64,000 nt of DNA from Psammoneis japonica. Its lineage: Eukaryota. The stretch lies in the NCBI GenBank assembly GCA_008632985.1, contig QPGO01000195.1:62001-126000 (forward strand), written 5' to 3'. Below are positions 1-64,000 of this stretch, one piece after another. The position numbers and the translations under genes are program-made. How positions within the stretch are numbered: position 1 is the stretch's first letter; each line of letters opens with the position of its first letter. The notes beneath the pieces are model-generated. The model did not search any database and had not been told where the DNA came from. It saw only the letters and a program-made list of their open reading frames with translations.

Positions 1-1285
1 CGGGCTTACAAAGAGCTGGCCAACGGCAAAGAAGGCAAGCATTTGAACGCATTCATGAAGGACAAGCTGGGTCAAGTGATGGATGATGATGCTGTGGATT
101 GTCTCATGACAACAATGTGTACTGACAGGCCCTTGCCGAAGGCTATTGATGATTACTCGCAAAAAGATTCTGAAGAAGAAAACAGTTGTTCCGAAGACCA
201 AGTTAATTGCACAGGTGTCGAAGAAAAGGAGAGTGAAGAACCACGCACGGGGAGCGACATTGAGAAAGAAAGCTATTTTCGAAGAATCTATGAATACGTA
301 AGCAGCATTTTTGCGTGATTGTGAAAATGAGTCGAACGATTTGTTAACGGTACTCACTTACGCTTCGTTTCTTCCCTCGCTTTTCGCGCCAGTCTGTGCA
401 ACTCTTTATATTTCATTTCTTGCACAAAAATAATGCGTACAGCAAGTTGGCGATTGCACCCCTGTGGAGAGAAATTATGGCCAACATTCTACCCATAATT
501 CACCCCGAAAACTATAATAGGTACCAAGTTGCACCGGAGACAGCACAACTCGCTCTCTTTTCTGGACACGATACAACCATTGTTCCCCTCATGGCTTCCC
601 TTGGACTATGGAATGAAACGGATTGGCCTCCGTATGCGAGCATGATGATTATTGAGGTAAGGCGTCAACTCTCTGGAGGAATATCGGTTGATGGATACAA
701 TGTGTAAACCTCACGCCTCGTCATACATTGTCTAAGATACATGAGATTGGCATTGATGGACAACAGGATCGTCGATATTTTGAATCCAAGTATGCCTTTC
801 GATTGTTGTACAATGGAAATGTCATGACTTCCCTAATTGATGGATGCCCCGATGGAATCGATCTATGTGACGTCCGCATATTGGACAAACTTGTGGTGCC
901 GCTCGCCATGAAACCGTGGGACTGCAATCCCAATGGCTGGAAAGAAGCACTCGAATCTACATGGGCTGAGGCGAAATTCTTTGTAACAACTCCTGGCGGT
1001 GTCATGATTTTGCTCTTTGTAATTGTAGTGAGCATCATTGGTGGAGGAATCGGCACATATGCTTATCTGACAGGACGTCTTCCCATGTGGTGTCTAGCAC
1101 CGAGATCGGTTTTCGGCCCTTCGTCTCATAGGCGTCGCTCTCATGAGCAAGGGATATCGCTAACTCAAGGCCAATTCGACCAAGATGCGCTAGACCAGGC
1201 GACTGTGTACGGAGCAGCAGATGCAACAGGAGAAGACACTTCGTCATTAACCGCAAAGGATGAAGACATGAATCGTATCACATAG
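1..1285 (+). CDS. Histidine acid phosphatase family membrane protein (5' end outside window; exons ..297, 393-656, 737-1285)
   Basis: FSGHDTTIVPL (HD acid motif) and WPPYAS; GT-AG introns at 298-392 and 657-736 join three ORFs in frame; C-terminal TM helix (VMILLFVIVVSIIGGGIG). Confidence 0.8.
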
Positions 1286-1621
1286 CACATCTGTAAGTGC
1301 TCTTCCGAAATACAACCGCTGGCTGTAGTTGACCAAGAAGTGGTTTAATCATTCGTGGTGGTTTTCCCAGCCCGCAAGAGACTGTGTGCCACACCCCGTG
1401 ATTGTGTGGCTACACCCGATCATCGCACCCCATAGAGAGAAAGTGAACAGACTGATGTTCAAAATGAAGTAAGAAGACATAGAAAAACAACATACCTGGT
1501 ACATATTTTTAACATCCTAATTTTTTTAAATCACAACAACCTTTGTAAACACTACAACAAAAACAGAGCCAAACGCTGGAACTCGCCAGCGACGACGAGG
1601 CGACGGCGAGAGAGGACTGCG

Positions 1622-4600
1622 CTACTTCGCAAGATAATTCAGCTTCGTCAATGCGATAGCTGTCACGACCTTCGACAAAATAATTGCAATAATAAGGTAC
1701 GTCAAATTTGCTGGAATATGATCAACCGTAAACTTGCCGCCAAAAGAAACTTCAACCCAAAGCTCCGCCGTCCCAGTGCATTCGGTCTTGTCCTCAAGCG
1801 CCTGGCATTCAGGCGTCAACAAGACAGCTTCGAAAAAGTCGCTACCGACGGATGGCGTGATCGGCGTATCATCGTTGTTGAACTGCGAAGTTACAAGGCC
1901 TTCGAGCACATAATGCCCGGGAAATGTCCAATATGCTTCATGCGAGAAGAGAGAAGCAGACGTGAGCGTCAAGAAGTATGTAGCTAGACAAACGAAAAAA
2001 GCGAGTCGCTTACCCCAAATCCAAAACCCGGTGATATCTTGAGGACGAATCAGGAGACCAGAGAACAACGAAGTCATTCCAATAAGAACCCCTCCAAAAC
2101 CCTGGGCTACTTGGCTATTTTTCGTCAAGGACACCATCATCTGGCCCAAGAAAGTGAACAGCCCGGAGTTCAACATGAAGAACAAGTAGTACAAGAAAAA
2201 CTTGTCCGCTTCCGCTGCAAAACCGACCATGAAGTAGAAAGGAACCACGAAAAGAGCACTAGCCATGAGAATGAAGGGGATTTCGGTTACCGAGAAGGCA
2301 ACTAAAGGCGCCATGGAGCCATACTAGACAAGGCAAGAAAAGCAACGAGACGTGAGAAGTACGAAGCTCCACGTGCACGCGATGCTGATGTCGTCTTCAC
2401 GTACCATAAGCGCAGCCTTGTGCCTATAAAACATGTTTCGCTCTGTCTCAAAGACACTAAGTACAGTGTTGTACGCATTCACAGCTGAGGTGCGCCACCA
2501 GAAGAGCAGCGAGGAGAAACTATCAGTAAAACAGTTCAACGGAAAAAGCACATTCGCAAAGAATGAAAGAAGAACATACCTAGGAAAAGCGTTGTGACGA
2601 ATATGGTAGTAACTCGCGAATTCATGTCACCTTCTGTCTCTGGTACCCTCTGACTAATATACACACTCCCTAAAGAGAAGGAAAGAAACGACAAGATAAC
2701 GAGGTGAGACGGACAAAATTCGGTTAAGCGACTTCGGATGCTGATACCCATCTCTCACCAAATAGCAACGAAATAATAACGGCGACAACCATCCTGGTCA
2801 GATTGTAGGTCGGCGAACGCCAGTAAATCTTGCTTGTGCGAGACAGGACAGATTTCAATTGAGTCTTCTTGCTCGTTGCGTACGTGCTCGGGAACGATAC
2901 TTCGTTGTCGTCCGTCGCGGACGCATCGAATTCGTCAATCCTGGCCAATGCGTCTGCTCTTAGTTTCGATGATGCGAAACTATCGGCATAGTTGAAAGGA
3001 GCGGCACCCGTCGAGCTGGACCCGGCTCCAATGGTGGTAAGCATCCTGGTGTTTCATACGAAGGCATGTTAGACACTACAATCGCCAAGTACTGTCTTGC
3101 ATGCAACGCCCAACTTACCAAGTCGCAGGGTTTTCACCGGGTTGGATTTTCTTTGTAGAAGGATACTTCTCCAAGTAATCAATTAAGTTCACGCTATCTT
3201 CCCCAAGCTCGCCGAAAAACACGGTTTGACCTCCGCGCTTCAACAACAACAATGCGTCAAACGAGGTGAAAATCGCCACACTGGGTTGGTGAACTGCGAT
3301 ATCGGAGAATGAATCTCGTGAGTACACGAAGAGGTAAACAACATCGTACACACTACCACAACAAGCTCGACACTCACTTGTGGCGCACACTGCTCTTCCG
3401 CCATCTGAGATCCTTTTCAGACCGCGCATCACAATGGACGCCGCACGGGAGTCAAGACCGCTCGTCGGCTAAAACCAACGAAACAATGCACGGTTAGGGT
3501 AGGGAAATTTGGGCAACCTCGTCAGACAATTAACGGCAAAGACATTGCATTGAAGGGGTCGAGAATGATAAGGGTGCTGCCCACCCATCCCTCCTCCTTT
3601 TCTCTTACCTCGTCCAAAAATATGATTGAAGGATTGGCGACCAGTTCAACAGCAATAGCAAGGCGCTTGTTCTGTTCAAAAGACAGACCACCAGTTAGGT
3701 CGCTTCCCACTTGAAGGTCTTGTATTACGGTTAGTTCCAACATTTCTAGCGTTTGTTCCACGAACTTGGTCCTGCTCTCTTGAGTCACTGCCGGGTCCGA
3801 CTCTTCCAAGCGCAGCGCCGCCGAAAACTCCACTGTCTCCCGGATAGTCAGCTGCGGGCTTTGGACGTCAAACTTGAAGGGGAAAAAAGTGAGCTATGGT
3901 GTTGCTTCGATGGGAGTACGACAATTTTACTTACCTGCTCGACATATCCAGTACAACGCCTGAAGGACAACGGTTCCTGCAAATGTCCATTTAAACGGAC
4001 TTCTCCGGTGATTTCTCCGCTGGTTTTCCGCAACGACAACACATCCATCAACGTAGTCTTTCCCGCTCCAGAGCTATTCAATTAAACATGGGAGGTGAGC
4101 ATTCGTTCTGCTATCGAGTTGGTGTGAGTTTCTCTGCACCGTCAGTCACGTACCTGCCCATCAGTGCAGTCATCTTTCCCGCTTCGAGATAGCCGTCAAT
4201 ACCTTGTAGAAGCTCAAGTTTCTCGTTAGTGATTGACGACTGCACAGTATAATGGATGTCCTTAAAAGTAAGATTCACTTCCTGAAACGGAAGGCCCACT
4301 TCGTCAGCTTCCTCTTCTACATCCTCTGCCTCCTCCTCCTCCTCCTCCTCCTCCTCCTCGTCGTCATCAAATTCTGTTGCCAGTGTCTTTCCAGTGTCAA
4401 AGCGTAGATAATTGAGAAAGAAAATGGACAGTCCTCCCGCGACGATCGAGATGCCAATAGCAAAAAAGAACCCATACCGAACCCATTCGTATTGAAAAGG
4501 TTCGCCATTCTGGAACCAAATGAAGGAGAAGAAACTTGTGAGGAAGTATTCGTACCAGTGAAAGTTCTGTCGCGACACGAGAAGGCTTACGAGCGTGAAT

Positions 4601-7451
4601 CCGAACTGGTCGAGCACCGCATCTCCTTCGGTTACTCCCGGTGCTACCTCATCGCTGTACTTTCCCGACTGGTATTCATTCACAACAAGAGCACGGAGAA
4701 TCCACGCAAACACATTGGCCCAATACACCCATACCCACTTGAGTTTGAGTAGTAGTAGTAGTCGGGCAGCAGTCGCAAATAGTATATGGTGACATTTGTA
4801 GAAAAGTTCAGAGAGAAAACAAAACATTGAGCCAAACAAATCACGAATCATTGGCCCGGAAGAATTCAGAGGCTTTTTAAGTTCTTCCATTCAAGAAACA
4901 GCCAAAAATACTTAAGGATTACTTACATAATCCGGGATAACATCTGGCTGGACAGTGAAGCCTGCGGAGGAGAAGGAAGAAAAACGAATGCATTAGCAAT
5001 GTAAGCCCCGAAATCGAAATCAAGGCCGTCAAACCAACATATTTATTGTACCTGAGAACAAAACGAGCACAATAATGGCTACGGACATTGCGGCCTGTCC
5101 AGTTGGCCTATCCGCCACTGCCGACGAGAAGACGCTGAAAATAAGACCAGAAGAAAGCGAAGCAATCAAGACCAACAGAAGGAAGATGAAGTAATTCGCA
5201 ATGGAAGCACCGTCATCGTAAGCCAGGCCTACAAACCAGTATATGATTGTACCGTAAACAACAGCGTCGATAATGGCGGTGGGGATTCCGGCGAGACTAC
5301 GACCGACCACAAATGTCCATGTCGGAAAAAAGTTCGCGTCTTGATGTTTGTATACAATGCCCCGAAGGTCAAACTGCTCTGGAACACGAAGCATCGATCC
5401 CAGAGAGATGAAAAACATTGACTGGTATAAAATGCCCATCACACTTTGCGGATTTTCCCACTGTTGCCAGAACACCGTCCCTGCCACAATACCCATGATC
5501 AAATCTGGACGAAGAAGAGAGAAGAAGGCGGGAAGAAGCGGTCAAAAACGAAAAGCCAGCAGTGCGCCGACACTAGAGACTTTACGAACCTTGCAGGATG
5601 CGCGCCTTGATCGTGTACTTGTCTCTCCACCAAAGGAGCATCTCGCGTCCAATAAGTAGCTTCAAAGACCGATACCACCGGTTTTTGAATTTCTTACTTG
5701 CAATATCTGTATGCAGATCATTATCGTGTTCCATATTCTCTTTAACAGTCTTCAGCAGAGCATGTCCACGTTGGCTTGCCTCGAATTTGTCAACGAAATC
5801 TTGGGTGGTCAAGTGTTTCTTTTCCTTGTTCACTCGAAAGGACGCACCATCACGAGTAGGCAAAGCCTACGGCAAAAAAAGGAAGGAAAACAATTAGCGG
5901 CAATAACATCAGTTTCCCTCGTCACTGTCACAAAACCAGCCTACCTGCAACCAATCGGCCGGGTCCATTCTATCTGGAATTTGGTATCCCAAGGATTCAA
6001 AGTAAGGAACAACCTCAACCACAGGCCCACTGTAGATGATGCGACCAGAATCGATCAAGACTAATTCATCGAATAGAGCAACCGTTTCCGGCGGTGGTTG
6101 CAGCAAGGAAACAATCTTGATGGTGTTTGTAAGCCTAGAGGTTGCGCCTAAAAGTTGCACAATATCGAAAGTCGTGGCAGCATCAAGGCCCGTGCTAATC
6201 TCATCCTGTGGCGCGAATGTATGGTATCTGGAGTTAGGCACGAAACCACAAGCAAAACCAAGAGGCAAACAAAAAAAAGTAAAAACTTACGCAACAGAGA
6301 ACCGGTACGCCGACGCACATCATTTCGGAGACGGTCACTCTCTTCTTCTCTCCTCCGCTTACTCCGCGAACGGAGACATTGTCGCCAACAAAGGTGTCGT
6401 TAACCCTGGCCAGTCCCATCCCCTTGAGAACTGCATTCACTAGGTAGAGGTCCTCGTCCAATTGTTTCACAATCTCGGCAACCTCCGCGTCGTCCATATC
6501 AAAGTTCACATGTTCATGTGTTCCCCCCGAACGACACTGCCATGCAAAAGTACATGTCTCGAGAACCGTGAGATACTTGTGGAGTCTATCAATCTGATCA
6601 ATGTGTGCTGTTAAATTCTGAAGCGTGAAAAAGCAACGTTACGGTGAGGCGCGACAATACACAACACGTGAAAAGATAAATCTAAAGGGATTGCTCATCA
6701 ATTACCTGCCAGACGACCTTCTTGTCTGAAGATTTGAGTCCATTGATCATGACATCGCCTTCTAGGACGTTTTTCTTGTCTTGACGAAGAGTGTTCGCGA
6801 TCATTTTCAGCAGAGTTGACTTCCCCGAGCCCGGGGCGCCAAGGACAAGGTAGAGCTTGCCCGACTTGAATTCGAGGTTGACCCCTTCCATGATGCACTT
6901 CTCTACTGTTTCTTCCTTCCATTTACCTGTCTTGAAAAACCTCTTCAACTTTCCCATGAGCTTTGTCGACATGCGTTCGGTGTGAACTGTTTTGATCTTT
7001 TGCTTTGCTCGTTTCGGGCCTTCCTGGTCGTCTTCCGAAGATGGTTCCGGCGCGACATTGGAAACCGTGTACTTTCCGTTAATGACTCTGCAGATATAAT
7101 GACGTTCTTCCACCTTAAGACTGGCCCAGAGCTTTTTAAACTCCATAATAAGTTCGTCATCTGCCGCCGCCGCACGCATGGAGACGTTCTTGGCAATCTC
7201 TGCTTCCAAAAGGGTCTCTCCGGAAGAACTTCCTTTCTCCACATCTTCGTCTCTAGTAATCACAGACGAAATCCTGTCGGGGATGGATACATCTTGCCTG
7301 AGGAGAAAACACATCATGTGGCGTTTGTTAGAGCAAACCAAGGTACGAAGTACACACATCCTCATCGCCGCATAAGATCTTACTCAGCACAAATGTTGAG
7401 AAGCTCCTTGTAAGCCTCCTCGCGCTTCAGAGAGGCTTCCTCTCCCGACAT
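1622..7451 (-). CDS. Full-size ABCG/PDR-type ABC transporter (NBD-TMD-NBD-TMD), many introns
   Basis: Walker A GAPGSGKS and GAGKTT, signatures VSGGEKKRV and [22 protein letters not shown]-like VHQPS, two TM blocks; ATG at 7451 in gccaccaccATG context followed by an intron. Confidence 0.92.
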
Positions 7452-8174
7452 GGTGGTGGCTTCCCTCGACTCGGAGCTAAAGCAAACAAAATTGATCTGC
7501 AACTACGATACCAGAGAATATAACAGGCGTCACGCAGGTGTCGCAGATGGAGAGAGAATGAGAGGAATCTGTTCCTCGTTCCTCGCGTAATACTTACTGT
7601 AACACCGCCTATTATCTTACCGTGGCGCGCACATCGACAAGATCGCATGGCGGCGTCACACAATTCTTAGTCGCGCAAAACGGCGGACAGACGGAAATAA
7701 ATTTTCTTATACAAGTAATCAAAGCTGAATAATGTTTCAAACTACTCCAACTCAACGGAAAGCGGGTGGTTCGTCCAGACCTCGGGAGTGGTGGGTTCGT
7801 CCTGATTTTCGCGCCAACATTATTATTTTAGGAAGCGACTTGGAACTAAACGTCTTCTCATCCCGCCCAGTGAGCCGTAGCCTCGTCGTTATATCACCTT
7901 TCAGCTCTCTGTGCGTTTCAAAGAGACAGTCAGTCTTCACGGACAACAAACCACACAGATTGGCAGCCAGCAGCTACCGCAGCTTTGCACTAGATCAAGA
8001 AAAGTGAATTCTCGCAAGGCGAGTCGTCCAGTCTTGAAGGGACTTCATGGATGGTGGCTGAGCGTTTGCGGAAGTAAAATTCATACAACAACAAGAAACT
8101 GGGGTCTAACAGACTCCAGTCCTCCCAGCTCATGCGTCTCCACCGGCAATCACGGCTCTTCGGAACTCTCGAAG

Positions 8175-9138
8175 TCACTCCCTCAGAAATTCAAAGTCAA
8201 GGTCCTCCCAATCCTTTGTAAACCAAAACCACATTGATGGCTGCCATGTGCAAATGAGCAAGAAGAATGATGTCAATGACGCATCGCAAACTGCTGCAAG
8301 AGCGGGAGCAGGCAAGTCAACAACGCACCGTCCGAAAAAACGTCTTGAGTGTAAATCGCGGTGCACTGATGAAGGGAAACAGCTCCTCGGCAACAATGTC
8401 CTTGGCATGAGGCTCGTTTTGCTCCTTTCGCCAGCATTCGCTCAAAAAGTGAACTTGACGGAGCCCAACAACCACATCTGATGGAGGCGGCAGCAATGCC
8501 CACCATGAACATAGAGGCGGCTCGTCTGAGGCATTGTTCTCAGTGCATGTCTCATTGACTCTGCGACATAGATTGACTTGTCCCAACAGAATCCAAAGTG
8601 CTGCTGACTTTAGAACAAGCTCACCGCCAGGGATGTGGAAGAGAGACAAGGGAAAGCCAACGATCACACCACAGACGAATGGGAAAAGAGTTCCACAGCC
8701 ACCGCACCCAGAGACTTTTCCTTCCCTTTGCAACTCATGTTGAAACAGTTCTTCTTCAATGCTGAACTTACAGCAGTCATGCCATCCCAAAGCGGTTGGA
8801 ATGCTTGCTGCAATTGCAAGCCACACAGGTCTTGAAATGCCTGGGGTCTCAGGCGGAGCCACAATTTTCGAGAAGAAGTCATTCCCAGCTGTTCCAGCCG
8901 GTTGCAGTTCGACACAATTCCTTGCAGGCTCAATCACGGTGCCTTTCCAAAACTCGTTTGCACTGACACAGAAATCATTGATCAACTTGTCATTGGAAGA
9001 GTCGTCGCCTTTCGCACGAGCTGCTGAAAAGGAATGCCGTCGACGATTGTTTTGGTGAGGAACAAATCCAGACACGCAGGTTGCTGATGCTGGAGACAGG
9101 AAAAGGGAGAGAACAGCCAGAAGAGAAGACGATGTCAT
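8175..9138 (-). pseudogene. Plastid-targeted membrane protein gene, probably inactivated (LINE in 5' UTR; TpA-hypermutated)
   Basis: Signal peptide + VSGF|VP motif; intron ~8328-8241 joins to PSMWFWFTKDWEDLDFEFLRE*; no Tyr in the 293-aa ORF, with Cys/His where Tyr is expected (GWHDCCKF, GGCGTLFPFVCG, NLCRR, SECW). Confidence 0.65.
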
Positions 9139-9216
9139 GGTGGGGTGGGCCAAGGCTGCTGTTAGAGAGCCACAACACGAACAAACGCGCGTGCGCACAA
9201 GCTAAAAAATGGCACC

Positions 9217-11601
9217 ATGGCACCCAAGAAACGAACCAACTCTGCGGTGAAGAGCAACGCTTCACCAAGGAAAGGCATGAAAAAGAAACAAAGTAAAGGA
9301 CAAGATGGCCAAGCAGCGGCAACGAACCTCATTGACAATCCCAAGAAAAAGGACGATGACTGTTCTGTCCAATGCCCACGCTGTCCAGTGCAAATTCCAC
9401 ACAAAACTCACGCAAGAAGACGCCACCTTACGGGACTCCGAAAAACACCGACGGTCGCCCTAACACCAGGAGTCAAGGACTCACCGAAGCAGAAAACAAG
9501 ATCACCCCAAATGAAGAAGTCATTGATGAGAAAGATCACATGCAAGAACCGACTGAAGAAGAAGATCAGAGCAAATTTCTCCCAGATCATCCCGACCCAG
9601 AATTGCAAGAAACGACAAAACCGACTGATGCAACGGACAACCTTGGTCTCACGAGCTGGAACCACGTTGACAATTCCGACGAAGACGATGACAACCTCGA
9701 CGACACCACAAAAAACCTCTTCGGCACCGAGTCAGAAGCCGCCAAAGAAGATCAATCGATGGAAGATGTCGAGGAAGACGAAGAAGCTCCGGACGAAGAC
9801 ATGCAAAGCGGTTTTCATCACACGGATGTCCGCTACAACGCCTTCATTGCCATCCCACCCTCCAAAAAACCTCTCAAAACGATCTCCACTGTGATCCGCA
9901 AAGCTGTTGACATCATTGGAGACGTTCTCGGAGACAAAGTGATGATCGGCACATGGGATCCGGAACTTGAGGATGCCTTCGGCACCTGGCGAGACGGCGA
10001 TGACGTGCCGGAAGGCAAAGCGCAAGACAGGGAGACCATCAGCTCTTTCATTGGCATCAACTGTCTTGCACCACAAGCCAATCAAGAGCACAAAACATGC
10101 GCTCAAATCCGCTTTGTTACGGTGCATGACCCCAACGACGGCGAAATCGACTGCGACACCGCAGCCGAAAGGAAATGCGGAGAAAGGCCACTCGGAGCTT
10201 TTGAAGACATCGAAGAAGGTCAATTCAACGTTGGCCGCAACCCCCTTCTGTGTCAGTCCACCCGATTGGAATGCATTGGATGGCTCTGCATGAGCGCCAA
10301 GACGATGAACGAGAAGACGCTTCACTGCACCATTCGGAAGCATCTCGGTCTGGAATTCAAGCGTGACTGCTTGGGACTCCAATGGCAAGCCATCGCACTG
10401 CCAACCGGATGCCGCCCAACCTTCAACAAGAAAGATCCAAAGAAAAACCCGAGGCTCTTCACCTTGTCGTCGACGTCAATTACGCCCACCAAGTTGAAGT
10501 GGCCGCTGAGAAGTTGTGGCGGGTTGGAGCACCCAAACGCATCCTCGGCCTGCAGCTTCGTCATGTCCCTTGCTGCTCCTCGCCAACCATGCGGAGCGCT
10601 CCAGATGACATCCGCGAGTTGTTGATGAGCTTGCACAGCGCCAACACTGCTTCTGCAACAATGTGTTGAGCCAAACAGACTTCAACTTCATTGCCAATCT
10701 CGACGTGATCCGGAAATCCAAGAATCCTCCCACGACCCTGCGAGCATTTCTGATGAGGAAACATGCTCAAGATCCTGCATCTGATGTCCCCAAGATGATT
10801 CCATTGTTTCATCACATCAACCACAAGTGGTGCAGGGAAAACGAATGCACCATTTCCTTCCCCAAGAAGAACTTCAAGAAAGCGATGAGCACCATCAACA
10901 ATCTCATCCCCGAGGTCCTTCACCACTTCGGACTGGATGCAGCCTTCTGGTTCACGTCGCTTGGCATCTCGGTCTACGAAAACACCGTCTGCAACCCGGA
11001 AACAGGAACCACCACTTCGACCCAGAGCAACAAGATCAAAGAGATTGTCGAAGATGACCCCTGGGGCATGGAGGATGACTGGCAAGCACAAAAGAAGGCA
11101 AAGGGCAGACTGAACGCCAAAGAAAAAAGGAACACGTCCAAAGTCACGTTGCCCAAGAAATTGCCAGCCTCGCCATCCAAGAAGGCACCCTCCCCAGCAA
11201 AAGAGGCAGCAGAGCGCCTCGCACAAGCTGATGACATTGGATCAACAGGAATGCTTCGGGACAAGAGCAACGACACTCAATGCTCCAAAGCCAACAAGAC
11301 GGTTCTCTTCGACAACGAGAACCCAGAAGAACTCCACGAGTGCAAGAGGGATGACGCATCCATCAAGACCACCGAATCCACCCACGCAAAGCTTCAGAAG
11401 TCCCTTGAAGTCAACGACAAACTCTCAATTGAAGTGGAGGAGTTGCGCCAGCAGCCAGAGGAAGCACGCAACGAAAATGGCGTGGCACACCACCCCAACG
11501 ATGAAGGTGGTGCACAAGCCGAAACCAGCCTCATGGCCATGGAGGCTGGACGACACGAACAGTCTGCACCATCCTCGGCAGGCCCGTCGACGCCTGCCTG
11601 A
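9217..11601 (+). pseudogene. LINE ORF1 (frameshifted)
   Basis: Protein-like reading split over ORFs 9217, 9372, 10382 and 10663 by about three frameshifts; basic N-terminus, acidic linker; ends TGA just before ORF2. Confidence 0.7.
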
Positions 11602-11639
11602 GGAGGACGTTAAACAAGGAACACCAAGTCGACAAACCA

Positions 11640-13440
11640 ATGAGAGGTGGGGGGTCTCCACGCTGCTGAAGAAGAAAAACAACATCCGGATCACCTTCCA
11701 CAATGCAGGATGCCTCCCCGTTAACCTCAGTGGGGCAGATGAACACAAAGGCATTCTCAAATGGATCTCTGATGATCAAGCTGATCTCATGGGGCTCAGC
11801 AAAGTAAACCTCAACTTTTCCAGAATCCCAAAACACGAACAATGGAGAGACAGATGGAGGAACCTGAAAGGTGGAAGCTCTGTTGTCGCCACAAACAAGC
11901 ACTGCTGCACAGAGAACAAAAGACAACATGGAGGCGTCGGACAGCTCTTGACATGCGACATCAGCCACCATTTGATTGCCAAAGGAACAGACCCAACAGA
12001 GCTGGGCCGCTGGACATGGATTAGGCTGCAAGGCAAAACAGGTGTTCATGCGAGGATCATGTCGACGTGCCGCCCCGTCCAAGACAAAGGAGGAAACCCA
12101 GGAAGAGTCCACTCTCAACAGGAGACATGCTTCAGCTCCAAAGGCGATGATCGGTGCCCACGAGATGCACCACTCTTGGACCTCGGCAAGGAAATCAAGA
12201 AGTGGCAGACGGAGGGCGATCTGATTGTCCCAGGAGGGGATTTCAATGAAAACGTTCACTCAGCCCCCTTTAGATCATGGGTGCACTCTCTAAACTTGAT
12301 CGACGCACTCAAGACAGCACACCCGACACTTGAGCCAGTGGCTGCTTGCGACAAAAACCAATCGGAAATTCAAATCGATGCCGTTCTTATTTCACCCTCA
12401 CCAGAAGTCAGCCGAGCAGGAATGTCTGGCTTTGGTGACTTTGACTGCACCTCGGACCACCGCATTGTCTGGATCAACATCATCAAGTCAAGCGCGCTGG
12501 GTTGCACTCCACCGAAGCTTGCCAACATCAACCCCGACAGACTGGCTGGCCAACTGAAAGAGCCCGAAGTGACAAAAAAATGCGCAACAAACCAGCAGCA
12601 ACCCAGATTTGTCAGGACGGCATGCCACGTCGAGTGATTGATCTTGAGAACGCCGAGGATTTCCCACCGCCCTTACAACAAGCCTGCGAAGAACTCTTTG
12701 AAAAAAATCACAAACTGCGCCAACACTCCAAAACCAAGTGCCGCAAGCTGCACATGAACGAGGTGGAATCTTCCAACAAAATCAACAAAGCCAGAAAGGA
12801 AATCCACCTGTGGCGCCCAATTTACAAGCTCCGACAAAGGCATCACGTCAGCATGTCAACGACATGCCGCCGCATGAAATGTGCTGGCCGAATGGACGCT
12901 CTGTCTGTTGCCTCGAACCATGTTCAGCAGGAACACAAACAAGCGATGAAAAGGCACTGCAGGCTAAAAAAGGATGCTGCCAAACACCGCCAGAATGAAT
13001 TTAAAACACGGTGCGCAAAAAGAGCTGAAGAAAGTGACACAACTCCAGAGCACGAAGAGAAACTCATCAGCCACAGCTGCCGACAAACCAAAGCATTCAG
13101 ACGAATTTTTGGACAGAAAGAACATCGGCCTTTGCTGGCTCTCAGGAGCAATTCAACAGCTGTGGAATGTCTCTTGGGACATGTGGCGACAACGCATGAG
13201 CGCCACTGCTGTGACAACTCGGCAACACAAATCAGAATCAACAGCCTTCTGGATGACAAGATCAAGGCGGAATTTGCCTCCTGCTTTAATTCACCCAATG
13301 CCTCTCCCCACCTCACAAGGTGGTTTGCCCAATCCATGGAAGAAGTCCAGGCAGAAACCACAGACTTCAAGCGCAACTGGATCGAAGCAGTCCGGGTGCG
13401 AAAACAACAACATGCTTCTGTGTCTTCATCGACAACCTCC
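11640..13440 (+). pseudogene. LINE ORF2: APE endonuclease + C-terminal remnant, reverse transcriptase deleted
   Basis: APE motifs RITFHN, GLSKVN, LGRWTW, GGDFNE, IDAV, SDHR; C-terminal LWNVSWDMW motif follows ~13140 with no RT (YxDD) core between. Confidence 0.8.
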
Positions 13441-14763
13441 TAGGCTCCACGGAGCCAAGTTGCCGATTGCCGCCCACAACTGCAAATGCGGCATTGCACA
13501 TGTTTTGTTGTGCATCGATGCTCTGAACCTGTCCACAGTTGTGGATTGAAAGGACTCTCAGGCGAATCTAAGCCCCAGGCAGCAGCCACTAATGGGCTGT
13601 GTAATTTTTAAGAATTGAATTGAATTGAATGGGCTGCTGTTAGAGAGCCCCACCAGTGCCGGCACGTAAAATTTGACTTGTGTTGTGTGCGTCAAAGCAC
13701 AGGGGTCGAACGAAGGCGCACCGGGTGCAGTGCGTGCCGCGCGTTCAGGAGAATTCTGAAGCTCGGACCTCGACAATTTTCATTTCGGTTGCCGTAAAGC
13801 TTACGCAGGAATTAGTAACATTTCTGAATGTGCTGAGTTCGAATGTACATTCTACACACAAAGTCATGGCATTAATTCTACGAAGGCACACAAAAATGAC
13901 AGTGATTGAGAAATTTAGCAACGGTCATGTCTCACTCAGAATCTCTCGGAAATTCTTTCGCGCTTTGCAATCACAACTCGTCGTCTCGCACGATGTGTTT
14001 GTTGTTCGCCAAGCCGGAAGCCGTAATCTCCGAGGATGGCTCGCCCTTCCTCTGGATTGAGAGCTCGCTCTTGTTTGGCATTCCACAACTCATTTTGCTT
14101 GATGGCGTGTTGTCTCTAGGTGGCGTAGGTGTTGCCAGTTAAGTCCAGAGGTCGGGGCAAATCGAGTGCGTCTCTCCGGCCTTGAGTCCATGTCACTCTC
14201 GTGTCTTTGAGCGTAGGAAGTTGCCTGTTCGCTTGACCCGTCAGGTCACGGCTGTTGAAACAGACAGCAGCGTTCGTCTGTGAAGCAGCAAAAGCTCGCC
14301 AAGCAGATCATGCCGTTGACGGAATGCGGGTTTGGGGTTCCGTCGTATCAGCATGACATGATACGGTAAGTCTTCACTCGCAGGGAGTGTTGATTTAGAA
14401 CGCGGTTGACTCGCAAGTTTTCTTGTTGTCTCCGTAGTACGTCCCCCCTTTTACATTTTTTAGAGTGATATTTTTCACTCTGAAGATACGTAAAAGCTGC
14501 GAGCGCCATCTTTTGATGGGGCTCTTGAGGCAACGTTACCCTACGCAACCGATTTCAATAGCTACTTCTGATATTGGTGTGTTTCAAATCGTTGAACCAC
14601 TATTGGAAACGTTTCAAATAGAAGCAGAAAGACTAAAAGTACAATGTAGCAATCTTTATTTGCGTGTAAGTTAATTCCGTACGTACGTCAATAGACTACG
14701 AAGGCGGTCGTAGCTCTCGGATCAGCATGAAGAGCAGAGCTGTCAAGAAGCTCAATTAAAGCT

Positions 14764-17700
14764 CTAAACCATTCGCGAGAAATGGCGAAGAAGACAAAGT
14801 GAATGCTGCATCTTATTCCGAAGAGCATCGGATGCCGATTGTTGAGCGACGCGCAGCGCTGAAACGGTTTCTAGGAGATGATGTCGTTGTTTCTTCTGGC
14901 GTTCTTCGTCTTCATCGAAACCTTTAGTTTCATCCAGCTTGTTGTCTTGCTTGTCTTTCCTTACAGAGTCGTCTATTCCTGCAACTGTATTAGTGTGCAA
15001 ATAGAGGAATCGATGTAAATAAGCATTGGTCGTTTCGTAGTCCTCGCGAGATTTGCACGCCTCTAGAAGCCACATTGAAGCCAGACAGAGAAGTGGCAAC
15101 CCCTCGTCCAAATCATGCATGCCATTGCAAAGAGTTGAAAGTGCGATATCAATAGCCGACGGTCCTAAGCCTGCCATATAGTCTGTAACCGACTGAAATC
15201 GACGACAGCCGTCGTCCTCATGAGAAAGTCGCCGGCTGTGGCAATCTTGTAACAATCTTGCAAGGTGAGATCGAAAATGCGTAACTTTCATTTTCTTCTT
15301 GTTCGGAGCTAGAGCCAGCCATTCTTCATCCTCCTCTTTCTCTTCTGCCTCGGCTTTCTTTTTCGATCCAAATGCCTTCTCATCCATGTCGTCATCATCT
15401 GACCAAGCCGCTTCCCATTCTCCTTCTTTGCCTCCAGATTCCGTATCCATGTCTTTGGGTACGGCGCTTTCCTCCGGTGTACTCGCAGCACCACCCATGT
15501 CTTGCCCCCCTCGAAACTGCAAGAAGAAGGGCGCCGCAGGTGGTTTCTTGGGCGCTTCCTTGGGCTTGTTACGTTCCTTCACAAGTTCCAAATGAAACAG
15601 ATTCTTCCAGTGAGACGGTGGTAGTCCGCTCAACGTTATTAACCCTTCCTCTTTGGGGATCGTTGGTCCGTGCTCTTTGCTAGTGCTAGCCGAAGCTTCT
15701 CCGCGTTCTCCTTCCGGTTTGAATTCTTCTGCCGTTTGGTCACTTGCTAGGACTACCGCCGTGTCCTGCTGCTCTGCAAAAGGAACGGGCTGGTTCATTA
15801 GCGCCGGTGCTGTGGGATTCCTACCACCATTCACATGAATCGTTTGGTAAAAACTCTTGTCACTCCACAGTGATATCCCCAACTGACTGGAATGGGTTGT
15901 AGCAAACATCTCACCAGTGGGACTTGTAGCTAAACTTGTTGGAGGCGACTCAAAAGCTAGCCAATCCACACATGTATTGGTTGGGACGTCCCAGACACGC
16001 ACTGTTCCGTCCAAACTAGATGTCAGCAAAGTTCGCCCATCCGGTGTAAAGTCCAACCCGGATATCTGGCCCGTGTGGTGACAATCGTCATTTCCTCCAA
16101 ATCGTCGAACAATCGACAGGGCCACACAGTCAAACAAAAGTACAGTATAATCATAAAGCGCAATTGCTGCAAGATCCGAGGCCCGAACATGACGCAACTT
16201 GGTGGCTGCACAGGGTAACATAAAGGGAGATTTCTTGTGTGGGGCATGCGTTTTAAAATGCCACAAGGTCAACTTGGAATCCATCCCAACGGAAACAACT
16301 GTTTTGTTGAGAGAGTCCACAGCCAAGCCAGTGACATCCATGTCGTGCGCTGCCACGTTTAGGCGCTTTTGCTGGTGTAGCAATTGCGCCTTTTCCTTGT
16401 CTTGATCCTCCTGTTTCTTTGCTTTTGTCACCTTGGCACTCTTCTCCAATGCCCGCATAGTTCGATTGATATCGCCCGCATGCGCGTGTCTTCTCTTTGG
16501 CTCATTCGCGCTTTGGTTCTTTGGAGGGTACGATCCTCGTGGAATACCGGATTGCACATTGTACTTGTAGACGACACCACTACGCGTGCCAACAAGACAA
16601 TAGTTGCCACAGGCTGACAAACAAACCGCAGTCGCATGAGTTGCAGGCGGTGGTTGCACTTGCATAGCACTGACATTCCAATCCGGCTGTCTCAAGACGG
16701 GTCCGGATTGAGCACCACGACGGGTGTTCCATACATAGGCATGGGCATGGTGCTGGTGGATAGTCACGGCATCTCCCCAATCACGGCTCTTGGCATTGCA
16801 AATGACCATGTCCACAATAGGCGGCAGGAGCAAGTCTGCCGCGGCAACGCCAAACTTTTTCGCCTTCTTTGCCAATCCTTGCCCCTGACTGAACTCTCGA
16901 TCCAGCACGGAACGCGCAGATGAAAAGGATCGGAGCGTACGATCGTTTCCACCGCCACTCAGTAACTGACAGACACTCGCATCCGTACCATCCATCATGT
17001 TTTGATGCAATAGCTCCGTGCTCCTGTACAAGTATTGAATGCATGAAGGTGGTTCAGTATGTCCCGCTCGTTGTCGCAACAATCTTCCCGAATGATTTGG
17101 ATTGTCAAACACGTGCTGTTTGATGGAATTGCTCTTGATGCCGCTCGAAAGCAAAAGAGGTTCTTGCGGTAGATAATCAAGGCGAGACACACCTCCCGGA
17201 TGAACCCCCGTCATTTCACACAAGAGCGCTCTCGTCGGTATTGCTTCAGCTCCCATATCTTCCTCGTCATTATCATTTTCATTTTGATCCTTGGGAGTCA
17301 AATCCCATATACTAATCGTTCCGTCCGAACGGCCAACCGCAAGTGGTGCAATCCCATAACGCATGGCTGAACCATCTGTGCGAAAGGACAGGGAGGTAAT
17401 TGCTGAAGTATGATGAAGCGAAAATAACAGCGCATCGTGCTTGATGTTGACGAGATGAACCATTCCCGAATTAGTTCCAACCGCAACCGTGTCCATGGCT
17501 GGGGATTGTTCCAGCGCGGAAATGGCTGCAACTCTTTCAAGACAAGCAAAGTCGTGAATGATCTTGCGAGAGCGCACATTGATCAAGATGAGCTTTCCCA
17601 GGCTTGATCCCACCAAAATCTTGTTGACATAGGTCGATGGGTGCATTGCAATAGTGGGAGTTCCAAAATCTTGTGGTAGCATAGTACGATTCATAATTTG

Positions 17701-18596
17701 TAGGGAAGTTCGACCCGCCAATATCAATACAACTTGCCCACTGGATGGTTCATAACCGTCACTGGTTGAGACAGACTCGTCGTCTTCATCACTACTGCTA
17801 CTGCTGCTGCTGCTATCATTATCTTCCTCACTGCTGCTATCACCAAGAACGGGTACCATGTTTGGAGCCTGATTGCTGGAGCGTGTTTGTTTTTGCTGCT
17901 TGGATACAATCACGGCAAGCACCTTGGTGTTTTCTTTTCGCCCCGTCTCACTACGCATCATTTGAACACGACCCAAGTCTACCATATCAACAATGGAATG
18001 CGACTTGGAGGAGGAATGGTTCGATGATAATACCTTTACTGTATCAATCGGTCGTGTTCTGGAATAAAGCGTTACATGGACTCTGCCATGCACGGCTACT
18101 GTGATTTCCAAACTAGGATCGGATTCCACACAAAGTATGTCATGCGGACCACAGCTTGCGATGCCAGAGTCGGATGCAGTCCATCACACTGAAGCACATG
18201 GAACCGATTCCCAATGGGCAAGGTACAAAAGGACGTTAACGACGATGAACCTGTATGAGTCAAGCAGTACGGCTGACCGCTCGAAATGATTCCCATGGTG
18301 CGATAGGGAGCGTACAGACGAGAGCCTCCGTCTGGAAACGAAGTTGTGGTGCAAGTTGATGTTGAGGTTTTTTCTTTTGTTTTTGATAGAGTAGCAGGAG
18401 CAACAGAGGACGAGTCGTCGTCCGAGTCTTCAGAAGAAGAAGAAGAAACTGGTTTAGGTGCTGGTGGAGGAGCCACTTGTTCTTCAGGCACTTGTTCCGC
18501 TGCTTCGCTATCGCCATCTTCATTCACACTGGGCGACAGTTTTATTGGTTCCTTTGCAGGAGGCTTACTTCGCTTCGAAGATCGTGTTGACACCAT
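14764..18596 (-). CDS. UTP21: U3 snoRNP WD40 protein UTP21/WDR36 (apparent frameshift near 18148)
   Basis: N-terminal SRLYAPYR, HPSTYVNKIL, multiple WD repeats, Utp21 C-terminal ITLSGLPPSHWKNLFHLELVKERNKPKEAPKKPPAAPFFL. Confidence 0.9.
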
Positions 18597-18986
18597 GGTT
18601 TGCTTAATAGATCTATCCTCTCTAGCTAGAGTTGGAACGAGATGAATGAGACGTCTGCGCGGCGGTCTTCCATCATCTTGGCGAGAAAAAAAGCGCGAAA
18701 AAGTTGGGTGGCGCACAATCAGGCTTGCGCGCTCTTTCGCGCGTAGCAATCCCTACGGTACGATTCGCGCGAATAATCGCGCGCAACTGCTTCAGGGCAC
18801 GGCGGTCATTTTCCCTGGCGAGCTCTACGTACAAAATGTACCACACTCTACGTGAGCGTTGCGAGTTGCACGATTTTCTGTCTTGCTCTTTCCTGCCGCA
18901 TTATTCCCGCACGACGATGCTGTTGTGACAGTTATAAAGAGAGTCGGTCTTACGAATCAACATCACAACACAACAACCACACAACC
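18597..18986. promoter_or_regulatory. Bidirectional promoter between UTP21 and syntaxin-5, rich in CGCG/TTTCGCGC motifs
   Basis: Head-to-head genes 390 bp apart; GCGCGAAAA, TTTCGCGCG, TTCGCGCGAA, ATCGCGCGC clustered ~18690-18785. Confidence 0.5.
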
Positions 18987-20280
18987 ATGAGCAGCGACCG
19001 CACTTCTGAGTTTCTATCTGTCGCTCGTGGTCTCAAAGAGTCAGGTTTGACCGTACAGGCCCCTTCTTCTTCATCATCTGCTCCTACTACTCCGGGTCGT
19101 AGCAGCGCGGCGAGTCCCAATGAGGATTTGAGGAATTTTCACAAAATGGCAGCGGCTCTGAGCAAGGACATTGCGGCTACGTCTGCCATGCTGGGAGAAT
19201 TGACTCGTCTGGTTCAATCCAAGTCGCTCTTTGTGGATAACTCGGGTCCCATCAACAATTTAGTCGTTCAAATCAAATCAAATGTGGAGAATCTAAACGG
19301 CAGATTGGAAGAAGCAGACGCCTTTATGAAGAGACAGAAACGACTTTTGAACAATAATCAGAGCTCGCAAGAAGCTGTCAATGTTGTGGGACAGTTGCAG
19401 GAGGAATTCTGTCAAACCACGGCGGGCTTTAAAAAGATTCTGCAGGAGCGAACGGACGCCATCAAGGATGAATCGCAACAGAAACAAATGGTCTATGGAG
19501 GGCACTCGCAAATTACCAAAAAGGACTCGGGCATTAGTTTGGAAAACAAACCGCCTGTCTATGGAGATTCGAGTACTATGGCACAGTCGTCCATGAAGGC
19601 AGCAGCGTTTCCAACCTTGGACTTGACGAGTGGATACGGTGGCATGATGTCGCCGGGGGAATCCACATCGTCGGGAAACGCACTACCCAGGCCGCGTAAG
19701 TCACTGTTGTTACTTATTCTTGTTTATACTGATTGATACTGCTGATGTTGTTTCATGTACATCTCACTTTTTCTCCTTCTATTGATTGCCTTTTACTTCT
19801 TTTGCTTCAGACGGCGCCCGTGCAGATTCGGCGTTTACTCCAAACATGAGGAGCGATTCGCTACCCACCTACTCGGGAGGCACCTCGTCCTATTATGGAA
19901 ATCTCAGTGCACCGTCCTCGACGCCAATGACACCACTGGATATTGCCAGAATGGAACAAGAATCCGGCCAAGAACAAATGATGCAATTGATTCCCGATCA
20001 AGATTACTTGCGCGAACGTGCCGATGCCATGGAGGCGGTGGAGAGCAACATTGTCGAGTTGGGAAAAGTCTTTAATCGACTTGCCACCATGGTGACGGAA
20101 CATCGAGAAATGGTGCGCCGTGTCGAGGACAATGTCGACGATGCCAACACCAACATTACGCTCTCTATGGAAACACTCACGGATACGCTCACGTCGTTAC
20201 GAACCAACAAGGCACTCTTTCTCAAGGTCTTTTCGGTTCTCGTCATTTTTATCATTTTGTTTATTACCTTTTTCGCATAA
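18987..20280 (+). CDS. STX5: Syntaxin-5/Sed5-type Qa-SNARE (intron 19696-19810)
   Basis: N-terminal DRTSEF motif, Habc helices, SNARE motif RADAMEAVESNIVELGKVFNRLATMV, C-terminal TM anchor. Confidence 0.9.
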
Positions 20281-20299
20281 TGGTAGATATCTAATATGG

Positions 20300-20907
20300 T
20301 AATAATAATGATGATGCTCGAATGGCAAAGTAGTAGTAGTTGACTCTACTGAATGAGTTGTTTCAATATTGTTGTACATTCTCATGAAATCTTTGTCCTT
20401 TGTCACATTTCGGCATTCAATGTAAACAATAAGCTGCGACTTCATCTGAGCTCTACACTAGTGATGATGACGCTCAAGGACGAACTATTAGACTAGTTAT
20501 GGTTTTTCTTTTTCTAACCTCCTCTCGTCGCTCGGTACGGTCATCTTTGTTTCAGTACAAAGATTAAAATGCTAAGCTTCGACTTCAAGCGAGCTCTCAT
20601 AATAGTACTAATGATGATGCTCGAATGGCGAAGCAGTAGTAGTTACTCTACTGAAGAAGTCGTTTTCAGTTGTTGTATGTTGCCTTGGTCACACTTCGGC
20701 ATTCAATGTACACACTAAGTTGCTACTTCTAGTGAGCTCTACACTTTCGTGACGATGATCAATGACGAAGCAGTAGTTATGGCATTTGTTTTTCTAACTT
20801 CCTTTCAACATGTATTAAAAATAGTGAAACATACAAAACATCGCTCGGTACGGTCATTTCTGGTTTTAGTACAAAGAATGCTAAGCTTCGACTTCAAGCG
20901 AGCTCTC
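20300..20907. repeat. Diverged tandem duplication (~300-bp units) of a 3' UTR/convergent intergenic region
   Basis: Both units run from AATGATGATGCTCGAATGGC to CTAAGCTTCGACTTCAAGCGAGCTCTC (ending ~20598 and ~20907). Confidence 0.85.
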
Positions 20908-22279
20908 CTCCATAACAGAAGGCGTTTCGTCTTCCGATTGCCCTTTGCTTTCTTTCTTCTTGTGCTTCTTTTTCTTCTTTCGTTTTGTCGCGTCCTTTGT
21001 CTTTTGAATGCCTGCTCCCATGCCATCGCTCATTTTCTGAAACATGTTCCTATCCTTCACTTCTTCCCCTTGTTCGTCAGTTAGTCCTTGCTCGCCGACT
21101 AGTCCTTGCTCCTCATCGGGATAGAGATCCTCCACAGTATCCGGTTGGGGTGGAGCTGGGATTTCCGTCTTGGTGTAGGCATCAAACGTATTTGGATCAG
21201 GAAGCGCAGCAAGAAGTACGCCAACCCTTTCCGTGTACTCTTCCTCCGAGTACTGATCTTTGTACTTCTCAAGTAACGCAAGCTGTTTTTCAATTTCGGC
21301 AAGCTTGGCACGGCGGACGGCAGCAAGGGTAGCGGCTCTTGCCACAGCCGCTTGTCGCTCGTCCACCACTGCCTCTTGCTCGTCCACCACCTCCTGGCCT
21401 TCCTCGATACCTTTATCCGTAACCACCACAACTCCTCCTCCCTTTGCCTGTACCAATAGGGAGAACAAAGGCACATTAGAGAGGTTGAGCACAATTGAAG
21501 TAGTGCGATCGCAAGAAGTCACTCACCTGTACTTCTTCCTCCTCTTCCTCTTCTTCTGCAGTGTTCTCTTCATCTTCTTCTTCGCCTTCTTCCTCTTCAT
21601 CAATGGCTGTCTTGGCACAAACGGCGCACCAGCCATCCTCCTCATCCTTGTCTCTTGCATTCTCCCTCATTCGGATGAAGACTGGTACAGGCTTCGGCAG
21701 GCAGCATGCGAGACAACACGAAAGAAAGAACAAGATACAAGCAGCCGTGCTGACCCATGTCGACGTCGCTGGGCTGCAGGGGAATGGACCGTTCTTAAAA
21801 TTCGGATCGCATACGGGTGCTAAATAGATAAAGAACGTCAAAGCTTGACCGACAAATGCGACGAAGAACGCACAGGAAATCAACAGTCGACTGCAAGGGT
21901 ATCGGCAACAAGTTACTTCGAAAATGATGAGTACCAAGCCCACAATGCCTGCAATCGCTCCCATGTAAGCTCCAACCCTCGCGGCCGTGAACTGGCCAGA
22001 AACCACGTCAAAGTCTTCAGAGATCTCGCGGCAGCCTTCATTGTTTCGGTTGTAACGATAGAGCCCGACCGTGGCAAAGGTGATGTTGAGGGTGTCTGGA
22101 GTCCTGTTATCGTCGACTCCTTCCGGAGGTTCGGTTGGCTCATAATTAATGAATTCACAAGCACCGAGAACGATAATGGAGCAGATCACCGCGCAGACTC
22201 CACAAGTTACATGGAGAACGCGAAGCGTGATTCCTAACCAACCTTCACAGGCGCTCACTTTGCGCTTGGCGCTGCCCAT
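20881..22279 (-). CDS. Four-TM (claudin/tetraspan-like) membrane protein with acidic/coiled C-terminal tail (intron 21526-21448)
   Basis: Four hydrophobic Cys-rich helices, VGLYRY loop; GTGAGT...CAG intron joins ORFs 21476-22279 and 20881-21522 in frame. Confidence 0.75.
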
Positions 22280-22856
22280 GGTTCTTGTTGTTGCAGAGTG
22301 TCTCTATTGTCGCTCTGATTTTTTGTTCTCTCGTGTCGATCTTCGGACTACGTACCGGTAACTTCGCGCACCAGCTGACAGCTCTGACGGGGTGGGTTCT
22401 CGTCCGTTGCACCTTGATCAGAGATCGTGTGGGCGAGTCTTATCTTCAAGTCTCCAGTCTTGAACATGACCAAGATTTCTATAACCTTATTTACATGGCT
22501 GAATAGATTTCATAAATTTTTCGTAAATCTTGGCAGCTGCGCCGCCGCCCGTGTGGCTGGATGCCAGATGCCAGGTCAGCTGGTTGTTCTCTCATCTTTC
22601 TCGATTTGTACCTCTACTCCAGAGAACACTGTACTAGCTAGCTAGTAGTCTAGTTTTCCTACAGGGTAGCCACGTTCTCTACACAGTATATTTGCTGAGA
22701 ACTCACCTGTCAACAATCGCGCTGTTTTCCAGCCATGTTGCTGTCCTGCTGCATGTTTCATCTCTGTCGTTTAACCCCGAAACTCAACTGGGTGCAAATT
22801 AATTTACATTGTGCTATTGCGATAGTATTCATGATTTAACGAGTAAGAACTAGAAC

Positions 22857-23426
22857 TTAAATGCACATGATTTTAACCAACATGAAATGAATCTTCAACC
22901 TCCCCTCGAGCAAAAAGACAAGGAAAAGGAACTGAGCATCGTCAACCGTCTCCATGGGAAGAGTTTCGGGAGCAGCTTCTTCGGTACACGCTTCAGCCTC
23001 TGGTTTCTCATTTCTGTGGAACATTTTGTTTGTAGTGTTGGTGACGCCGGCACCCATTTTCTGAAACACATTCTTTTTCTGGGCTTCTTCGTGTTCCGAA
23101 CCTTCCAGAGGCGTCTCTTCGCCTTCAGGCGTTGCTTCTCCTTCTCTTAAAGAAGCTTCAACTGCAAGTGCCTCTTCTTCCACCTCCTCTGCCGGAGCAA
23201 GCAGGTCCGTCTTGGTGTACGCATCGCACGTAGCCGGATCCGGCAACGCTGACATCAAGTGGTGCACCTTCTCCTTGCACTCTTCCTCTGGCAAATGCTC
23301 CTTGCAGCGCGAGAGGAGATCGAGCTGCTTTTCAATTTCCTCCACCTTTTCGCGACGGAGGGCTTCTAGAGCGTGCGTAACAGCCACCGCTGAGTCTTGA
23401 TCTTGGGGGAGCACTTGGGTTGTCAT
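22857..23426 (-). CDS. Paralog of the C-terminal domain of the 20881-22279 gene, partly TpA-mutated, possible stop read-through
   Basis: EIEKQL..L...K....EEE....V..L..ALPDP.T.DAYTKT and FQKM shared with the neighbour; Tyr replaced by Cys at aligned sites. Confidence 0.65.
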   Translation of the reverse strand: MTTQVLPQDQDSAVAVTHALEALRREKVEEIEKQLDLLSRCKEHLPEEECKEKVHHLMSALPDPATCDAYTKTDLLAPAEEVEEEALAVEASLREGEATPEGEETPLEGSEHEEAQKKNVFQKMGAGVTNTTNKMFHRNEKPEAEACTEEAAPETLPMETVDDAQFLFLVFLLEGRLKIHFMLVKIMCI

Positions 23427-24799
23427 GGTCAATAGATGCGTTGGGGTTCTCGTCGTTTTGTCGTTTTGCGTTGTGACTGCGATCAGTCGCGTGTCGCAAG
23501 TCGCGTGTCACGTCGTTGTTCTTTTTGCTTGCACCGCAAATTCGCGTGGGACAGGTTCTGAGCCTCGTGACAGATGTGGCTTCGACCAACCGGTCTGCGC
23601 CACTTGCTTGGGGGCTGCTTTCTGTCAGTCATCATCGGGAAGAATGCTTGGAAGAAGGTGACAGAGGGCCGAGTGCGCTTCAATGGCAAGCAATGAGGCA
23701 TTTGGTGCTCTGTTGGTGCTCAAAAACAACTTGAAGAGAGGAAGCAGAATGGGTGTGGCCCAAGGGGACTCACGCGCTGGAGGCACAAAAGGGCCAGCCG
23801 CAAGAGAAACAAGGTGATGCCAGGGTTGGACAAAAGAGGGGCTGACCAAGCACCAGGAGTGGGAAAAAGTGGGTTGTTGATGACCAACAAAAGAGCACAG
23901 CAGGAGAGCAAGCTGGGGCAAAAGTTTTGGTCACAAAAGGGGTCAGCTCTGCTGCCACCTCTGTCGGAGCAGGGCACGAGGTGCCAAACAACAACAAAGG
24001 AAGCAACAATTTTGATCACTGCCTGGAGGTGTGGGTGCTTGTACAAGCAACATTGGCATTGCAGCAGCAATCTGTGGCAGTGCTGTGGTGCTCCCAGTGC
24101 ACTGAGATGGGGGCAGATGTGGAGTCGTTGCAAAGATTGCTGTTGTTGACAATTTTGAGAGTTGTTTCTGAGTTGGAACATGTCACCAAGAAAATGTTTG
24201 GATTCACTGAAGAATGGAGCAGAGCCTGCTCCTCATGCTCGCCAGAGGCATGACTTTGAGGGTCAGCCAAGTGCTTGATCTCTGTGATGTGAGGGGGTCA
24301 CTGTGCTTGCAGCAACTTGCAGTTGGAGCGCAGTTGCGTCAACACACACCCATTTGTTGGAGGGAGAGCATCAGCTGTGCTGGCTTGTGCAGTGAAGGCT
24401 TTGTGGTTGCACATCTCATCCTGCAAATTGGGGGAGTCTCATGACACAAGATGTTGTTGGCTGCTCCTGCCATTTTTCAGCACAGCTCATGACATGCGCA
24501 TTCCCCAACGACAAGGTCCGCAAGGTGCTGGGTGTCTCACAACCTGATGACAGGGCACAGGCAGTCTGCCACAGATTGTGCATGCTCGTCAGCATGCCAT
24601 CTTGTGTGCATGCAATGCACCATCACCATCTGTGCAGACAACTCTGGCAGGACCCAAATGACTGTCAGTCCCTCACCTCAAGAACTTTTGCTCCTGTTTG
24701 ACCAGCACCAAGGCGCGCAGTTGTCCTGCTGCACACTGGTGCTCCTTGCACTTGCCATTTTCTCATTTCACCTGGCTTGACATGCAAAATTTGACATGA

Positions 24800-27000
24800 T
24801 GGCATGGAGCCACATTTCTGTGGAGCACCGCCCCCGTCAGGCTTGTTCTCATGTGGCAGTGTGCACCACAGCTTCTGTGGTGAGTGCAGCTTCTTCTGCT
24901 GTGAGTGTGCCACCCTGTGTGTCATCTTTGTCAACCAACTTCATGTTCTGCACTGACTGAAAATGAGCACAAAAGTCAAATTTCTGGCTGCCCAACACAT
25001 GGGTTTTGTGCTCTGTTGTGCAGCTCTCCTGCAGGCTGCACTCCACCACATGTTTCTTTTGATCATGGCTGCAGTCATGCTGTGTCACCTGGTCAAGTTC
25101 AGCCAAGAGTTTGGCTCCTCTGCTGAAGATTGCCTGGGCCATCTGTGCAGCTGTGCCTGCTTGATGATGTTGGACATGATGCTGTCAGCAAAAGCTTGGC
25201 AGGTGTTTCAGCAACCAGCAATCTCTTGAACCAACCTGCGACAGGGTTGGCCATTGCAGCTGATGCCCACAAATGTGGGGGCTTCTTTGCTTGTTGCTTG
25301 GCTGTGCATTCCTCTGTCACAGTGTTTCACACAGACAGTTTTCTCGTGGGCCAATTTTGGCCATGTTTTTTGGCACCTTCCAACATTTCTGACTTTGACA
25401 TTTGTCTTTTGACGTGCTTTCCACTGAAGCACATGAAGTGCACTGCAGCTCACGCAACATGCCAGCAGAAGCATTGGGTGACACAAATGTCTCAGCTTGT
25501 GTCTCTCTCTGGAATGGCACAGCTGAGGATGACATCAGCCCATCGCCTGCTTCTGCAGCAATGCTTGGACACATGATTTTGTCCTCACAGCAGATCAGCT
25601 GTCTTGTGGATGATGTTTCCCACCCCACGAAAAGAGTGCAAGAGATGCTGGTCTGACACACACAGGCTTTTTGCAACAGGCTCTCATCTTTGTGCTGCTC
25701 AACTTGCAGTTTCTTAAGGGGGGTCATTTGCTGCTTTTTTCAGCTTGAATTTGACTGAACAGCTCACAATTTGCATGATTTTCACAGTGCTTCACCGAGG
25801 TGAAAACATCAAGACATTGCAAGTCTGTGATGGAGGTGGTCCATCTGTCAACTCTCATTTGTTGTTTGTGTCCGTTGTGTGTCAAAGGCTGCATGTGCAT
25901 CTGATGTTTGAGGATGGGCCGCTGCATTTTTGAGCTGTGTCGACATTGCCATCATCTTGGTGCTTCGATCACGGTGCCTGGTGCTCTTGTTTTCATGTGC
26001 GATGGGGGGGGGTTGAATGCAAACTCAAACAATTTTTGCATTCAAAAACAAACACTGCAAATGTCCTCATTCAAATGCCATGGCAATTCTGGGACAAACG
26101 CAGGGGTGATCACAGCAACCAAGCTGCTGTGGTGGCCTTTGATGTGCCACAACTCAGGCCCGCACTCTTTGCACATCAAGTGTGGCTCCATGTCAGTGCC
26201 CATGAAGTTGTCCCTTTGTGCAGCAGGAGTGGCCATGTGCCGCTCTTCTTCAGGCACACAGGAGCACACCAGGTGGCTGTGCCAATGACAAAGACACCAA
26301 AGGTTTTTGGGAGACACTTTGTTGTGCAGGTGTTTGGGAGGTTTGGTGCCACCGTGAAGCCAAATCTCTTTGCATTTTTCTTTCCAGATTGCAGCACATT
26401 CTCTGCACAAATTTCCACAGCATGATTTCAACTCCTTTGCTTTCGACTTTCAGCACAAGTTTCAAGCACAATTCTGCATGCTCAGACACAGATCATTGTT
26501 CTGCCCCTCTTGCTCCCTTTCTCATTCCAAGTTTTGTCACAGCGAACTTCCAATTCATGAAGGATGTCTGCACTTGGCATCCCAGTGTGGGGCCTTGCAA
26601 TGCTCTCAACAGGACACCCCAACACTTGCTGTGGTTGAGGCCCCTTTGCATTTTGTCATTCTGGCTTCACACAACATGCCCCCTGTGCAACTCTGCACAT
26701 GATGGCACTTTCTTTTGACCATCTTTCATGTTGGAGCTCATTGGATGTTTCACCCCAGGAAGTTTTTTCTTTCTTTTGCATGCTTCATCTTCAGAGAGAG
26801 TCGCATGTTTGGTTTTTCTGCAGCACTTTTGTTGTGACTCCCATGTGGTGTGGGCTGGCTGGGCTGGCCCATTCTTTGAAGCACAGCAGCTCCATTTGCC
26901 ATGCGACAATCACACAGCACCATTTTGGCTCAAAGCTGTTGGGTGTGATGGGCACTGGTGTCTTGCAACAATGCATTGAAAGTCTTCAAATTGTCCCTGC
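24800..27000 (-). mobile_element. Ty3/gypsy pol remnant (RT - RNase H - integrase order)
   Basis: CVIV..GKWSC (~26900, cf. CTIVLPWGKY), ECGPELWHIKG (~26150, cf. EYGPELxYIKG), EQHKD (~25690), LWASAAMANPVAGWF (~25250, cf. ALTMIDPATGWFE); heavily degenerate. Confidence 0.5.
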
Positions 27001-27839
27001 CACCCTCTGGGTGCTGGCAGTGAGACAACAGCACAGGTGATTTCTTTTTCTTCTTTGCATGCCAAGTGTCAGCACATTGTGTGATTGGCACTTGGCATCA
27101 TGTGCTTTGCACGTGAGATTTTCTTTGACCAGTGCACACAGTTGCTTGTGATGCTGTGCAACAAGAACCCAGCTGAGCACTGCTGAGATTTTTGCTGCAA
27201 CAAAATGCTGGCAGTCTGCCAGCCTGCACATTGATGAGCACACTTCAAGCAGTTTGCTGCAATCTGGGCATGCACACACACAATGACTCTTTGGGCATCA
27301 CCTGCCTTGCAACATTCCTCAACATGACCCTCCAGCCCCAGTTGGAAGTCCTGCCTGCAAGTCTTGCAAGGGCCAAACATCTGAGTGGCACAACACATCT
27401 TGGCAGCAGCCAACCACCCTCACAAATGAGCACAGCTCTTTCTTTGTCTGTGGCTCAGCTGCTCACTTGACTGCCTTGACCTTCTTCATCAATCAAGTTG
27501 CCAAGAAGTGCCTTCCCCAGCAACTTCACATGCCAAAGGTTTTTGAGCAAGTTCAACAAAAGACAGGCTTTGTGGTGCTCACCTCAAGCCTGCCTGGTGT
27601 GTTGAAGCCTCTCAACTGCTTTGTCCCAGTTTCTCAAGAAGGTTGCCAAAAGCAAGCACTCTGCAATGACTGAAAGATCTCTGTGTGCACACACACAAAG
27701 GACAAACCCTGGAGTGGGCCAGACAATTTTTCCTGAATGTTGGGGGGGGGGGATGTTTCAGAAAAATGAGAAGCTGCAAAGCTTCCTGGGCATCAAGTCA
27801 AGGGGCACATGGTGATGACCCATGCTCAGATCCGGGGAT

Positions 27840-28236
27840 GACGTGCTCCAGCTCTGGGTGGGACCTTGCACTGCTGCACTGTGACATCAATGGTTTTTTG
27901 GATCATGTCGCATGTCGCGCATGCACATTTCTGTGTGTTGCATTCTACGAAATTGTTTCATGCTCCCTGTTTTGCGAAGCCAAAGGCTCTCCATTTTCAA
28001 CATTTGTGAGAGTGAAAATGTGCTGGGTGTGTTCTTCAATGTCTGAAGAATGCAACCGGGCAAACCATCAATGATGCACTTCAAGTGTGGAGGAGGAGAC
28101 ACATTCACAAAATTGCCTCTTTTTCTGTTGGCGGTCATTTGCACTTTCATTGCAGCACAAATTTGCTGCGGAGCTCGCACGCAGAATTCTGCGGGCCCAA
28201 TGTCACACGGAGTCCCACCCAGGACTGGAGCCCGTC
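27840..28236. mobile_element. MITE-like element with 25-bp terminal inverted repeats
   Basis: GACGTGCTCCAGCTCTGGGTGGGAC (27840-27864) vs reverse complement of 28212-28236 GACGGGCTCCAGTCCTGGGTGGGAC (22/25); related to 57810-58504. Confidence 0.7.
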
Positions 28237-29261
28237 GGATGCTGCCTGCTGGACTCAATGCATGCCCTGGACATGAGGAGCCAGGCACGCAGCATTTGCT
28301 TTGCCCATTTTCTCAGCTCACAAAAGCAAAAAAAGCCGTGCTGATGGGTCTTTCTTGGGTGTTGTGAGCAACGGAGCTGCTGACTTTAAAGCACTGGTGT
28401 TGCGTGGCATTTTTGTCTCTCTGTTTTCAACATTTGCTTGCAACACCTTAGAATCTTGTGGGGTCTGGTGCAGCACAGCTCAACATTGTCCTCCTTTGGC
28501 TGAGTGTGGTGGTGGGGGCACCTCTCCAGCCACTTGCCCAGCATGCAGTCAAGCAATGGCTTGTGCGCTTTTGAGGAGAGAGCAATTTTTGCTGCTGAAC
28601 TTTGTTCAAACTTCTGATGTTTTCAGCAACCTGTGGCAAATGTGAAGCCTGGTGCTGGGAACCCAGGGCAGCTGCAATTTGCTCACTGATCCTTTTTTGC
28701 CATTCTGGCTGGCTCTCTTGGGTGCAAAACGCCATTGTGCTTGCAGTGCCCATGCCTTGCATTGGCACCATTGGCAGTCAGCCATTTGATGATGGTTTGT
28801 TTGGAGAGCAAAGTGCTGGCTCCATGAGTTTCTGAAGTGCTGCACCTGGCAACCAGCACACCACACAATTGCAGAGCTTTCCATTGTGCAAATGGGCTGC
28901 AATTTCTAACTCAGCTGCTTTGAACATCCATGAAAGCCTGAGTTGAATCTGTTGGCACTTGCTGCTTGCTGAAAATGGGCCAGCCACTGTGTGCCCCAGC
29001 CAGTCTTGGCAGTGTTTCTTTTTGCCACAATTTTTGCAGCAGCCTCTGTCCACTGTCTCACAGCACCAGCTCTGCTGTCCAATGAAGCCTCCTCCACCAT
29101 TTTTGTTTTGCCTTTGTTGTGCATGGTTTTTAAAGCTGCAAACAGAGTTGGCATCTCTGTTTTTGTGATTTGTGAGTGGCCCACAGCTGGCTGCACACCA
29201 AGACATTTGTGCACGAGGGCCAGCCATCACAACTGCACTTCTTGTCCTTGTGCTCACAGGA

Positions 29262-30471
29262 GACCAAAAGTGCTTTGAGGAGTTTGTTGAGATCCTCAGT
29301 GATTTTCTTGTGTGCTTGGTTTTTTTCTTTTTGTCTGGAGGCAGTGCTTTCTGGGCCACTGCGCTGATGATGGTGCTCAACTTTTGACCACATCCCAGAG
29401 AAGAAAAACACTCCTCCTCTTCTCTGGCTCAACTGAGAGAGCACCCAGTCTTCATCTTGACCTTGAGCTTCAAACTGCTGCACTCTTAAGATTTTTTGAT
29501 TCCTTTTGAAACCTGCCGTCGGCATCTTCACCCTGTTGAAAAAATGGCGACAGACTCTGAAGCTGTGCAGTCAAGAGGTTCAAAGCTCCAGAGAGAACCA
29601 AACCTTTTGTGAAGTGCTGCACATTCAGAGCTCTGCAATTGAACAAAAATCTGCCATTTGTTGCCTGGCAACAACAGCTGCAGATTGTCACCTCTCTCAA
29701 CTTCCAGAGGAAAATTCTTTGAGCAGCTGTCCAGCTCAGCAGCCCTGGCAACATGCCCCCCCCCCCCCCCCTCCACCAAGTCTTTTTCATTTTTGCAGGT
29801 CTTCACATGAAGCAGATCAAGGGGCACTCATGCAGCAGTGCTGCCCTCTGGGGAAAGAGCCAGTGTGCATTGAGAAATTTGCATGTGAGAGCCATGCATG
29901 TGCCCCTTGTTTTTAGATTTGCTGAAGACCAAAAGTGCTTTGAGCAAACCCACTGAGATCCTTGGCAATTTTCTTGCACTTGGTTTTCTTCACATTGAGC
30001 ACTTTCTGGACCACTGCATCAATGATGGTGTTCAACTCTTGACTGCCCTTTTTTGCATTCAGCTGAGAGAGAGAGAGTGCCCGCCAGTCTTCATCTTCTT
30101 GACCAGCTGTGCCAAACTGTGGCTTGGCTTTTTTTGGAGCTTGCCTTTGGCTGGCATCTTCAACCTGCTCAGCTCATTTGCAAAAAAGCAACACACACTC
30201 TTCTGAAATTGTGCAACATAAAGTGGGCCAAAGCCCTGGAGAGCTGTGAGGTGTTGTCGTGCACTCAGAGCTCCACAGTGCCACTTGAACAAATCTGCCA
30301 GCTCGTTGTCTGGCAAAAGTGGTGGATCATCTCCTCCCTCAGCTGCTTTGAGCAGCTGTTCAAGCAAGCAGCCCTGGCAACACAGCCCCAAGTCTTTTTC
30401 ATTTCTGCAGGTCTTCACATGAAACGCCTCAGCCCCAAGCAGCACTTTTGCAGCAGTGCTGCCCTCCTGGG
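29262..30471. repeat. Diverged tandem duplication (~600-bp units)
   Basis: Units start GACCAAAAGTGCTTTGAG (29262, 29927) and share CAAGTCTTTTTCATTT.TGCAGGTCTTCACATGAA and GCAGCAGTGCTGCCCTC. Confidence 0.8.
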
Positions 30472-31764
30472 AAGTGCACCTTGGTCACTGACTCCATGCA
30501 CACTCTGCACAGTTGGCACTCTGTTGCCTCATTGTTTTTGAATTTCATGACAGCATCACACCATCCAACAGCATGTGCGTCATCAGCTGGCAATGTTCTG
30601 CTCTGACTGCAATGTTCTGACCATGGACAGTGTGCTCACAATTGCACAGAAAGTGAAGGCACTTTTTGTACATTCTGCGCACTCCATTGCTGAAGCACAG
30701 CAGCATGCTCAGCTTGCACACTGAACTGTTGTGATCCATTGACAACTTGCGCAGCTTGCTCATCTGGCCCTCACCCTTCTGCAGCTCCTTCAGAGGGGTG
30801 GTCCCTTGCAGGTTAAGAAGCACCAACTTCATTGCACAAGATTTGTCTGCACACTTGCTGGGGCAATGTTGCTGTGCCTCACACACCAAACTGGGAGGTG
30901 GGCATTGAGCAGCTGCAAAGATTGCTCTTGTTGACAATTGTGCGTGCTGTTTCTGCTTGACGCATGTTGCCATGGGGGTGCTTGGTCATGCAAGTTGTGC
31001 ACACACACACACACACACACATGTGCACACAGAGAATGTCTGCACCAACAAGCTAACAGCTTTGCTCCAAGTGCCCATCTTGGTTCTCAGTGAATGCTGG
31101 GCAACCTGCAGCATTGTGCATCAAGCCTTCATTCCCATGGGTTGCTTGCAGCTGATGCACAGTTGTGCAAACATGTCCGCTCAGCTGAGCAAGAGCAGTT
31201 TTTGTTGATGCCCCCCCCCCCCCCCCCACACACACACAATGTGCGCACAACTTGCACTCAAAAGGGGGAGTGTTTCTGAGGGCACTCACCACATGGGATT
31301 GGAAAGTGTGAACAAAAATTTGCCAGGCATGTTTTTGGCATCTGACTGATGAACAGTTGTGCACACCAAGGAGTCCATGGGACCACAAAATCACCCCTTT
31401 CTGTGTTGGTGACCGTCGATTTGTTCAGCGCCTGACAGGGAGCTTTTTGTGCTGCAGAGCTCATGCACAGAATTCTGCTGGCCCAGTGTTGTGCAGAGCC
31501 CAACCTGGGAGGCAGAGAACATTCCCAGTGGTGAAAAGAGCTGCCAACAAAAAGTGTCAAAGCCTCAGCCTGGTCCACACATTTGTGCACAACAGCAATT
31601 TTGCAGAGGTTGTGGACCCCAAAAAGGGCTTGCCAAAAATGTCACATGGCACAACAAGCAAAGTGCCATGCAGCATTTGCCAATCACCAAAAAAGAGGCT
31701 GACTTTGCCCAGATGCCACAGCCATGTCGCGTGCAGGGCCGCACAAAACACTCGTCAATCAAGA

Positions 31765-31904
31765 GCAAGGCACTCTGACAATGACCCAAATTTTGTTGCC
31801 CATCATCTTTGCCCTTTGGTGGAATGCATGCTGTGCAAGGCACTCTGACAACAATCTAAATTTAGCTCATCACATCTTTGCCCTTTGATGGAATGCATGC
31901 TGTG
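31765..31904. repeat. 70-bp tandem repeat x2
   Basis: GCAAGGCACTCTGACAA...CTTTGCCCTTTG.TGGAATGCATGCTGTG at 31765 and 31835. Confidence 0.85.
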
Positions 31905-32162
31905 ATCCAACAGTCACAACGCCTCATGACTGTGCTGCAATCAAAACCCATCAAATCGACCAAACAAAAACACCACATGTCGGCACAGATAGACCCCCGT
32001 CCGTCGGACTGAGAGCGGTTTGCTGGTTCCCTTGTTGATCATGCGCACTTATTGCGCGTCGGTGGAATGTCGATGGAAAGATCTCGAAAGCTTTCGCCAC
32101 CGCACCGCAAGCATTGGCTGCTTTTCCTCTTTATGTTGTCCGATTGAACAATAACTTGCACC

Positions 32163-33080
32163 ATGTCGAAAGCAAACACGGCACCCATCAAATGGGCTCA
32201 ACGTTCTGACTCGCTCTATATTACAATCGCTCTTCAAGGTAAGGATTCGTCGCGTAAGATTTGAGTTGAGGATCGAAAGATACCGCAAACATGCTGTATC
32301 GCACCTGCTGCCGACACGTCGCTGCGTAGAAATGTACTGAGTTTCTACGTGTCTCTTCATAATTTCCCTCCAACCTTACAAAATAATTTCAATTGCTCAA
32401 ATCGCAAAATCAAAACAGACGTCAAGGATGAAACCATCAATTTGACCGATAAAGAACTGCATTTCAAGGGAAAGAGTGGTGATAAGGATTACGAAGTGAA
32501 CATTGAGTTCTTCAAGGAGGTTGATGCAGAAGGTTCAACGTACAACGTCCTGCCACGAAGTGTTCAAATGCACGTGATGAAAAAGACTTCAGATGACAAA
32601 GACGATGACGATGATAAGGAAGAGTTCTGGCCTCGACTTTTAAAGGATAAGGTGTTGGAAAAGAATCAAGTCAAAATTGACTGGGATAGATATGTCGACG
32701 AGGACGAAGAGGACGAAGCAGGCGGTTTTGATACGTCGGCACTTGAAGGTGGTATGGGCATGGGTGGAATGCCAGGTATGGGAGGCATGGGAGGCATGGG
32801 TGGAATGGGTGGAATGGGAGGTCCTGGCGGTATGGGAGGCATGGACATGGAAGCACTTGTAAGTGATCTTTGCCTGTAAAGTTGGCGTGTCAACCATTCT
32901 TGTTGTTGAACGAATTGTTCGGCTCACATTTTTTCTTGCTGTTGATGAAACTTCTAGATGAAGCAGATGGGCGATATGGGTGCCGGTGCAGGAGGCGTAG
33001 GAGGAGATTTACCAGATGATGACGGCGATGATGATGATGACGACGACGACGACGAGCTTCCAGAAATGGAGGAATCCTAG
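32163..33080 (+). CDS. HSP90 co-chaperone p23/Sba1 (exons 32163-32238, 32419-32858, 32958-33080)
   Basis: PIKWAQRSDSLYITI, FWPRLLK, KIDWDRYVDEDEE, GGM-repeat and acidic tail. Confidence 0.92.
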
Positions 33081-33393
33081 TGAATAATCGTCATAACAAT
33101 GATAGAAAAAGACTTATAATCCAGCAATTATAAACCAGCATATGTCCTCTCGATTTGATTGTCAGAAAAAGAAATGCAGAACGATCGTTCGTGCGATCTC
33201 TAGAGAGGCAACGAAACATTGGCATGGCCATCCATAGTCAGTAGCGTCTGAGAGGATATCTCTACTAGCTTGCAATTGTTTTGCAGCAATTGTTACATTG
33301 ATGCAATTGTCTTGCAGCAATTGTTACATTGACATTTCCTATTCAAGTCATAATGCCGCACGGATATAAGCAACACCTATCGACGTTAGTTGC

Positions 33394-35040
33394 TTACAGC
33401 TTCAAAGTCACGGAAACGGGTCCTTCTCGTTGTGCCAATGTCGCTCGCTCAAAGGATACCGGCGACAAAGTATCGCACGTTAGGCTTGTATCGTGTTTGA
33501 GTAACAGCGCCAACATAACTTCCATAATTGTGACTGCGATACGTTCTCCAGGGCATTTATGAAGGCCATTCGAAAATGTGGTGAATTTGTATTCACTCAC
33601 AGAGCAGCAGGTCATGTTTACTTTCCTTCCGTCTTTGCTTGCAGCCGAAGAACCGGCGTCCTTACTCCATTCCGGTCGATCCAATCGAAACTCTGCCGCA
33701 TCCTTGCCCCACATATGTGGATTCGTATGAGATGTAATGTGAGAAATTGCCAACGTAGTGCCCTTTTCGATATGATAGGCGCTGTCAGAGGTTTCAAGTT
33801 GAAATGACTCTTGCGCAAAACGGATAGCACCAATCGTATGAGCCGTAACTCGTAGGGTTTCCAACACACACAAACGCAGTATACATGATGGTGATGACTC
33901 AACATAAGAGGCTTTGTTGGATAATGAAGCTAGGAACTTTGTCGCGTCCTTCTTTGCTTCATTGTATGTGTCTTTAGACGTCTTGGTAGCGAGGAAGCAG
34001 TATGCTTGAGCAGCACCAATGGCTGGATTCTTATGAGCAGCAAACAATAGTCCCAAGACTAATTGAGCAGCTTCTTGGAATGAAATTTTGTCGGTGATAG
34101 TTTTGTCTTCATTGTTCTCATTATTACGAAAGAATGCTTGTAACCATGGACCCAAAGCATCGCCGCCACTTTGACCATTCTCCTGGGATTGTTTTGTTAC
34201 AATGGATTCAATCACTTTCGCCAACTCGGCTGCTAACTGATTTCGCATGTCTGCCACAGGCTTTAAAACAAACGGTACAGCTATCCATGATGGTAAAACC
34301 GCAGCCTTGGCCGTTGCATCCTCGATTTGATCCTGAAAGAGCATAAGACTCGAGACCAGCTCTTGTCCATTATTCGGGCATGACTCGAGTAGACGAGGGG
34401 ATACCCAGCAATCTAATGATGCTCGTAAGATGCATCTCCTAACCAGCTGGAATAAATCGTCAATGTGAACCGCACTACCAGAGGAAGAATCTGATTGAGC
34501 TTGCAATTCACAAAGAAGCGCATCGTTGAGGCACTGATGGAGTCGGGGTAAGGACTCGGATTGCCACAAGGACGGATTCAACACGCAGTCCCGAATAATA
34601 CGCTTATGCCAATCTGTTCCCTTGTGAACATTATAAGCTCCCAATGTGTATTCAAACCCAATATTCGCGACAGCTTGTCTTGCAGATAAAACCGATTCAG
34701 GCAAACATGCAACTTGTTTCATGGCTATCGGATCAGACCCAATCACAGTCATTCGACGTCCGGCTAAATTGATTTCAAAGACAGCACCATACAATTCTTC
34801 TTGACGTGATAGAAATCCAGGTGGGTCCTCTTTGTACGATAAGGCATGGCCTAAGCCGAGCAAACCTGAACCGGCTGCAGTTGGAGGAGAGGGGATACCT
34901 GATGCTTTGTTGCTGCTCTTTCTACCCACTCTTTGATATGAATATGATACTATAATCACGGTAGAAATAGCGCAACATATCACTGCAACAACCCCGGGGA
35001 TAACAATGGTTTCGTCTAAGGACGCGAGGAAAAAGAGCAT
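33394..35040 (-). CDS. Cytochrome P450 (CYP51/CYP7-like clan), intronless
   Basis: N-terminal TM anchor, ETLR (ExxR), heme motif FSNGLHKCPGE, I-helix LLFAAHKNP. Confidence 0.9.
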   Translation of the reverse strand: MLFFLASLDETIVIPGVVAVICCAISTVIIVSYSYQRVGRKSSNKASGIPSPPTAAGSGLLGLGHALSYKEDPPGFLSRQEELYGAVFEINLAGRRMTVIGSDPIAMKQVACLPESVLSARQAVANIGFEYTLGAYNVHKGTDWHKRIIRDCVLNPSLWQSESLPRLHQCLNDALLCELQAQSDSSSGSAVHIDDLFQLVRRCILRASLDCWVSPRLLESCPNNGQELVSSLMLFQDQIEDATAKAAVLPSWIAVPFVLKPVADMRNQLAAELAKVIESIVTKQSQENGQSGGDALGPWLQAFFRNNENNEDKTITDKISFQEAAQLVLGLLFAAHKNPAIGAAQAYCFLATKTSKDTYNEAKKDATKFLASLSNKASYVESSPSCILRLCVLETLRVTAHTIGAIRFAQESFQLETSDSAYHIEKGTTLAISHITSHTNPHMWGKDAAEFRLDRPEWSKDAGSSAASKDGRKVNMTCCSVSEYKFTTFSNGLHKCPGERIAVTIMEVMLALLLKHDTSLTCDTLSPVSFERATLAQREGPVSVTLKL

Positions 35041-35285
35041 GGTGGAATAACGTTGTGTTGTGTTGTGGCAGTTTGAAGTTTTATTGGTTAGAGGGAAACT
35101 ACTGTGACGAATCCGCATGCAGAATAATGCATGAGGGAAATGCGCGCCACTTTTCAGTCGTCTGAGTCAAAGTGATCTCATCGCTGATTGGTGGATTTTG
35201 GGTTCGCGATCTTCCCGCCATTTTTCCATCATGCCATCACACAGAAGAAAAACTGTGTCACAGAAGATACAACCCAGTTATCACG

Positions 35286-35903
35286 ATGATTGCATTATTC
35301 TTCTTGCTCCTACTGCCAGCAGGCAACGCTTTTACACCATTGAATCGCAATATTCATGCCAGTTCTCTTGTAATTCCGCGACTCGCGAGCACGACGCCTG
35401 AGGATGCTGTGAAACAGGAATCATCGTACCACACCATGATCGAGGACCTGGCCACGCTTCTGGACGACACGTCCCAAAAGCTACAAGCAATCAAGGATAT
35501 TGCGGGTGAAATTGAAGCTCTTGAGATTCGCGACCCGAAAGCAATCACTGACGTGGGACCGAAAATTCCACAAGATCTTGCTCAAGCGCTAGCTGAAGCC
35601 AAGGCTGCAGATGATATCTTTGGGCCAAGATCGCCCGAGTCGTCCCAGGCGTGGAACGAAGCTGAAGAAATATCAATGGGAGACTTGAGCGAGAAGCAGG
35701 CTGCTCATCACCCTACCTATCGGTACCGTAACGCAGCCCACCAGAACGAACAGAATCACCATTGGTATGCTGCTATTGTTGACCCGCAATCCTTACATCA
35801 AGCCGTTGATGCAATTGGGAAAATTGAGCATCTGAGTCGTCTTGTCAGCATGGAACGTAGTCGTCTGATTGGGACAGAAGAGGAAGGAGGTTTGAGCCCC
35901 TAA
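35286..35903 (+). CDS. Plastid-targeted CP12-like protein
   Basis: Signal + GNAF|TP motif; ALAEAKAA...G..SPE...AWNEAEEI resembles the CP12 core AWD-VEE. Confidence 0.6.
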   Translation: MIALFFLLLLPAGNAFTPLNRNIHASSLVIPRLASTTPEDAVKQESSYHTMIEDLATLLDDTSQKLQAIKDIAGEIEALEIRDPKAITDVGPKIPQDLAQALAEAKAADDIFGPRSPESSQAWNEAEEISMGDLSEKQAAHHPTYRYRNAAHQNEQNHHWYAAIVDPQSLHQAVDAIGKIEHLSRLVSMERSRLIGTEEEGGLSP

Positions 35904-37807
35904 AGAGCAAGAGAGAGAGAGCTCCCCCCCAATTTGATTGTTAGCGTGGCGAGTTACAGCGCGAAAGGTAGCGCAGTTTCTCCGCTAGTAGTAGGTTTGT
36001 ATGGTAATAGCTGCTAACCAGTTTTTAAGGCTACTTAGATTTCTAAGCTTCTATCATTTGTAAGGTCCCCTTTTCGAATTCCTTTGAAACATAGAAGTTG
36101 CATTTTGTCATACCCATTACCCATATAACGATCTGTTCGATGCGAATTAGCAGCATGGTCAACACCCGAGGAAAGCATTGCATATGATGAATCTGTTGTA
36201 TTGCTTCATTCCCCTTTCTCCTATTTAAATGAATAGTTAATCTCTTTGGTAATAATGCTAATGCTAATGCGACGTAGTAGAGTGCGCTGTTCTCGACGAA
36301 AGAACAAAGTGTTCATGGCTCCCGTCTTCCCATACTGTAATTGTTTTAGAACGTTAAATATCACTCAGCAATTTACTGTACTAGAGAGTGCATCGGATAA
36401 AGACTTTCCTACAGGTTAGCCTTGGCAGCAATCTACTGTTAAGTGATGATTGTCTGTCCACAGACGAATTCATAATACGAATAGAATCTCAACAATTAGC
36501 AACACCTTGAGTCACACACAAACTCGCCCTATAATACTCCATTGCGTCGTTTGGCACAAACCGTTCAGATGCCCTGAAAACAGAGTCAGGACATGACTAC
36601 AGATACAAAGTCAGCAACTTTGTTCGTGCTAGATCACTAATGAAGTTCGGCAGTTCGCCGCCGGGCGGATAGAGTCGCGAGTCGAAGCGCTCGAGCTGAC
36701 GAGGACTTCGGCGGTCACAAACAAAATCAATTTCGGAATCGAGTCACGCGAGGGCTTATGTCGGAAAAGCGAACATCTATTGGCTGGTCTGCTCAGTTTT
36801 TAACTTGCATCCGTGAATCACACATTGTGCAAATTGTGGAAGGCACAAAGTCACCTCACAAAAACACTTTGCGGATTGTGCCATGCTGGGACCGAGTCAT
36901 TTCTGTACAGTCACTAGTTAGGATTTCCGTTGATTTGTTTATATGGGAGACCGAGATGGTTGGAAACATTGTAAAACAAGCTTTGATTAGAGGAGGCATC
37001 GTGACTTCAGTGTTGAAAAGTGATCAATTTGGCAGGACAGAGCCGAACAAAATGACCAACTTTAAGTCGACAAAAATGGGAATGACCAGACATAACTTGT
37101 TGAGCGTGATCTACATAACACAAAAAGTTCGGAGTTGTCGAATTTACGATCAAGAGTTATGGGAGCTGGGCGCTTGTTTGGTCATTTCTAAAACTGTTGA
37201 CATGCGTGAATCGGATAAAATCTACTAGTTTCATAATTATCATACTGTCGCACTTTTTTGAGTTACAATGCCAGCATGGATAATAGCCCCCGTCAAGCTT
37301 CCTCCTTCTCTACACAACACAATACGAAGAGATCAAGTGGATTAGATCCTAGTCGTGAACTCCTTCTGCGAACTTGTTTTCCCTCACAGGATGTTATTAC
37401 ATTCATAGCTTTGTTACAGCCTAAGACAGAATTGTAGTAATGTCGCATTTCTTCGTTGAAGAGAGGCATTAATGAGGCATTCCTTCCCAAAGCTCGCTGG
37501 GCCCAACCTTTATGACCCATAACTTTAAGTAGACAAAATTTCAAATTTGTCGCTTACAAGACCCCCGTTAAATACCCCCACCTGCAATTCCCTCCGATTC
37601 TGCTCGGGGTGACCAGATTGTTCGGGTTGGCCCAATGTGTTTTCGTTTCCGCCAAAAACTTCTAATGACTGTCCCGAGGACGTTTACCTACACTGACCTG
37701 CTTCCGTTGTTGCGTTACTTCTCACAACTGTCGTACCCGAACCCATCTGTCCCATCTTCCTCGGTCTATCGAGCACAACGTTGTTGTTCGAACAAGCTGA
37801 CGAGGCC

Positions 37808-39378
37808 ATGGACAATGAGAATACTTCCAACGCCGGCCCAGAGTCATTCCCTGAGAAGGTTGAGACGAGTGTTGGGGTTTCGGCAGAGAACGCGATGATT
37901 GAACGAGTATCACACACGAGAGACCATAGCGACTCTGATGAGGCGTCGGCAGCCTCAGATAAAGGCTCTCAGTCAATCGAGCAAAAGGAGGAGGAAGAAG
38001 AATTCATAATACCAGAACGGTTCTCTAAGAATGGGCGACGAAAAGCTGTGTCGTTTCCGCTAAAGGTATGTTTCTCCGGCCCACTCTAGCTAGAGTGCGT
38101 GTTATCGCACTACATCTAACCTCGTCTCATTCGTTTCACTCCTGTTAGCTCATGAAGATACTTTCGTCCAAGGACAATGAAGATGTCATAGCATGGCTCC
38201 CCGGTGGAAAGGCCTTTTCGATCAAGGACCAGGAAAAATTCACTAGCGACATACTCCCCGTTCATTTTAAGCAGTCCAAGTACACGAGCTTTACCCGTAA
38301 GCTCCTCCGATGGGGCTTTACTCGCATCAAAGCTGGTACCTATACTCACGAACTATTCCAGAAAGGACGGATAGATCTCGTAGAGCAAATGTCATGCAAA
38401 ACAAAGGTTATGGCCCTGCCTCAACCTGCGCCCTTTTCATCACAAATGGGTTATCCGGGATTTCCAAGCTCCATGTCTCAGATTGCAGCAATACGACAGC
38501 AGCACCAGCAACAACAATCCATGCCTATGGTTCTTCCAATGGGAGGAGGGCCAGCTATGGGTGGTGGTGGAGGCGGGATGGACCTGTCCATGCAACAACA
38601 GGATGCCTTTGCTCGGATGCAACATCAGGATGCTCTGAACGCTGTAGATCGGGAAATCAACAGAGTGCGAAGACTGTTACAAGAGAAAAGACTTGAGGCA
38701 TCCTCATCAGGTCCACAACAACAAGAACAGCAGCAACAAAATCCATTTTCAAATCCCATGGCATCTATGCCAAACCCAGAAAACGTGTCACAGCAGGGGC
38801 AACTGGGTGCAATGGGACAACAGCTTGGTATGAGCCAACCACACAGTAGCGGAGGCCTTGGATCAATTGGCGTCATGCAACAGGCACCAATGCAGTCACA
38901 TGGAATGGCATCACTACCAAGCCACCCAGAGAGCTCTTCGTCTCAGCCTTCATCCGCGCTTAGTCCAGTTGACATTGAATTGGAAGTACGAAGACGTCTC
39001 CGCCTTCGGGAACACGGATTGAATCTGGATGTAGCATCTATGCCCTCGTTGCGAGAGCCGCCGGGTATGGCATCCTTGAGAGAACCGGGGGGCATGAATC
39101 GCGCTAGCGGAGGAATCGATCCAGTTCCAAACGTAAACCGAGGAAGTGTTGGGGGGGTTGAACCTTCTTTGCAAAGGGGTATGATGCCTATGAGTCCACA
39201 GCGACAGCCACAACAACTGCTTGGAAATGCTGGACAGTGGAACATACCTGGCGGAAACATGGGTGGCATGAACCCTAACTTAGGGTTTCCCATGGGCAAT
39301 ACTGGTGGCGCAGGCTATAACATGTCTGCAGGGAATATGCAGGGACGGTCAGGATCAACGCCTCCACCCTCACCTTGA
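37808..39378 (+). CDS. Heat shock factor (HSF)-type transcription factor (intron 38066-38148)
   Basis: FPLK|LMKIL..IAWLPGGKAF..FKQSKYTSFTRKLLRWGF DNA-binding domain; Q/G/M-rich tail. Confidence 0.9.
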
Positions 39379-40004
39379 GTTTGTGGGACGAATATGTAAA
39401 GCTCTTTGTTTCGTCTCCGTCTGGGTCTTGTGTCGTAATTTGCTGCTTGCAGGAAAATAATTTCACGCTATTCAAAGGTCTGAGGGCGAGTTACGATGAC
39501 GCTATTGGTAGCAAAACCTGTACTGTGGCTATAGGCAATATTACGTCGCATACTTTTCCGTCGTTTTTGGTAAAGTGCGGATTCCAGTAATACTTCTTTA
39601 AAGCTCTAGGCCCTACCGTAGCACTATTCGAGTACTCTGAAGACGGACTGCAGAGATTCGGTTATTCACCGGACAATGCTGGCTAGCTGGGGTGAACCGC
39701 AAATACATTATCCCGCGCACAGCTGCCGTGGCGAGGACAACGATTGGCGCACGCGTCTGGACGCCCACAAACAAGCAATGAAGACACCTTTGGCGGGACA
39801 TTGAAACCAAATGACGATCGTAACTGTAAGATGCACTACGCTTCTCATTCTTCGACAAAAAAGCACTGCTTTGAAAGGCGATGCTCTCGCTAGTAGTAGT
39901 ACACTTAGGTGATTCACACTCAAATGAATCGAGACATAACTGCGTTTCTAGGTATTGTTTAACAGTTTTTGTCTTGATGGCAGATCAAGTATTGTTTGAT
40001 TCAT

Positions 40005-40430
40005 TTACATGCCATTCTTGCGCTGGATCCAGGAAGCAACGTGCGTGCCCCAAGCAAGAGGTCCGCCGAAAGAGCCAAGGACGTAGTACCACTTGACCCA
40101 AGAACCGTCTGCGACAGCTCCGGGGACTTGCTGCAACTGATTGCTCTGGACGCAGGAATAAACACACACAGCAGCAAAGACAACAGAAAGCATTCCCAAT
40201 AGTCCCGAGGGCATCTTGGACATGATGGGTCCCAGAACCTTGGATGGCGGGTATTCATCTTCCCAGTACATGTCTTCCACCATGTTGAGCGAAGTCAACG
40301 AGGCTTGCTCAGTGATCCTGGGAGCGAAGGCTACAGAAGTAGTCATGGACTTAGTGGAAGTCGAGGGCGGAGCAAATGCCGACACGGCCGCAATAATGGC
40401 AGCGATGAGAATGAGGCTGAGCTTGGACAT
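40005..40430 (-). CDS. psaR: Plastid-targeted small 2-TM protein, probably the diatom photosystem I subunit PsaR
   Basis: VSAF|AP targeting motif; YPPSKVLGP, GPLAWGTHVASWIQRKNGM C-terminus recalled from diatom PSI (not searched). Confidence 0.55.
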   Translation of the reverse strand: MSKLSLILIAAIIAAVSAFAPPSTSTKSMTTSVAFAPRITEQASLTSLNMVEDMYWEDEYPPSKVLGPIMSKMPSGLLGMLSVVFAAVCVYSCVQSNQLQQVPGAVADGSWVKWYYVLGSFGGPLAWGTHVASWIQRKNGM

Positions 40431-41149
40431 GTTGAAAATTGAACTTGACTGAGAAAAATACGAGAGCGAACAGAAAAACACAGGTTAGATCGTGCTGAAA
40501 AATCCGACAAGCAGCTTACTGGTAGTAATTTGCAATTTCAACAACATCCCTAAAGACAGCGCACACGAAGAGAAACTTTAGCAACCCCTCTTCCATAGAC
40601 ACTCAGTCAAATTCGTGACCTGAACTTGCGTCTTGCTCTCTCCGTGTTGAATGAGAAGTAAATCGATGCTCAGAACCCGAAAGCACCCGCGTCACACAGC
40701 AAATCGCAGACACGTCCGCTATAATGATTCATATAAAATTCATTCACAGGCATACGGTGCGATCCTGTAACGATAGCGCCATGGCCAATCCTCACCTTCA
40801 AGAGAAAACCAGCAGCAAGTACGCTGTCGTAAGCAGGTGTCTGTTCGATCACTCATCGATTCACGAAAAGATCTGCAAGCTCCAAGCTCAACCTGACCAC
40901 GCGCGAAAAATCCTCGCGCGACTTTTGTGGCGCAGCTTTGGTTGCGCGTGGCGACAAAGATCGCGCGAAAACCGTTATTCTGCGAGTGCGTCATGGATCG
41001 TTCTACGTGATTTTTGTAGTGTGCCCTACGGAGTACGTGTTCGACTCACATCATTCGTTTTTGGGGTGGTCCTCCCGCCCTCCATCCATCAAAACACGCG
41101 GCAAAACTTGAACCTGTGTTCCTTTTCTATTGGGTTCGGTTGATCCACC

Positions 41150-44147
41150 ATGGCGGGTGTTTCGAAGAGCTTGGCTTTATTAGCCTTGATCGCCTTGGCA
41201 TCCAAAAATGTTCAGTCATTTACTCCTGTTTCTCTGCAGCACTTGAAACATGTTACATCACCGTCTTCTACGTCGGCGATTAAACTTTCCATGACGGCCG
41301 AGAGTGAAACCGCCACAGATGTATCCATTCCTTATGATGCAGCTGCCCGGTTGGCTTATGATGAGTGGCGCGCGCAATTCAACAAGGGCGAATTTGATCC
41401 TGCTCGCTACGAGAGCTTTAGGGCAAACTACAGCGCGATTACTGTTGCCAATATTTCTGCCAAGAAGGCGGCGCGTGATGCTGGTGCGGGCCAACCCAAA
41501 GTAATGAAATTGAATGAGTTTGGTGACTGCACAGCAGAGGAATACCAGGCTATTCAGAGAGGCGAAACACTGCCAGCTCCCGCTCCCGCTTCCACACCCA
41601 CTGTCACTACCACTGGGGATGTGCTTGGGAAGGCTGTTGAAGCGTCCCAGTCGCAGTCGGAAGCTTCTAGTGCACTTGCCGATGCAGCAGAGGCGCTTGC
41701 GGAAGAAGAAGAGGTAAGGAAACAGAGTGCATTTTGAGCGAAAAAAGCGAATCGCGTTATGTTTTGGAAAACTTTACTTTGTATAGTGGTTGACTTGTCT
41801 TTCTCCCTCTCGATAAAATCTGTCGCAGAAACTGGCAAAGCAGCTCGGGTTGGAAAACGTTGACGAACTAGAGGCCGCTTTGGATGCTATGGAAGGCATT
41901 GCTGATGATGGGGGAGAGCTCGAAAAGGAAAATATTGCACGTGAGGCCCGAGTGCGCTCTGCCTATTTGGAGTGGTGCAAAGAATACGAAAAGGAGCCAG
42001 ATGAAGCACGTTTCGCCACATTTACATCCAATTTCTTGGCTATGGAGAAGTATGCCTCCGAAAGCGGAAAGGAAATGAATTTGAATGCATATGCCGACTG
42101 TACCGAGGAAGAATACTTGGCTCAGACAAACCAGGGTATCTCGTCAGCCACTGTTGTTAGTGAAGAAGATATCGAGGCAGAGGCAGCAGCGAAGGAGGAG
42201 GTAGATGCGGCAGAGGTGGCCGCGAAGGAGGAAGCGGATGCGGCAGCGGTGGCTGCGAAGGAAGAAGCTGACAAAGCGGCGAAGGAGGCTGCTAAAGCCA
42301 AAGCAGAGGCCGAGGAAAAAGCAGCCGCGGAAGCTGCGGCTGCCGCAAAGGCCGCTGACGAGGCAGCGGCAAAGGCTGCTGCAGAACTTGAAGCCAGAGA
42401 AAAGGCCAAAGAAGAGGAGGCCGCGAAAAAGAAGGCTGAAGAAGAGGCATTGGCCGCCATGTCCGAGAAAGACAGGAGAGCTGCAATCGACAAAGAGCGC
42501 AGTGCCCGACAGTCAGCTCAAACAAAAGCACTTGAAAAGGCGCGACTTGAGGCTGAGGCTGCAGCCATTGCTCTGGTAAGTTCCAAAATCAGATGACGAA
42601 ATCCTTTGTAGTTTCTCTTGATAGTTGACCCTGGCGCACTGCAATGCCCGTTTCTCTCGCTACCTTTATAGGCAAAGGAAACCGCTGAGAAAGAGGCTGC
42701 GCAGATTGCAAAACGTCAAGCAGACGACAGAGCGGCTGCAGAGATGCTTCGCCAGCAAATTGAGGCTGCCGAGGAAAAGCAAAAAATGATACAAAAAGCC
42801 AAAAAACCGAGCCCCGAACCGAAGAAGGCGGCACCAGGACTTGCGTCATTTTTCCAACAAAAAGACACACTGGATAAGCCGGCAGCGAAACCCGCACCAG
42901 CCAAATCGGTAGCGAAAGCCACTCCCAAGAAAGTGAAACCAGCTGTCAAGAAATCTGCGCCGATTCAACCTAGCATTACCTTCTCCTTGGGCAAGAAACC
43001 AGAGGCAAAACCTGCACCAAAGAGTATAAGCTTTTCTCTTGGTAAAAAGCCCGAGGTAAAGAGCACACCCAGGCCTAGCTTTTCTTTGGGCAAGCCCGCA
43101 CCGAAGAAAGAAGCGCCAAAAAAGGATGCGCCTAAGTTGGATCTCGGTTCATTCCTTTCTTCGACTCCGACACCACAGAAGAAAGCCGCTCCGGCACCCA
43201 AGGTTGCCCCTGTGAAGAAGGCCGCGCCAGCCGCAAAGAAGGCAGACCCTTTCTCCTTCTTTTCATCCGAACCTGCGCCAAAGAAAGCCGCACCTGCTCC
43301 GGCACCGAAGCCTGCGCCAGTTGCGAAAAAGGCAGAGCCATTCTCTTTCTTTGCATCGAAGCCCGCGCCAAAGAAAGTGGCCCCGGCCCCTGCACCTAAG
43401 CCCACACCGGTTGCGAAGAAGGCAGCACCATTCTCCTTGTTCGGGTCAAAACCACCGCCAAAGAAAGCGGCCCCGGCTCCTGCACCCAAGCCCGCGCCAG
43501 TAGCGAAGAAACCGGCGCCTATGTTTTCATTTGGTTCTAAACCAGCACCAAAGAAGGTTACTCCTCCAGCCCCCGCACCCGTTGCAAAGAAACCTGCGCC
43601 TATGTTTTCATTTGGTTCCAAACCGGCGCCAAAGAAGGCTGCTCCACCAGCTCCCGCACCCGTTGCAAAGAAACCTGCGCCAATGTTTTCTTTTGGTTCG
43701 AAACCGGCAACTAAGAAAGCTGCTCCTCCAGCGCCCGCACCAGTTGCAAAGAAACCTGCGCCAATGTTTTCGTTTGGTACCAAGGCGGCTCCAAAGGCAG
43801 CCCCGGCTCCAGCTCCTGCACCCAAGAAGGAACCGTTTTCGCTTTTCGGAAGCAAGTCGGCTCCGAGTGCTGGTAGAGGAACCCAAGCTCTCCCCAAGCC
43901 TGAGGACAAAGCTCAAAAGAAGGGTGGCTTTTCTTTGTTTGGCGGGGGAGCTTCGGCGGCGCCTAAGGATGACATTCCGGTCCTGTCTCGATTTGTTCAG
44001 AACGCAGATGGCTCATTGACTGGATTTGTAAGCAACTCCAAAGATTTTCGAAACGGAACAGAAATCACCACCTCTCCCGTTCGCCGAGGAGCCAAGGCTG
44101 GCGATCTCGTCACGACCAGCTCCGGAAGTAAATACCGTTTGCAGTAA
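41150..44147 (+). CDS. Large plastid-targeted protein: two I29-propeptide-like domains, EA-rich coil, P/A/K repeats with FSF(G) motifs, C-terminal ITTSPV..TSSGSKYRL domain (introns 41714-41828, 42576-42671)
   Basis: VQSF|TP targeting; AYDEW..F..LNEFGDCTAEEY twice; 81-nt repeats at ~43500-43790; in-frame GT-AG joins. Confidence 0.75.
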
Positions 44148-44492
44148 AACTAAAGTAACGTAATCTCATATAGTATATAGTTGCACTTTGCAATGTGTCT
44201 TTTTCGTCTGGTCCAACACCTAAAAGAAAAACACATTAGTTGTACAACAAACAAAGGTCTCCGGTTCCCGTCAAACCTGCTCTGGTAGTCACTACAAAGT
44301 AGCTACTCGAAAATGTCTTGCTTAAAGGGTCTTCATTGAACATTGAGTGCGATTCTCTATTTTGTTATCGTTACCCACAAATATGTACTTTTTCTTTCTG
44401 CCATTTTTAAAATTTTTAGTCAACCCCCTTCCTGTACGACAAGCAACACGCCGTGACGCTGCTCGAAGAATGCTTGTACCTCCCTACGATGA

Positions 44493-46212
44493 CTACGTGG
44501 CTGGAGCTCTTGGCACCGGTTTCGCGGCCACCGCATCATTCGTAGGTTGCACATGCTCCTGCTTGGCCGCACCTGCCATGTGCAAACTAGACGCAACCCT
44601 GCCATCATGTGAAGCTGAAGTTCGGATGGGCGCGTGGGCACCCACTCGACGCCCCTTGCCCCGTTGCGAGACGGGAAAGGACGAAACCTGTTTCAATTCC
44701 CCCGATCCCGGCATCCTACTGACACTTCCGGCCGCCCTAGAACCACCCCGAGTCGAACGGACCCTTGGTTGTGAAAGGTGTTGCTGCTGTTGCTCGTGAC
44801 TACCGAAAGGAAACCACGTTTGGCGAGATACGGGCGACGCAGCTTCTGGGTAGCTTCTTGCGTAATCAACCCGGTACTGACGTGGATCATAGTGATGCTG
44901 ACCCCATCCATTCCAAGCTGCTTGGTCAGGTGGGTAACTTGTGTTTCGTTTCAGCGCTGAAGCCGGTGGCGACGAGTGCTCCTTGTGGTCTTTTCCTTTC
45001 TCTGAAGCATCCGATCTCAAGGACGGAACCTGGAGGATACTGCGAGGCTGATGCGCCGGGCTGCTGCCGTCTTGAGACTGCCGCGGACTCTCGTAAGATG
45101 AGGAAGAAGATGATTTGGTAGCAACCGGAGTATCTGTCTTTTCTTCGGACGAATTGCTCATCCGGAGGCAGAGAGACGGATCATCACGTACAAACAGCTA
45201 AAGGAAAGAAAATAACCAGCCGTACTGTTAGAGAAATGCCGAGATCTTGGAAAAAAAAAAACCATTGACAACTTACCGGATGAGAGTAGGCTCCAACGTC
45301 CGGTCCGTCCTTAATTTCTTCAAATCCCCACTCCTTGACAAGTGACAAGAATGAATCGATCGATGCGCCGCCAGATCTTGAGGAATCTAGCTGCGCAAAG
45401 TACTTGGGTAGCACTTCACGTCTCAAGGCATCCCATCTGAGCACTCTCCATGCTTGCCCATGTTCAAGCCACTGCAATACCGTGCCAGACTTGCTTAACG
45501 CGTCGTGCAGCAGTGAGGGAAACTTCTTCTGGATCAATACAATGTCCAAGTCTTCCTTCATACGGTCTTCATGATTGAGAGGATGTCCCTCCTTCAAGTC
45601 ATACGAGCTCGAACGAGATGCCGGTGGGGCATACTTTGGAGTCGAAACCGTCTCTTCCGAGGTCGAGTGAGTTCCAATACTTGAGCTACTGACGGGGCTC
45701 ACATGACAGGGCAACCGAGAGCTGTCTGAAGTGGCTGGAGCGGTAGCCACGACGCCGCCATCCTTGGAGTTTGTGTTGCGTCTCAGAAAGTCCAAATGCT
45801 TCTTTCGCTTCTTGAGTGGAGGGTTACTCGATGATTCAGTTTCCGTTGCTGGCGGCACACGAGGACTCTCTCCACTCGCAGCCAAGAGCAGAGCCGAGGC
45901 CGCAGCCTCTTCAGGACTTTCCTCTTTGATCTCTCGCTTTTGAGAAACACGAGTAGGAGCCTGAGACAATGGCTGCTCGCTGTGTTGGGCTACTGAGTGA
46001 GCTGCATGGTCATTCATAGCGTGATGCAACGTCCCATACGTTTGTGGAAGACCCGCAGCAAAGAACCGAGCACGCTGAGCAGCCACAGCCGCAACTTCTG
46101 CATGATGCAAATGATATGCTGCCGAGAGCGACGAAGGAGGTGGAGCGTGCATTCCACGACCTCTCATGAGGAGGCCATGAGGCGTAGTAGGATGATCCGC
46201 TCGATGAGGCAT
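44493..46212 (-). CDS. Divergent HSF-type DNA-binding protein (intron 45276-45198)
   Basis: FPSLLHDAL..LQWLEHGQAW..VLPKYF..SFL..VKEWGF..YSHP|LFVRD; NLS PLKKRKK. Confidence 0.75.
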
Positions 46213-47272
46213 GATCACGATTGTTGTTGAATTCCTCAGATTCACCTATACAACAGCAGCTGTTGAAATACCGAGAAAGAGCAACACAAGCTTTCTTGTG
46301 AACGACTGAAGCTCCGATTTGGCACGACCGCTCGGCTTACAACAGCAACCCTATCTATTCACTTTCAATAACAAAACACACAGCAACAGACACGTTGTAG
46401 GTGTTGGTTGATGCTTGTAGCGGCTATCAACACTCTCTAACAACAGCGTGATGACTCGCTTTCGCTCTGTTGCTCTTTCTCTCGTTTTGTCGTGCTGCAT
46501 GCGTTGCGCCCTTGTTCAACGGTCAAGCCCGATCGCCCCGCTTTCGACTATCAATTATTGAGAGTTCTCATTTGAAATGTTCGTTATTCAGCGAATACAT
46601 AGGATACTCTCCGTGCGTTGGGAGCCGCAAAATGGTGGTACACAATCTACGGCCGCCACAACGTGATTAAACCGAAAACGATAACTTTATCCAAAACCGT
46701 AGAGTCAATAATTTTCAAATGCGTTTGACTTGTCTATGATTTCCAAATTTCAAACTATTTGGTTATTTGATTAGTAAAAAATAGAGGATTTTCTCCAGCA
46801 TTAGTGTAGTTGAAGGCAACTAGTTTAGAACATTTTGATTCACAAAATTTGGCCGGCAGTTTCCGTTACAAGAAGTAACGAACTATTTCGAAAACTCAAC
46901 GGATGTCGCATGACCGCCACTTTTTTTTCCCTCGCCGGAAGATTCTTCGACTTGCAGGGAGGAGTCGATCATCTCACACGTCCCTCTGAATTCTGGATTC
47001 GGAGCCAATGCATCGCCAAAAGAATGCTTTAGCAGACGAGAAGTGTACAAGTGGTGCAACTTTGGTCATGATAGTGTTGCAAGTGGCATATCGAGTTATT
47101 CAAAACTATGGACGTGTACGAACCTCACGAACCACCGCCAACCGTGAATGACATTCTGGCGCAAGTTTACGCTTTCGAGGAGAGCCTTTTAACAATGAGG
47201 AAAAAGAGACAGACAAAGCTGACAAAATATCGCCCTTCAAATTGAAGAAAAGCCAAATATCATATCTCAATC

Positions 47273-48697
47273 ATGGTGGATTTGGCTACTCTGTCTGCTC
47301 CACACTCGAGCTACGGAATTTTTTCACTGACCTCTGCTACCGATATTCAACCCCCAATGGTATACCATCGTGCCCTAGTTCCGAAGTTGGTTGCTCGAGC
47401 TCGAGAAAGCGCCTGTGATTTCTTGGGATACCGGAGTATCAAAGGCAAGTTTTGCTTTCACGTCTATATCCTCGGCACTGTTTACCGTGTTGGATTCAGT
47501 TGTCTCTTTGACCGAAATGATGATAAGGAAGCAATTCTTGTGTCAGACACAATCTATCATTCTGTTGCCGATATGATATTGCATTTGTCAAAAACCAAGG
47601 GCTTTGAAATCATCTATGTTGAAACCCCACATGGTGCAAACATGGAAGAAATATACAGTTCTTGGGCTCAGTCTCTCGAAAACAGCGTAGCAAGAAAGCT
47701 GAAAATCAAGCTTGCCGTTTTCGATCACATTTCTTCCAAGCCTACAATAATGGTATGTTTCAAGATACTGTGTTATCGCAGCATTTCTACAGTACGCCCT
47801 CATTATGATTTCCTTGCTGTTTTGCAGTACCCCGTCAAGAAGATTTGCGACTTGTGTCAGTCTTTTCGAATTCCCACCCTTGTCGATGGCGCACACGTCC
47901 CAGGAGGGATACCTATATTTGATGATGTGAGCGTACCGTATTTTGGCGCGACCTTTTACGTCGTCACGTTCCACAAATGGTGCAATGCACCTCGTGGTGG
48001 GAACAATGGAGGAATATGGGTAAACCAAACGCAGGTGGAAGATATCTATGGCGATTTTGTAGACGTTTCGCGAGTGGTGGTACGCGGTGGTTCTGCAGAG
48101 GATCACGACCATGATTTGTATTTGGATGCCTCAAAACCAGGATACCTGACCGATGGCCTGACTAGAGGTATATATGATGAAAGCACTAGAGAGTACGAAA
48201 GCATCATGGTGCTACCTCATTGCTTGAAGCTCGTCAAGTCAGGTCAAGCAGATTTTGAAACGCACAAGTCGAACCTTCGAGAGGAGACCATTGAAATTTT
48301 ACGACAGGCTTGGACTCTAGATGAAAAGGAGGCGACTCGTTGGGGCGATGGTATTGGACGTGTTTCGGAATCGCATCAATACCTGTTGCCTATGATATGC
48401 ATTCCCTTACCTACGTTCGAGTTGTGCCGTGCAACTGCTGCTCGATTCCAAAGCGAAGCAACAGAAGGTGTAAACAGCGTCAAGCACCATCTTGCTTGGC
48501 TAAAGAAGTATTTGGTGTTGACGCTATGGCAAAGGCACGCCATCGAAGTACCAGTGTTTGTTTTTCAGAACAAAATATTGGGCGTGCGAATCAGTTTTGG
48601 TCCTCGTGTGGTCATTCAAGACATTCACCGACTGGGTAGCGCAGTCAACCATTTCATCAAGGATGAGACGGAATTGGAAGGTACGCACGGAGTTTAG
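47273..48697 (+). CDS. PLP-dependent class V aminotransferase-fold enzyme (isopenicillin N epimerase/cysteine lyase-like); 5' end and introns uncertain
   Basis: VFDHISS, LVDGAHVPG, TFHKW (PLP lysine), C-terminal IEVPV..VRIS. Confidence 0.75.
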   Translation: MVDLATLSAPHSSYGIFSLTSATDIQPPMVYHRALVPKLVARARESACDFLGYRSIKGKFCFHVYILGTVYRVGFSCLFDRNDDKEAILVSDTIYHSVADMILHLSKTKGFEIIYVETPHGANMEEIYSSWAQSLENSVARKLKIKLAVFDHISSKPTIMVCFKILCYRSISTVRPHYDFLAVLQYPVKKICDLCQSFRIPTLVDGAHVPGGIPIFDDVSVPYFGATFYVVTFHKWCNAPRGGNNGGIWVNQTQVEDIYGDFVDVSRVVVRGGSAEDHDHDLYLDASKPGYLTDGLTRGIYDESTREYESIMVLPHCLKLVKSGQADFETHKSNLREETIEILRQAWTLDEKEATRWGDGIGRVSESHQYLLPMICIPLPTFELCRATAARFQSEATEGVNSVKHHLAWLKKYLVLTLWQRHAIEVPVFVFQNKILGVRISFGPRVVIQDIHRLGSAVNHFIKDETELEGTHGV

Positions 48698-49104
48698 ACA
48701 CAAATGACCTACGCCCTACTACCTAGACAGGAACAAAGTACGTCGTGACTGCGTCCATTGTTTACAGAAAGATTTATTTACGTTCTCGTCGGAAGTAATC
48801 CCAAGTTCTTGCCACTATGAGGTAAGGTCTTCGGTCCCTATCTTTTGCGGTCGGCATTCTATTTAGCATTCGGCGGTTTACGGTCGGCAGCGTACGTAAA
48901 ACACGCTGAACACCTCTACAAGATAACGCATAGATCAAAAACGCAGTAGGTCGCATGTTTGGCTTTGGAATGGCAGAAATACCACTGGTTTAGCTACTGT
49001 ACCGTTCTATATCACGCGAAAAAGATCAAGGACTGAACTCAAAATATCTCGCCACATGCTACTGATGTTTTCAACATATTCCACATGGTGACACCATGCC
49101 ACAA

Positions 49105-51344
49105 TTATCCGCTTGCCCTACGAGCCAACTCCTCCTTTTCTTCATCATTAATCCACCTCTGCTTTAGAGTGGAAGTCGCCGGCCAGGGTCGAGCACCGAC
49201 TTGGCTCACGGGGACTCCAGTTTCCCTTGCAATGATGCTGCGTACTCTAGCTTCGCAACAATAATTGTCCGGATCTGCCTGGCAGTGTCCCATGCCAGCC
49301 CTGGTTCTCTTTCGAATGCCTTGCGAAGAGTCAATCGGTAGCGATCGCCTAAGAGAACGGACAACCTCCAGTTCGGTTACCTTTTCACACTTACAAATGA
49401 CATTCTTTGCCATTTCCTCCATATTGCTTCCGTCACTATCATTTTTTCCGACGGGGCCCATCTTCAATCCCTTCATCCCGTCTTTTGGCGTAATGATGGG
49501 GGCTCTGTTTGGATTGAAGGTGGGGTCGCGTTTCAACGGGAGACCTGCCTTCTTCAACATCTTGACTACGTCGACAGCAATAGCTGGCGACCCAGCGAGT
49601 CCTGGAGAGTCAATCCCAGCAACGTGAATCATATTATGGTTCTTCTTGGAATGCTCAATGATCCAGTCGCCACGATCGCTTTTAGCACGAGCCCCACAAA
49701 AGGCATGAAAGGTTTCCTTGGCGTCAAACGTGGGTACAAGGGCCCTGCACTTCGATAGAATGTATTCCTGTACAGAAGCGTCTGTCATGTCTCTTGCCTC
49801 TGGCTTATGCATATCTCTCGCCGTTGGCCCCAGAATGAGGTTGCCCCACAGGGTAGTTTGCACCAAAACTCCTTTCCCGAGGACGGGATCAGGGCAGGGA
49901 AAAATTGTGTGCTTGCTAAATGACCCTAAACGCATATGGCATTTAGCATTAGTGAGCAATGATTCGAGTGTCGGGTGGCTTTGCACAAGCGTCCGTAACT
50001 TACCTGATTACGATTCAGCAAAAGGTAATCACCCAAGCGTGGTTTGATGGAGAACGACGCATCACCGATCATACCGGCAACCTGATCTGCGGCACCGCCG
50101 GCAGCATTGATGATGAAGCGGGTCTTTATCGTCTCCTTTGTAAAAACCTTACCACCCATGACAGTACCAGCACCAGATCCACCAACCAGCATGTCCTCGA
50201 CTTCAACTCTTTTTTTCGGCATCTTACCTACTGGAAATCCGACTGCTTTCGCAACCCGCCGAATGGTGCCAAGGATGCCTGTGCTACCAAATGAGTCGTA
50301 GCGTCCACCCTCGGGTCTGCCAGCTGTTTCGACAATGTCCTTGAGAGGGGTGCTTTTCTTGACCTCTCTCGATAGAGAAGGGATGATTATCTTTTCCAAT
50401 TTAAGAATCACCCATATAACAAGAAGAAACATGCCATGTCCGTTTTGTACCGGGGGAGGGGTCATTACGCCTAATCGACAAGCGAAGTAGTGCAGAATGA
50501 CAACAACTCCAATCAGTTTGAGGACCGCGGTCAATAAATCAGCCTTACCCACTTTTCCTGCCGCGTCTACAAAGTCCTCTGGTTCCCAATGATTACAAGA
50601 TACCTCAAACCCGCCATCCACTTGACGGATTTCTGCCACCTGGCGACGAATACGGAGCTCCACCCCGTTGTCGACGGCGTTTTCTGCCAAAGCAATGGTA
50701 AATTCATAGGGGATAACGTTTCCCGCATCAGGAGAATAAAGTGCGGCTATTGCATCAGGATGGATGGCAGGCTCCATCTCGCGCAGTTCTTTCTGATCAA
50801 TAATCCGCAGTCGCTGCACCCCGTTGGTCTCTCCGCGACGTTTCAAGTCACCCAAGTGCTTGCGCTCTTTTTCTGTGAAGGCAACTACAAGACTACCATT
50901 CTTCTGGTACCCAAACCGTAGCTCCTTATCTAGGCCAGCAAACATCTGATTACCTTTCCAACAATACTTGGCGCGAACCGACCCAGGCTTATCGTCATAA
51001 CCAGCGTGGACTATGCCTGAGTTCCCTTTCGTTGCGCCTTGGCTGACATCATCAGCTGTCTCAATCAGCAAGACGCTAATGTCATACCTACTCAATTCTC
51101 TCGCAATCGACGCTCCAACACAGCCAGCCCCTACAATCAAGACGTCGTAACTTCCATCTTCCTTGGAAGCAATGTTTCGACTTCGACTTCGGGGGCAAGC
51201 TTCAGTAAAGTCGCACCCGCTGCACTTTTCCTCGGATACGTTGAACACACCATCGCAGTCTTCAATATCCAGCCAATCGCCGCCATAGTAGACACCCTTA
51301 ACACCGTGCTGGCGTGCTGGTTGGGAATTAGTCTTTGTCGACAT
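49105..51344 (-). CDS. FAD-dependent oxidoreductase, GlpA/L-2-hydroxyglutarate oxidase-like, with C-terminal BFD-like [2Fe-2S] domain
   Basis: DVLIVGAGCVG, ATKGNSGIVHAGYD, GIDSPGLAGSPAIA, ICKCEKV...RTRAGMGHCQ; intron ~50003-49926. Confidence 0.88.
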
Positions 51345-51742
51345 GGCACGCTATGCCTCCTTCTCTACCGGCACTGTAGGTAAGATCCAATGTTTGATGG
51401 CAACAAAGAGAAATTAGGCGTCGTCAGCGGTTTGTTTTTGAGCATCGTGTCAACGCCGAGCGACGTGCGTACTACGATGGGTGCAAGTATTGAGTTACAT
51501 ACATATATCGTAGAATGTTGATGAAAATTCCAAAAACACGTAAGATCCTGTAGATTGCGTATGACGCTGGAGGTAACAATGATGTATTCAGACTTAAGAA
51601 ATCATAAAAATGTAGCAAGCGCAAGGACGCGCTCAAAAATGAGAACCCAATCTCTGATGTTGACACTCACGATACGCGATAAAAAACACAACACATCAAC
51701 AACGACAACACAGGAGCGAGATTTGTGCCAATCCAAACCACC

Positions 51743-52306
51743 ATGCCTGTCGACACCTTGAGTCTCTCTGTTTCTTCACCTAGAAGTGGTCGAAAGACCG
51801 TCAGTGACGGACTTGTGATGCCCATTGAGCTCGAAAACAACTGCACGGAGGAGGGTGTAACGATTGAGAGCGACGATGTGGGACTAACGAATGCGATTCG
51901 CAAACACTTTTTAGAGCATTTTGGGCACCGTGATCTAAGCGGAATCGTCTCGGATTATGCCGCAGATGCTCTTATTATCCAAGTCATGAACGGGAGCGAT
52001 CGAAAGAAACATCACGGCCACGACGAGATCCGAAAATGCTTTCAAGATATTTTCGATTTGCACCCAGCCGGCGAATCCAGCTTTCAGTTGGAGCACATTA
52101 CGGTTGAGCAAAAGCATGGCCTTGTAGTCTGGTCTGCCAAGACGCCAACCTTGGACATCACACAAGCGTCGGACACTCTTGTCTTTAACTCCGACGGAAA
52201 GATCATCAAGCAATTCTTTGCCTTCCAAGCCCGCGAACGTGAAGATCCTGGTACGTCGCGAGTGGTTAGGAAGGATGAAAAGGAATATGACGAGTTCTTT
52301 GAGTAA
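51743..52306 (+). CDS. SnoaL/NTF2-like domain protein
   Basis: HFLEHFGHRDLSGIVSDYAADA..HGHDEIRKCF..SDTLVFNSDGKIIKQ. Confidence 0.75.
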   Translation: MPVDTLSLSVSSPRSGRKTVSDGLVMPIELENNCTEEGVTIESDDVGLTNAIRKHFLEHFGHRDLSGIVSDYAADALIIQVMNGSDRKKHHGHDEIRKCFQDIFDLHPAGESSFQLEHITVEQKHGLVVWSAKTPTLDITQASDTLVFNSDGKIIKQFFAFQAREREDPGTSRVVRKDEKEYDEFFE

Positions 52307-52559
52307 GTAGGGAGCGTGTAAATGCAAGGTTAGTTTGATTTTGTTCTCGAATAGCGACAGTGCAGCAACCGGGAAAAGGCTTTCATAGGATAATCTCTGT
52401 GGAATTGTCAACTACACACACAAGACACACCGTATATAATATTATCTAGTTAGACATTAAAAGCTATAGGAGTACAAGAACTAGGGTTGTAGTTACTCTT
52501 GCAAACTGTACACCGATGAGAATGACGCCCAACGTTTGTAGAAAAATCGCCGTCTCGCT

Positions 52560-53198
52560 CTATCCATCGTATGGTGGAGGATTGGGGTCCTTCTCCAACC
52601 TAAAGAACCACTCGCCGTCTTGCTTAAAGGGGTTGTTCATAAAGCCAAAGACGAGACTGCAGTCTTCATTCTCACAACGCATGTAGTCATTGACCACGTT
52701 TCCGTTGTATTCCATGGTGAACACGTTACTCATACCGCGAGTGTCCTTATATGTGATAGTCGCTCCGGGCTCCTTTGTTTCAAAAATGGGCCTGCCCAAA
52801 ATTGCACCGATTCTGGTAAAAGGGGCTAGCCAATCGTGCCATCGAAGATCTTGACCCCATCCGACCTCGCCCTCCGCGTACGGAGGACCAGCACCGACGT
52901 AGTAAACCTTCCTTCTTCCAGCCGTGTAGAAGACCAAAGGGTAAACCTCAGTTTCAGACACAAAGTTCTTGCCATAGGCGCCAGCGGCGGTCAACGAACC
53001 GTCAAATCGATGCCCAGTTGGGACTTCGCTTCCCTTCCACCATCCAAACATGTGGGCCAGACTTGGGATGTCGTCGAGGCCATCGAAGTAAACAAGCGCT
53101 TCTTCTTTGGTGAATTCAGGCGGGCCCAGTGGAGTGGCGCTTCCCGGAAAGGCCCAAATCCAGGTCAGCAGCACACTCAAACTCCACAACAACTTCAT
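52560..53198 (-). CDS. Secreted GXWXG/DUF4334-like protein
   Basis: Signal peptide; GWWKGSEVPTGHRFDG..YGKNF; MEYN...NDYMR. Confidence 0.7.
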   Translation of the reverse strand: MKLLWSLSVLLTWIWAFPGSATPLGPPEFTKEEALVYFDGLDDIPSLAHMFGWWKGSEVPTGHRFDGSLTAAGAYGKNFVSETEVYPLVFYTAGRRKVYYVGAGPPYAEGEVGWGQDLRWHDWLAPFTRIGAILGRPIFETKEPGATITYKDTRGMSNVFTMEYNGNVVNDYMRCENEDCSLVFGFMNNPFKQDGEWFFRLEKDPNPPPYDG

Positions 53199-56189
53199 GT
53201 TTTCGTTCTTTGGTGATCAGGAACGACAGTGCAGGATGGGTATTAGAATGAAGGCGACATAACTTTAGGGCCCTACAGAAACTTCTTTCGTCAACTATGC
53301 TGTAAGTACAGTACGGTACATACTGTAGTAGCGCTCACGTGGTCCGGTGATCGGTGATCGAGCGCCGCTGCCGCGAAATGATACTTTAGCAACACAAGGT
53401 GAGCATTGAAATTTTGGAAATCTGAACGGAAAAATGTTGGGTAATTAATAACGGTTTCCGGTGCGGACTGAGGTGAGCGGGCGACAGAAGTTGTTCGGGA
53501 CTCACCGAGCAAAATGAGATTCTCACCACCTCCACTGCGGATGAAGGAGAAGACATGACGAGCGACAAATGACAGAAAAAATGACACAACAACAAAATCA
53601 GGGGGACAAATGCACAAAAAGCAGTGCCAAGACCTGTGGCCCCAGCTGGGTCAAGAGAAATTGAAAAAAATGCTGGCCAACGCTCAAAAAAAGCTGGGGC
53701 AACGCACGGGCAAATGGGTTTGCGAGACTCTGCCAATGGATGCAGGTGAACCAGCACAGATGCTGGTGCAAGGATTTGCTGGATCTGGCTGCTTCTTTAG
53801 CTCAAAGAACACAGCCCAGCTCTGAGCAAGAGCAGCGACATTTTCCAAATGCACGCGAAGCAGTGGCAACCTTTTGCAACCTCGTGAAAAGGCTCTTTTG
53901 CCTTGCATGAAAAAGTTGGGACAAACTTTTTCACTCACTTGAAAAGGTTGTGACAACCTTTTTGAGTCACTTGAAAAGTTGTTGTGGCCTTCTTCACTCG
54001 CCTGGAAAGTTTGTTGCAGCGCCAGCTCCAGCAGCTGCCTCCAACAAACAACTCAGCACAGTTTTGCAATGTTGCTGGTCCAGCTTGCATGCCTTTCTCC
54101 AATGCTGTCATGTGGAAGCTCTGCTCTGTCCACATTTTTCATTTTTCTGCATCAAATGCCTGCACTCTTTGCAGCACCCCCGCCAGCACCAAAGTCTTCA
54201 TTTCTTTTTTCTCACGGTCTTTTCAGCGCAAAACAAGCTGTGGCGGGGCATCTTGCAGGACACTGTTTGTCCAACAGTGTTTGGCACATCCAACAAAAAA
54301 TTTTGCTGGTGGATTTTGCTTGGCTTTGAGTTTTTGTTCTGAGCACTGTCTTTGGCTGTGACTCCAGAATTGCGCGACTTGTGAAAGCAGCACCACACAT
54401 CCGTCTGGTGGGGCAACAATCCGAGATGCACGCCAGCATGACAAAAATTCTGCCATGTCGGAAAGTCGGATTTGTCTTGTGTTGTCAATTGCTTGATGCA
54501 AATGCTGCATGCTGGCATGCAGACAACTGATGTTGTGCGTTGAACCAAGCTGCAATCTTGCACGCTCATGCTTGAGTTGATTTGTGTGCAACACAATCTT
54601 GTCACCTGCCACGTGTCTTTTTTGCCACGTGTGGTTCGTCCCACTCATTTTCATCTCACTTCCCATTTCAACACAAACAATGGCGGCCCCCTTTGCCATC
54701 GGAAATGATTGCCCCATGTGCGGCAAATGTTTTCTCCCAACTGGCCTTCAACGCCACCCAAGAACTTGTCTCCCCTGCAAACTTGGGCCTTTTCTCAAAG
54801 CCTTTTTGACGTTTCTTCCCGTCAATCTGACGCCACTCATGGCAAACATTCCCAAATGGGAGAATCAGATGAACAAGTGGACATTGCTGCCTCTTCCACC
54901 CTTGGCTCTCCTCCATTTGAATTTCTTGCTGCTGTGCACGACTCCAATGCCGTGCCAACTCCACAAGGTTGCACCAGACACAATCCCCGGCCGTTGCGTT
55001 CCAACTGTGCTGTCTCATCTGCGCCAGAGCTGCATGGTTCCCATGACATGACAAATCCCCTGCAGGTGCAATCTCCTCCCCCCTCCTCCATCACAATGTC
55101 ACAGGAAGCTGCCAACCTCTTTGTTGCCCGTCTGATGTGCATCAGATTGGATGCATTTGCAGCCCTTGATCCCACGTTGTTGGCGTGTTTGTTCCATGAG
55201 AACATGCTGCACAGCGGGGTCAAGATCATTGGATCAGATTTGTCATCCGCCATCAGTGAGGCAGCTTCACCAACAAAACCTGCTGGCACACGGACATCCA
55301 TCCAATGCCTGCGCCTTTCTTGCTTTGACGAAAGCACGAAGGAAGAGTTTGACACAGCAAACTCTTTTGCATCTCCGCGCAGTTTCTTGGACAGTGTTTT
55401 GGCAGCACCGAGTGATGCATCCTGCCCGATGCATGGCAGAGTCATTGGCACAAGGGCAAGGGGACTTTGCCCTTGTCTCAACTGCTCCATGTGGACAAAG
55501 AGGGCCAGCACTCGTCCATCTGCCATGGTTCGGAACTCCTCGAAAACACACGTGTTGGCATTTTCATCATCTTCTGCCATTTGACTCAGGGATGTCATGC
55601 TTGATGCTGGGCCCTGGAGGCCATCGCACACCTTCGGAATTGTTTTTGTGCCATGGTGCATTTTGCTTGTGTGCGTGTCTCACTTTGCCAATGCATGCAC
55701 CGTGCATTTTTTTTGAAATTCTGACACGACTGCGATTTGAAATTTGAATTTTTCAAATTTTTTACGTCATTTTTTTGTCATTTTTTCCCCCCAAACTGGC
55801 TGTTGCCTTTTTCTCACTTCCCATTGCATGAACAACATGTTGAGTTTGAATTCCACTCATCTTCGATTTTTAAACCACCAGATTCGTGTGGACCCCGCGT
55901 GGCTGTTTGTGTTTTCAAACAGATCATGGAGCACAAAACACCAACCGCCAAATCATTTTGCCCCGCTGACACTCTTCTGATCCCTGGTCACAATCATTGT
56001 TGCAACAACCACAGATTCGCTGCTTTGCATCTTTTGTCAAAACACGAAACCTTGGGCGGAGACAGTCAATGCAGCAGCGCCACAACTTGTCATCGAATGC
56101 CTCGCTCTCCAAGACTGCAATTGAGAATTGAATCTCTTGCTCACTCTAAGACTTCAACTGAGCATCCTTTCAAGTGTGAATCATCCACT

Positions 56190-56800
56190 CTGTCATCCGA
56201 GAAATGGCCACACACCTCACCCAACAGCCCGGAATGGGAGCAAGTGGAGGGAGCGGATTTTCGTTTCTTTGTGACTGACTGTCTCCACACACAAGACTTC
56301 CGGAGAGCCTTTTTTCCCACACTCGTTCTTTCATCTGCTCCATCATCCAAGAAACGGTCACATGCCTCACCCAACAGCCCGGAATGGGAGCAAGTGGAGG
56401 GAGTGGCTTTTGACAACTCTGTGGTTGACTCTCCGTGCAGACACAACTTTCCTTCAAGCTTTGTGATCCGAGAAACGGCCACATGCCTCGCCCAACAGCC
56501 CGGAGTGGGAGTGAGTGGAGGGAGTGGCTTTTCGCATCTCTGTGGCTCACTTTCCATGTGGAAACGACATCTCCTTCAAGCTTTGTCATCCAAGAAACGA
56601 CTGCACACCTCACCCAAAAAACAGCCCGGAACGGGAGTGAGTGGAGGGTGTGCCTGTTTGTGTCCTTGCGATTGACTTTCCCCACACACAAGCTTTCTTG
56701 TGAGCTTCTCCACTGTCGCTTTTCATCTTGTCATCCAAGAAAAGGTCACACACCCTCACCCAGCAGCCTGGAACGGGAGCAAGTGGAGGGACTGGCTTTT
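56190..56800. repeat. Five-unit tandem repeat (~120-150 bp)
   Basis: TCATCC(A/G)AGAAA..CAC..CTCACCCAACAGCCCGGA..GGGAG..AGTGGAGGG at ~56193, 56343, 56464, 56586, 56731. Confidence 0.85.
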
Positions 56801-57809
56801 CACAACTCGTCTTTGACACTTTCCATCTGCCAAGATTTGACTTCCATTCCTGGGTCACTTGGTGGACTGCTCTCTGTTCACGTTTCTTTTCTCGCCGTTG
56901 TCTTCATCCATCTCATGCCCTTGCAATGGTCACCATCCAATGCTGCCCCTTCGCCGGCTTGGTTTGCCTCAGTTGCAACAAGAACACAGGAAACGAGATC
57001 AACCCATGTTGCACGACGTGATGGGGGAGTGAAATTGCCATGTTGGGTGTCCCCTGTCATGCGCTCCACACAATTTCACCATGAGTGCATCTTGGGGGGT
57101 TTGCGCGCATGTCAAGGGTTTGCACGCATGTGGAGGGAGTGCATGTTGCACGGCCCCCCACATGCACTCCCCCTGCATGCACCTGTCTTCGTCATGCCCA
57201 CATCATCATGGACACCTTCCAAGGTGCTTCGCATCGTCACAACTGTGTCATCCTCCCCACATCATCCTGACATCATAACGCTTCAATCTTTGGCCGTCAA
57301 AATGACTGCTCTGCATCGCCAATTGCAGCACACTGCCTTTAAATGTCGGTTTTTTTAGAGTGCGTGCAGCGGGATTTTTCCTGATGCTGGCAATGGCAGA
57401 TGCTGGCACCCCTTTTCTGCAGCAGCAACAGTTTCTTTGTTCATGTCAACTGCAACAAAAAGCGCTGTTGAGCATCACTGCACTGCTGAGCATCATTGCA
57501 ATTGACAGAAATGTCAAACTGCCTAAACTGGTGACTGCCGCACCACACATTGCCAACTGAACAAGCTGCCGCATTGACCTCAGTTGCGTCACCTTGACTT
57601 GCAACCACACCCTTCCAGCAGGGGCGCACAGCCTGTTCAAAACATTCTCCTGCACAGTGCACCATTCCACAACAACCTTGATTTTTTCCGTCACACAACC
57701 ACGCTTTTTTCTTGTCATTCTTTTTCCACTTGCAATTGCACCCGTCTTTCTTGCACACCAAACCCACAACTTCCCACCAACTCTCACACAGACAGAAATG
57801 ACCCTGGCT

Positions 57810-58504
57810 GACGGGTTCCAGTCCTGGGTGGGACTTTTTGTGACATTTGCCCGGCAGAATTCCACGTGCGAGCTCTGCACTTCATGCTCTGGTCAATGGA
57901 CACATTTGTCTTCGACATGAAATCAATGGGAATCATTCGGGTCCTGACAGTCATCACGTGGAAATTGTGCAGGAGAGCACTGAAAACAATTGTCATCAGT
58001 CTGTCCATCCATCCGCACACGAATGTCAACTTCTCGGGAAATCAATTGAAATGCCATCTGATTGATGGTGTTTTGATTCACACAGTGAAGGCCAACACCG
58101 TCAACCAGACAGCATTTCAACTCAGTTCCCGAAAAGTTGTTAGCTCCAATCACTCTCTCGCATGACATTGTGTGCATTTCTGCACGATTTTGTGTTTTTC
58201 CTCATGCAAAATGTCAACTGTGACCCACGCAACATTTTCGAATGATTCCTGTTGAACGGCCAAGTTTGCAGTGCATGTGTCTCTGTTCGCACTCGAAGTT
58301 TTGGACAACACGCCTGCCCTGCGCCATTCTCAAGACACTCGAGAATGGCGTGGAAGAAAAAAATGTTAAAAGTTGCTGAATGGATGATGCAAAATTTCAC
58401 CAAAATCACGCAGAAATCTATGTGTGCAACATGCGACACGATTCAAAAAACTGTCAATGTCACAGTTCAGCAGTGCGAGGTCCCACCTGGACCTGGAACG
58501 CGCC
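57810..58504. mobile_element. MITE-like element, longer relative of 27840-28236 in opposite orientation
   Basis: TIRs 57810-57834 and 58480-58504 (19/25); both subterminal regions align to the 27.8-28.2 kb copy. Confidence 0.7.
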
Positions 58505-59810
58505 GGCTTTTGTGATCATGGCAGCTGCACTTCAAATTGTTTTTAATTGCAAGTCTTTGCAAGATGTGTTTTCATCCCAGGTGAGAAACGCGCATGCGGA
58601 GGTGAGACGTTTCGTCTGTCCCTTTTCCGTCGCAGTGCTTTTTGTGCGAGCAAATCTGACTGGACTTTCCCCCAATTTTTCGTTTCTTCTTTCCACAGAC
58701 ATGTTTATTTTGAAAAGCCAGCCGTTGTTCTCATTGGTTGAAGGGTGCGCACAAGAAAAGCGCTGTCTCGAAAGCGGCATTTTTTGGAGTGAAACTGACA
58801 GCCATCTGCTCGTTGTTGTCACTCTGGTGCATTTGAGAGACTGTTCTGCTGTTTCTTTCACCGAATCTGACCACTTTGAAAGAATGTGCCATTGTTCATT
58901 GTGTGAAGAGCTCATGACAAAAAAGAATGGCGTTCTAACTCTGTCATTTGCACAAGAAAAATCGGGGGAACTGACTTCGCACGTGATTTTTTTGCGCGAT
59001 CGGCCATTTCAAAGATCGACTGATTTGTCGACCTGTGTGGGACACTTGAGTGAATGAAACAACAGGATTGAAACAGTGGCGTCAAAGTTCAATGTGTGTC
59101 CAGTTGTTGTGTGATTTGATGTGCCCAAGTAGAGTTAAAGATGAAACATTGACAAAATTTCACCACTCAAAATGACCAGTTCTATCTTAGAATAAAATAA
59201 AATGGCTGCAACACTGAGATGTCGCCAATGGTGTTGTTCCACTTTACAACAATGAAACTGTCACACTTGCATCTGAGATTCTTTATCCTCACACACCCTC
59301 AAAACCGAACACATGGCGATTCTCTTGTCGGTGGCAAAATCTGATGTTGTCGCGCGACCCAAAAGCGTCGTCCACAATGACTCAAAGTGCGGACGATGCA
59401 TCACAAGAATCACAGCAACGTGTCATAGAAACATTCTTCATTGTCAGCATCCAGTGTCAAGTGGATGGAGCAGCGCGTTGATGAGAATCCTACTTCGCAA
59501 GCTGAGGAAGAGAGAAAGAGGCATCAAAAATGTCATGAGTCAAAAGGCTGTCCACAAGGCACAACAAAAAACAAAGATCAAATTTTCAACCACATCATCG
59601 TGTTGAGCGTTGTCTTGTTGACCTGTCTCGGCATTCTTGCCTTCTCAGTCACAACATCCGTTGGTGCAAGAATGGACGAGTTCATGGCGACGGCATGGTG
59701 CCATTTTCGGTTTGCGCGAATTGTGGTTTGTGGTTCGAGACATGGAAAAACATATTTTCACTGTCATGGAGCTCGTTTTTTACTAAGATTTTTGGTGCTA
59801 AATGTACGTC

Positions 59811-62370
59811 TCATGTAGAAACACGTAGAAAACCTTGTGATGTGTCCAAAAGTTTCTCACCCAGGATGAAAACACATCGCAAGTCGTTGCTGCAATCCCA
59901 ACAAAATCGTTTGTTGTTCTCATCTGCCAACGAACAGGTTGCATGCACGCACGCAGCACACAAATCACGCTTCAACTTGTTTGAAACAGCCATGTCGCAG
60001 ACCAGGCACTTGGGTTCAACTGGCTTGGATTGGGGCTTGTGAGTTGCCTTGGGGGCTCTTGCTGCTGGCGCCACTTTAGATTTAGAATGCTTGTTGCCTG
60101 TTTTGGCACCCTTGGTGCTCACGTTTGATTCCCTGGTTAAATTCGGTGGCACACCAGATGCCTGCTGCTGTGCCAGTTGCCTTGCTGAGTTGATCTGATC
60201 AACTGTGTCTGTTTCAACCATTTTGTTTTTGTGCTCCTTTCCAGCTCTGTCTCCCAGTGCTCGACGATTGTTTTTTGCCGCCTGCAATTGCAGTGCAAAA
60301 CAGGTTGGCATGGTGCCAACCGCTGATGTGTTGCCGCGCCCGTCTGAGTGCACCTTTTTGATTCTTTCATGCTGTTCCATCAACTTGGCCTCATCACCAC
60401 GTTGCTGCATTCTTGCTGCATGCAAGCTCATGCCCTGCAACACTTCATTGTGTGGTTTCCCCTTGGTCATTGCACTGGCATTGGTGTGCCATGTGGCTTT
60501 GCCAATTTTGTTGCTTGCTCTTGTGTTTGCTGTAGAAGCGCCCTGCAATCCCGTGTTGTTGTGTGCACGGCACCGTTCCACACCAGTCGGAGCTGTGTTT
60601 TCCTTGCCTTGATGCAACAGCCAGTCCATGGCTGTGCTGTCGTTCTCTTGAATCTCTTGCCAAAACGTCTCCTGGCTTTCTCCAGCACTTGTTGTGATCA
60701 CGTCAACATCCGCGCTGGAGGACCAATCTGCATGATCATGGAATGCGTTGAACACCGCTTTCAACAATTCACTGGTTGCGGACTCTGCGTCATCATTGCT
60801 GATTTCCCAGCAATTTTCTTGCAACTCTGCTCCTGTGTGCAACACCTTCTTGCCAATTTCCAATGGCAACGGCTCTGCTTCCCGGTTCCAATGGCAACGG
60901 CACCACTTCCAAGCCGTTCCCCGTCTTGACAACTGTGTCGTCGCCTCAGTTGTGAAACAGCAAATGATTTGCGGGTGCAAACTGGAAGGCTGTGTCAAAC
61001 TGCTCAACAACTTTGGCACCAAACATCGTGATTTTGTGCCTCCGAAGGTCAACACCGCCATCATCTTGAATTGGGACCTCTTTGGGTGTGTCAAACATGC
61101 TCGAATTGTCTGTGTTGGCATCCTGTCAAACACGAACATCAAAGCAAAATGGACAACAGTTTGGTGCACGGCCGCACATGGAACACATCCTCCAACCATG
61201 AACACTTTGATTGTTTTTTTTTTGCTTGCCACCACCATCGCTTTGCAATGAACCATTCCTTGTGGCATTCACTTTTGGTTTCTTCCAAGCAGTTCACGAC
61301 ATCCTTCATCAACAAACAATGCCCATTGCAATGATTCTCAAGCGCATCATTGAATTCCCACTGCTTCCTTGACTTTTCCTTTGTGACAACAGCTGTTCCA
61401 CATCCGCACAATTTGGCACTTGGTTTAAACCCGTCTGTGTGCGCACATCCCAAAACACTCCAAGACGCTCGCTCTGTGTCTAATGCCCAACCTTTCTGCA
61501 AGTCCCAAATGCCTTGGTTGACATGAAACGCTCGCAACCACCCTGCGAAGTTTTGGTTGGTTCCCACATGCTTTGCCATCTCTGGAAAAGCAAAGTGAGC
61601 CAAGTTGCCAGTGCGCATCCCCATTCCTGTGCTCACCGCCAAGTGCACCACCTCAATTCTGCTCAAAGCATCTCGCTTCATCTTCTTCAAGAGCTCATTG
61701 TGTCTCTTCTGCAACTCTTCAACACAATCCTTGTCTTCTGTCTTTTTTGTCTGCTGCCCGCAATGCTGACAAAGGAGCGCCTTGGCGTGTTTCTCTGTGC
61801 ATTTTTCACAAGTGATGTCTCGTCTCCCAAACAAGATGGTGCAGCACCACCCTCCTGCTCCCTCTTTTAGCTCAATGCTTGGCACTGGTGCTTGTGCACG
61901 CAATGTCCCTGGTCCCTTGTCACTCTGACAATGGGACGCCGCTTTTGAGTCCAGCAATGCCAACATTGTCTCGCTCAACTTCTGCAATGAAATTGTGTGG
62001 GAAAGTTGCGGGATTTTGGTTCTTGCGAGTTTGTCTCATGCTCAGCAGCCAAAACCTGCTTTTTTTGAATTGCCAGACGGTTGCAGCTGAGCACAGACAA
62101 GTTGCCGTTTCTGCAGTTTAAAGGGTGGGATTTCAAAACTGGTGCGTTCCATTTAAATTTTTTGGAACACATCCCATTTTTCGTCTTTGGTCTGTGCAAT
62201 TGTTTTGAGCTGTGTCCCTTTTTTTGTTCCTGGAGAATCGCGCACATTGCTGAATGTTGTTCACACAGACATGTGCAGAAATTCATGCGTGAGAACATGG
62301 ACATCATTGCCCCTTGCTGGTCTGTTGGCTCTACATTGCAACAACATGTGCACCCTGAGCAATGACATGC
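59811..62370 (-). pseudogene. Degenerate large ORF with C-terminal PHD-like zinc finger, probably DNA-transposon-derived
   Basis: Frameshifted ORFs 61975-62373, 61139-61987, 59811-61268; CLVC...C..CVHATC...FCWDC; no Tyr in the 485-aa ORF; family not identified. Confidence 0.45.
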
Positions 62371-62827
62371 CACACTGCGACGTGCAATCTACGTTGACAC
62401 CCTGCATGTGCTTGCCATGTGTGCATTTCAGTGCTGTGTCTGCGGCAACAGCCTGCGCTTGCTCTCTTCGCTGAACATGAAATGTCAACCACCCAGCAGC
62501 ACACAATCAACGCCGACTGCAGCAGCATCTCTCTCTGTCAACACCGGCCCCATCCTTTGTTTCCATTGGCAATGTCTCCATCTCCATCAAATTTGGCACC
62601 AATTGCAAGCACAATGCACTTTGCTGCCTTTGTGCAAGTGCAGCCATGTCTGTGTTGTTGATCAGCCAAATCCTGCTGCAAAATTGTCACTCTTGTTTTT
62701 GACAGAAACAGGCACAAGTGCTCACTTGAATTTTGGAATTTCCTGTTCAACAGGAATCCTGCAGCCATTGAAGAAGCAGAGTCACCCGCGCATGCACGAA
62801 ACACACAAATTTGTTCTGTCCCAGACA

Positions 62828-63315
62828 CAAGTCTCTGCCCGCACAACGTGGCACAAACCCGCTCTGTTTGTTGTCGTGCATCGTTGCAACTGCCTTGAAG
62901 GTTGTGGCTGCCCTTCCTCAACTGGTGCTCAGGCTGTGCATCCTTCTTGGAGTGCAATCATTGTGATTGACAGGAGAGCTGGGTGCTGTGTCTGTTGGCA
63001 ACCCATCCAGAGAAATTGTTCTCCGTCGCGGATGCAAGTTGCTGCCTTGCAAGTTCCATCCCGGATGCAAGTCTCTGTCCACACGACGCGGCACAACACT
63101 GCTCTGATTGTTGTTGTGCATTGTTCACAACTGCCTTGAAGGTTGTGGCTGCCCTTCCTTTGCTGGTGCTCAGGCTGTGCATCCTTCTTGGAGTTCAATC
63201 ATTGTGATTGACAGGAGAGCTGGGCACTGTGTCATTGTGATTGACAGGAGAGCTGGGCACTGTGTCTGTTGGTGACCTGTCCAGAGACATTGTTCTCCGT
63301 CACGGATGCAAGTTG
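62828..63315. repeat. ~240-bp tandem duplication
   Basis: CAAGTCTCTG...AACTGCCTTGAAGGTTGTGGCTGCCCTTCCT...CATCCTTCTTGGAGT at ~62828 and ~63068. Confidence 0.85.
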
Positions 63316-64000
63316 CAGTGTGTGTGCAGGCAGCTTGGACTGCTTCATCATCAATCATGTCGGAGGGGAACAAGTCTGTCATGAACATGCAGCAACTGTT
63401 GACCACTGTTGAACAAGTTGCTGCGGGGAGGGAAAATGATGATCCCACCCCTGCTGGAATCAAGCACTTTGTTGAGAGTGACAAGGCACACTTTGCAAGG
63501 AGGGGCACAACCATTCACCCTTGGCATTGTTCTGCATTGACTGGGGTGTCAAAAGGTCTCCAGGCTCCAGTGTCTTCTTGTTTGACATCGTGCACCACAG
63601 CAACAAATGTGCAAACAACCTGGAAGACAAAGCGTGGTTTCAAGAGGCCATGACAGATTTCTTTCTTGGCGCTTTCAACGATGACAACTGTTCAGCCATC
63701 CGGCAGCATGTCCAGCACAAACACACACACATGCCAATTGTTTGTGAGCAAAAATCAGCAAAGGAACACGACTGCGACATGTCCAATGGTGTGGTGGCTG
63801 TGCTCCTCTGCCGTTGCTTTCACAACGTTGGAGTTGCGGTTGACTTTGTGCACAAAATCAACCATCCGCGAGAGGATGTCATTGCCAAAAAGTGCAGTGT
63901 GTTTGTCCATTTTTGTTTGGTTTTGCCCAGTCCCTTTGCTTTCATGCAGGCAACAAGTGGGATGCACTGCTTCATTGCCAGGAGAATCTCGTCAAATGCT

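Follow-up and report, generated by a model that had tools for sequence, protein, structure and literature searches.

Apparent conversion of TpA to TpG and CpA across transposon-like domains and an adjoining host-like gene in a diatom genome

Introduction

Hypermutation restricted to TpA, changing A to G and T to C, has been described in the chlorarachniophyte Bigelowiella natans, where it arises de novo in mutation-accumulation lines at about 1e-7 to 1e-6 per site per generation and in some lines only; the same preprint describes hypermutation of integrated viral DNA and reports that TpA-poor coding sequences of this species are enriched for reverse transcriptase, endonuclease-reverse transcriptase and DDE domains (Mettrop et al., bioRxiv 10.64898/2026.01.13.699255). 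To date this one unrelated alga is the only reported case. A DNA modification with a related sequence preference is found in dinoflagellates, where a TET/JBP enzyme produces 5-hydroxymethyluracil (5hmU), a mark of repeats that contributes to transposon silencing and overlaps 5-methylcytosine (5mC); in older work cited there, the T of TA and TC is the base that 5hmU replaces by preference (PMC11572971).

Here we analyse the window, a stretch of 64,000 nucleotides from the diatom Psammoneis japonica, in which three transposon-like stretches and one adjoining host-like gene appear to have been stripped of nearly all TpA, with TG or CA in its place. The original prediction for this DNA knew of no such system in diatoms. 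Its novelty now has to be qualified, since the 2026 preprint reports the same hypermutation in a chlorarachniophyte, while for diatoms we found no report of TpA hypermutation in the literature.

Results

The depletion is confined to domains and is highly specific. Pooled over the TpA-poor blocks, the observed/expected ratio (O/E) of TpA is 0.04, against 0.60 in host DNA, and that of CpG is 0.46 against 0.97; these are the only depleted dinucleotides, as TpG (1.72 against 1.15) and CpA (1.67 against 1.13) are the only enriched ones, and the remaining 12 change little. The four ratios summed are conserved, at 3.7-4.15 in the blocks and 3.85 in host DNA. Normal 1-kb windows have a TpA O/E of about 0.5-0.8. 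The original prediction placed the signature at 8175-13649, where we count 33 TpA (O/E 0.11, against 0.43 in the remainder of the window); it proves real and stronger than first noted, with two further blocks at 0.02-0.04. It is also bounded as expected, in three domains with sharp or graded edges (the LINE domain, 23434-31856 and 53450-64000), and host genes are normal. One of the three is a LINE, the other two have no recognisable origin, and one host-like gene is included. The loss reaches non-coding parts and all three codon phases, whose TpA counts per kb are 0, 1.4 and 3.6 where host coding sequence has 7.5, 13.4 and 15.8.

The interval 8175-13649, as originally given, corresponds to the TpA-poor domain, and the LINE itself is shorter:

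9154..9171, forward strand: 5' copy of the target-site duplication, GGCTGCTGTTAGAGAGCC, an exact 18-nt match to 13632-13649
9172..13631, forward strand: LINE, a dead, internally deleted non-LTR (APE and RT family) retrotransposon, hypermutated at TpA
9217..11601, forward strand: possible ORF1 region on the 5' side of the LINE, made up of the overlapping ORFs 9217-9894, 9372-10625 and 10753-11601
11231..12637, forward strand: ORF of 468 aa with an apurinic-endonuclease-like domain
12574..13107, forward strand: continuation of ORF2 in another frame, family residues ~340-535, ending at the internal deletion (tblastn)
13103..13413, forward strand: C-terminal end of ORF2, family residues ~1700-1870 (tblastn with P0010, P0011, P0014, P0015 and P0064)
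13608..13631, forward strand: short tandem 3' tail of the LINE, (GAATT)n-like, read directly from the sequence
13632..13649, forward strand: 3' copy of the target-site duplication, an exact 18-nt match to 9154-9171

The element has the endonuclease/exonuclease/phosphatase fold (by its relatives), target-site duplication and 3' tail of an APE-type LINE. The 468-aa ORF finds 1,944 phmmer relatives at E<=1e-3 (best 3.6e-72); its own match to Pfam Exo_endo_phos (E 0.004, 17.3 bits) lies below the cut-off of 24.5. With family members of 1,800-1,900 aa as tblastn queries, family residues ~14-350 map to 11573-12631, the frame shifts between the parts of ORF2 near 12580-12630, and ~1,170 aa (family residues ~535-1700, including the reverse transcriptase) are deleted ahead of 13103. 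The reverse transcriptase domain is present in the family: one member (P0013) carries zf-RVT together with Exo_endo_phos (36.2 bits, cut-off 24.5) and RVT_1 (37.5 bits, cut-off 29.6), the latter two above their Pfam cut-offs. In tblastn with family members the domain is absent from the window copy, which is a deleted, dead member because these residues are missing. ORFs 9372-10625 and 10753-11601 match no Pfam family, and Tyr makes up 0.5% and 0.4% of their residues.

A manual scan had suggested some 20 TpA in the LINE; the recount is 25 in 4,460 bp (O/E 0.10; P 9e-35 under a Poisson model at the host rate), with TG at 1.63 and CA at 1.22. CpG, described as plentiful, is still so, but is mildly reduced (0.77 against 0.97 in host DNA). 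The single TpA of the target-site duplication, in a TTAG context, is retained in both copies. The erasure of TAA and TAG stops accounts for the many overlapping ORFs.

Low TpA is not a property of the LINE family. Its protein relatives are not equally free of Tyr (0.5-4.4% in 150 proteins), and metagenome loci have a TpA O/E of 0.46-0.86 in 55 of 56 cases, a proportion to be read with the greater difficulty of finding heavily mutated copies by homology. The 468-aa ORF contains 0 Tyr, as first noted, with 14 Cys and 20 His. Aligned with 144 relatives, the window copy has Tyr at none of six Tyr-consensus columns. Four of them, one of which is Tyr in 99% of relatives, read TGC, CAC, TGC and TGC, and at the other two the nearest relatives of the window copy are also non-Tyr. 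Opposite the relatives' Tyr, the window has Cys at 28.8%, His at 13.4% and Tyr at 0% of positions, where 14 control members keep Tyr at 20-41% and have Cys at no more than 4.6%. Set beside the family consensus motifs (RIISxYRP, IILGxDANED and TVYSQH), the sequence carries the codons foreseen for TA to TG or CA changes: CAT in QHGG, ATG and TGC in IMSTCRP, CCA in IVPGGD and GCA in NAG. The ancestral sequence is here inferred from relatives at no more than 45% identity. Because the family Tyr columns read TGC or CAC in the window while relatives are normal, the loss of TpA is mutational, from TA to TG or CA, and not a matter of family composition. In one metagenome contig (L048) of the family there are 3 TpA along 1,501 bp and the Tyr motifs carry His or Cys; one protein (P0003) shows the same pattern.

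The two flanks of the LINE differ sharply:

8108..9153: left flank, a TpA-poor single-copy zone outside the element
8317..9138, reverse strand: host-like gene of 273 aa, by its composition an apparent spill-over target
13650..14700: right flank, a multi-copy repeat, not hypermutated

Flanking genes had been thought to have normal TpA, which is wrong on the left: TpA spacing widens from 8107 onward, and 8200-9153 has a TpA O/E of 0.10 (6 seen, 35 expected, P 2e-9) and a CpG O/E of 0.63. One contig of an independent assembly spans 7001-9255 at a single-copy depth of 61.5. A distance of 16 nt separates the ATG of the host-like gene from the insertion site of the LINE. The product of this gene has 0 Tyr (P 0.003) and 13 Cys (at the host rate, 15 or more Cys would occur with P 3e-5) and no Pfam match; its best ESM Atlas cluster (score 0.95, 214 of 256 shared features) is a 309-aa hypothetical protein, mostly of Bacillariophyta. 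By its composition, this gene would have exchanged Tyr for Cys. Spill-over is seen on the left side of the LINE only. At 13650-14760 the TpA O/E is 0.60 (45 seen, 46 expected) and that of CpG 1.17. The repeat there, without Rfam or Pfam match, is represented by 7-19 contigs per listed place, with a summed depth of 2,700-6,450 against about 60.

These flanks bear on both the target and the substrate. Repeat-directed targeting, one of two options originally proposed, fits poorly with a multi-copy repeat that keeps its TpA next to mutated single- and low-copy DNA, and the right flank is thus a negative control for a model in which repeats trigger the process; since this neighbour is untouched, the target looks like silent chromatin rather than repetition. 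The proposal that the process acts on DNA is upheld. Editing of retroelement RNA as the sole cause is ruled out, because the depletion extends ~1 kb beyond the 18-bp target-site duplication and covers a single-copy host-like gene.

The other two domains are more extreme:

22875..23433: graded left edge of block 2, where TpA spacing widens, overlapping ORF 22860-23507 on the reverse strand
23434..31856: block 2, nearly TpA- and CpG-free
53450..64000: block 3, nearly TpA-free, running off the window end

Block 2 has 13 TpA in 8,423 bp where 314 are expected (P 1e-114), with TpA-free runs of 2,231 and 1,673 bp and O/E values of 0.02 for TA, 0.20 for CG, 1.76 for TG and 1.97 for CA; it is the oldest and most decayed block. 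At its edge, ORF 22860-23507 can be compared with a weakly similar paralogue, 20884-21522 (40% identical): two of four aligned Tyr are Cys and one is kept. Block 3 has an overall TpA O/E of 0.04, the same as in its two parts (53450-59129, CG 0.58; 59831-64000, CG 0.48), which enclose a partly normal islet at 59130-59830 (TA 0.30, CG 0.90). Among 79 stop-to-stop ORFs of block 2 there is no credible Pfam match, the single one lying far below cut-off at the right edge, and the 75 ORFs of block 3 give only 4, all sub-threshold and unrelated. No transposon or viral domain is recognisable in these ~19 kb; both blocks are probably older foreign or repeat-derived DNA. Their internal duplicates differ by 240 transitions and 76 transversions, and CA/TG double differences number 46 over 1,386 aligned bp, whereas two control pairs show 2 over 510 bp. 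The dinucleotide pattern of both blocks is strand-symmetric.

That both strands were hit, as predicted, is also evident in the LINE. In the APE region, sense-strand TA falls to 5.9 per kb from a median of 41.2 in 39 relatives, while TG (68.7 against 56.4) and CA (110.9 against 84.6) are both raised, in keeping with TGC and CAC at Tyr columns. The 69 surviving TpA are biased in context: 18 are TTAA (26%, against 4.3% in host DNA), 23 are CTAA/TTAG (33%, against 9.2%), and the contexts ATAT and ATAC/GTAT, which make up 19% in host DNA, are absent. Because survivors sit in TTAA and CTAA, the preference is TAY > TAG >> TAA, more finely TAT >= TAC > TAG >> TAA by the 3' neighbour, or ATA >= GTA > CTA >> TTA when expressed as a 5' neighbour effect. 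The largest gain is in TGC. No new stop codons arise, as predicted and as the genetic code dictates; the change also removes TAA and TAG stops, and for this reason long false ORFs run on both strands of the blocks.

Loss of TpA tracks CpG decay in the same domains, yet runs ahead of it. Across 128 windows of 500 bp the two O/E values are correlated (Spearman 0.74); none of the 128 combines CpG below 0.6 with TpA of at least 0.4, and five combine TpA below 0.25 with CpG of at least 0.85. In the LINE, ~83% of expected TpA is gone, against ~20% of CpG. The TG and CA excess is not fully divisible between the two processes because CpG decay yields the same products.

The independent assembly mentioned above comes from a sequencing run (X1; 657,387 contigs averaging about 214 nt) that is possibly of the sample behind the window assembly. 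It differs from the window at 6 sites in the 2,255 bp of 7001-9255 (2 TA/CA, 3 CG/TG and 1 transversion), at 7 in the 3,233 bp of 22628-25860, and at none in the 945 bp of 26056-27000. At position 8380 the window has CA and the run contig TA. Over 40 listed places the window has CA or TG where the run has TA at seven, six of them inside the TpA-poor domain. The LINE is represented by 2-5 contigs per listed place.

Discussion

We consider it likely, with good confidence, that a DNA-level process turns TpA into TpG or CpA in particular chromatin domains of this diatom genome. Such a process would change A:T to G:C at 5'-TpA-3' on either strand within these domains and not elsewhere, its targets being the dead LINE with the host gene beside its insertion and the two older blocks; the same domains would also lose CpG, the cytosine methylation mark, with TpA going faster. 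Tyr codons would become Cys or His, ATA, TTA, CTA and GTA codons and T/A codon junctions would be altered, and TAA and TAG stops would be erased while none could be created, leaving a heavy missense load and long spurious ORFs. We infer that a dedicated enzyme performs the change; it may be recruited by silent or methylated chromatin, and its role may be genome defence. Our tentative candidate, to which we give somewhat less than an even chance, is a DNA-acting adenine deaminase of the ADAT2/TadA-like type, whose product inosine would be read as G. No enzyme candidate lies within the 64-kb window, as had been noted at the outset.

Adenine deamination and thymine chemistry are indistinguishable by sequence because TpA is its own complement, and the chemical step therefore has a rival of its own. 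In silenced DNA, a TET/JBP-type dioxygenase could turn the thymine of TpA into 5-hydroxymethyl- or 5-formyl-uracil (5fU) by oxidation, and mispairing of that base, or its incorrect repair, would then lead to T>C, which on one strand equals A>G on the other. In this view 5hmU or 5fU would yield clean T>C transitions, and the context bias is readable as a 5' neighbour effect. The repeat-marking 5hmU of dinoflagellates, TET/JBP-made and with its preference for TA and TC, fits as described (PMC11572971). TpC, however, is not depleted (TC O/E 0.96 in blocks against 1.12 in host DNA; GA 0.98 against 1.09), we found no sign of 5hmU in diatoms, and we regard thymine oxidation as unlikely. It is a good deal less probable that TpA loss is a by-product of repair in methylated DNA, where deamination of 5mC would produce frequent T:G mismatches and the patch repair that these attract would use an error-prone polymerase with mis-insertion at TpA. 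The two losses do share domains, no CpG-poor window keeps its TpA, and the hotspot of polymerase eta is WA; but a WA-type signature should deplete ApA, which stands at 1.29 in blocks and 1.17 in host DNA, and in five windows TpA is nearly gone where CpG is still normal. The de novo changes reported for B. natans also fall on TpA only (bioRxiv 10.64898/2026.01.13.699255).

Copies might have been born edited, through ADAR-like A-to-I editing of retroelement RNA before reverse transcription, and Cys does outnumber His 3 to 1 at the Tyr columns of the APE ORF. ADARs prefer a 3' G, however, where the preference here is Y > G >> A, and they are to our knowledge confined to animals; moreover, sense-strand CA is up as well as TG, the single-copy flank past the target-site duplication is equally depleted, and blocks 2 and 3 show no strand asymmetry. 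Even with the 5' U preference of ADARs, which fits TpA (bioRxiv 10.64898/2026.01.13.699255), we find this origin very improbable. Intrinsic composition or selection against TpA in these elements, for instance because the donor of the DNA was poor in TpA or because a TA-specific nuclease had to be evaded, might be suspected from the genome-wide under-representation of TpA in the host (O/E 0.60). We give it just as little credence, given the normal family, the replacement of a Tyr kept in 99% of relatives, and the effect on every codon phase, non-coding parts and the host-like flank gene. An artefact of base calling, assembly or polishing, such as a modified base read as G, has a negligible chance of being correct. 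The run and the window may indeed share a sample, but contigs built independently from the run, which by their number and average size look like short-read data, reproduce the TpA-free sequence, the pattern recurs in the unrelated metagenome contig and in the protein P0003, and domain edges fall on biological landmarks such as the target-site duplication.

It is tempting to extend DNA-level TpA hypermutation to an old enzyme-driven genome defence, common to diatoms and chlorarachniophytes and recruited to methylated silent chromatin, that erases TpA from transposons, integrated viruses and neighbouring host genes; we think the chances of this are even. If it is true, the fingerprint TAY > TAG >> TAA should identify the enzyme, the system would be a functional counterpart of fungal repeat-induced point mutation (RIP) with the chemistry reversed, and the genomes of major marine primary producers would be subject to an unrecognised force on their GC content, their loss of genes and their stock of orphan ORFs. 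If the process is that of B. natans, it extends to a second lineage, and an ecologically dominant one, which would argue for an old or recurrent eukaryotic defence by adenine (or thymine) DNA editing and make a comparative enzyme search possible. Hypermutated elements escape domain-based annotation, as the ~19 kb of blocks 2 and 3 illustrate, and neighbouring genes may be silently destroyed without any stop codon. The Tyr to Cys or His pattern could be used to find hypermutated copies, and the TTAA/CTAA survivors to test candidate enzymes. For base editing, too, a natural editor of adenine in DNA whose sequence context is defined would be of interest.

Comparison with known systems

Fungal RIP resembles the process described here in its dinucleotide-specific transitions, permanent disabling of transposons and leakage into neighbouring single-copy genes. 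The direction is opposite: RIP changes CpA to TpA by C>T, makes TpA and stop codons and lowers GC, whereas here TpA is destroyed, CpA is enriched, no stop is made and GC goes up. RIP is also triggered by duplication, while in the window the multi-copy repeat at 13650-14700 is spared (TpA O/E 0.60) and the single-copy DNA at 8200-9153 is mutated (0.10). Deamination of 5mC, or CpG decay, shares the domains and the TpG and CpA products, but it is unable to remove TpA and is the slower of the two processes here. ADAR and APOBEC3 editing of animal retroelements is likewise a deaminase-driven hypermutation of mobile elements, and ADARs share the 5' U/T preference; these enzymes act on RNA or single-stranded cDNA, on one strand and within the element, with G>A changes in the case of APOBEC, none of which fits a window where neither the sense strand nor the element bounds the change. 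Dinoflagellate 5hmU, as described, is comparable as a base modification from a related lineage (SAR: stramenopiles, alveolates and rhizarians), with its aim at repeats, its reported TA preference and its overlap with 5mC; it differs as an epigenetic mark that is not shown there to be mutagenic, and in preferring TpC, which is undepleted here (PMC11572971).

The nearest relative is the hypermutation of B. natans. As the preprint presents it, TpA changes to TpG or CpA only, on both strands and towards GC, in foreign-derived domains of an otherwise normal genome, and the long-term footprint is clusters poor in TpA and rich in CpA and TpG. The window agrees in the type of change: TpA goes to TpG or CpA by strand (TpA O/E 0.02-0.10) and changes are almost only A>G and T>C, with CpG-derived C>T as a second, co-occurring process; only the LINE among its domains has a recognised origin. 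B. natans is a rhizarian and our host a stramenopile, and its de novo events have been seen where the diatom process is known from its footprint. The giant-virus (NCLDV) region reported for B. natans has a Rho of 0.45, and the O/E of 0.02-0.10 found here is near saturation. Relative to that account, the apparent spill-over into a host gene, the coupling to CpG decay and the 3' neighbour bias seem to be new in the window.

Results

Loss of TpA in three domains

The window contains 1,685 TpA dinucleotides at a median spacing of 16.5 bp, and three stretches of it are nearly TpA-free, the longest run without any TpA being 2,231 bp. With these stretches masked, the remaining host DNA (38,925 bp) supplied the baseline, with observed/expected ratios (O/E) of 0.60 for TA, 0.97 for CG, 1.15 for TG and 1.13 for CA. 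Expected TpA counts in the table follow this host rate, and P values are Poisson probabilities.

Table. TpA counts and dinucleotide O/E in the depleted intervals
Left flank of the LINE, 8200-9153: TpA 6 vs 35 expected, P 2e-9; O/E TA 0.10, CG 0.63, TG 1.54, CA 1.43
LINE, 9172-13631: TpA 25 vs 145 expected, P 9e-35; O/E TA 0.10, CG 0.77, TG 1.63, CA 1.22
Block 2, 23434-31856: TpA 13 vs 314 expected, P 1e-114; O/E TA 0.02, CG 0.20, TG 1.76, CA 1.97
Block 3a, 53450-59129: TpA 14 vs 224 expected, P 8e-76; O/E TA 0.04, CG 0.58, TG 1.64, CA 1.65
Block 3b, 59831-64000: TpA 11 vs 158 expected, P 1e-52; O/E TA 0.04, CG 0.48, TG 1.80, CA 1.83

Across all 16 dinucleotides, only TA and CG are depleted and only TG and CA are enriched. 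The dinucleotide GC is slightly raised and AT slightly lowered in the blocks, as TAC>TGC and TAT>TGT changes would produce. The O/E sum of TA, CG, TG and CA is conserved (3.7-4.15 in the depleted intervals vs 3.85 in host DNA), which indicates that the missing TpA and CpG were turned into TpG and CpA. The original prediction placed the TpA depletion at 8175-13649; we confirm it there, with an O/E of 0.10 in the LINE, and extend it to two further blocks at 0.02-0.04. The predicted start, 8175, is the edge of the TpA-poor domain and not that of the element, which begins at 9172.

With TAA and TAG gone, TGA is the sole stop codon left on both strands of 8100-14500 and of blocks 2 and 3. Long ORFs overlap there in several frames on both strands, and 18 ORFs of at least 100 aa overlap 7500-14500. 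Most of these long overlapping ORFs are likely to be spurious and would mislead gene callers. The lowest TpA O/E among host regions (0.33-0.45) lies at 43204-43824, about six tandem 81/90-nt repeats inside the GC-rich ORF 42744-44147, whose product is a repeat protein rich in Ala, Pro and Lys that matches no Pfam family.

The LINE copy and its host

An exact 18-nt duplication (9154-9171 and 13632-13649) flanks the LINE, its 3' copy following a (GAATT)n-like tail. Searched against 1.84 billion library representatives, the 468-aa APE ORF of the element (11231-12637, plus strand) found 1,944 relatives, of which the best is 45% identical; many are 1,800-2,100 aa long, and a separate search for near-length homologues found none. 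In one relative, P0013, the Exo_endo_phos and RVT_1 domains score above their Pfam cut-offs, and zf-RVT was also matched. By tblastn the window covers family residues ~14-535 and then ~1700-1870, with a frameshift, and this gap means that ~1,170 residues including the reverse transcriptase have been lost. The element at 9172-13631 is therefore a dead non-LTR retrotransposon. An exact-sequence cluster look-up of five window proteins found no match, nor did Rfam anywhere in the window.

The neighbouring Utp21 gene is one uninterrupted ORF of 1,073 aa, most similar to diatom proteins (47-57% identity), among them those of Nitzschia, Seminavis, Cylindrotheca, Attheya and Pseudo-nitzschia; the window also has HSF-type genes. 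The genome is that of an intron-poor diatom with no close sequenced relative in the collection searched, and is distinct from that of Bigelowiella natans. An ESM Atlas look-up of the DAO gene returned no taxonomic information. Contigs of X2, a public sequencing run, skip 86 nt at 7296-7383 (CT..AC, that is GT..AG on the minus strand) and 115 nt at 19695-19811 (GT..AG). With such intron-like joints X2 behaves like RNA, and the skipped segments would be introns of an ABC-transporter gene and a SNARE-domain gene, respectively. The LINE and the flank gene are scarcely covered by this run, if at all, which we do not read as evidence on expression; a further run, X3, yielded no matching contigs.

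The loss is mutational

A family natively poor in TpA and tyrosine would have accounted for these observations, as the original prediction recognized, and its relatives clearly show otherwise. Tyrosine makes up 0.5-4.4% of residues in the 150 listed relatives and is absent from the APE ORF. In nucleotide sequence, TpA O/E is 0.46-0.86 at 55 of the 56 family loci from metagenomes; these loci were found with a smaller alignment (A2), alignment A1 being too diverse as a scan seed. At the six Tyr-consensus columns of an alignment with 144 relatives, the window has T, C, H, C, M and C (codons ACA, TGC, CAC, TGC, ATG and TGC). The T and M are common to the window and its closest relatives, and each of the other four can be reached from Tyr in a single TA>TG or TA>CA step, including the one at a column where 99% of members have Tyr. 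The window alone among the 145 sequences has no Tyr at any of these columns. Opposite the tyrosines of its relatives it has Cys at 28.8% and His at 13.4%, whereas 14 control members have Tyr at 20-41% and Cys at no more than 4.6%; the nearest relative, P0003, is intermediate. The depletion spans all three codon phases. We conclude that the TpA loss is mutational, neither selected nor inherited with the family. The motifs from which the substitutions had been predicted match the actual family consensus and the codons present in the window.

P0003 (45% identity to the APE ORF) itself appears to be hypermutated in part, with Cys at the 99%-Tyr column, 1.3% Tyr and 5.3% His, and, opposite relatives' tyrosines, His 17.6%, Tyr 16.7% and Cys 12.6%.

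Both strands of chromosomal DNA are affected

On the sense strand of the APE region, TA falls to 5.9 per kb against a median of 41.2 in 39 normal relatives, with TG at 68.7 vs 56.4 and CA at 110.9 vs 84.6 per kb, so both products were gained. This baseline replaces a strand-bias estimate from TG/CA O/E, which was dropped as confounded by the skewed base composition of the LINE. Blocks 2 and 3 are strand-symmetric, and the predicted attack on both strands is borne out. Depletion in the adjoining ~1 kb, on the left side of the target-site duplication, is as strong as in the LINE, and this flank is single copy, one contig of the public run X1 covering 7001-9255 at local single-copy depth. It carries an ORF whose start ATG is 16 nt from the LINE insertion site:

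Left flank, minus strand: flank ORF of 273 aa at 8317-9138, 0 Tyr, 13 Cys, 7 His

In the ESM Atlas this ORF adjoins a cluster of hypothetical diatom proteins (score 0.95, 214/256 shared features); searching metagenomes for its relatives gave 61 pattern matches, 0 of them confirmed. The gain of both products, together with a depleted single-copy flank, means that editing of retroelement RNA does not explain the pattern. As predicted, the process acts on chromosomal DNA, and it covers a domain rather than an element.

The pattern is also unlikely to have arisen in assembly. Independently built X1 contigs differ from the window at 6 places in 7001-9255, 7 in 22628-25860 and 0 in 26056-27000. X1 looks like short-read data from its contig statistics and may be the source sample of the window; if so, this match excludes assembly or polishing error, though not a base-calling error shared by the reads. 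L048, an unrelated environmental contig carrying a distant family member, has 3 TpA in 1,501 bp (O/E TA 0.04, TG 1.57, CA 1.48) and reads ..AAHRP.., ..STCSQQ.. and ..GGHLAFG.. at family Tyr positions, which indicates that the process exists outside this genome. Three loci from the same metagenome (L005, L021, L055) are TpA-normal.

Comparison of the window with X1 gives signs of recent activity. The six differences in 7001-9255 comprise two TA/CA (7890 and 8380), three CG/TG and one transversion. In a sample of 40 listed from 1,086 differing places, the window has CA or TG where the run reads TA at 7.

Blocks 2 and 3 and the probable order of decay

Transitions outnumber transversions 240 to 76 between internal duplicates of blocks 2 and 3. 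CA<->TG double differences number 46 over 1,386 bp of these alignments vs 2 in 510 bp of two control pairs, counts that are not independent since several block-3 pairs overlap; a "host 43204/43294" pair was discarded as an overlapping self-alignment. Such doubles would be expected if the two strands of a self-complementary dinucleotide were hit independently, whether the ancestor was TpA or CpG.

Tandem duplicates in block 3 (56181-56830 and 62813-63316; units of ~121-150 nt and ~240-274 nt) share 62-94% nucleotide identity and 84-99% in purine/pyrimidine code, and have thus diverged almost solely by transitions. Short inverted matches join block 2 (27834-28236) to block 3 (57810-58510), for example 104 nt at 80% nucleotide and 96% purine/pyrimidine identity, which suggests that both blocks hold a related, heavily decayed element. 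Pfam searches of stop-to-stop ORFs (79 in block 2, 75 in block 3) gave only sub-threshold, unrelated matches; LINE family proteins matched nothing in the window beyond 9000-13700, and a 485-aa ORF (59814-61268) matched nothing in PDB or viral contigs. An islet at 59130-59830 in block 3 (TpA O/E 0.30, CpG 0.90), with its TpA grouped at the ends (59130-59290 and 59750-59830), may be a junction of two elements or a later insertion.

In 128 windows, each of 500 bp, low TpA O/E goes with low CpG O/E (Spearman 0.74) and with high TG/CA (-0.80). Five of these windows have lost TpA (<0.25) with CpG normal (>=0.85), and none is CpG-poor (<0.6) while keeping TpA (>=0.4). CpG O/E descends from the LINE (0.77) through block 3 (~0.5) to block 2 (0.20). 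This order suggests that TpA is lost first and fast, and CpG later and slowly.

Targeting and sequence preference

Of the repeat- or heterochromatin-based targeting originally proposed, targeting by repetition does not hold. Directly to the right of the LINE, a dispersed repeat (13650-14700) has 7-19 X1 contigs per listed place and a summed X1 depth of 2,700-6,450 vs ~60, and it is unmutated (TpA O/E 0.60, CpG 1.17), whereas the single-copy flank is at 0.10. Block 2, like the flank gene, is present in one or few copies. With a multi-copy repeat spared and single- or low-copy DNA hit, copy number is not the trigger. Neither Pfam nor Rfam matched the repeat; it may be an element, young or active, that escapes the mutator. 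That TpA loss and CpG decay occupy the same domains suggests methylated or silent chromatin as the target.

The TpA edges are graded at 8107-8769 and 22874-23433 and sharp on other sides. At the edge of block 2, ORF 22860-23507 (minus strand) is paralogous to ORF 20884-21522 (minus strand; 40% identity over 114 aa, neither with a Pfam family). It has Cys opposite 2 of 4 paralogue tyrosines and thinned TpA, a weak signal in a pair only 40% identical; spill-over into this ORF is possible.

The 69 surviving TpA are strongly biased in context. TTAA accounts for 18 (26% vs 4.3% of host TpA) and CTAA/TTAG for 23 (33% vs 9.2%), and none is in ATAT or ATAC/GTAT, contexts that hold 19% of host TpA. More than half of the survivor contexts (54%) are TAA, vs 23% in host DNA, and the biggest trinucleotide gain is TGC. 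These contexts imply a preference of TAT >= TAC > TAG >> TAA, or ATA >= GTA > CTA >> TTA on the other strand. ADARs prefer a 3' G, unlike this order, which recalls instead the U-A-C context of the tRNA substrate of TadA.

Discussion

The central inference of the original prediction stands, namely that TpA is converted to TpG/CpA in DNA, on both strands and within targeted domains, and that the resulting missense load kills elements. As it also stated, no candidate enzyme was found within the window. Fungal RIP runs in the opposite direction (CpA>TpA) and is triggered by duplication, and the window shows neither of these defining features. Thymine oxidation is a possible alternative chemistry for TpA conversion. 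In dinoflagellates, 5hmU marks transposons and helps silence them, with a TA/TC preference reported in the part of that paper available to us (PMC11572971); TpC, however, is not depleted in the window blocks.

The claim that no such system had been described is now overtaken by a preprint on Bigelowiella natans (Mettrop et al., bioRxiv 10.64898/2026.01.13.699255), although a full-text literature search found no report of TpA hypermutation in diatoms. A Phaeodactylum mutation-accumulation paper mentions neither TpA nor transposable elements in the text available to us (PMC6604790). According to the available part of the preprint, 231 de novo substitutions fell in two integrated viral regions of B. 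natans, all but one being A>G or T>C and these all at TpA, at a rate of ~6e-7 per site per generation and in some lines only. It further describes 124 TpA-poor, CpA+TpG-rich clusters in that genome and names an ADAT2-like candidate enzyme (bioRxiv 10.64898/2026.01.13.699255); a context rule such as ours was not found in that part. A process of this kind has left its long-term footprint, near saturation, in the diatom DNA of the window.

Follow-up and report, generated by a model that had tools for sequence, protein, structure and literature searches.

An apparently single-copy, intron-containing host gene of the diatom Psammoneis japonica shares the near-saturated TA>TG/CA rewriting of a LINE-derived retrotransposon inserted next to it, and the changes in the gene come from both DNA strands and include the intron and the stretch past the stop codon. 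The gene lies in a window of 64,000 nucleotides (contig QPGO01000195.1, positions 62,001 to 126,000 of the forward strand), by which we mean the whole stretch of DNA analyzed. Our best reading, to which we give a probability of about 0.6, is that chromosomal DNA was hypermutated after the insertion by a TpA-specific A:T>G:C process whose reach depended on position rather than on RNA editing or repeats.

Table 1. Features of the rewritten locus and its surroundings, in window coordinates.
Feature	Positions	Strand	Remarks
Host gene exon 1	8329..9138	-	270 codons; conserved diatom protein
Host gene intron	8241..8328	-	88 nt, GT..AG ends (GTGCGT...CAG)
Host gene exon 2	8175..8240	-	21 codons + TGA stop; encodes conserved PSMWFWFTKDWEDLDFEFLRE tail
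Presumed 3' UTR of host gene	8108..8174	-	67 nt, TA 0 vs 1.8 expected; not significant alone
Intergenic, host gene 3' end to ABC-transporter 5' end	7548..8107	.	Normal TpA
TpA-poor, CA/TG-rich hypermutated block	8115..13569	.	From change points and TA positions
Left TSD copy	9154..9171	.	18 bp, 16-33 bp upstream of ATG; TA kept at 9163
LINE-derived non-LTR retrotransposon	9172..13631	+	4460 bp, RT removed by internal deletion; multicopy family
LINE last 71 nt	13561..13631	+	TA not depleted: 4 vs 3.6 expected
Right TSD copy	13632..13649	.	18 bp, perfect match to left copy
Right flank (host gene's former upstream region, now separated)	13650..13883	.	Normal TpA

An earlier note, made from the sequence alone, had described a gene with an intron and a frame that stays open, and both parts of that model held. 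Splicing out the intron restores the C-terminus PSMWFWFTKDW... seen in orthologs, and the resulting protein of 291 residues is free of frameshifts and stops. The intron is similar in length to those of the neighboring ABC-transporter gene (88 and 86 nt). Homologs numbered 338 at E<=0.001 among 1736 candidates, the best of them at E=1e-105, with identity reaching 71%, and every listed homolog with a named organism came from a diatom. The protein spans all 152 conserved columns of the family without a gap, the spliced tail matching too, and has in common with its orthologs a hydrophobic N-terminus followed by G-F, where the earlier note had placed a putative plastid-targeting peptide. Pfam had no match for this protein or for four orthologs, and searches of PDB by profile and of the ESM Atlas likewise yielded neither a match nor a named family for it. 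Judged by its sequence, the gene is a member of a conserved diatom protein family without an assigned function.

As the earlier note had said of its reading frame, the protein contains no tyrosine; it has 12 cysteines and 7 histidines. The 120 listed orthologs average 11.4 tyrosines (range 8-17), 3.9 cysteines and 3.7 histidines. At the 12 alignment columns where tyrosine is commonest, the host gene encodes cysteine at eight, histidine at three and phenylalanine at one. Cysteine or histidine at the same positions in orthologs had been named as a finding that would speak against hypermutation; across the 120 orthologs the frequency of cysteine is 0.00 at all 12 columns, and histidine is present at just two. 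Between 8409 and 8916, all tyrosine codons of the gene have been converted.

Alignment with the same orthologs also bore out the individual motifs that had been picked out as altered: EPARNCV carries V72A (GCA) and Y75C (TGT), GWHDCCKF carries Y120H, Y122C and Y123C, GGCG carries Y148C, NLCRR carries Y191C, and PPPSD carries L220S (TCA). FQHEL carries Y134H, at a site where 12% of the orthologs have histidine, and the cysteines of FVCG and SECW lie at residue 156, where orthologs have tyrosine (58%) or phenylalanine (42%), and at residue 235, where 79% have tyrosine. Over the 152 conserved columns the protein departs from the orthologs at 22, a number that none of the 120 reaches (mean 5.6, maximum 21). 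Scoring these differences for TA to TG or CA, as the earlier note had proposed, gave 11 single TA>TG/CA steps, four CpG>CpA changes and seven others; a residue of seven is ordinary, being equaled or exceeded in 38 of the 120 orthologs. Inferred changes on the coding strand comprise 10 TA>TG and 5 TA>CA, and at tyrosine codons the split is 8:3.

Maximum-likelihood change points place the left border of the TpA-poor block at 8115 (support 7894-8247), in agreement with the earlier claim that TpA is normal below ~8.2 kb, and the right border at 13569 (support 13441-13590). The block is shifted to the left of the LINE, covers the entire host gene and begins ~60 nt beyond its stop codon; TA is dense up to 8107, the last dense position. 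Observed/expected (o/e) TA per 500 nt is 0.04-0.21 in the block versus ~0.6 outside. Positions 8175-9138 hold 6 TAs versus 36.2 expected at the background o/e of 0.60 (Poisson P = 7e-10), and exon 1 holds 5 versus 30.1 expected (P=2e-8), with o/e values of 0.10 for TA, 1.43 for TG and 1.41 for CA. The intron has no TA, 9 TG and 12 CA, versus five TAs in each of the two ABC-transporter introns, so the loss of TA from the gene is not the result of selection at the codon level. For the LINE, there are 21 TAs in 9172-13560 versus 141.6 expected. Intensity is thus nearly equal, with 83% of TAs lost from the gene and 85% from the element. CpG o/e is 0.67 in exon 1 and 0.78 in the LINE, against a background of 0.96.

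The 86 surviving TAs are enriched in TTAA (4.75-fold) and in CTAA/TTAG (3.4-fold), and none lies in ATAC/GTAT (chi-square P=2e-18), an enzyme-like context bias. Seven TAs are left in the part of the block to the left of the LINE: six in the host gene (at 8219 in exon 2, and at 8352, 8512, 8569, 8611 and 8769), mostly in contexts that survive elsewhere, and a seventh at 9163 in the left TSD copy. All six in the gene lie in 8110-8769 and none in 8770-9162, a split with a chance of (660/1053)^6 or ~0.06, which we read as saturation with no clear gradient as one moves away from the LINE. The 3' end of the host gene and the left border fall together, and a transcript-defined model accounts for that at least as neatly. 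Two other TA-free blocks occur in the window; neither LTR pairs nor inverted ends turned up in a search of them, the 15 ORFs within or across their borders, of 22 submitted, had no Pfam match at E<=0.001, and an ORF across the thinned border of block 2 (22857-23507, minus strand) had no homolog at E<=0.001 among 881 candidates.

The LINE is bounded by an 18-nt target-site duplication, GGCTGCTGTTAGAGAGCC, at 9154-9171 and 13632-13649, and the gene at 8175-9138 lies outside it, as the earlier note held; the insertion is 33 bp upstream of the host gene ATG. The element has an endonuclease-like region at ~11630-12520, a (GAATT)n-like 3' tail and a weak Pfam match to Exo_endo_phos (E=0.0045, below the cut-off); a PDB search with the endonuclease ORF gave nothing below E=0.14. 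By tblastn it aligns to residues 31-535 and 1766-1861 alone of its 1868-residue relative P0121, and a second relative, P0122, carries RVT_1 (37.3 bits, cut-off 29.6). At the relatives' tyrosine positions the LINE has 3 Cys and 4 His relative to P0121, and 4 Cys and 3 His relative to P0122. A simple picture of the whole element plus spread does not predict the undepleted last 71 nt.

Spread is one-sided, the left flank of the LINE being changed and the right flank not: 13632-13883 has 10 TAs versus 9.7 expected and a CpG o/e of 1.17. An 852-bp repeat at 13884-14735, 250 bp to the right of the LINE, has normal TpA (o/e 0.61) at a summed depth of ~9400. The ABC-transporter gene on the left (ABC_tran Pfam match, E=9e-9) is expressed and its introns are confirmed, by a spliced contig in sequencing run X2 that ends at 7548. 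Run X2, which is labelled 'DNA?', has no contig over 7636-9055, an absence that we weigh neither way. Rfam gave no match over 7400-14800.

We assessed copy number from the contigs of one DNA run (X1), possibly the assembly's own sample, bearing in mind that contigs can hide variants. One X1 contig of 4925 nt spans 6500-9255 at a depth of 61.5, with 6 differences in 2756 positions, and the depth at the host gene (61.5) is that of the single-copy flanks (61.5, and 62.2 on the right). No second X1 contig lay on the gene at a likeness of at least 80%, a threshold that a paralog below 80% DNA identity would escape, and self-BLAST found no other copy of the gene, the LINE, the right flank or the high-copy repeat in the window. 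A multicopy gene, which the earlier note had said would favor a homology trigger, is thus not what the single contig at flank depth indicates; the gene is apparently single-copy and on both haplotypes. The LINE is multicopy (899 contig pieces, summed depth 144-644 versus 61.5 at the host gene). Site 8380 in the gene is TA in one and CA in the other of the window and the run contig, only a hint of a raised mutation rate. A joint between 9171 and 13632, expected of a LINE-free allele, was not among the 15 joints listed of 21, a comparison in which contigs cannot show absence.

Because the mutated stretch at 8115-9171 falls outside the TSD, has an intron within it and was changed on both strands (10:5), editing of transposon RNA cannot explain it, as the earlier note had argued. 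With RNA editing excluded for the host gene, the change was made on chromosomal DNA after the insertion, and the rewriting of a single-copy gene argues against a need for repeats, as far as the gene itself is concerned. Rewriting of the host gene also shows that the target was chosen by position. We infer a chromatin domain, a view indirectly supported by CpG decay over the same stretch, by the sharpness of the borders and by saturation that shows no clear gradient. Calling the outcome collateral damage to the gene, as the earlier note did, may reverse cause and effect: the gene would have been free of selection because the LINE, 33 bp upstream of its ATG, probably silenced it first. The LINE probably separated the gene from its promoter, and silencing would then have preceded mutation.

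A TpA-erasing signature is already on record for Bigelowiella natans, where a single 2026 preprint (Mettrop et al., bioRxiv 10.64898/2026.01.13.699255) reports hypermutation at TpA in giant-virus and virophage DNA integrated into the genome. According to this preprint, 210 of 211 de novo single-nucleotide mutations in giant-virus DNA and 20 of 20 in virophage DNA were A>G/T>C at TpA, the mutated integrated virus region is single-copy and transcriptionally silent, and the local de novo rate in mutation-accumulation lines is raised ~1000-fold. It also reports that RT and endonuclease domains are over-represented among B. natans coding sequences poor in TpA; its authors extended the viral region by ~21 kb on the basis of mutation rate, and its Discussion mentions a 5'-U preference of ADAR-type A-to-I editing. 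The words 'diatom', 'flanking', 'spread' and 'host gene' are absent from its main text, and a full-text literature search for TpA erasure in diatoms found none, the preprint being the sole relevant match. The P. japonica locus resembles the reported system in that A>G/T>C changes occur almost exclusively at TpA and on both strands, TpA depletion goes with a gain of CpA+TpG in discrete kilobase-scale regions, and single-copy chromosomal DNA can be the target. It differs in its host, a diatom (stramenopile) rather than a chlorarachniophyte; in its target, a retrotransposon and a conserved host gene, of which the LINE is foreign and the 1.06-kb gene part is host DNA; in degree, near-saturated at an o/e of ~0.1 versus a Rho of 0.45 reported for the giant-virus region; and in being a historical footprint alone, whereas in B. 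natans the rate was measured.

In RIP of ascomycete fungi, C:G>T:A mutations, mostly CpA>TpA, strike duplicated targets and leak into adjacent single-copy genes. Our locus resembles its products in having dinucleotide-specific transitions in a genomic transposon, a damaged neighbor gene and a compositional block left behind. However, RIP makes TpA from CpA, whereas here TpA is destroyed (o/e 0.1, CA/TG up) by A:T>G:C change, and the host gene is single-copy and mutated equally to the LINE while the abundant repeat at 13884-14735 is spared. ADAR-type hyperediting of retroelement RNA has a similar A>G outcome with a 5' T/U neighbor, but non-element DNA outside the TSD, an intron and both strands are changed here, and the changes were therefore not inherited via an edited retrotransposition intermediate. 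Methylated transposons show CpG decay, and heterochromatin can spread from transposons into neighboring genes. The locus is similar in its CpG o/e (0.67-0.78 versus 0.96), in the CpG>CpA class of 4 of its 22 changes, and in a one-sided extent that ends near the promoter of an expressed gene, but its main signal is at TpA, unexplained by cytosine methylation, and its 'spread' is permanently recorded as mutation.

The following course of events would account for the locus. After insertion of the LINE, a silenced domain anchored on the element would have grown leftwards over the host gene, which, severed from its promoter, would have been untranscribed and no longer protected by selection. Leftwards the domain may have halted where the active promoter region of that neighbor, the ABC-transporter gene, lies; rightwards it would have been halted at once by the former promoter region of the host gene and an expressed repeat. 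A DNA-level mutator acting in the domain would have replaced A by G in the 5'-TA-3' steps of either strand, most likely through deamination of adenine to inosine, as proposed for B. natans, and would have run until only poorly targeted contexts remained, with cytosine methylation in the same domain adding CpG>TpG/CpA decay. The dead gene would keep its open frame because TpA chemistry cannot create a stop codon. More tentatively, at somewhat below even odds, what the mutator recognizes is a heritable state tied to position, in the form of silent chromatin or of a mark guided by RNA, and not sequence, repeat status or foreign origin, and it saturates whatever DNA lies inside; an insertion would then 'burn' the adjacent gene, borders would record chromatin barriers, and an old SAR-wide defense would be possible.

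The block might be defined by a transcript instead of by the spread of chromatin, with the mutator guided by, or coupled to, RNA entering or leaving the LINE 5' end. Such RNA could come from an antisense LINE promoter reading through the host gene to its terminator, or from plus-strand read-in from a bidirectional promoter of the ABC gene, running antisense through the host gene into the LINE. A left border at 8115 (7894-8247), ~60 nt from the host gene stop, is where a transcript would be expected to end; the block from there to ~13569, just inside the LINE 3' end, resembles one transcription unit; the right flank, which the LINE cuts off from the host gene, is unchanged; and guidance by RNA is also suggested by the B. 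natans authors (10.64898/2026.01.13.699255). However, the strand asymmetry of transcription-coupled deamination is seen neither in the host gene (10:5, and 8:3 at tyrosine codons) nor in the LINE (Cys:His 3:4 versus P0121 and 4:3 versus P0122), and the hypermutable giant-virus region is reported in that preprint to be transcriptionally silent (10.64898/2026.01.13.699255). We consider a transcript-defined block unlikely.

Lower still we rate a trigger by repeats or homology as in RIP, under which the host gene segment has, or once had, a second copy, made alone or with the LINE, or mutation leaked over a short range from the LINE. The LINE is indeed multicopy, and fungal RIP does leak into single-copy flanks, but the host gene has one contig at a likeness of at least 80%, at single-copy depth, and no other copy in the window; it is saturated to the same extent as the LINE and shows no clear fall-off across 1 kb; the right flank is unaffected; and the far more abundant 852-bp repeat has normal TpA. 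The B. natans target, too, is reported as single-copy (10.64898/2026.01.13.699255). That the only changed flank is a stretch of ~1 kb at the LINE 5' junction would also suit damage during integration, in which resection would have left the flank single-stranded and open to a deaminase, all in one kataegis-like burst. One exposed strand would give one kind of change, though, and both kinds are present (10 TA>TG, 5 TA>CA); the 4.4-kb body of the LINE is equally affected; and, since the window and the run contig disagree at site 8380, the changes do not all come from one old event, making this origin highly improbable. Finally, the gene was probably dead from the insertion onwards and free to drift, yet ordinary divergence, pseudogene decay, lineage-specific amino-acid usage or a sequencing or assembly artefact is scarcely credible when the frame lacks frameshifts and stops, 15 of 22 departures fall into two dinucleotide classes with the other seven being ordinary ortholog variation, TA loss has P = 7e-10, and short-read contigs depart from the window at only 6 of 2756 positions.

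With position-defined hypermutation of chromosomal DNA as the preferred reading, the locus serves as a naturally occurring control for a eukaryotic mutator that has hardly been described. It shows a cost of the mutator system: in a gene conserved among diatoms, 11 conserved tyrosines have been replaced with the frame still open, and annotation pipelines would still call the rewritten gene a gene. The seven surviving TA sites between the left border and the LINE are potential rate reporters, and we predict that the borders of the block match methylation, heterochromatin or transcript boundaries. A TpA-specific DNA adenine deaminase, if that is what acts here, would be relevant to genome defense and to base editing. 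If the mutator does read positional state, TpA chemistry in both a rhizarian and a stramenopile would point to an old defense by DNA adenine deamination, and the rewriting of the host gene would be a mutational position effect, the irreversible loss of a gene that lies next to a transposon.

The product of the conserved diatom gene that adjoins the LINE has 291 amino acids, among them 12 Cys, 7 His and, as the earlier note had remarked, no Tyr at all. By contrast, its orthologs (the 120 listed of 338 homologs at E≤0.001, from 1736 candidates; best identity 71%) average 11.4 Tyr (range 8–17), 3.9 Cys and 3.7 His. Among the orthologs, Tyr is the commonest residue in 12 alignment columns; in these the window has Cys eight times, His three times and Phe once. 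The orthologs do not carry Cys at these positions (frequency 0.00 in 12 of 12 columns), and they carry His at only two (0.12 and 0.44). Across the 152 conserved columns (at least 80% consensus), the product is off consensus at 22, a number that none of the 120 orthologs reaches (mean 5.6, median 5, maximum 21). Half of the departures (11/22) are single TA>TG or TA>CA steps when scored in their own codon context: Y>C, Y>H, V(GTA)>A(GCA), L(TTA)>S(TCA), and T>A over a T|A codon junction. Another four are CpG>CpA by their codon contexts (aa 59, 113, 127 and 240). The seven that remain are an ordinary number, as 38 of 120 orthologs have at least seven; beneath an overlay of hypermutation, then, the gene has the look of a normal ortholog that was functional until recently.

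The ORF has no frameshift or internal stop, and the spliced product regains the conserved C-terminal PSMWFWFTKDW... block common to all orthologs. The intron is 88 nt long, compared with 88 and 86 nt in the neighboring ABC-transporter gene. The latter two are confirmed by a contig (6500–7548) from X2, a run labelled 'DNA?'; this contig skips 6618–6705 and 7297–7382, and on the minus strand both gaps have GT..AG ends. It is a spliced ABC-transporter mRNA ending at 7548, and X2 thus behaves like RNA-seq. The product, hydrophobic at its N-terminus and then G-F, found no named relative in Pfam, PDB or Atlas and is a conserved diatom protein of unknown function. Its organism-named homologs are all from diatoms (Corethron, Cylindrotheca, Seminavis, Cyclotella, Thalassiosira, Chaetoceros, Pseudo-nitzschia, Odontella and Attheya), and the window is diatom nuclear DNA.

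Features of the region and of the other TA-poor blocks (window coordinates)
Feature	Position	Strand	Remarks
LINE/gene block	8115–13569		border support 7894–8247 and 13441–13590
Exon 2 of gene	8240..8175	-	TGA at end
Intron of gene	8328..8241	-	88 nt, GTGCGT...CAG
Exon 1 of gene	9138..8329	-	
Direct repeats	9154–9171, 13632–13649		perfect, 18 bp, GGCTGCTGTTAGAGAGCC
LINE between repeats	9172–13631	+	4460 bp
Block 2	23437–32132		TA 0–3 per 500 nt; CpG o/e 0.03–0.53
Block 3	53455–64000		TA 0–3 per 500 nt; CpG o/e 0.34–0.95

The gene contains 6 TA dinucleotides, against 36.2 expected at the window background o/e of 0.60 (P=7e-10). Because the loss extends into the intron (TA 0, TG 9, CA 12, compared with five TA in each of the two ABC introns), it is a mutational effect rather than codon choice. 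The TAs that survive in the three blocks (n=86) are enriched in TTAA (4.75 times the background share) and CTAA/TTAG (3.4 times), with ATAT and CTAG rare and ATAC/GTAT at 0 of 86 (chi-square P=2e-18); the six inside the gene are mostly in surviving context kinds. Such a bias points to a process that is near completion and has an enzyme-like preference; it reflects either the mutator's own flanking-base preference or TAs regenerated later.

Copy number was read from the contigs of one DNA run (share of sampled words 0.84) at a likeness of at least 80%. A single 4925-nt contig covers 6500–9255 with six differences at a depth of 61.5 (62.2 in the right single-copy flank), passing unbroken through the TSD into the LINE, and no second contig was found on the gene. 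An unmutated allele or close paralog should have shown at this threshold, given an expected difference of just a few per cent. This argues that the gene is single-copy and that the mutated, LINE-bearing form is the sole one in the sample, although variants can be hidden in contigs and the assembly may itself come from this run. Of the six differences (7448, 7876, 7890, 8341, 8380 and 8497), five are CG or TA versus TG or CA, three at CG/TG and two at TA/CA sites; local polymorphism falls mostly into the same two classes of dinucleotide. At 8380 the contig reads TA and the window CA (synonymous Leu, CTA versus CTG), which hints that not all changes in the gene are old; at 7890, outside the block, the direction is reversed.

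The LINE translation aligns to aa 31–535 and 1766–1861 of P0121, a relative of 1868 aa, and to aa 59–542 of a second, P0122, which has RVT_1 above the Pfam cut-off and weak RNase H, zf-RVT and endonuclease matches. The window copy has lost its RT through an internal deletion and retains a weak Exo_endo_phos match alone (E=0.0045). It ends 3' in a (GAATT)n-like tail, and its family is multicopy (899 contig pieces; summed depth 144–644 versus 61.5 in flanks). From the TSD, the alignments, the tail and this multicopy status, we class the element as an RT-deleted LINE derivative on sequence criteria. LINE and gene stand head to head, with the 5' junction of the LINE 33 bp upstream of the gene's ATG, and the DNA formerly upstream of the gene, cut off by the insertion, now begins at 13650. 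The TA-poor block is offset leftwards from the LINE: it takes in the entire gene, ending ~60 nt past the stop codon. In the final 71 nt of the LINE, TA is normal (4 versus 3.6 expected), as in the right flank (13632–13883; 10 versus 9.7). TA loss is alike in the gene (83%) and the LINE (85%; 21 versus 141.6 expected), and CpG o/e is also reduced (exon 1 0.67, LINE 0.78, background 0.96).

On the coding strand of the gene we count 10 TA>TG and 5 TA>CA changes (8:3 in Tyr codons). An edited retrotransposition intermediate is excluded as their source, and with it RNA editing of the transposon, as the earlier note had argued: the gene (8175–9138) lies outside the TSD (left copy at 9154–9171), its GT..AG-type intron is hit, and both kinds of change occur. 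Exposure of one strand at integration does not fit both kinds on the coding strand. A RIP-like repeat trigger is unlikely, since the gene is single-copy and an abundant 852-bp repeat (13884–14735) keeps a normal TpA o/e of 0.61. This repeat, 250 bp to the right of the LINE, has a summed contig depth of ~9400 in the DNA run (flanks ~62) and ~260 in the RNA-like run, a normal CpG o/e (1.15), and no Rfam match, internal repeat structure or further copy within the window; it is abundant, apparently expressed, and untouched by the mutator. With these three sources set aside, what remains is a DNA-level, position-defined process that acts on either strand and turns A in 5'-TA-3' into G.

The main rival is a block defined by a transcript. 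Its left border does coincide with the 3' end of the gene, but the strand asymmetry of a simple transcription-coupled version is lacking. Under position-defined conversion, a silent domain with its anchor in the LINE would extend over a gene already without its promoter and without the protection of selection, halting leftward at the promoter region of the expressed ABC gene (7548–8107) and rightward at the gene's former promoter and the expressed repeat. The gene was probably silenced first and mutated afterwards. The earlier note's observation, a TA>TG/CA signature in the gene next to the LINE, is confirmed, and its reading as DNA-level hypermutation spilling out of the LINE is supported; the chromatin component is what we infer.

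CpG loss is far stronger in blocks 2 and 3 than in the LINE/gene block, and CA+TG o/e rises to as much as 2.1 over most of block 2 and over two parts of block 3, its first 4.5 kb and its last 4 kb. Pfam gave no match for the 15 ORFs (22 submitted) that lie inside these two blocks or span their borders, and no LTR pairs were found in them. Host genes close to their borders (a CS-domain gene from 32265, a P450, and GXWXG at 52560–53216) keep normal TpA. Next to block 2, immediately beyond its sharp border, TA is thinned at 22900–23433 (8 in ~530 nt; o/e 0.28 for 23001–23500), which may be a second, partial overshoot; an acidic ORF over this stretch (22857–23507, minus strand) has no homolog at E≤0.001.

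A full-text literature search returned one relevant report, a 2026 preprint on Bigelowiella natans (10.64898/2026.01.13.699255). According to its main text, in mutation-accumulation lines 210 of 211 SNMs in an integrated, single-copy, transcriptionally silent 186-kb giant-virus region, and 20 of 20 mutations in a virophage region, were A>G/T>C, all of these at TpA, and TpA-poor coding sequences were enriched in RT and endonuclease domains. Its authors propose that an ADAT2-like enzyme deaminates adenine in DNA, with RNA or chromatin as a possible guide; the words 'diatom', 'flanking', 'spread' and 'host gene' are absent from that main text (10.64898/2026.01.13.699255). TpA hypermutation of the diatom gene is a variant on a process with one described precedent, in another alga.

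Trinucleotide counts fit a process that removes stop codons and, as the earlier note expected, makes none: in counts per kb per strand, TAA and TAG drop from 18.4 to 3.7 and TGA climbs from 17.9 to 23.9, with the gene's frame left open. In 8115–13569 and the other blocks, where TAA and TAG vanish and TGA alone remains, long overlapping frames stand open on both strands, including 17 ORFs of at least 150 aa in 53.5–64 kb. Gene finders could mistake such ORFs in hypermutated DNA for genes.

Follow-up and report, generated by a model that had tools for sequence, protein, structure and literature searches.

In mutation-accumulation lines of the chlorarachniophyte alga Bigelowiella natans, 230 of the 231 mutations reported for two integrated viral regions are A>G or T>C changes at TpA; the targets are integrated giant-virus and virophage DNA, and an ADAT2-like DNA adenine deaminase has been proposed as the source of the signature (Mettrop et al. 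2026, bioRxiv 10.64898/2026.01.13.699255). In a full-text search of the literature for a TpA-specific signature, this preprint was the only source found, with nothing for diatoms. A second point of reference is repeat-induced point mutation (RIP), which in ascomycetes leaks from its targets into single-copy genes nearby (Rouxel et al. 2011, PMC3105345). Both duplicated DNA and a premeiotic stage are required for RIP, whose C>T changes (CpA>TpA in Neurospora) create TpA and lower GC. Clustered transitions on selfish or foreign sequences are also driven by deaminases: ADAR hyper-editing acts on double-stranded RNA, with a preference for U before the edited A (bioRxiv 10.64898/2026.01.13.699255, Discussion), and APOBEC acts on retroelement cDNA before integration.

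The locus described here lies in a 64,000-nucleotide stretch of DNA from the diatom Psammoneis japonica (hereafter the window, meaning the whole stretch analysed), in which gene B adjoins a block of ~8.5 kb almost devoid of TA, with its paralogue gene A lying ~600 bases away (Table 1). As read in the window, gene B is very probably a damaged allele, or near-identical copy, of an expressed diatom gene, altered by the TpA process of the adjacent block. The window is gene-dense with few introns; it also carries a 1139-residue Utp21 ORF whose best matches are 46–56% identical, those with names all coming from diatoms (Seminavis, Nitzschia, Cylindrotheca, Attheya, and Amphora).

As reported for B. 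natans, the changes at this locus are exclusively A:T to G:C and occur only at TpA, yielding TpG or CpA according to strand; particular regions are affected within an otherwise normal genome, forming TpA-depleted clusters enriched in CpA and TpG, and within one strain the states differ from line to line or from molecule to molecule. The host here, however, is a stramenopile, and the states are seen in contigs of one sample rather than in mutation-accumulation lines. Erasure is also deeper (rho TA 0.03 in the adjoining block, block 2, against 0.45 reported for the B. natans NCLDV region), and whereas the targets in the preprint are foreign DNA, at this locus an ordinary gene of the host, next to the block, is altered and loses its stop codon. 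With RIP, as described in ascomycetes, the locus would share a dinucleotide-specific transition mutator aimed at repeats that overruns into single-copy neighbours, with their inactivation or diversification as the outcome. Its chemistry and direction, however, run the other way: at gene B, TpA becomes CpA or TpG, so that TpA is destroyed and GC rises. The gradient toward the block nonetheless fits leakage.

Table 1. Coordinates of genes A and B, their variable sites, and the adjoining block (window positions; X1 and X2 are two runs of one sample)
Feature	Position	Strand	Details
Gene B as read	22857..23426	-	ATG at 23426, 164 original codons, CAG, 24 read-through codons, TAA 22859..22857
Former stop, codon 165	22932..22934	-	CAG in window and X1 DNA contig; TAG in X2 (plus-strand G>A at 22934)
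Read-through tail, 24 codons	22860..22931	-	3'UTR in the putative unmutated transcript; GC 37%, rho TA 0.19–0.30
Codon 41	23304..23306	-	Window TGC (Cys), X2 TAC (Tyr); SRCK; plus-strand GCA
Codon 44	23295..23297	-	Window CAT (His), X2 TAT (Tyr)
Codon 50	23277..23279	-	Window TGC (Cys), X2 TAC (Tyr); EEEC; plus-strand GCA
Codon 67	23226..23228	-	Window TGC (Cys; ATC-DAY, plus-strand GCA), X2 TAC (Tyr)
Codon 70, lone surviving Tyr (DAY)	23217..23219	-	Window TAC; X1 TGC (23218 T>C), Y70C
Codon 147	22986..22988	-	Window TGT (Cys), X2 TAT (Tyr), X1 TGC
Further TpA changes relative to X2	23009..23198	-	23198 (T77A), 23022 (I135M), 23009 (K140E)
Gene A, unmutated paralogue	20881..22279	-	Two exons; no differences in X1 or X2
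Gene A exon 1	22279..21527	-	4 TM segments
Gene A intron	21526..21448	-	79 bases, GT..AG
Gene A exon 2	21447..20881	-	Ends GAA GTC GAA GCT TAG, stop 20883..20881 (EVEA-TAG)
Polymorphic TpA sites downstream of gene B	22697..22826	.	Window versus X1
Downstream sites, TA in X1	22697, 22704		Window TG/CA, X1 TA
Downstream sites, TA in window	22815, 22823, 22826		Window TA, X1 CA
5' flank of gene B	23434..23680	.	TA 0 versus 5–9.5 expected; CpG normal
Block 2	23681..31900	.	15 TA in 8220 bases (rho 0.03), rho CG 0.16, rho TG+CA 1.87

Gene B in the window and in two runs of one sample

Genes A and B had been proposed as a paralogue pair that displays the mutation directly. The relationship holds—the product of gene B is 37% identical to that of the last exon of gene A, with a core tblastn E value of 2e-17—and the codons and coordinates quoted for both genes in the preliminary description are all correct. 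Gene A has TAC at the two tyrosine positions concerned (plus-strand GTA at 21262–21264 in EKYK and at 21235–21237 in EEEY), and the change from TAC to TGC in gene B is real, but the pair alone is too diverged to give it a direction: its synonymous sites have reached saturation, and at a third tyrosine site (codon 67) the residue in gene A is Phe. Nucleotide identity is 243/459 (53%). At gene A TA sites, gene B has TG three times, TC, TA, and AA twice each, and five other dinucleotides once each; the reverse comparison gives 6 sites, and the two together yield no usable asymmetry. Gene A was accordingly rejected as a nucleotide-level 'before' state.

Composition by itself singles out gene B weakly and not convincingly. 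Its TA count is 7 where 11–14 are expected (P 0.13–0.03); its rho TA of 0.28 is the lowest among 20 ORFs or exons outside the blocks, the other 19 lying at 0.34–0.69 (0.45 and 0.58 for the two exons of gene A), and TG+CA is not raised (rho 1.10). Figures of this kind could suit ordinary paralogue divergence: A and B are old paralogues, the TA count is only marginally unusual and might follow from amino-acid content, and the cysteines and longer C-terminus of gene B might themselves be old and selected.

A closer reference is provided by contigs from the two runs, X1 and X2, which were compared over positions 20800–32300. X2 is recorded only as 'DNA?', a guess. Its contig over gene A (record 8, 1380 bases) lacks exactly the 79 bases of the intron (21448–21526), and X2 covers only genes A and B, leaving the block and the DNA between genes uncovered; the missing intron and this pattern of cover lead us to infer that X2 represents RNA of this strain. 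X1 behaves as genomic DNA: its record 1 is colinear through the gene A intron, and the run covers both intergenic DNA and the block.

The X2 contig over gene B (record 10; 481 bases, 22863–23343) differs from the window at nine positions, without gaps; in every case X2 has TA where the window has either CA or TG. On the sense strand every one alters the product: Y41C, Y44H, Y50C, Y67C, T77A, I135M, K140E, Y147C, and TAG165CAG. The protein encoded by the presumptive unmutated transcript thus has 164 residues, among them six tyrosines, five of which are replaced by Cys or His in the window; the sixth, in DAY, keeps the surviving TpA that had been pointed out there. Changes at codons 67 (Cys), 44 (His), and 147 (Cys) and at three other residues are additions to the earlier account. 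In the window, the end of gene B reads GTT GAC GAT GCT CAG and continues as 24 codons, FLFLVFLLEGRLKIHFMLVKIMCI, to a TAA.

An X1 contig running from gene B into the block (record 2; DNA, 22628–25860) differs from the window at seven sites, again all of TpA type: at five the window has TA and X1 has CA or TG, and at two X1 has TA and the window TG or CA. At codon 147, comparison of window, X2, and X1 reveals two overlapping TpA sites that changed separately. Over 22628–23343, therefore, all 16 of 16 differences found with either run are TA versus CA/TG (P ~2e-11 under random transitions), and none lies at CpG. Gene A, by comparison, is untouched, with 0 differences in 1311 bases of X2 and 0 in 1470 bases of X1. 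The contrast with X2 is significant both per base (9/481 in gene B against 0/1311 in gene A; Fisher 6.8e-6) and per TA site (9/15 against 0/41; Fisher 6.6e-7), and with its nine sites restored gene B has 15 TA in 481 bases (3.1%), close to the 3.0% of gene A exon 2. The changes are thus confined to gene B and its flanks. On the gene B sense strand, 12 of the 16 are A>G against 4 that are A>G on the other strand (p 0.077, not significant), a hint of strand bias at most. The clustering recalls ADAR and APOBEC, but both strands are affected (12 versus 4), TpA specificity is absolute rather than preferential, and the sequence altered is a resident gene, changed in place between intact flanks.

At least three states of these sites (window, X1, and X2) coexist in one sample, which would be compatible with de novo changes at a raised rate. 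Among the 15 TA sites, 9 are changed in the window and 11 in the X1 contig, each with private hits. The states can be read as two haplotypes, one all-TA and one all-mutated, that came out of the assembly and of the contig building as different mosaics, or as at least three coexisting lineages; the TA version could belong to the other allele, to another locus, or to a subpopulation. A single RNA-type contig was found over gene B, and it carries the unmutated version.

A version with Tyr and TAG in the same sample, differing from the window at TpA sites only, speaks against ordinary divergence, and to rescue that reading by deriving X2 from a foreign species would sit badly with the lack of any difference over 1311 bases of gene A. 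Two further readings bear on the contigs themselves. The TA version at the nine sites is seen only in the RNA-type run, so the genome could carry CA/TG and the transcript be edited back to UA. Such editing would need seven G>A and two C>U changes on the sense strand, and no enzyme that converts G to A in RNA is known to us; moreover, the window and X1, both DNA, differ in the same manner at seven sites, the protein family places the TA state as ancestral (below), and the RNA of gene A has no differences. We regard an RNA–DNA difference as very improbable. Just as improbable is an artefact of assembly, polishing, or base calling at modified bases, whereby the CA and TG of the window would be errors. 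The disagreement between window and X1 at seven sites might suggest one, and X1 may underlie the assembly; against this, the window and the separately built X1 contig agree at all nine X2-specific sites, X1 records 3, 5, and 6 reproduce the TA-free block with 0–3 differing letters per contig, and errors would neither be restricted to TpA sites beside a block nor spare the 41–45 TA sites of gene A.

Polarity in the protein family

An HMM search with the A/B alignment against 1.84 billion representatives found 18 relatives (E 3.9e-24 to 5.6e-4), all of which were kept, together with genes A and B, in an alignment of 20 rows. This small family has so far been found only among diatom-like sequences. 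Its domain is a helical hairpin with the motif EIEKQL..LL.KYK..EEEY..LPDP.TYDAYTKT; gene B fits the family core motif, EIEKQL..LL.KYK..EEEY..V..L..LP.P.TYD..T, and AlphaFold2 predicts helices for its domain at residues 11–61, 68–80, and 85–92, with pLDDT >90 over residues 21–80. In longer members the hairpin domain lies downstream of a 4-TM region; this N-terminal region is present in gene A and in the relatives P0002, P0005, and P0012 and missing from gene B, as from many relatives that are also short. Pfam returned no family at cut-off for genes A and B, and a homologous-protein search with gene B gave 611 candidates, none at E<=0.01.

Among the other 19 sequences of the alignment, Tyr occupies the column of codon 41 in 17, that of codon 50 in all 19, and that of codon 67 in 16, the remaining three having Phe at codon 67 (gene A among them). 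None of the 19 has Cys at any of these columns, whereas all three codons are TGC in gene B, which makes Tyr the ancestral state and Cys the derived one. The consensus reaches 70% or more at 29 columns; gene B shares the consensus residue at 24 of the 26 where it is not Tyr and at 0 of the 3 where it is (Fisher p 0.0027). With the domain otherwise intact, this pattern fits recent mutation-driven damage and not slow divergence.

The direction TAC to TGC, as first proposed, is thus borne out by alignment with relatives as well as by X2, which has TAC. For the stop codon the relatives offer less: those closest to gene B are only 42–59% identical over the core, so there is no true orthologue for the stop position, and the C-termini of the relatives are not alignable, so the stop loss is read from the X2 contig alone. 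That contig, with TAG at codon 165, agrees with the suggested change of TAG to CAG. The tail described earlier as UTR-like (FLFLVFLL) has 3'UTR composition and is 3'UTR in the presumptive unmutated transcript, whose contig runs to 22863. Ordinary paralogue divergence, under which the cysteines and this tail would be old, is refuted by the family columns and the X2 contig, and we give it next to no credence.

The adjoining block and the gradient of change

Three stretches of the window are nearly devoid of TpA, with TG+CA raised: block 1 (~8.0–13.5 kb; rho TA 0.10, TG+CA 1.37, CpG 0.75), block 2 (~23.4–32.0 kb; rho TA 0.03, TG+CA 1.87), which gene B adjoins, and block 3 (~53.5–64.0 kb; rho TA 0.06, TG+CA 1.70, CpG 0.55). 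There is no strand skew of CA versus TG in blocks 2 and 3 (-0.02 and -0.01). Block 2 had been labelled a TE block. High-copy pieces are indeed present, at ~25.8–26.0 kb and 27840–28236, with a word depth of 36,000–81,000 at ~27.8–28.2 kb against 56–90 in single-copy parts, but no transposon protein domain accompanies them: no Pfam domain was found in the 37 ORFs of the block or in its six frames read through with X at stops. Block 2 thus differs from the B. natans regions in having no viral or transposon domain, and also in having lost CpG. The 102 ORFs of at least 100 aa from the three blocks gave six weak Pfam matches, none of which reached its curated cut-off; Exo_endo_phos in block 1 was the most suggestive of them.

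The fraction of changed sites rises toward block 2, in keeping with the gradient noted earlier. With X1 and X2 as reference, ~2 of 25 TA sites are changed in the window over 22601–22862 and 9 of 15 over 22863–23343, and no TA is left in 23434–23680 or beyond it as far as 24041; rho TA falls from 1.03 (22601–22862) through 0.28 (CDS) and 0.09 (23427–23680) to 0.03 in the block. Of the polymorphic sites, 22697 is the farthest out, at a distance of ~740 bases from where the TA-free zone starts and of ~980 bases from the CpG-poor block. The 254 bases upstream of the gene B ATG (23427–23680) combine a rho TA of 0.09 with normal CpG (rho CG 1.23), and TpA loss therefore extends beyond CpG loss. Block 2, with its rho CG of 0.16 and doubled TG+CA, resembles silenced repeats in which methylation drives CpG decay; gene B with its flanks does not, having 0 of 16 differences at CpG and a rho CG of 0.84–1.23. 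Because of this, and because block 1 has lost TpA and kept CpG, we regard TpA and CpG decay as separate processes.

ORFs at three other block edges (6682–7383, 32265–32879, and 52560–53216) have a rho TA of 0.47–0.55, with no comparable spill-over. Spreading is therefore not a general rule, some property of its own may have singled out gene B, and a duplication rule is a serious rival explanation for the choice of gene B. Under homology-triggered targeting, as in RIP, gene B would be one of two near-identical copies, marked either as duplicated or as a displaced pseudo-copy in silent DNA, and an expressed original elsewhere would be the source of X2. An otherwise identical unmutated version does exist, with nine of nine differences of TpA type, and the lack of the 4-TM exon found in gene A, P0002, P0005, and P0012 fits a truncated copy. 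Many family members are short, however, so that the absence of this exon may be original; tblastn found no lost TM exon upstream of gene B within the window. Gene A is too diverged to serve as repeat partner (68% over 159 bases) and is untouched, and the TA-free, CpG-normal margin at 23434–23680 and the gradient fit spreading. X1 lists one contig over gene B and no second one bearing TA at the nine sites, a weak counterargument, as contigs drop variants; contig depth was rejected as a guide to copy number because record 2 contains repeated words. We consider homology-triggered targeting rather unlikely, though it merits attention.

Candidate mechanism and implications

In the reading that we prefer, TpA-specific A:T-to-G:C mutation would have emptied block 2 of TA and overrun into gene B. 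The simplest candidate for the enzyme responsible is a DNA adenine deaminase, converting dA to dI, which would then be copied as G; TA being a palindrome, adenine deamination would give TG on one strand and CA on the other. Such an enzyme may be recruited to silent repeat chromatin, and its action would then spread roughly 0.7–1 kb into unique flanking DNA, as RIP leakage does in fungi. With TAG changed to CAG, translation would continue for 24 codons into the 3'UTR. That all nine changes alter the protein is near the neutral expectation for TA-based changes, which suggests that the copy hit is not under selection.

The same palindrome makes A>G on one strand indistinguishable from T>C on the other, and a different chemistry could therefore leave this signature: JBP/TET-type oxidation of T in TpA to 5-hydroxymethyl- or 5-formyluracil, which would mispair with G and give T>C. 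In the telomere repeats of trypanosomes, base J occupies the T position of TpA on both strands, and 5-formyluracil gives rise to A:T to G:C transitions. The sole published proposal for the signature, as set out in the B. natans preprint, is nevertheless adenine deamination by an ADAT2-like enzyme, itself a proposal, and we hold thymine oxidation to be unlikely.

It is possible, though doubtful, that a TpA editor with specificity for an allele or a chromatin state is at work at present, rewriting gene B stepwise where it is linked to the block and leaving the transcribed copy untouched. If this were true, gene B would serve as a natural reporter at a single locus, with the 'before', 'during', and 'after' states available in the same culture, and a second eukaryotic supergroup would have a DNA-editing defence that is programmed and epigenetically aimed.

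The signature previously described in a rhizarian alga, and there in integrated viruses only, is now found in a diatom. To it the present locus adds stop-codon loss, a same-strain comparison, and TpA loss ahead of CpG loss at a block edge. It resolves single sites before and after change within one strain, a resolution unattainable with block-wide composition statistics, and, being no larger than an amplicon, lends itself in practice to assays of the rate, the rule of targeting (spreading versus duplication), and the enzyme. It also makes visible the cost to the host: five of six tyrosines, together with the stop codon, are lost from an ordinary gene next to the block.

Splicing of gene A and the behaviour of run X2

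The contig of run X2 that corresponds to gene A, the undamaged paralogue, covers window positions 20855–22313 and lacks exactly the 79-base intron at 21448–21526, confirming the gene A splice. Cover by this run is restricted to two genes, gene A and gene B, the latter being the TpA-damaged copy adjoining block 2. Run X2 thus behaves as RNA, despite being labelled 'DNA?' in its record entry. Separately, a tandem duplicate lies downstream of gene A (20300–20598 versus 20603–20907; 70% identity, 335 bases), and the last codons and stop of gene A (28 bases, 20880–20907) have an exact second occurrence at 20571–20598.

Host genes, repeats and block edges

TA content is normal in four ordinary intron-less host genes (observed/expected ratio, rho, 0.53–0.69). 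The edges of the TA-poor blocks at 13441–13570, 31857–32100 and 53442–53460 are sharp, with TA density shifting within 100–200 bases, and the ORFs adjoining them have normal TA (rho 0.47–0.55); the gene B edge differs. Internal tandem repeats (66–78% identity) were also observed at three places.

Host genes and internal tandem repeats in the window
Feature	Position	Description
Utp21/WDR36	14764–18183	intron-less host gene
Cytochrome P450	33394–35166	intron-less host gene
HSF-type DNA-binding protein	38149–39378	intron-less host gene
DAO-type FAD oxidoreductase	49926–51350	intron-less host gene
Tandem repeat	43217–43823	inside 491-codon ORF 42672–44147, without Pfam match
Tandem repeat	56181–56829	inside block 3
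Tandem repeat	62813–63316	inside block 3

Composition and copy number of the TA-poor blocks

Two pieces of block 2, 27840–28236 and 25750–26030, are present at very high copy in the DNA run, with word depths of 36,000–81,000 and approximately 400–1,700, against 56–90 elsewhere. At 27906, 27922, 27934 and 28107 most copies carry CG where the window copy has TG/CA, and at 28100 most carry TA where the window copy has CA. Positions 28167–28236 additionally match 57810–57879 in block 3 (86%).

Block 1 (8000–13550) has lost TpA (rho 0.10) and mostly retains CpG (rho 0.75); its plus strand is A-rich, with 589 CA versus 376 TG. The longest ORF of this block, 11114–12634 (+), gives a weak, below-cut-off match to Exo_endo_phos (E 0.0045), a hint of a LINE-like element.

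Follow-up and report, generated by a model that had tools for sequence, protein, structure and literature searches.

What removes TpA from parts of this locus, and which neighboring bases decide whether a site is lost? The window, which is the whole stretch of 64,000 nucleotides of Psammoneis japonica analyzed here, contains three domains (D1, D2, and D3; Table 1) with a total of 22,920 bp. The observed/expected ratio (o/e) of TA was 0.04 in these domains and 0.59 in the flanking DNA (40,351 bp with 1,604 TpA). The loss was confined to TpA: AA/TT was enriched, with no depletion (o/e of 1.29 in the domains and 1.17 outside), TC was not depleted (GA/TC, 0.97), and AT was not erased (0.79). The CA/TG ratio was 1.69 in the domains and 1.14 in the flanking DNA, whereas that of CG was 0.46 and 0.96, respectively. 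The borders of the domains were sharp, and the adjoining Utp21, P450, DAO, HSF, and GXWXG genes were TA-normal, as was a high-copy stretch at 13.4-14.8 kb. The best matches named for the Utp21 of the window were all from diatoms (47-56% identity). The three repeat-associated domains have thus undergone a domain-restricted hypermutation of TpA to TpG/CpA (A:T to G:C), by which about 93% of their TpA is gone in comparison with neighboring DNA. RIP of Neurospora and other fungi is similar in that dinucleotide-specific transitions spread through whole domains of repeated DNA and destroy transposon frames, with neighboring genes untouched. RIP converts CpA to TpA. The sign here is opposite, TpA being destroyed and CpA/TpG made (TA, 0.04; CA/TG, 1.69), and the chemistry cannot be cytosine deamination.

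Table 1 Domains, repeats, and elements located in the window.
Feature	Position	Strand	Description
D1	8770..13400	.	LINE-like, TpA-poor, CpG nearly normal; TA o/e 0.06-0.21, CG o/e 0.73-0.81
LINE-like ORF with endonuclease/exonuclease/phosphatase-type region	11114..12637	+	Pfam PF03372, E=0.0045, under its cut-off
D2	23434..31900	.	TpA-poor and CpG-poor; TA o/e 0.01-0.06, CG o/e 0.13-0.19
70-bp high-copy element, D2 copy	28167..28236	+	Borders are loose ends at 28,166 and 28,233-28,237
D3a (left part of D3)	53450..59100	.	TpA-poor; 14 TpA left
Diverged tandem repeats in D3	56181..56830	.	Self-BLAST, 67-86% identity, offsets of ~150-400 bp
70-bp very high-copy element, D3 copy	57810..57879	-	85.7% identity over 70 bp to 28,167-28,236
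Island within D3	59101..59829	.	TA-normal; 17 TpA in 729 bp
D3b	59830..64000	.	TA o/e 0.03-0.06; 11 TpA left; continues past window end
Diverged tandem duplication in D3	62813..63316	.	62,813-63,042 vs 63,053-63,316, 77% identity

In D3a, the TA o/e was 0.02 and 0.04 and the CG o/e was 0.51-0.52 (2-kb bins at 54,001 and 56,001), with gaps of up to 1,965 bp containing no TpA, and in D3b zero TpA was found between 62,390 and the window end. The island is enclosed by an inverted repeat pair (58,563-58,589 and 59,852-59,878; 27 nt, 93% complementary), and the flanks of its 17 TpA (11 one-sided, 4 YTAR, and 2 RTAY) showed a mix near that of the flanking DNA.

An earlier reading of the window, made from the sequence only, had proposed that the surviving TpA sites reveal the context preferred by the mutator. 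It counted roughly 24 TpA outside the island between 53,460 and 64,000, about 17 of them TTAA/TTAG/CTAA, and no R-TA-Y. When the island was set at 59,101-59,829, our recount of 53,450-64,000 gave 25 sites, of which 18 were TTAA/TTAG/CTAA, the other 7 were one-sided (YTAY or RTAR), and none was R-TA-Y; when the island end was moved to 59,800, one GTAC (59,805) and two GTAG counted as outside the island. The estimate that about 11 of 15 survivors in D2 are Y-TA-R proved exact for 23,434-31,900, and the D2 survivors also include two R-TA-Y (GTAC at 24,042 and 30,669). The LINE was said to have no R-TA-Y, and indeed D1 (8,770-13,400) had none among 21 survivors, 11 of which were Y-TA-R. When the three domains were pooled, 40 of the 61 survivors were Y-TA-R, compared with 18.4% of the flanking TpA (binomial p=7.4e-16), and the excess was found in each domain (p=4.6e-4, 5.3e-6, and 7.3e-9). 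Back-mutation was rejected as the source of the survivors: Y and R flanks were present in 1,089 of 4,840 TG/CA precursors (22.5%) but in 40 of 61 survivors.

The sequence-only reading had itself named equal depletion of all NTAN contexts as the outcome that would speak against it. A Monte Carlo G-test with 10 strand-symmetric NTAN classes, inside versus flanking, rejected equal depletion in each domain, where at most 2 of 200,001 simulations were as extreme, and that outcome was therefore not what we found. The proposal that Y-TA-R is spared held for TTAA and TTAG/CTAA, which survive, but failed for CTAG, of which 0 survivors were found against 42.6 expected from the flanking density. CTAG made up 0 of 40 Y-TA-R survivors, compared with 25% of the flanking Y-TA-R (p=8e-6). 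Retention relative to flanking density was 0.42 for TTAA, 0.27 for CTAA/TTAG, 0.06 or less for all other classes, and 0 for CTAG. Sparing is thus graded and does not follow a Y-TA-R class: TAA sites are lost most slowly, TAG sites at an intermediate rate, and no CTAG is left.

Survivors alone cannot separate a pyrimidine after A from a purine before T; hence, the products were used to tell them apart. The YTAY/RTAR sites that D2 and D3 have lost reappeared as YTGY/RCAR (share 1.01, 95% CI 0.77-1.27, CpG-corrected) and were not recovered as YCAY/RTGR (share -0.04, CI -0.24 to 0.16), the ancestral states for these shares being modeled from flanking DNA or unrelated LINE loci, not observed. The product excess was +587 for YTGY/RCAR and +159 for YCAY/RTGR, and if all CpG decay had fed the YTGY/RCAR class, the contrast would fall to 245 versus 159 without reversal. 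The gain relative to the no-preference expectation was 2.25 for TGC, 1.25 for TGT, 0.65 for TGG, and -0.18 for TGA. In a block bootstrap with 4,000 resamples, a difference of zero or less never occurred in D2 or in D3. The same result was obtained with a second reference (15 TA-normal metagenome loci, 77 kb), with which D1 also agreed (excess of 60 versus 10); with the flanking reference, the mass balance of D1 was unclosed and neither strand choice was clearly preferred (shares of 0.19 versus 0.10, P=0.31). The gain of TGC (581) was larger than the 515 that loss of TAC could supply, and the reference therefore does not match the ancestral composition exactly. Direct copy-to-copy evidence was thin: among the 40 variants listed of 1,142, 7 paired TA in another copy with TG/CA here; 6 of these were informative, and the 3'-Y rule fitted 4 and failed for 2. 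Both strands were affected about equally (TGY 606 and RCA 567 in D2; 333 and 313 in D3a). The reappearance of the lost sites in D2 and D3 as YTGY/RCAR means that the converted A lies in 5'-TAY, or equally the converted T in 5'-RTA, and that the strands are read separately; the sequence of a duplex does not distinguish A to G at T-A-Y from T to C at R-T-A on the opposite strand.

An additive one-flank model, with one loss rate per strand for each base 3' of the A, fitted all ten NTAN classes, and the fitted t*r was 0.38 for A, 1.23 for G, 2.15 for C, and 3.26 for T. The rate ratio T:C:G:A was thus about 9:6:3:1, with the same order in all three domains fitted alone. TAT (t*r of 3.3-3.8) was at least as fast as TAC (2.2-2.9). 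The +2 base had an effect of its own (LRT p=8.8e-6), retention being 0.32 for TAAA versus 0.045 for TAAT, and TACG was not favored (7 of 18 surviving TAC were TACG; Fisher p=0.15). The 3'-flank model was better than a no-context model by 71 lnL units (D2 and D3) and better than a 5'-flank model by 4.9, 24.2, and 38.9 lnL units in D1, D2, and D3, respectively. Consequently, the 5'-T-A-Y target suggested earlier is supported in D2 and D3 beyond the survivors alone, by both the products and the 3'-flank likelihood.

Taken together, these findings are best explained by a domain-restricted TpA hypermutation that reads the 3' flank on each strand, and its agent is probably, although by no means certainly, an adenine deaminase of the TadA type. 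Each strand is read on its own, as seen in D2 and D3, and the chance of conversion of the A in TpA is set by the bases 3' of it, being high before T or C, about 3-fold lower before G, and about 6-10-fold lower before A; the +2 base modifies this rate, A slowing conversion and T speeding it. With the rate of each strand set in this manner, the survivors are those sites at which conversion is slow whichever strand is read, namely TTAA, TTAG/CTAA, and above all TTTAAA. The presumed agent would be a polynucleotide adenine deaminase (A to inosine, read as G) that recognizes 5'-T-A-Y on the edited strand and is targeted to repeat DNA or heterochromatin. No deaminase domain was found among the window ORFs scanned.

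Enzymes of the TadA/ADAT2 type have T/U directly 5' of the target A (U33-A34), and this feature is present here, where only TpA was consumed in the domains. Since approximately 96% of all TpA was converted, there was no sign of a stem-loop requirement. TadA-derived editors share with the domains the A to G direction, a pyrimidine 5' of the A (here always T), and a preferred pyrimidine 3' of it. The cited articles describe a YAC preference for ABE3.1 (PMC7056309) and YAY>YAR for TadA-8e A48E (ABE8e-YA; PMC12528748), with the edited strand read on its own, as here. These editors are, however, engineered, Cas9-guided, and active on an exposed single strand. CA was not consumed here, so C-A is no substrate, unlike the Y-A of the editors. 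The motif of TadA is given as 5'-ACG in Table 1 of PMC10661471, and its natural site is U-A-C-G, whereas here TAT was as fast as TAC or faster and TACG had no advantage. The flank order resembles that of TadA-derived editors (YAC; YAY>YAR), not that of ADAR (UAG) or Pol eta (WA).

The most serious rival holds that T is modified and not A: a TET/JBP-type enzyme acting on 5'-R-T-A in repeats would leave 5hmU or 5-formyl-U, and mispairing with G would give T to C. 5-Formyluracil mispairs with G, and the change R-T-A to R-C-A describes the sequence data equally well; 5hmU as such, however, pairs with A. In dinoflagellates, as described in PMC11572971, 5hmU preferentially replaces T in TA and TC and sits on repeats, and the TET/JBP enzyme making it silences transposons. 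The parallel extends to a SAR-group alga, repeats, and a preferred TA dinucleotide, but 5hmU serves there as an epigenetic mark and is not known to be mutagenic, and its TA/TC preference differs from the domains here, where TC is unaffected (GA/TC o/e of 0.97). Deamination of A is also favored by the authors of the preprint on Bigelowiella (bioRxiv 10.64898/2026.01.13.699255), and we consider a modified T rather unlikely. ADAR-like editing of repeat dsRNA or RNA:DNA hybrids, copied back into DNA, would have the correct direction and U/T as the favored 5' neighbor, and the upstream U of ADAR is mentioned in the text of Mettrop et al. (bioRxiv 10.64898/2026.01.13.699255). The motif listed for ADAR1/2 is 5'-UAG (PMC10661471, Table 1), but TAG was about 3-fold slower here than TAC/TAT, and TTAG/CTAA were among the main survivors; this order of 3' bases refutes ADAR. 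AA was not depleted, the strands were hit about equally, and D2 and D3 contained no retroelement protein, so that we give this route hardly any credence.

Targeting of the domains by an error-prone repair polymerase like Pol eta (WA to WG) is similarly implausible. The WA signature does include A to G at an A preceded by T, but the removal of TpA was near-complete and cleanly dinucleotide-specific, and the earlier remark that such a signature fits less well because AA is abundant agrees with the higher AA/TT o/e inside (1.29) than outside (1.17). An odd ancestral composition, or constraint on TTAA-like words, could in principle explain which sites survive and why TGY/RCA is in excess, with no flank-reading mutator; the element ancestors were modeled, not observed, and the mass balance of D1 was unclosed with the flanking reference. 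Nevertheless, three domains differing in content and CpG state gave the same order, two unrelated references agreed, and TTAA would need an at least 7-fold higher ratio to the other NTAN words than in either reference, which makes this account very improbable. A base-calling artifact, in which chemically modified TpA of the domains was consistently called as TG/CA, would be favored by the fact that no sequencing platform is on record for either the assembly or run X1 and that X1 is possibly the source sample of the window itself. However, k-mer contigs of X1 were identical to D2 over 1,494 bp and showed 7 differences in a 3,233-bp stretch spanning the D2 border, an agreement that strand-specific miscalls would not allow; the LINE-like ORF remained coherent in frame without any Tyr codon; and the same change is a real mutation in the Bigelowiella preprint (bioRxiv 10.64898/2026.01.13.699255). 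Such an artifact is extremely unlikely.

Neither TpA hypermutation nor the ADAT idea is new: both are in that 2026 preprint on Bigelowiella natans, which reports measured de novo TpA-only A to G/T to C hypermutation, publishes 231 de novo mutations, and proposes ADAT2 as the agent (Mettrop et al. 2026, bioRxiv 10.64898/2026.01.13.699255). It also describes TpA-poor, CpA+TpG-rich clusters in which reverse transcriptase and DDE domains are overrepresented. As in the domains here, the text of the preprint describes an effect on TpA only, with TpG and CpA as products, local to foreign or repeat DNA (integrated NCLDV and virophage DNA in Bigelowiella). The lineage differs (a diatom here, a chlorarachniophyte there), erasure is near-complete here (o/e of 0.04) compared with a Rho of 0.45 in the Bigelowiella NCLDV region, and D2 and D3 also show CpG decay, unlike Bigelowiella in that text. 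Flank context is absent from the text of the preprint, figures and supplements aside. A diatom deaminase directed to repeat DNA, with a single-strand T-A-Y(Y) specificity inherited from tRNA-anticodon deaminases and belonging to the same system as in Bigelowiella, is a possibility that we raise tentatively and regard as doubtful. If it were true, it would imply an ancient 'reverse-RIP' genome defense across the SAR supergroup and an enzyme that naturally edits A to G in DNA.

TpA-erasing hypermutation has been documented so far only in that one chlorarachniophyte preprint, and the flank fingerprint (T and C > G > A at +1, an effect at +2, and separate strands) offers a biochemical specification for the mutator. 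It argues against ADAR-like and Pol eta-like enzymes and, as no palindromic recognition is seen, against duplex palindrome-recognizing ones. It lends itself to comparison with candidate enzymes, by use of four oligonucleotides, and with the 231 Bigelowiella mutations. A natural enzyme converting A:T to G:C on chromosomal DNA would be of interest to base-editing research.

As for the contents of the domains, D1 was overlain by many diverged contigs of run X1. In D2, none of 37 six-frame ORFs had an element-identifying Pfam match (one RS4NT match was under the cut-off), and no identifiable transposon or retroelement protein was found in D2 and D3, which carry tandem repeats and the high-copy 70-bp element. 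The summed contig depth at the D2 copy of this element was 22,559-45,338, compared with about 58 on neighboring genes. Relatives of the LINE-like ORF of D1 were P0001 (36% identity, E=1.9e-57) and a protein with PF14529 and PF03372, P0002; Tyr makes up 2.3-3.3% of these relatives, whereas none was present among the 507 amino acids of the ORF. The TpA signature accounts for such Tyr-free transposon proteins and for the long spurious ORFs in all frames of the domains, both of which are relevant to the annotation of diatom genomes.

The window, at about 49% G+C, was gene-dense and carried eukaryotic genes with few introns, including those for Utp21, a P450, a DAO-type oxidoreductase, HSF-type factors, and a GXWXG protein. 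The named best matches of the Utp21 ORF were all diatoms (Attheya, Nitzschia, Cylindrotheca, Seminavis, Pseudo-nitzschia, and Amphora among them) at 47-56% identity, indicating a diatom without a close sequenced relative in the database searched. Three TpA-poor domains, D1, D2, and D3, were recognised in 2-kb bins by the observed/expected ratios (o/e) of dinucleotides, with TpA-free gaps of up to 2,231 bp. In the pooled domains (22,920 bp), the ratios were 0.04 for TA, 1.69 for CA/TG, and 0.46 for CG; those in the TA-normal flanking DNA (40,351 bp) were 0.59, 1.14, and 0.96, respectively. Neither AA/TT (1.29) nor AT (0.79) was erased in the domains, and the dinucleotide profile is that of a conversion of TpA to TpG/CpA.

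Positions of the TpA-poor domains and of other features in the window
Feature	Position (strand)	TA o/e	CG o/e	Remark
D1	8,770-13,400	0.06-0.21	0.73-0.81	
LINE-like ORF	11114-12637 (+)			in D1
High-depth region	13439-14772	0.60 (2-kb bin at 14,001)		adjoins D1
Putative intron	19,695-19,811			in gene at ~18.8-20.2 kb
D2	23,434-31,900	0.01-0.06	0.13-0.19	
70-bp element, D2 copy	28167-28236 (+)			86% alike to D3 copy
Low-TA bin	42000-44000	0.38		
Diverged tandem repeats	43,217-43,823			within 491-aa ORF
D3	53,450 to window end	0.02-0.06	0.41-0.52	
Overlapping ORFs	54709-55584 (+), 54837-55679 (-)			example in D3
70-bp element, D3 copy	57810-57879 (-)			
27-nt inverted repeat	58563-58589, 59852-59878			93% complementary
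TA-normal island	59,101-59,829			breaks D3
485-aa ORF	59,811-61,268 (-)			longest in D3

The sequence-only reading had proposed that the surviving TpA sites disclose the context of the mutator, with Y-TA-R spared and 5'-T-A-Y as the target. Its estimates for D3 outside the island (about 24 TpA, of which about 17 TTAA, TTAG, or CTAA, and no R-TA-Y) were close to our count of 25, comprising 18 such sites, 7 one-sided sites, and no R-TA-Y. In D2, 11 of the 15 survivors were Y-TA-R, exactly as it had estimated, and two GTAC (R-TA-Y) were also contained there. The LINE-like domain D1 had 21 TpA, 11 of them Y-TA-R, and likewise lacked R-TA-Y as claimed. Since Y-TA-R made up 18.4% of the 1,604 TpA in the flanking DNA, the excess among survivors was significant in each domain (p=4.6e-4, 5.3e-6, and 7.3e-9; pooled, 7.4e-16), and equal depletion of all NTAN contexts was rejected per domain, at most 2 of 200,001 simulations being as extreme. 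Compared with the flanking density, retention was 0.42 for TTAA and 0.27 for CTAA/TTAG, at most 0.06 for GTAA/TTAC, CTAC/GTAG, ATAA/TTAT, GTAC, and ATAG/CTAT, and zero for ATAC/GTAT, ATAT, and CTAG. The sparing of Y-TA-R thus applied to TTAA and CTAA/TTAG; for CTAG, with no survivor against 42.6 expected, the wording was too broad. New TpA would come from TG/CA, and the flanks of the latter therefore served to assess whether the survivors were back-mutations; this was rejected, as only 1,089 of 4,840 TG/CA (22.5%) had Y..R flanks versus 40 of the 61 survivors.

A model was then fitted in which the 3' neighbour of the A determines how fast that A is converted on each strand, with additive rates for the two strands. 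The fitted rate-times-time values were 0.38, 1.23, 2.15, and 3.26 for A, G, C, and T, respectively, and the order A<G<C<T was recovered in separate fits of D1, D2, and D3. Predicted and observed survivors were 19.0 and 17 for TTAA, 17.0 and 23 for CTAA/TTAG, 10.9 and 8 for GTAA/TTAC, and 3.6 and 0 for CTAG, so that under this model a single neighbour accounts for all ten strand-symmetric NTAN classes. The +2 base also affected retention (TAAA 0.32, TAAC 0.14, TAAG 0.11, and TAAT 0.045; TAGA 0.17 and TAGT 0); a +2 term added to the model gave p=8.8e-6 in a likelihood ratio test, and TTTAAA was the most frequent surviving hexamer (8 of 61). Protection of TACG by the neighbouring CpG was not supported as a further effect: TACG made up 7 of 18 surviving TAC in the domains and 208 of 939 TAC elsewhere (Fisher p=0.15).

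Survivors alone cannot tell T-A-Y from R-T-A with A as the target, whereas the products can. The T-A-Y rule predicts YTGY from YTAY and RCAR from RTAR; a purine-before-T rule predicts YCAY and RTGR, and an enzyme acting on the duplex at the palindrome RTAY would give both product classes equally. The excess over the flanking reference was +587 for YTGY/RCAR and +159 for YCAY/RTGR, a contrast that drops to 245 versus 159 if all CpG decay is assigned to the favoured class. With lost CpG split half to each class and ancestral states modelled from the references rather than observed, the proportion of lost YTAY/RTAR that reappeared as YTGY/RCAR was 0.96 in D2, 1.05 in D3, and 1.01 (0.77-1.27) in both together, and that recovered as YCAY/RTGR in D2+D3 was -0.04 (-0.24 to 0.16); this contrast with the flanking reference reads strand choice in D2+D3, not in D1. 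The TA-derived gain relative to the expectation without preference was 2.25 for TGC, slightly above what the loss of TAC could provide, 1.25 for TGT, 0.65 for TGG, and -0.18 for TGA. A likelihood model spanning the 64 N-(TA/TG/CA/CG)-N cells favoured the 3' flank over no context by 71 units in D2+D3, and over the 5' flank by 4.9 (D1), 24.2 (D2), and 38.9 units (D3). When 15 TA-normal metagenome loci (77 kb) coding for distant LINE-endonuclease relatives were used as a second reference, the retention ranking was unchanged and the contrast was 60 versus 10 (D1), 323 versus 33 (D2), and 329 versus 47 (D3).

These results show that each strand is read separately in D2 and D3. The proposed 5'-T-A-Y target was accordingly supported by the products, in a refined form that includes a graded order, a +2 effect, and no sparing of CTAG. 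Strand use was about equal in D2 and in D3 left of the island; right of the island, TGY outnumbered RCA (339 versus 250, p=3e-4). D1 was strand-skewed, as was its flank. Copies were also compared using sequencing run X1, of which 3,955 contigs aligned to 8,770-28,769 (D1 and part of D2), 3,433 of them less than 99% alike. Among the 40 of 1,142 variant places listed, seven paired TA elsewhere with TG/CA in the window; four comparisons followed the 3'-Y rule and two opposed it, which is too few to decide.

Loss of TAY was also seen at the coding level in the LINE-like ORF of D1, which had a sub-threshold endonuclease match and two distant relatives among 4,071 candidates in a protein search. Tyr was absent from its 507 residues, with Cys (3.1%) and His (4.5%) both raised, and made up 2.3-3.3% of the two relatives. 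Tyr positions of one relative (P0001) were aligned with Cys at two sites and with His at one site of the ORF, too few for polarisation of codons. The products of the 15 metagenome loci from the LINE alignment scan (L001-L015) are only distantly related to the LINE endonuclease, at 23-33% identity; all loci were TA-normal (o/e 0.56-0.84) and the phenomenon was not replicated there, indicating that TpA erasure is not inherent to this LINE lineage.

Taken together, the data show TpA specificity, TG/CA products, a graded +1/+2 dependence, and restriction to domains. Fitted CpG decay was 0.02 in D1, 0.29 in D3, and 0.75 in D2; because D1 has lost most TpA with CpG nearly intact, TpA erasure saturates ahead of CpG decay. 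Chemically, the simplest route would be deamination of adenine to hypoxanthine, which would then be read as G. The main rival is that the thymine in R-T-A is a modified base, which would leave a duplex sequence identical to that of an A change at T-A-Y; dinoflagellate 5hmU, described as preferring TA and TC and marking transposons (PMC11572971), offers a partial precedent, but TC was not affected in the domains. ADAR-type editing would likewise convert A, but the pattern is unlike it, as ADARs are listed with 5'-UAG (PMC10661471) and the order here differs. A Pol eta-like WA polymerase signature had already been judged to fit less well, and the enrichment of AA in the domains, contrary to such a signature, agreed with that judgement.

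For adenine deamination, the context order found here resembles that of TadA-derived editors: a strong YAC preference is reported for early DNA editors (PMC7056309), and YAY>YAR for the TadA-8e variant A48E (PMC12528748). Unlike with TadA, TAT was converted as fast as TAC, TACG was not favoured, and conversion of about 96% is too complete to accommodate a stem-loop requirement. The closest known system is Bigelowiella natans, for which a preprint (bioRxiv 10.64898/2026.01.13.699255) describes A-to-G/T-to-C hypermutation of integrated viral DNA at TpA only, measured in mutation-accumulation lines; it also reports an enrichment of transposon domains in TpA-poor clusters across the genome and proposes ADAT2 as the enzyme. 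Neither TpA hypermutation nor the deaminase idea is therefore new. Its main text, in which the motif is TA only, does not mention flanking context, on which its figures and supplements may bear. Beyond this preprint, our literature search found neither an account of TpA erasure for diatoms nor a natural mutator of transposons that changes A to G. RIP works alike in the opposite direction.

D2 and D3 gave no protein match naming an element, none of the 86 six-frame ORFs of the domains and 8 further ORFs exceeded the Pfam cut-offs, and the 485-aa ORF had no homologue among 5,428 candidates. Both domains contained numerous long ORFs overlapping on both strands because TAA/TAG stops were removed; such spurious ORFs in 53450-64000 are a pitfall for gene callers. 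D3 contains diverged tandem repeats, and self-comparison of the window found only short or diverged repeats, with no LTR pair or sister copy to polarise changes. The D2 copy of the 70-bp element had a summed contig depth of 22,559-45,338 with loose ends at its borders; the element may represent a SINE- or MITE-like family. An ARAGORN scan returned no tRNA gene and did not call this element a tRNA, and a 26-base word from the high-copy element had no match in the metagenome scan.

The high-depth region adjoining D1 (summed contig depth 3,081-6,269 versus about 58 on nearby genes) was normal in TpA despite its depth and looks like a high-copy repeat spared the erasure. The TA-normal island in D3 is flanked on both sides by the inverted repeat, and a terminal-inverted-repeat element may have entered here once the mutation episode was over; the uneven TpA of the bracketed unit (2 in the left 540 bp, 17 in the right 730 bp) counts against such an insertion. 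A contig of sequencing run X2 omitted 115 bases with GT..AG ends, suggesting an intron and, although the run is labelled 'DNA?', an RNA library; 9,437-12,771 and 23,444-27,445 were uncovered by X2, an absence that carries no weight. The low-TA bin between D2 and D3 had an AT o/e of 0.56 and a TT o/e of 1.96, and its tandem repeats have units of about 90-180 bp; it is probably a gene for a low-complexity repeat protein, not a mutated domain.
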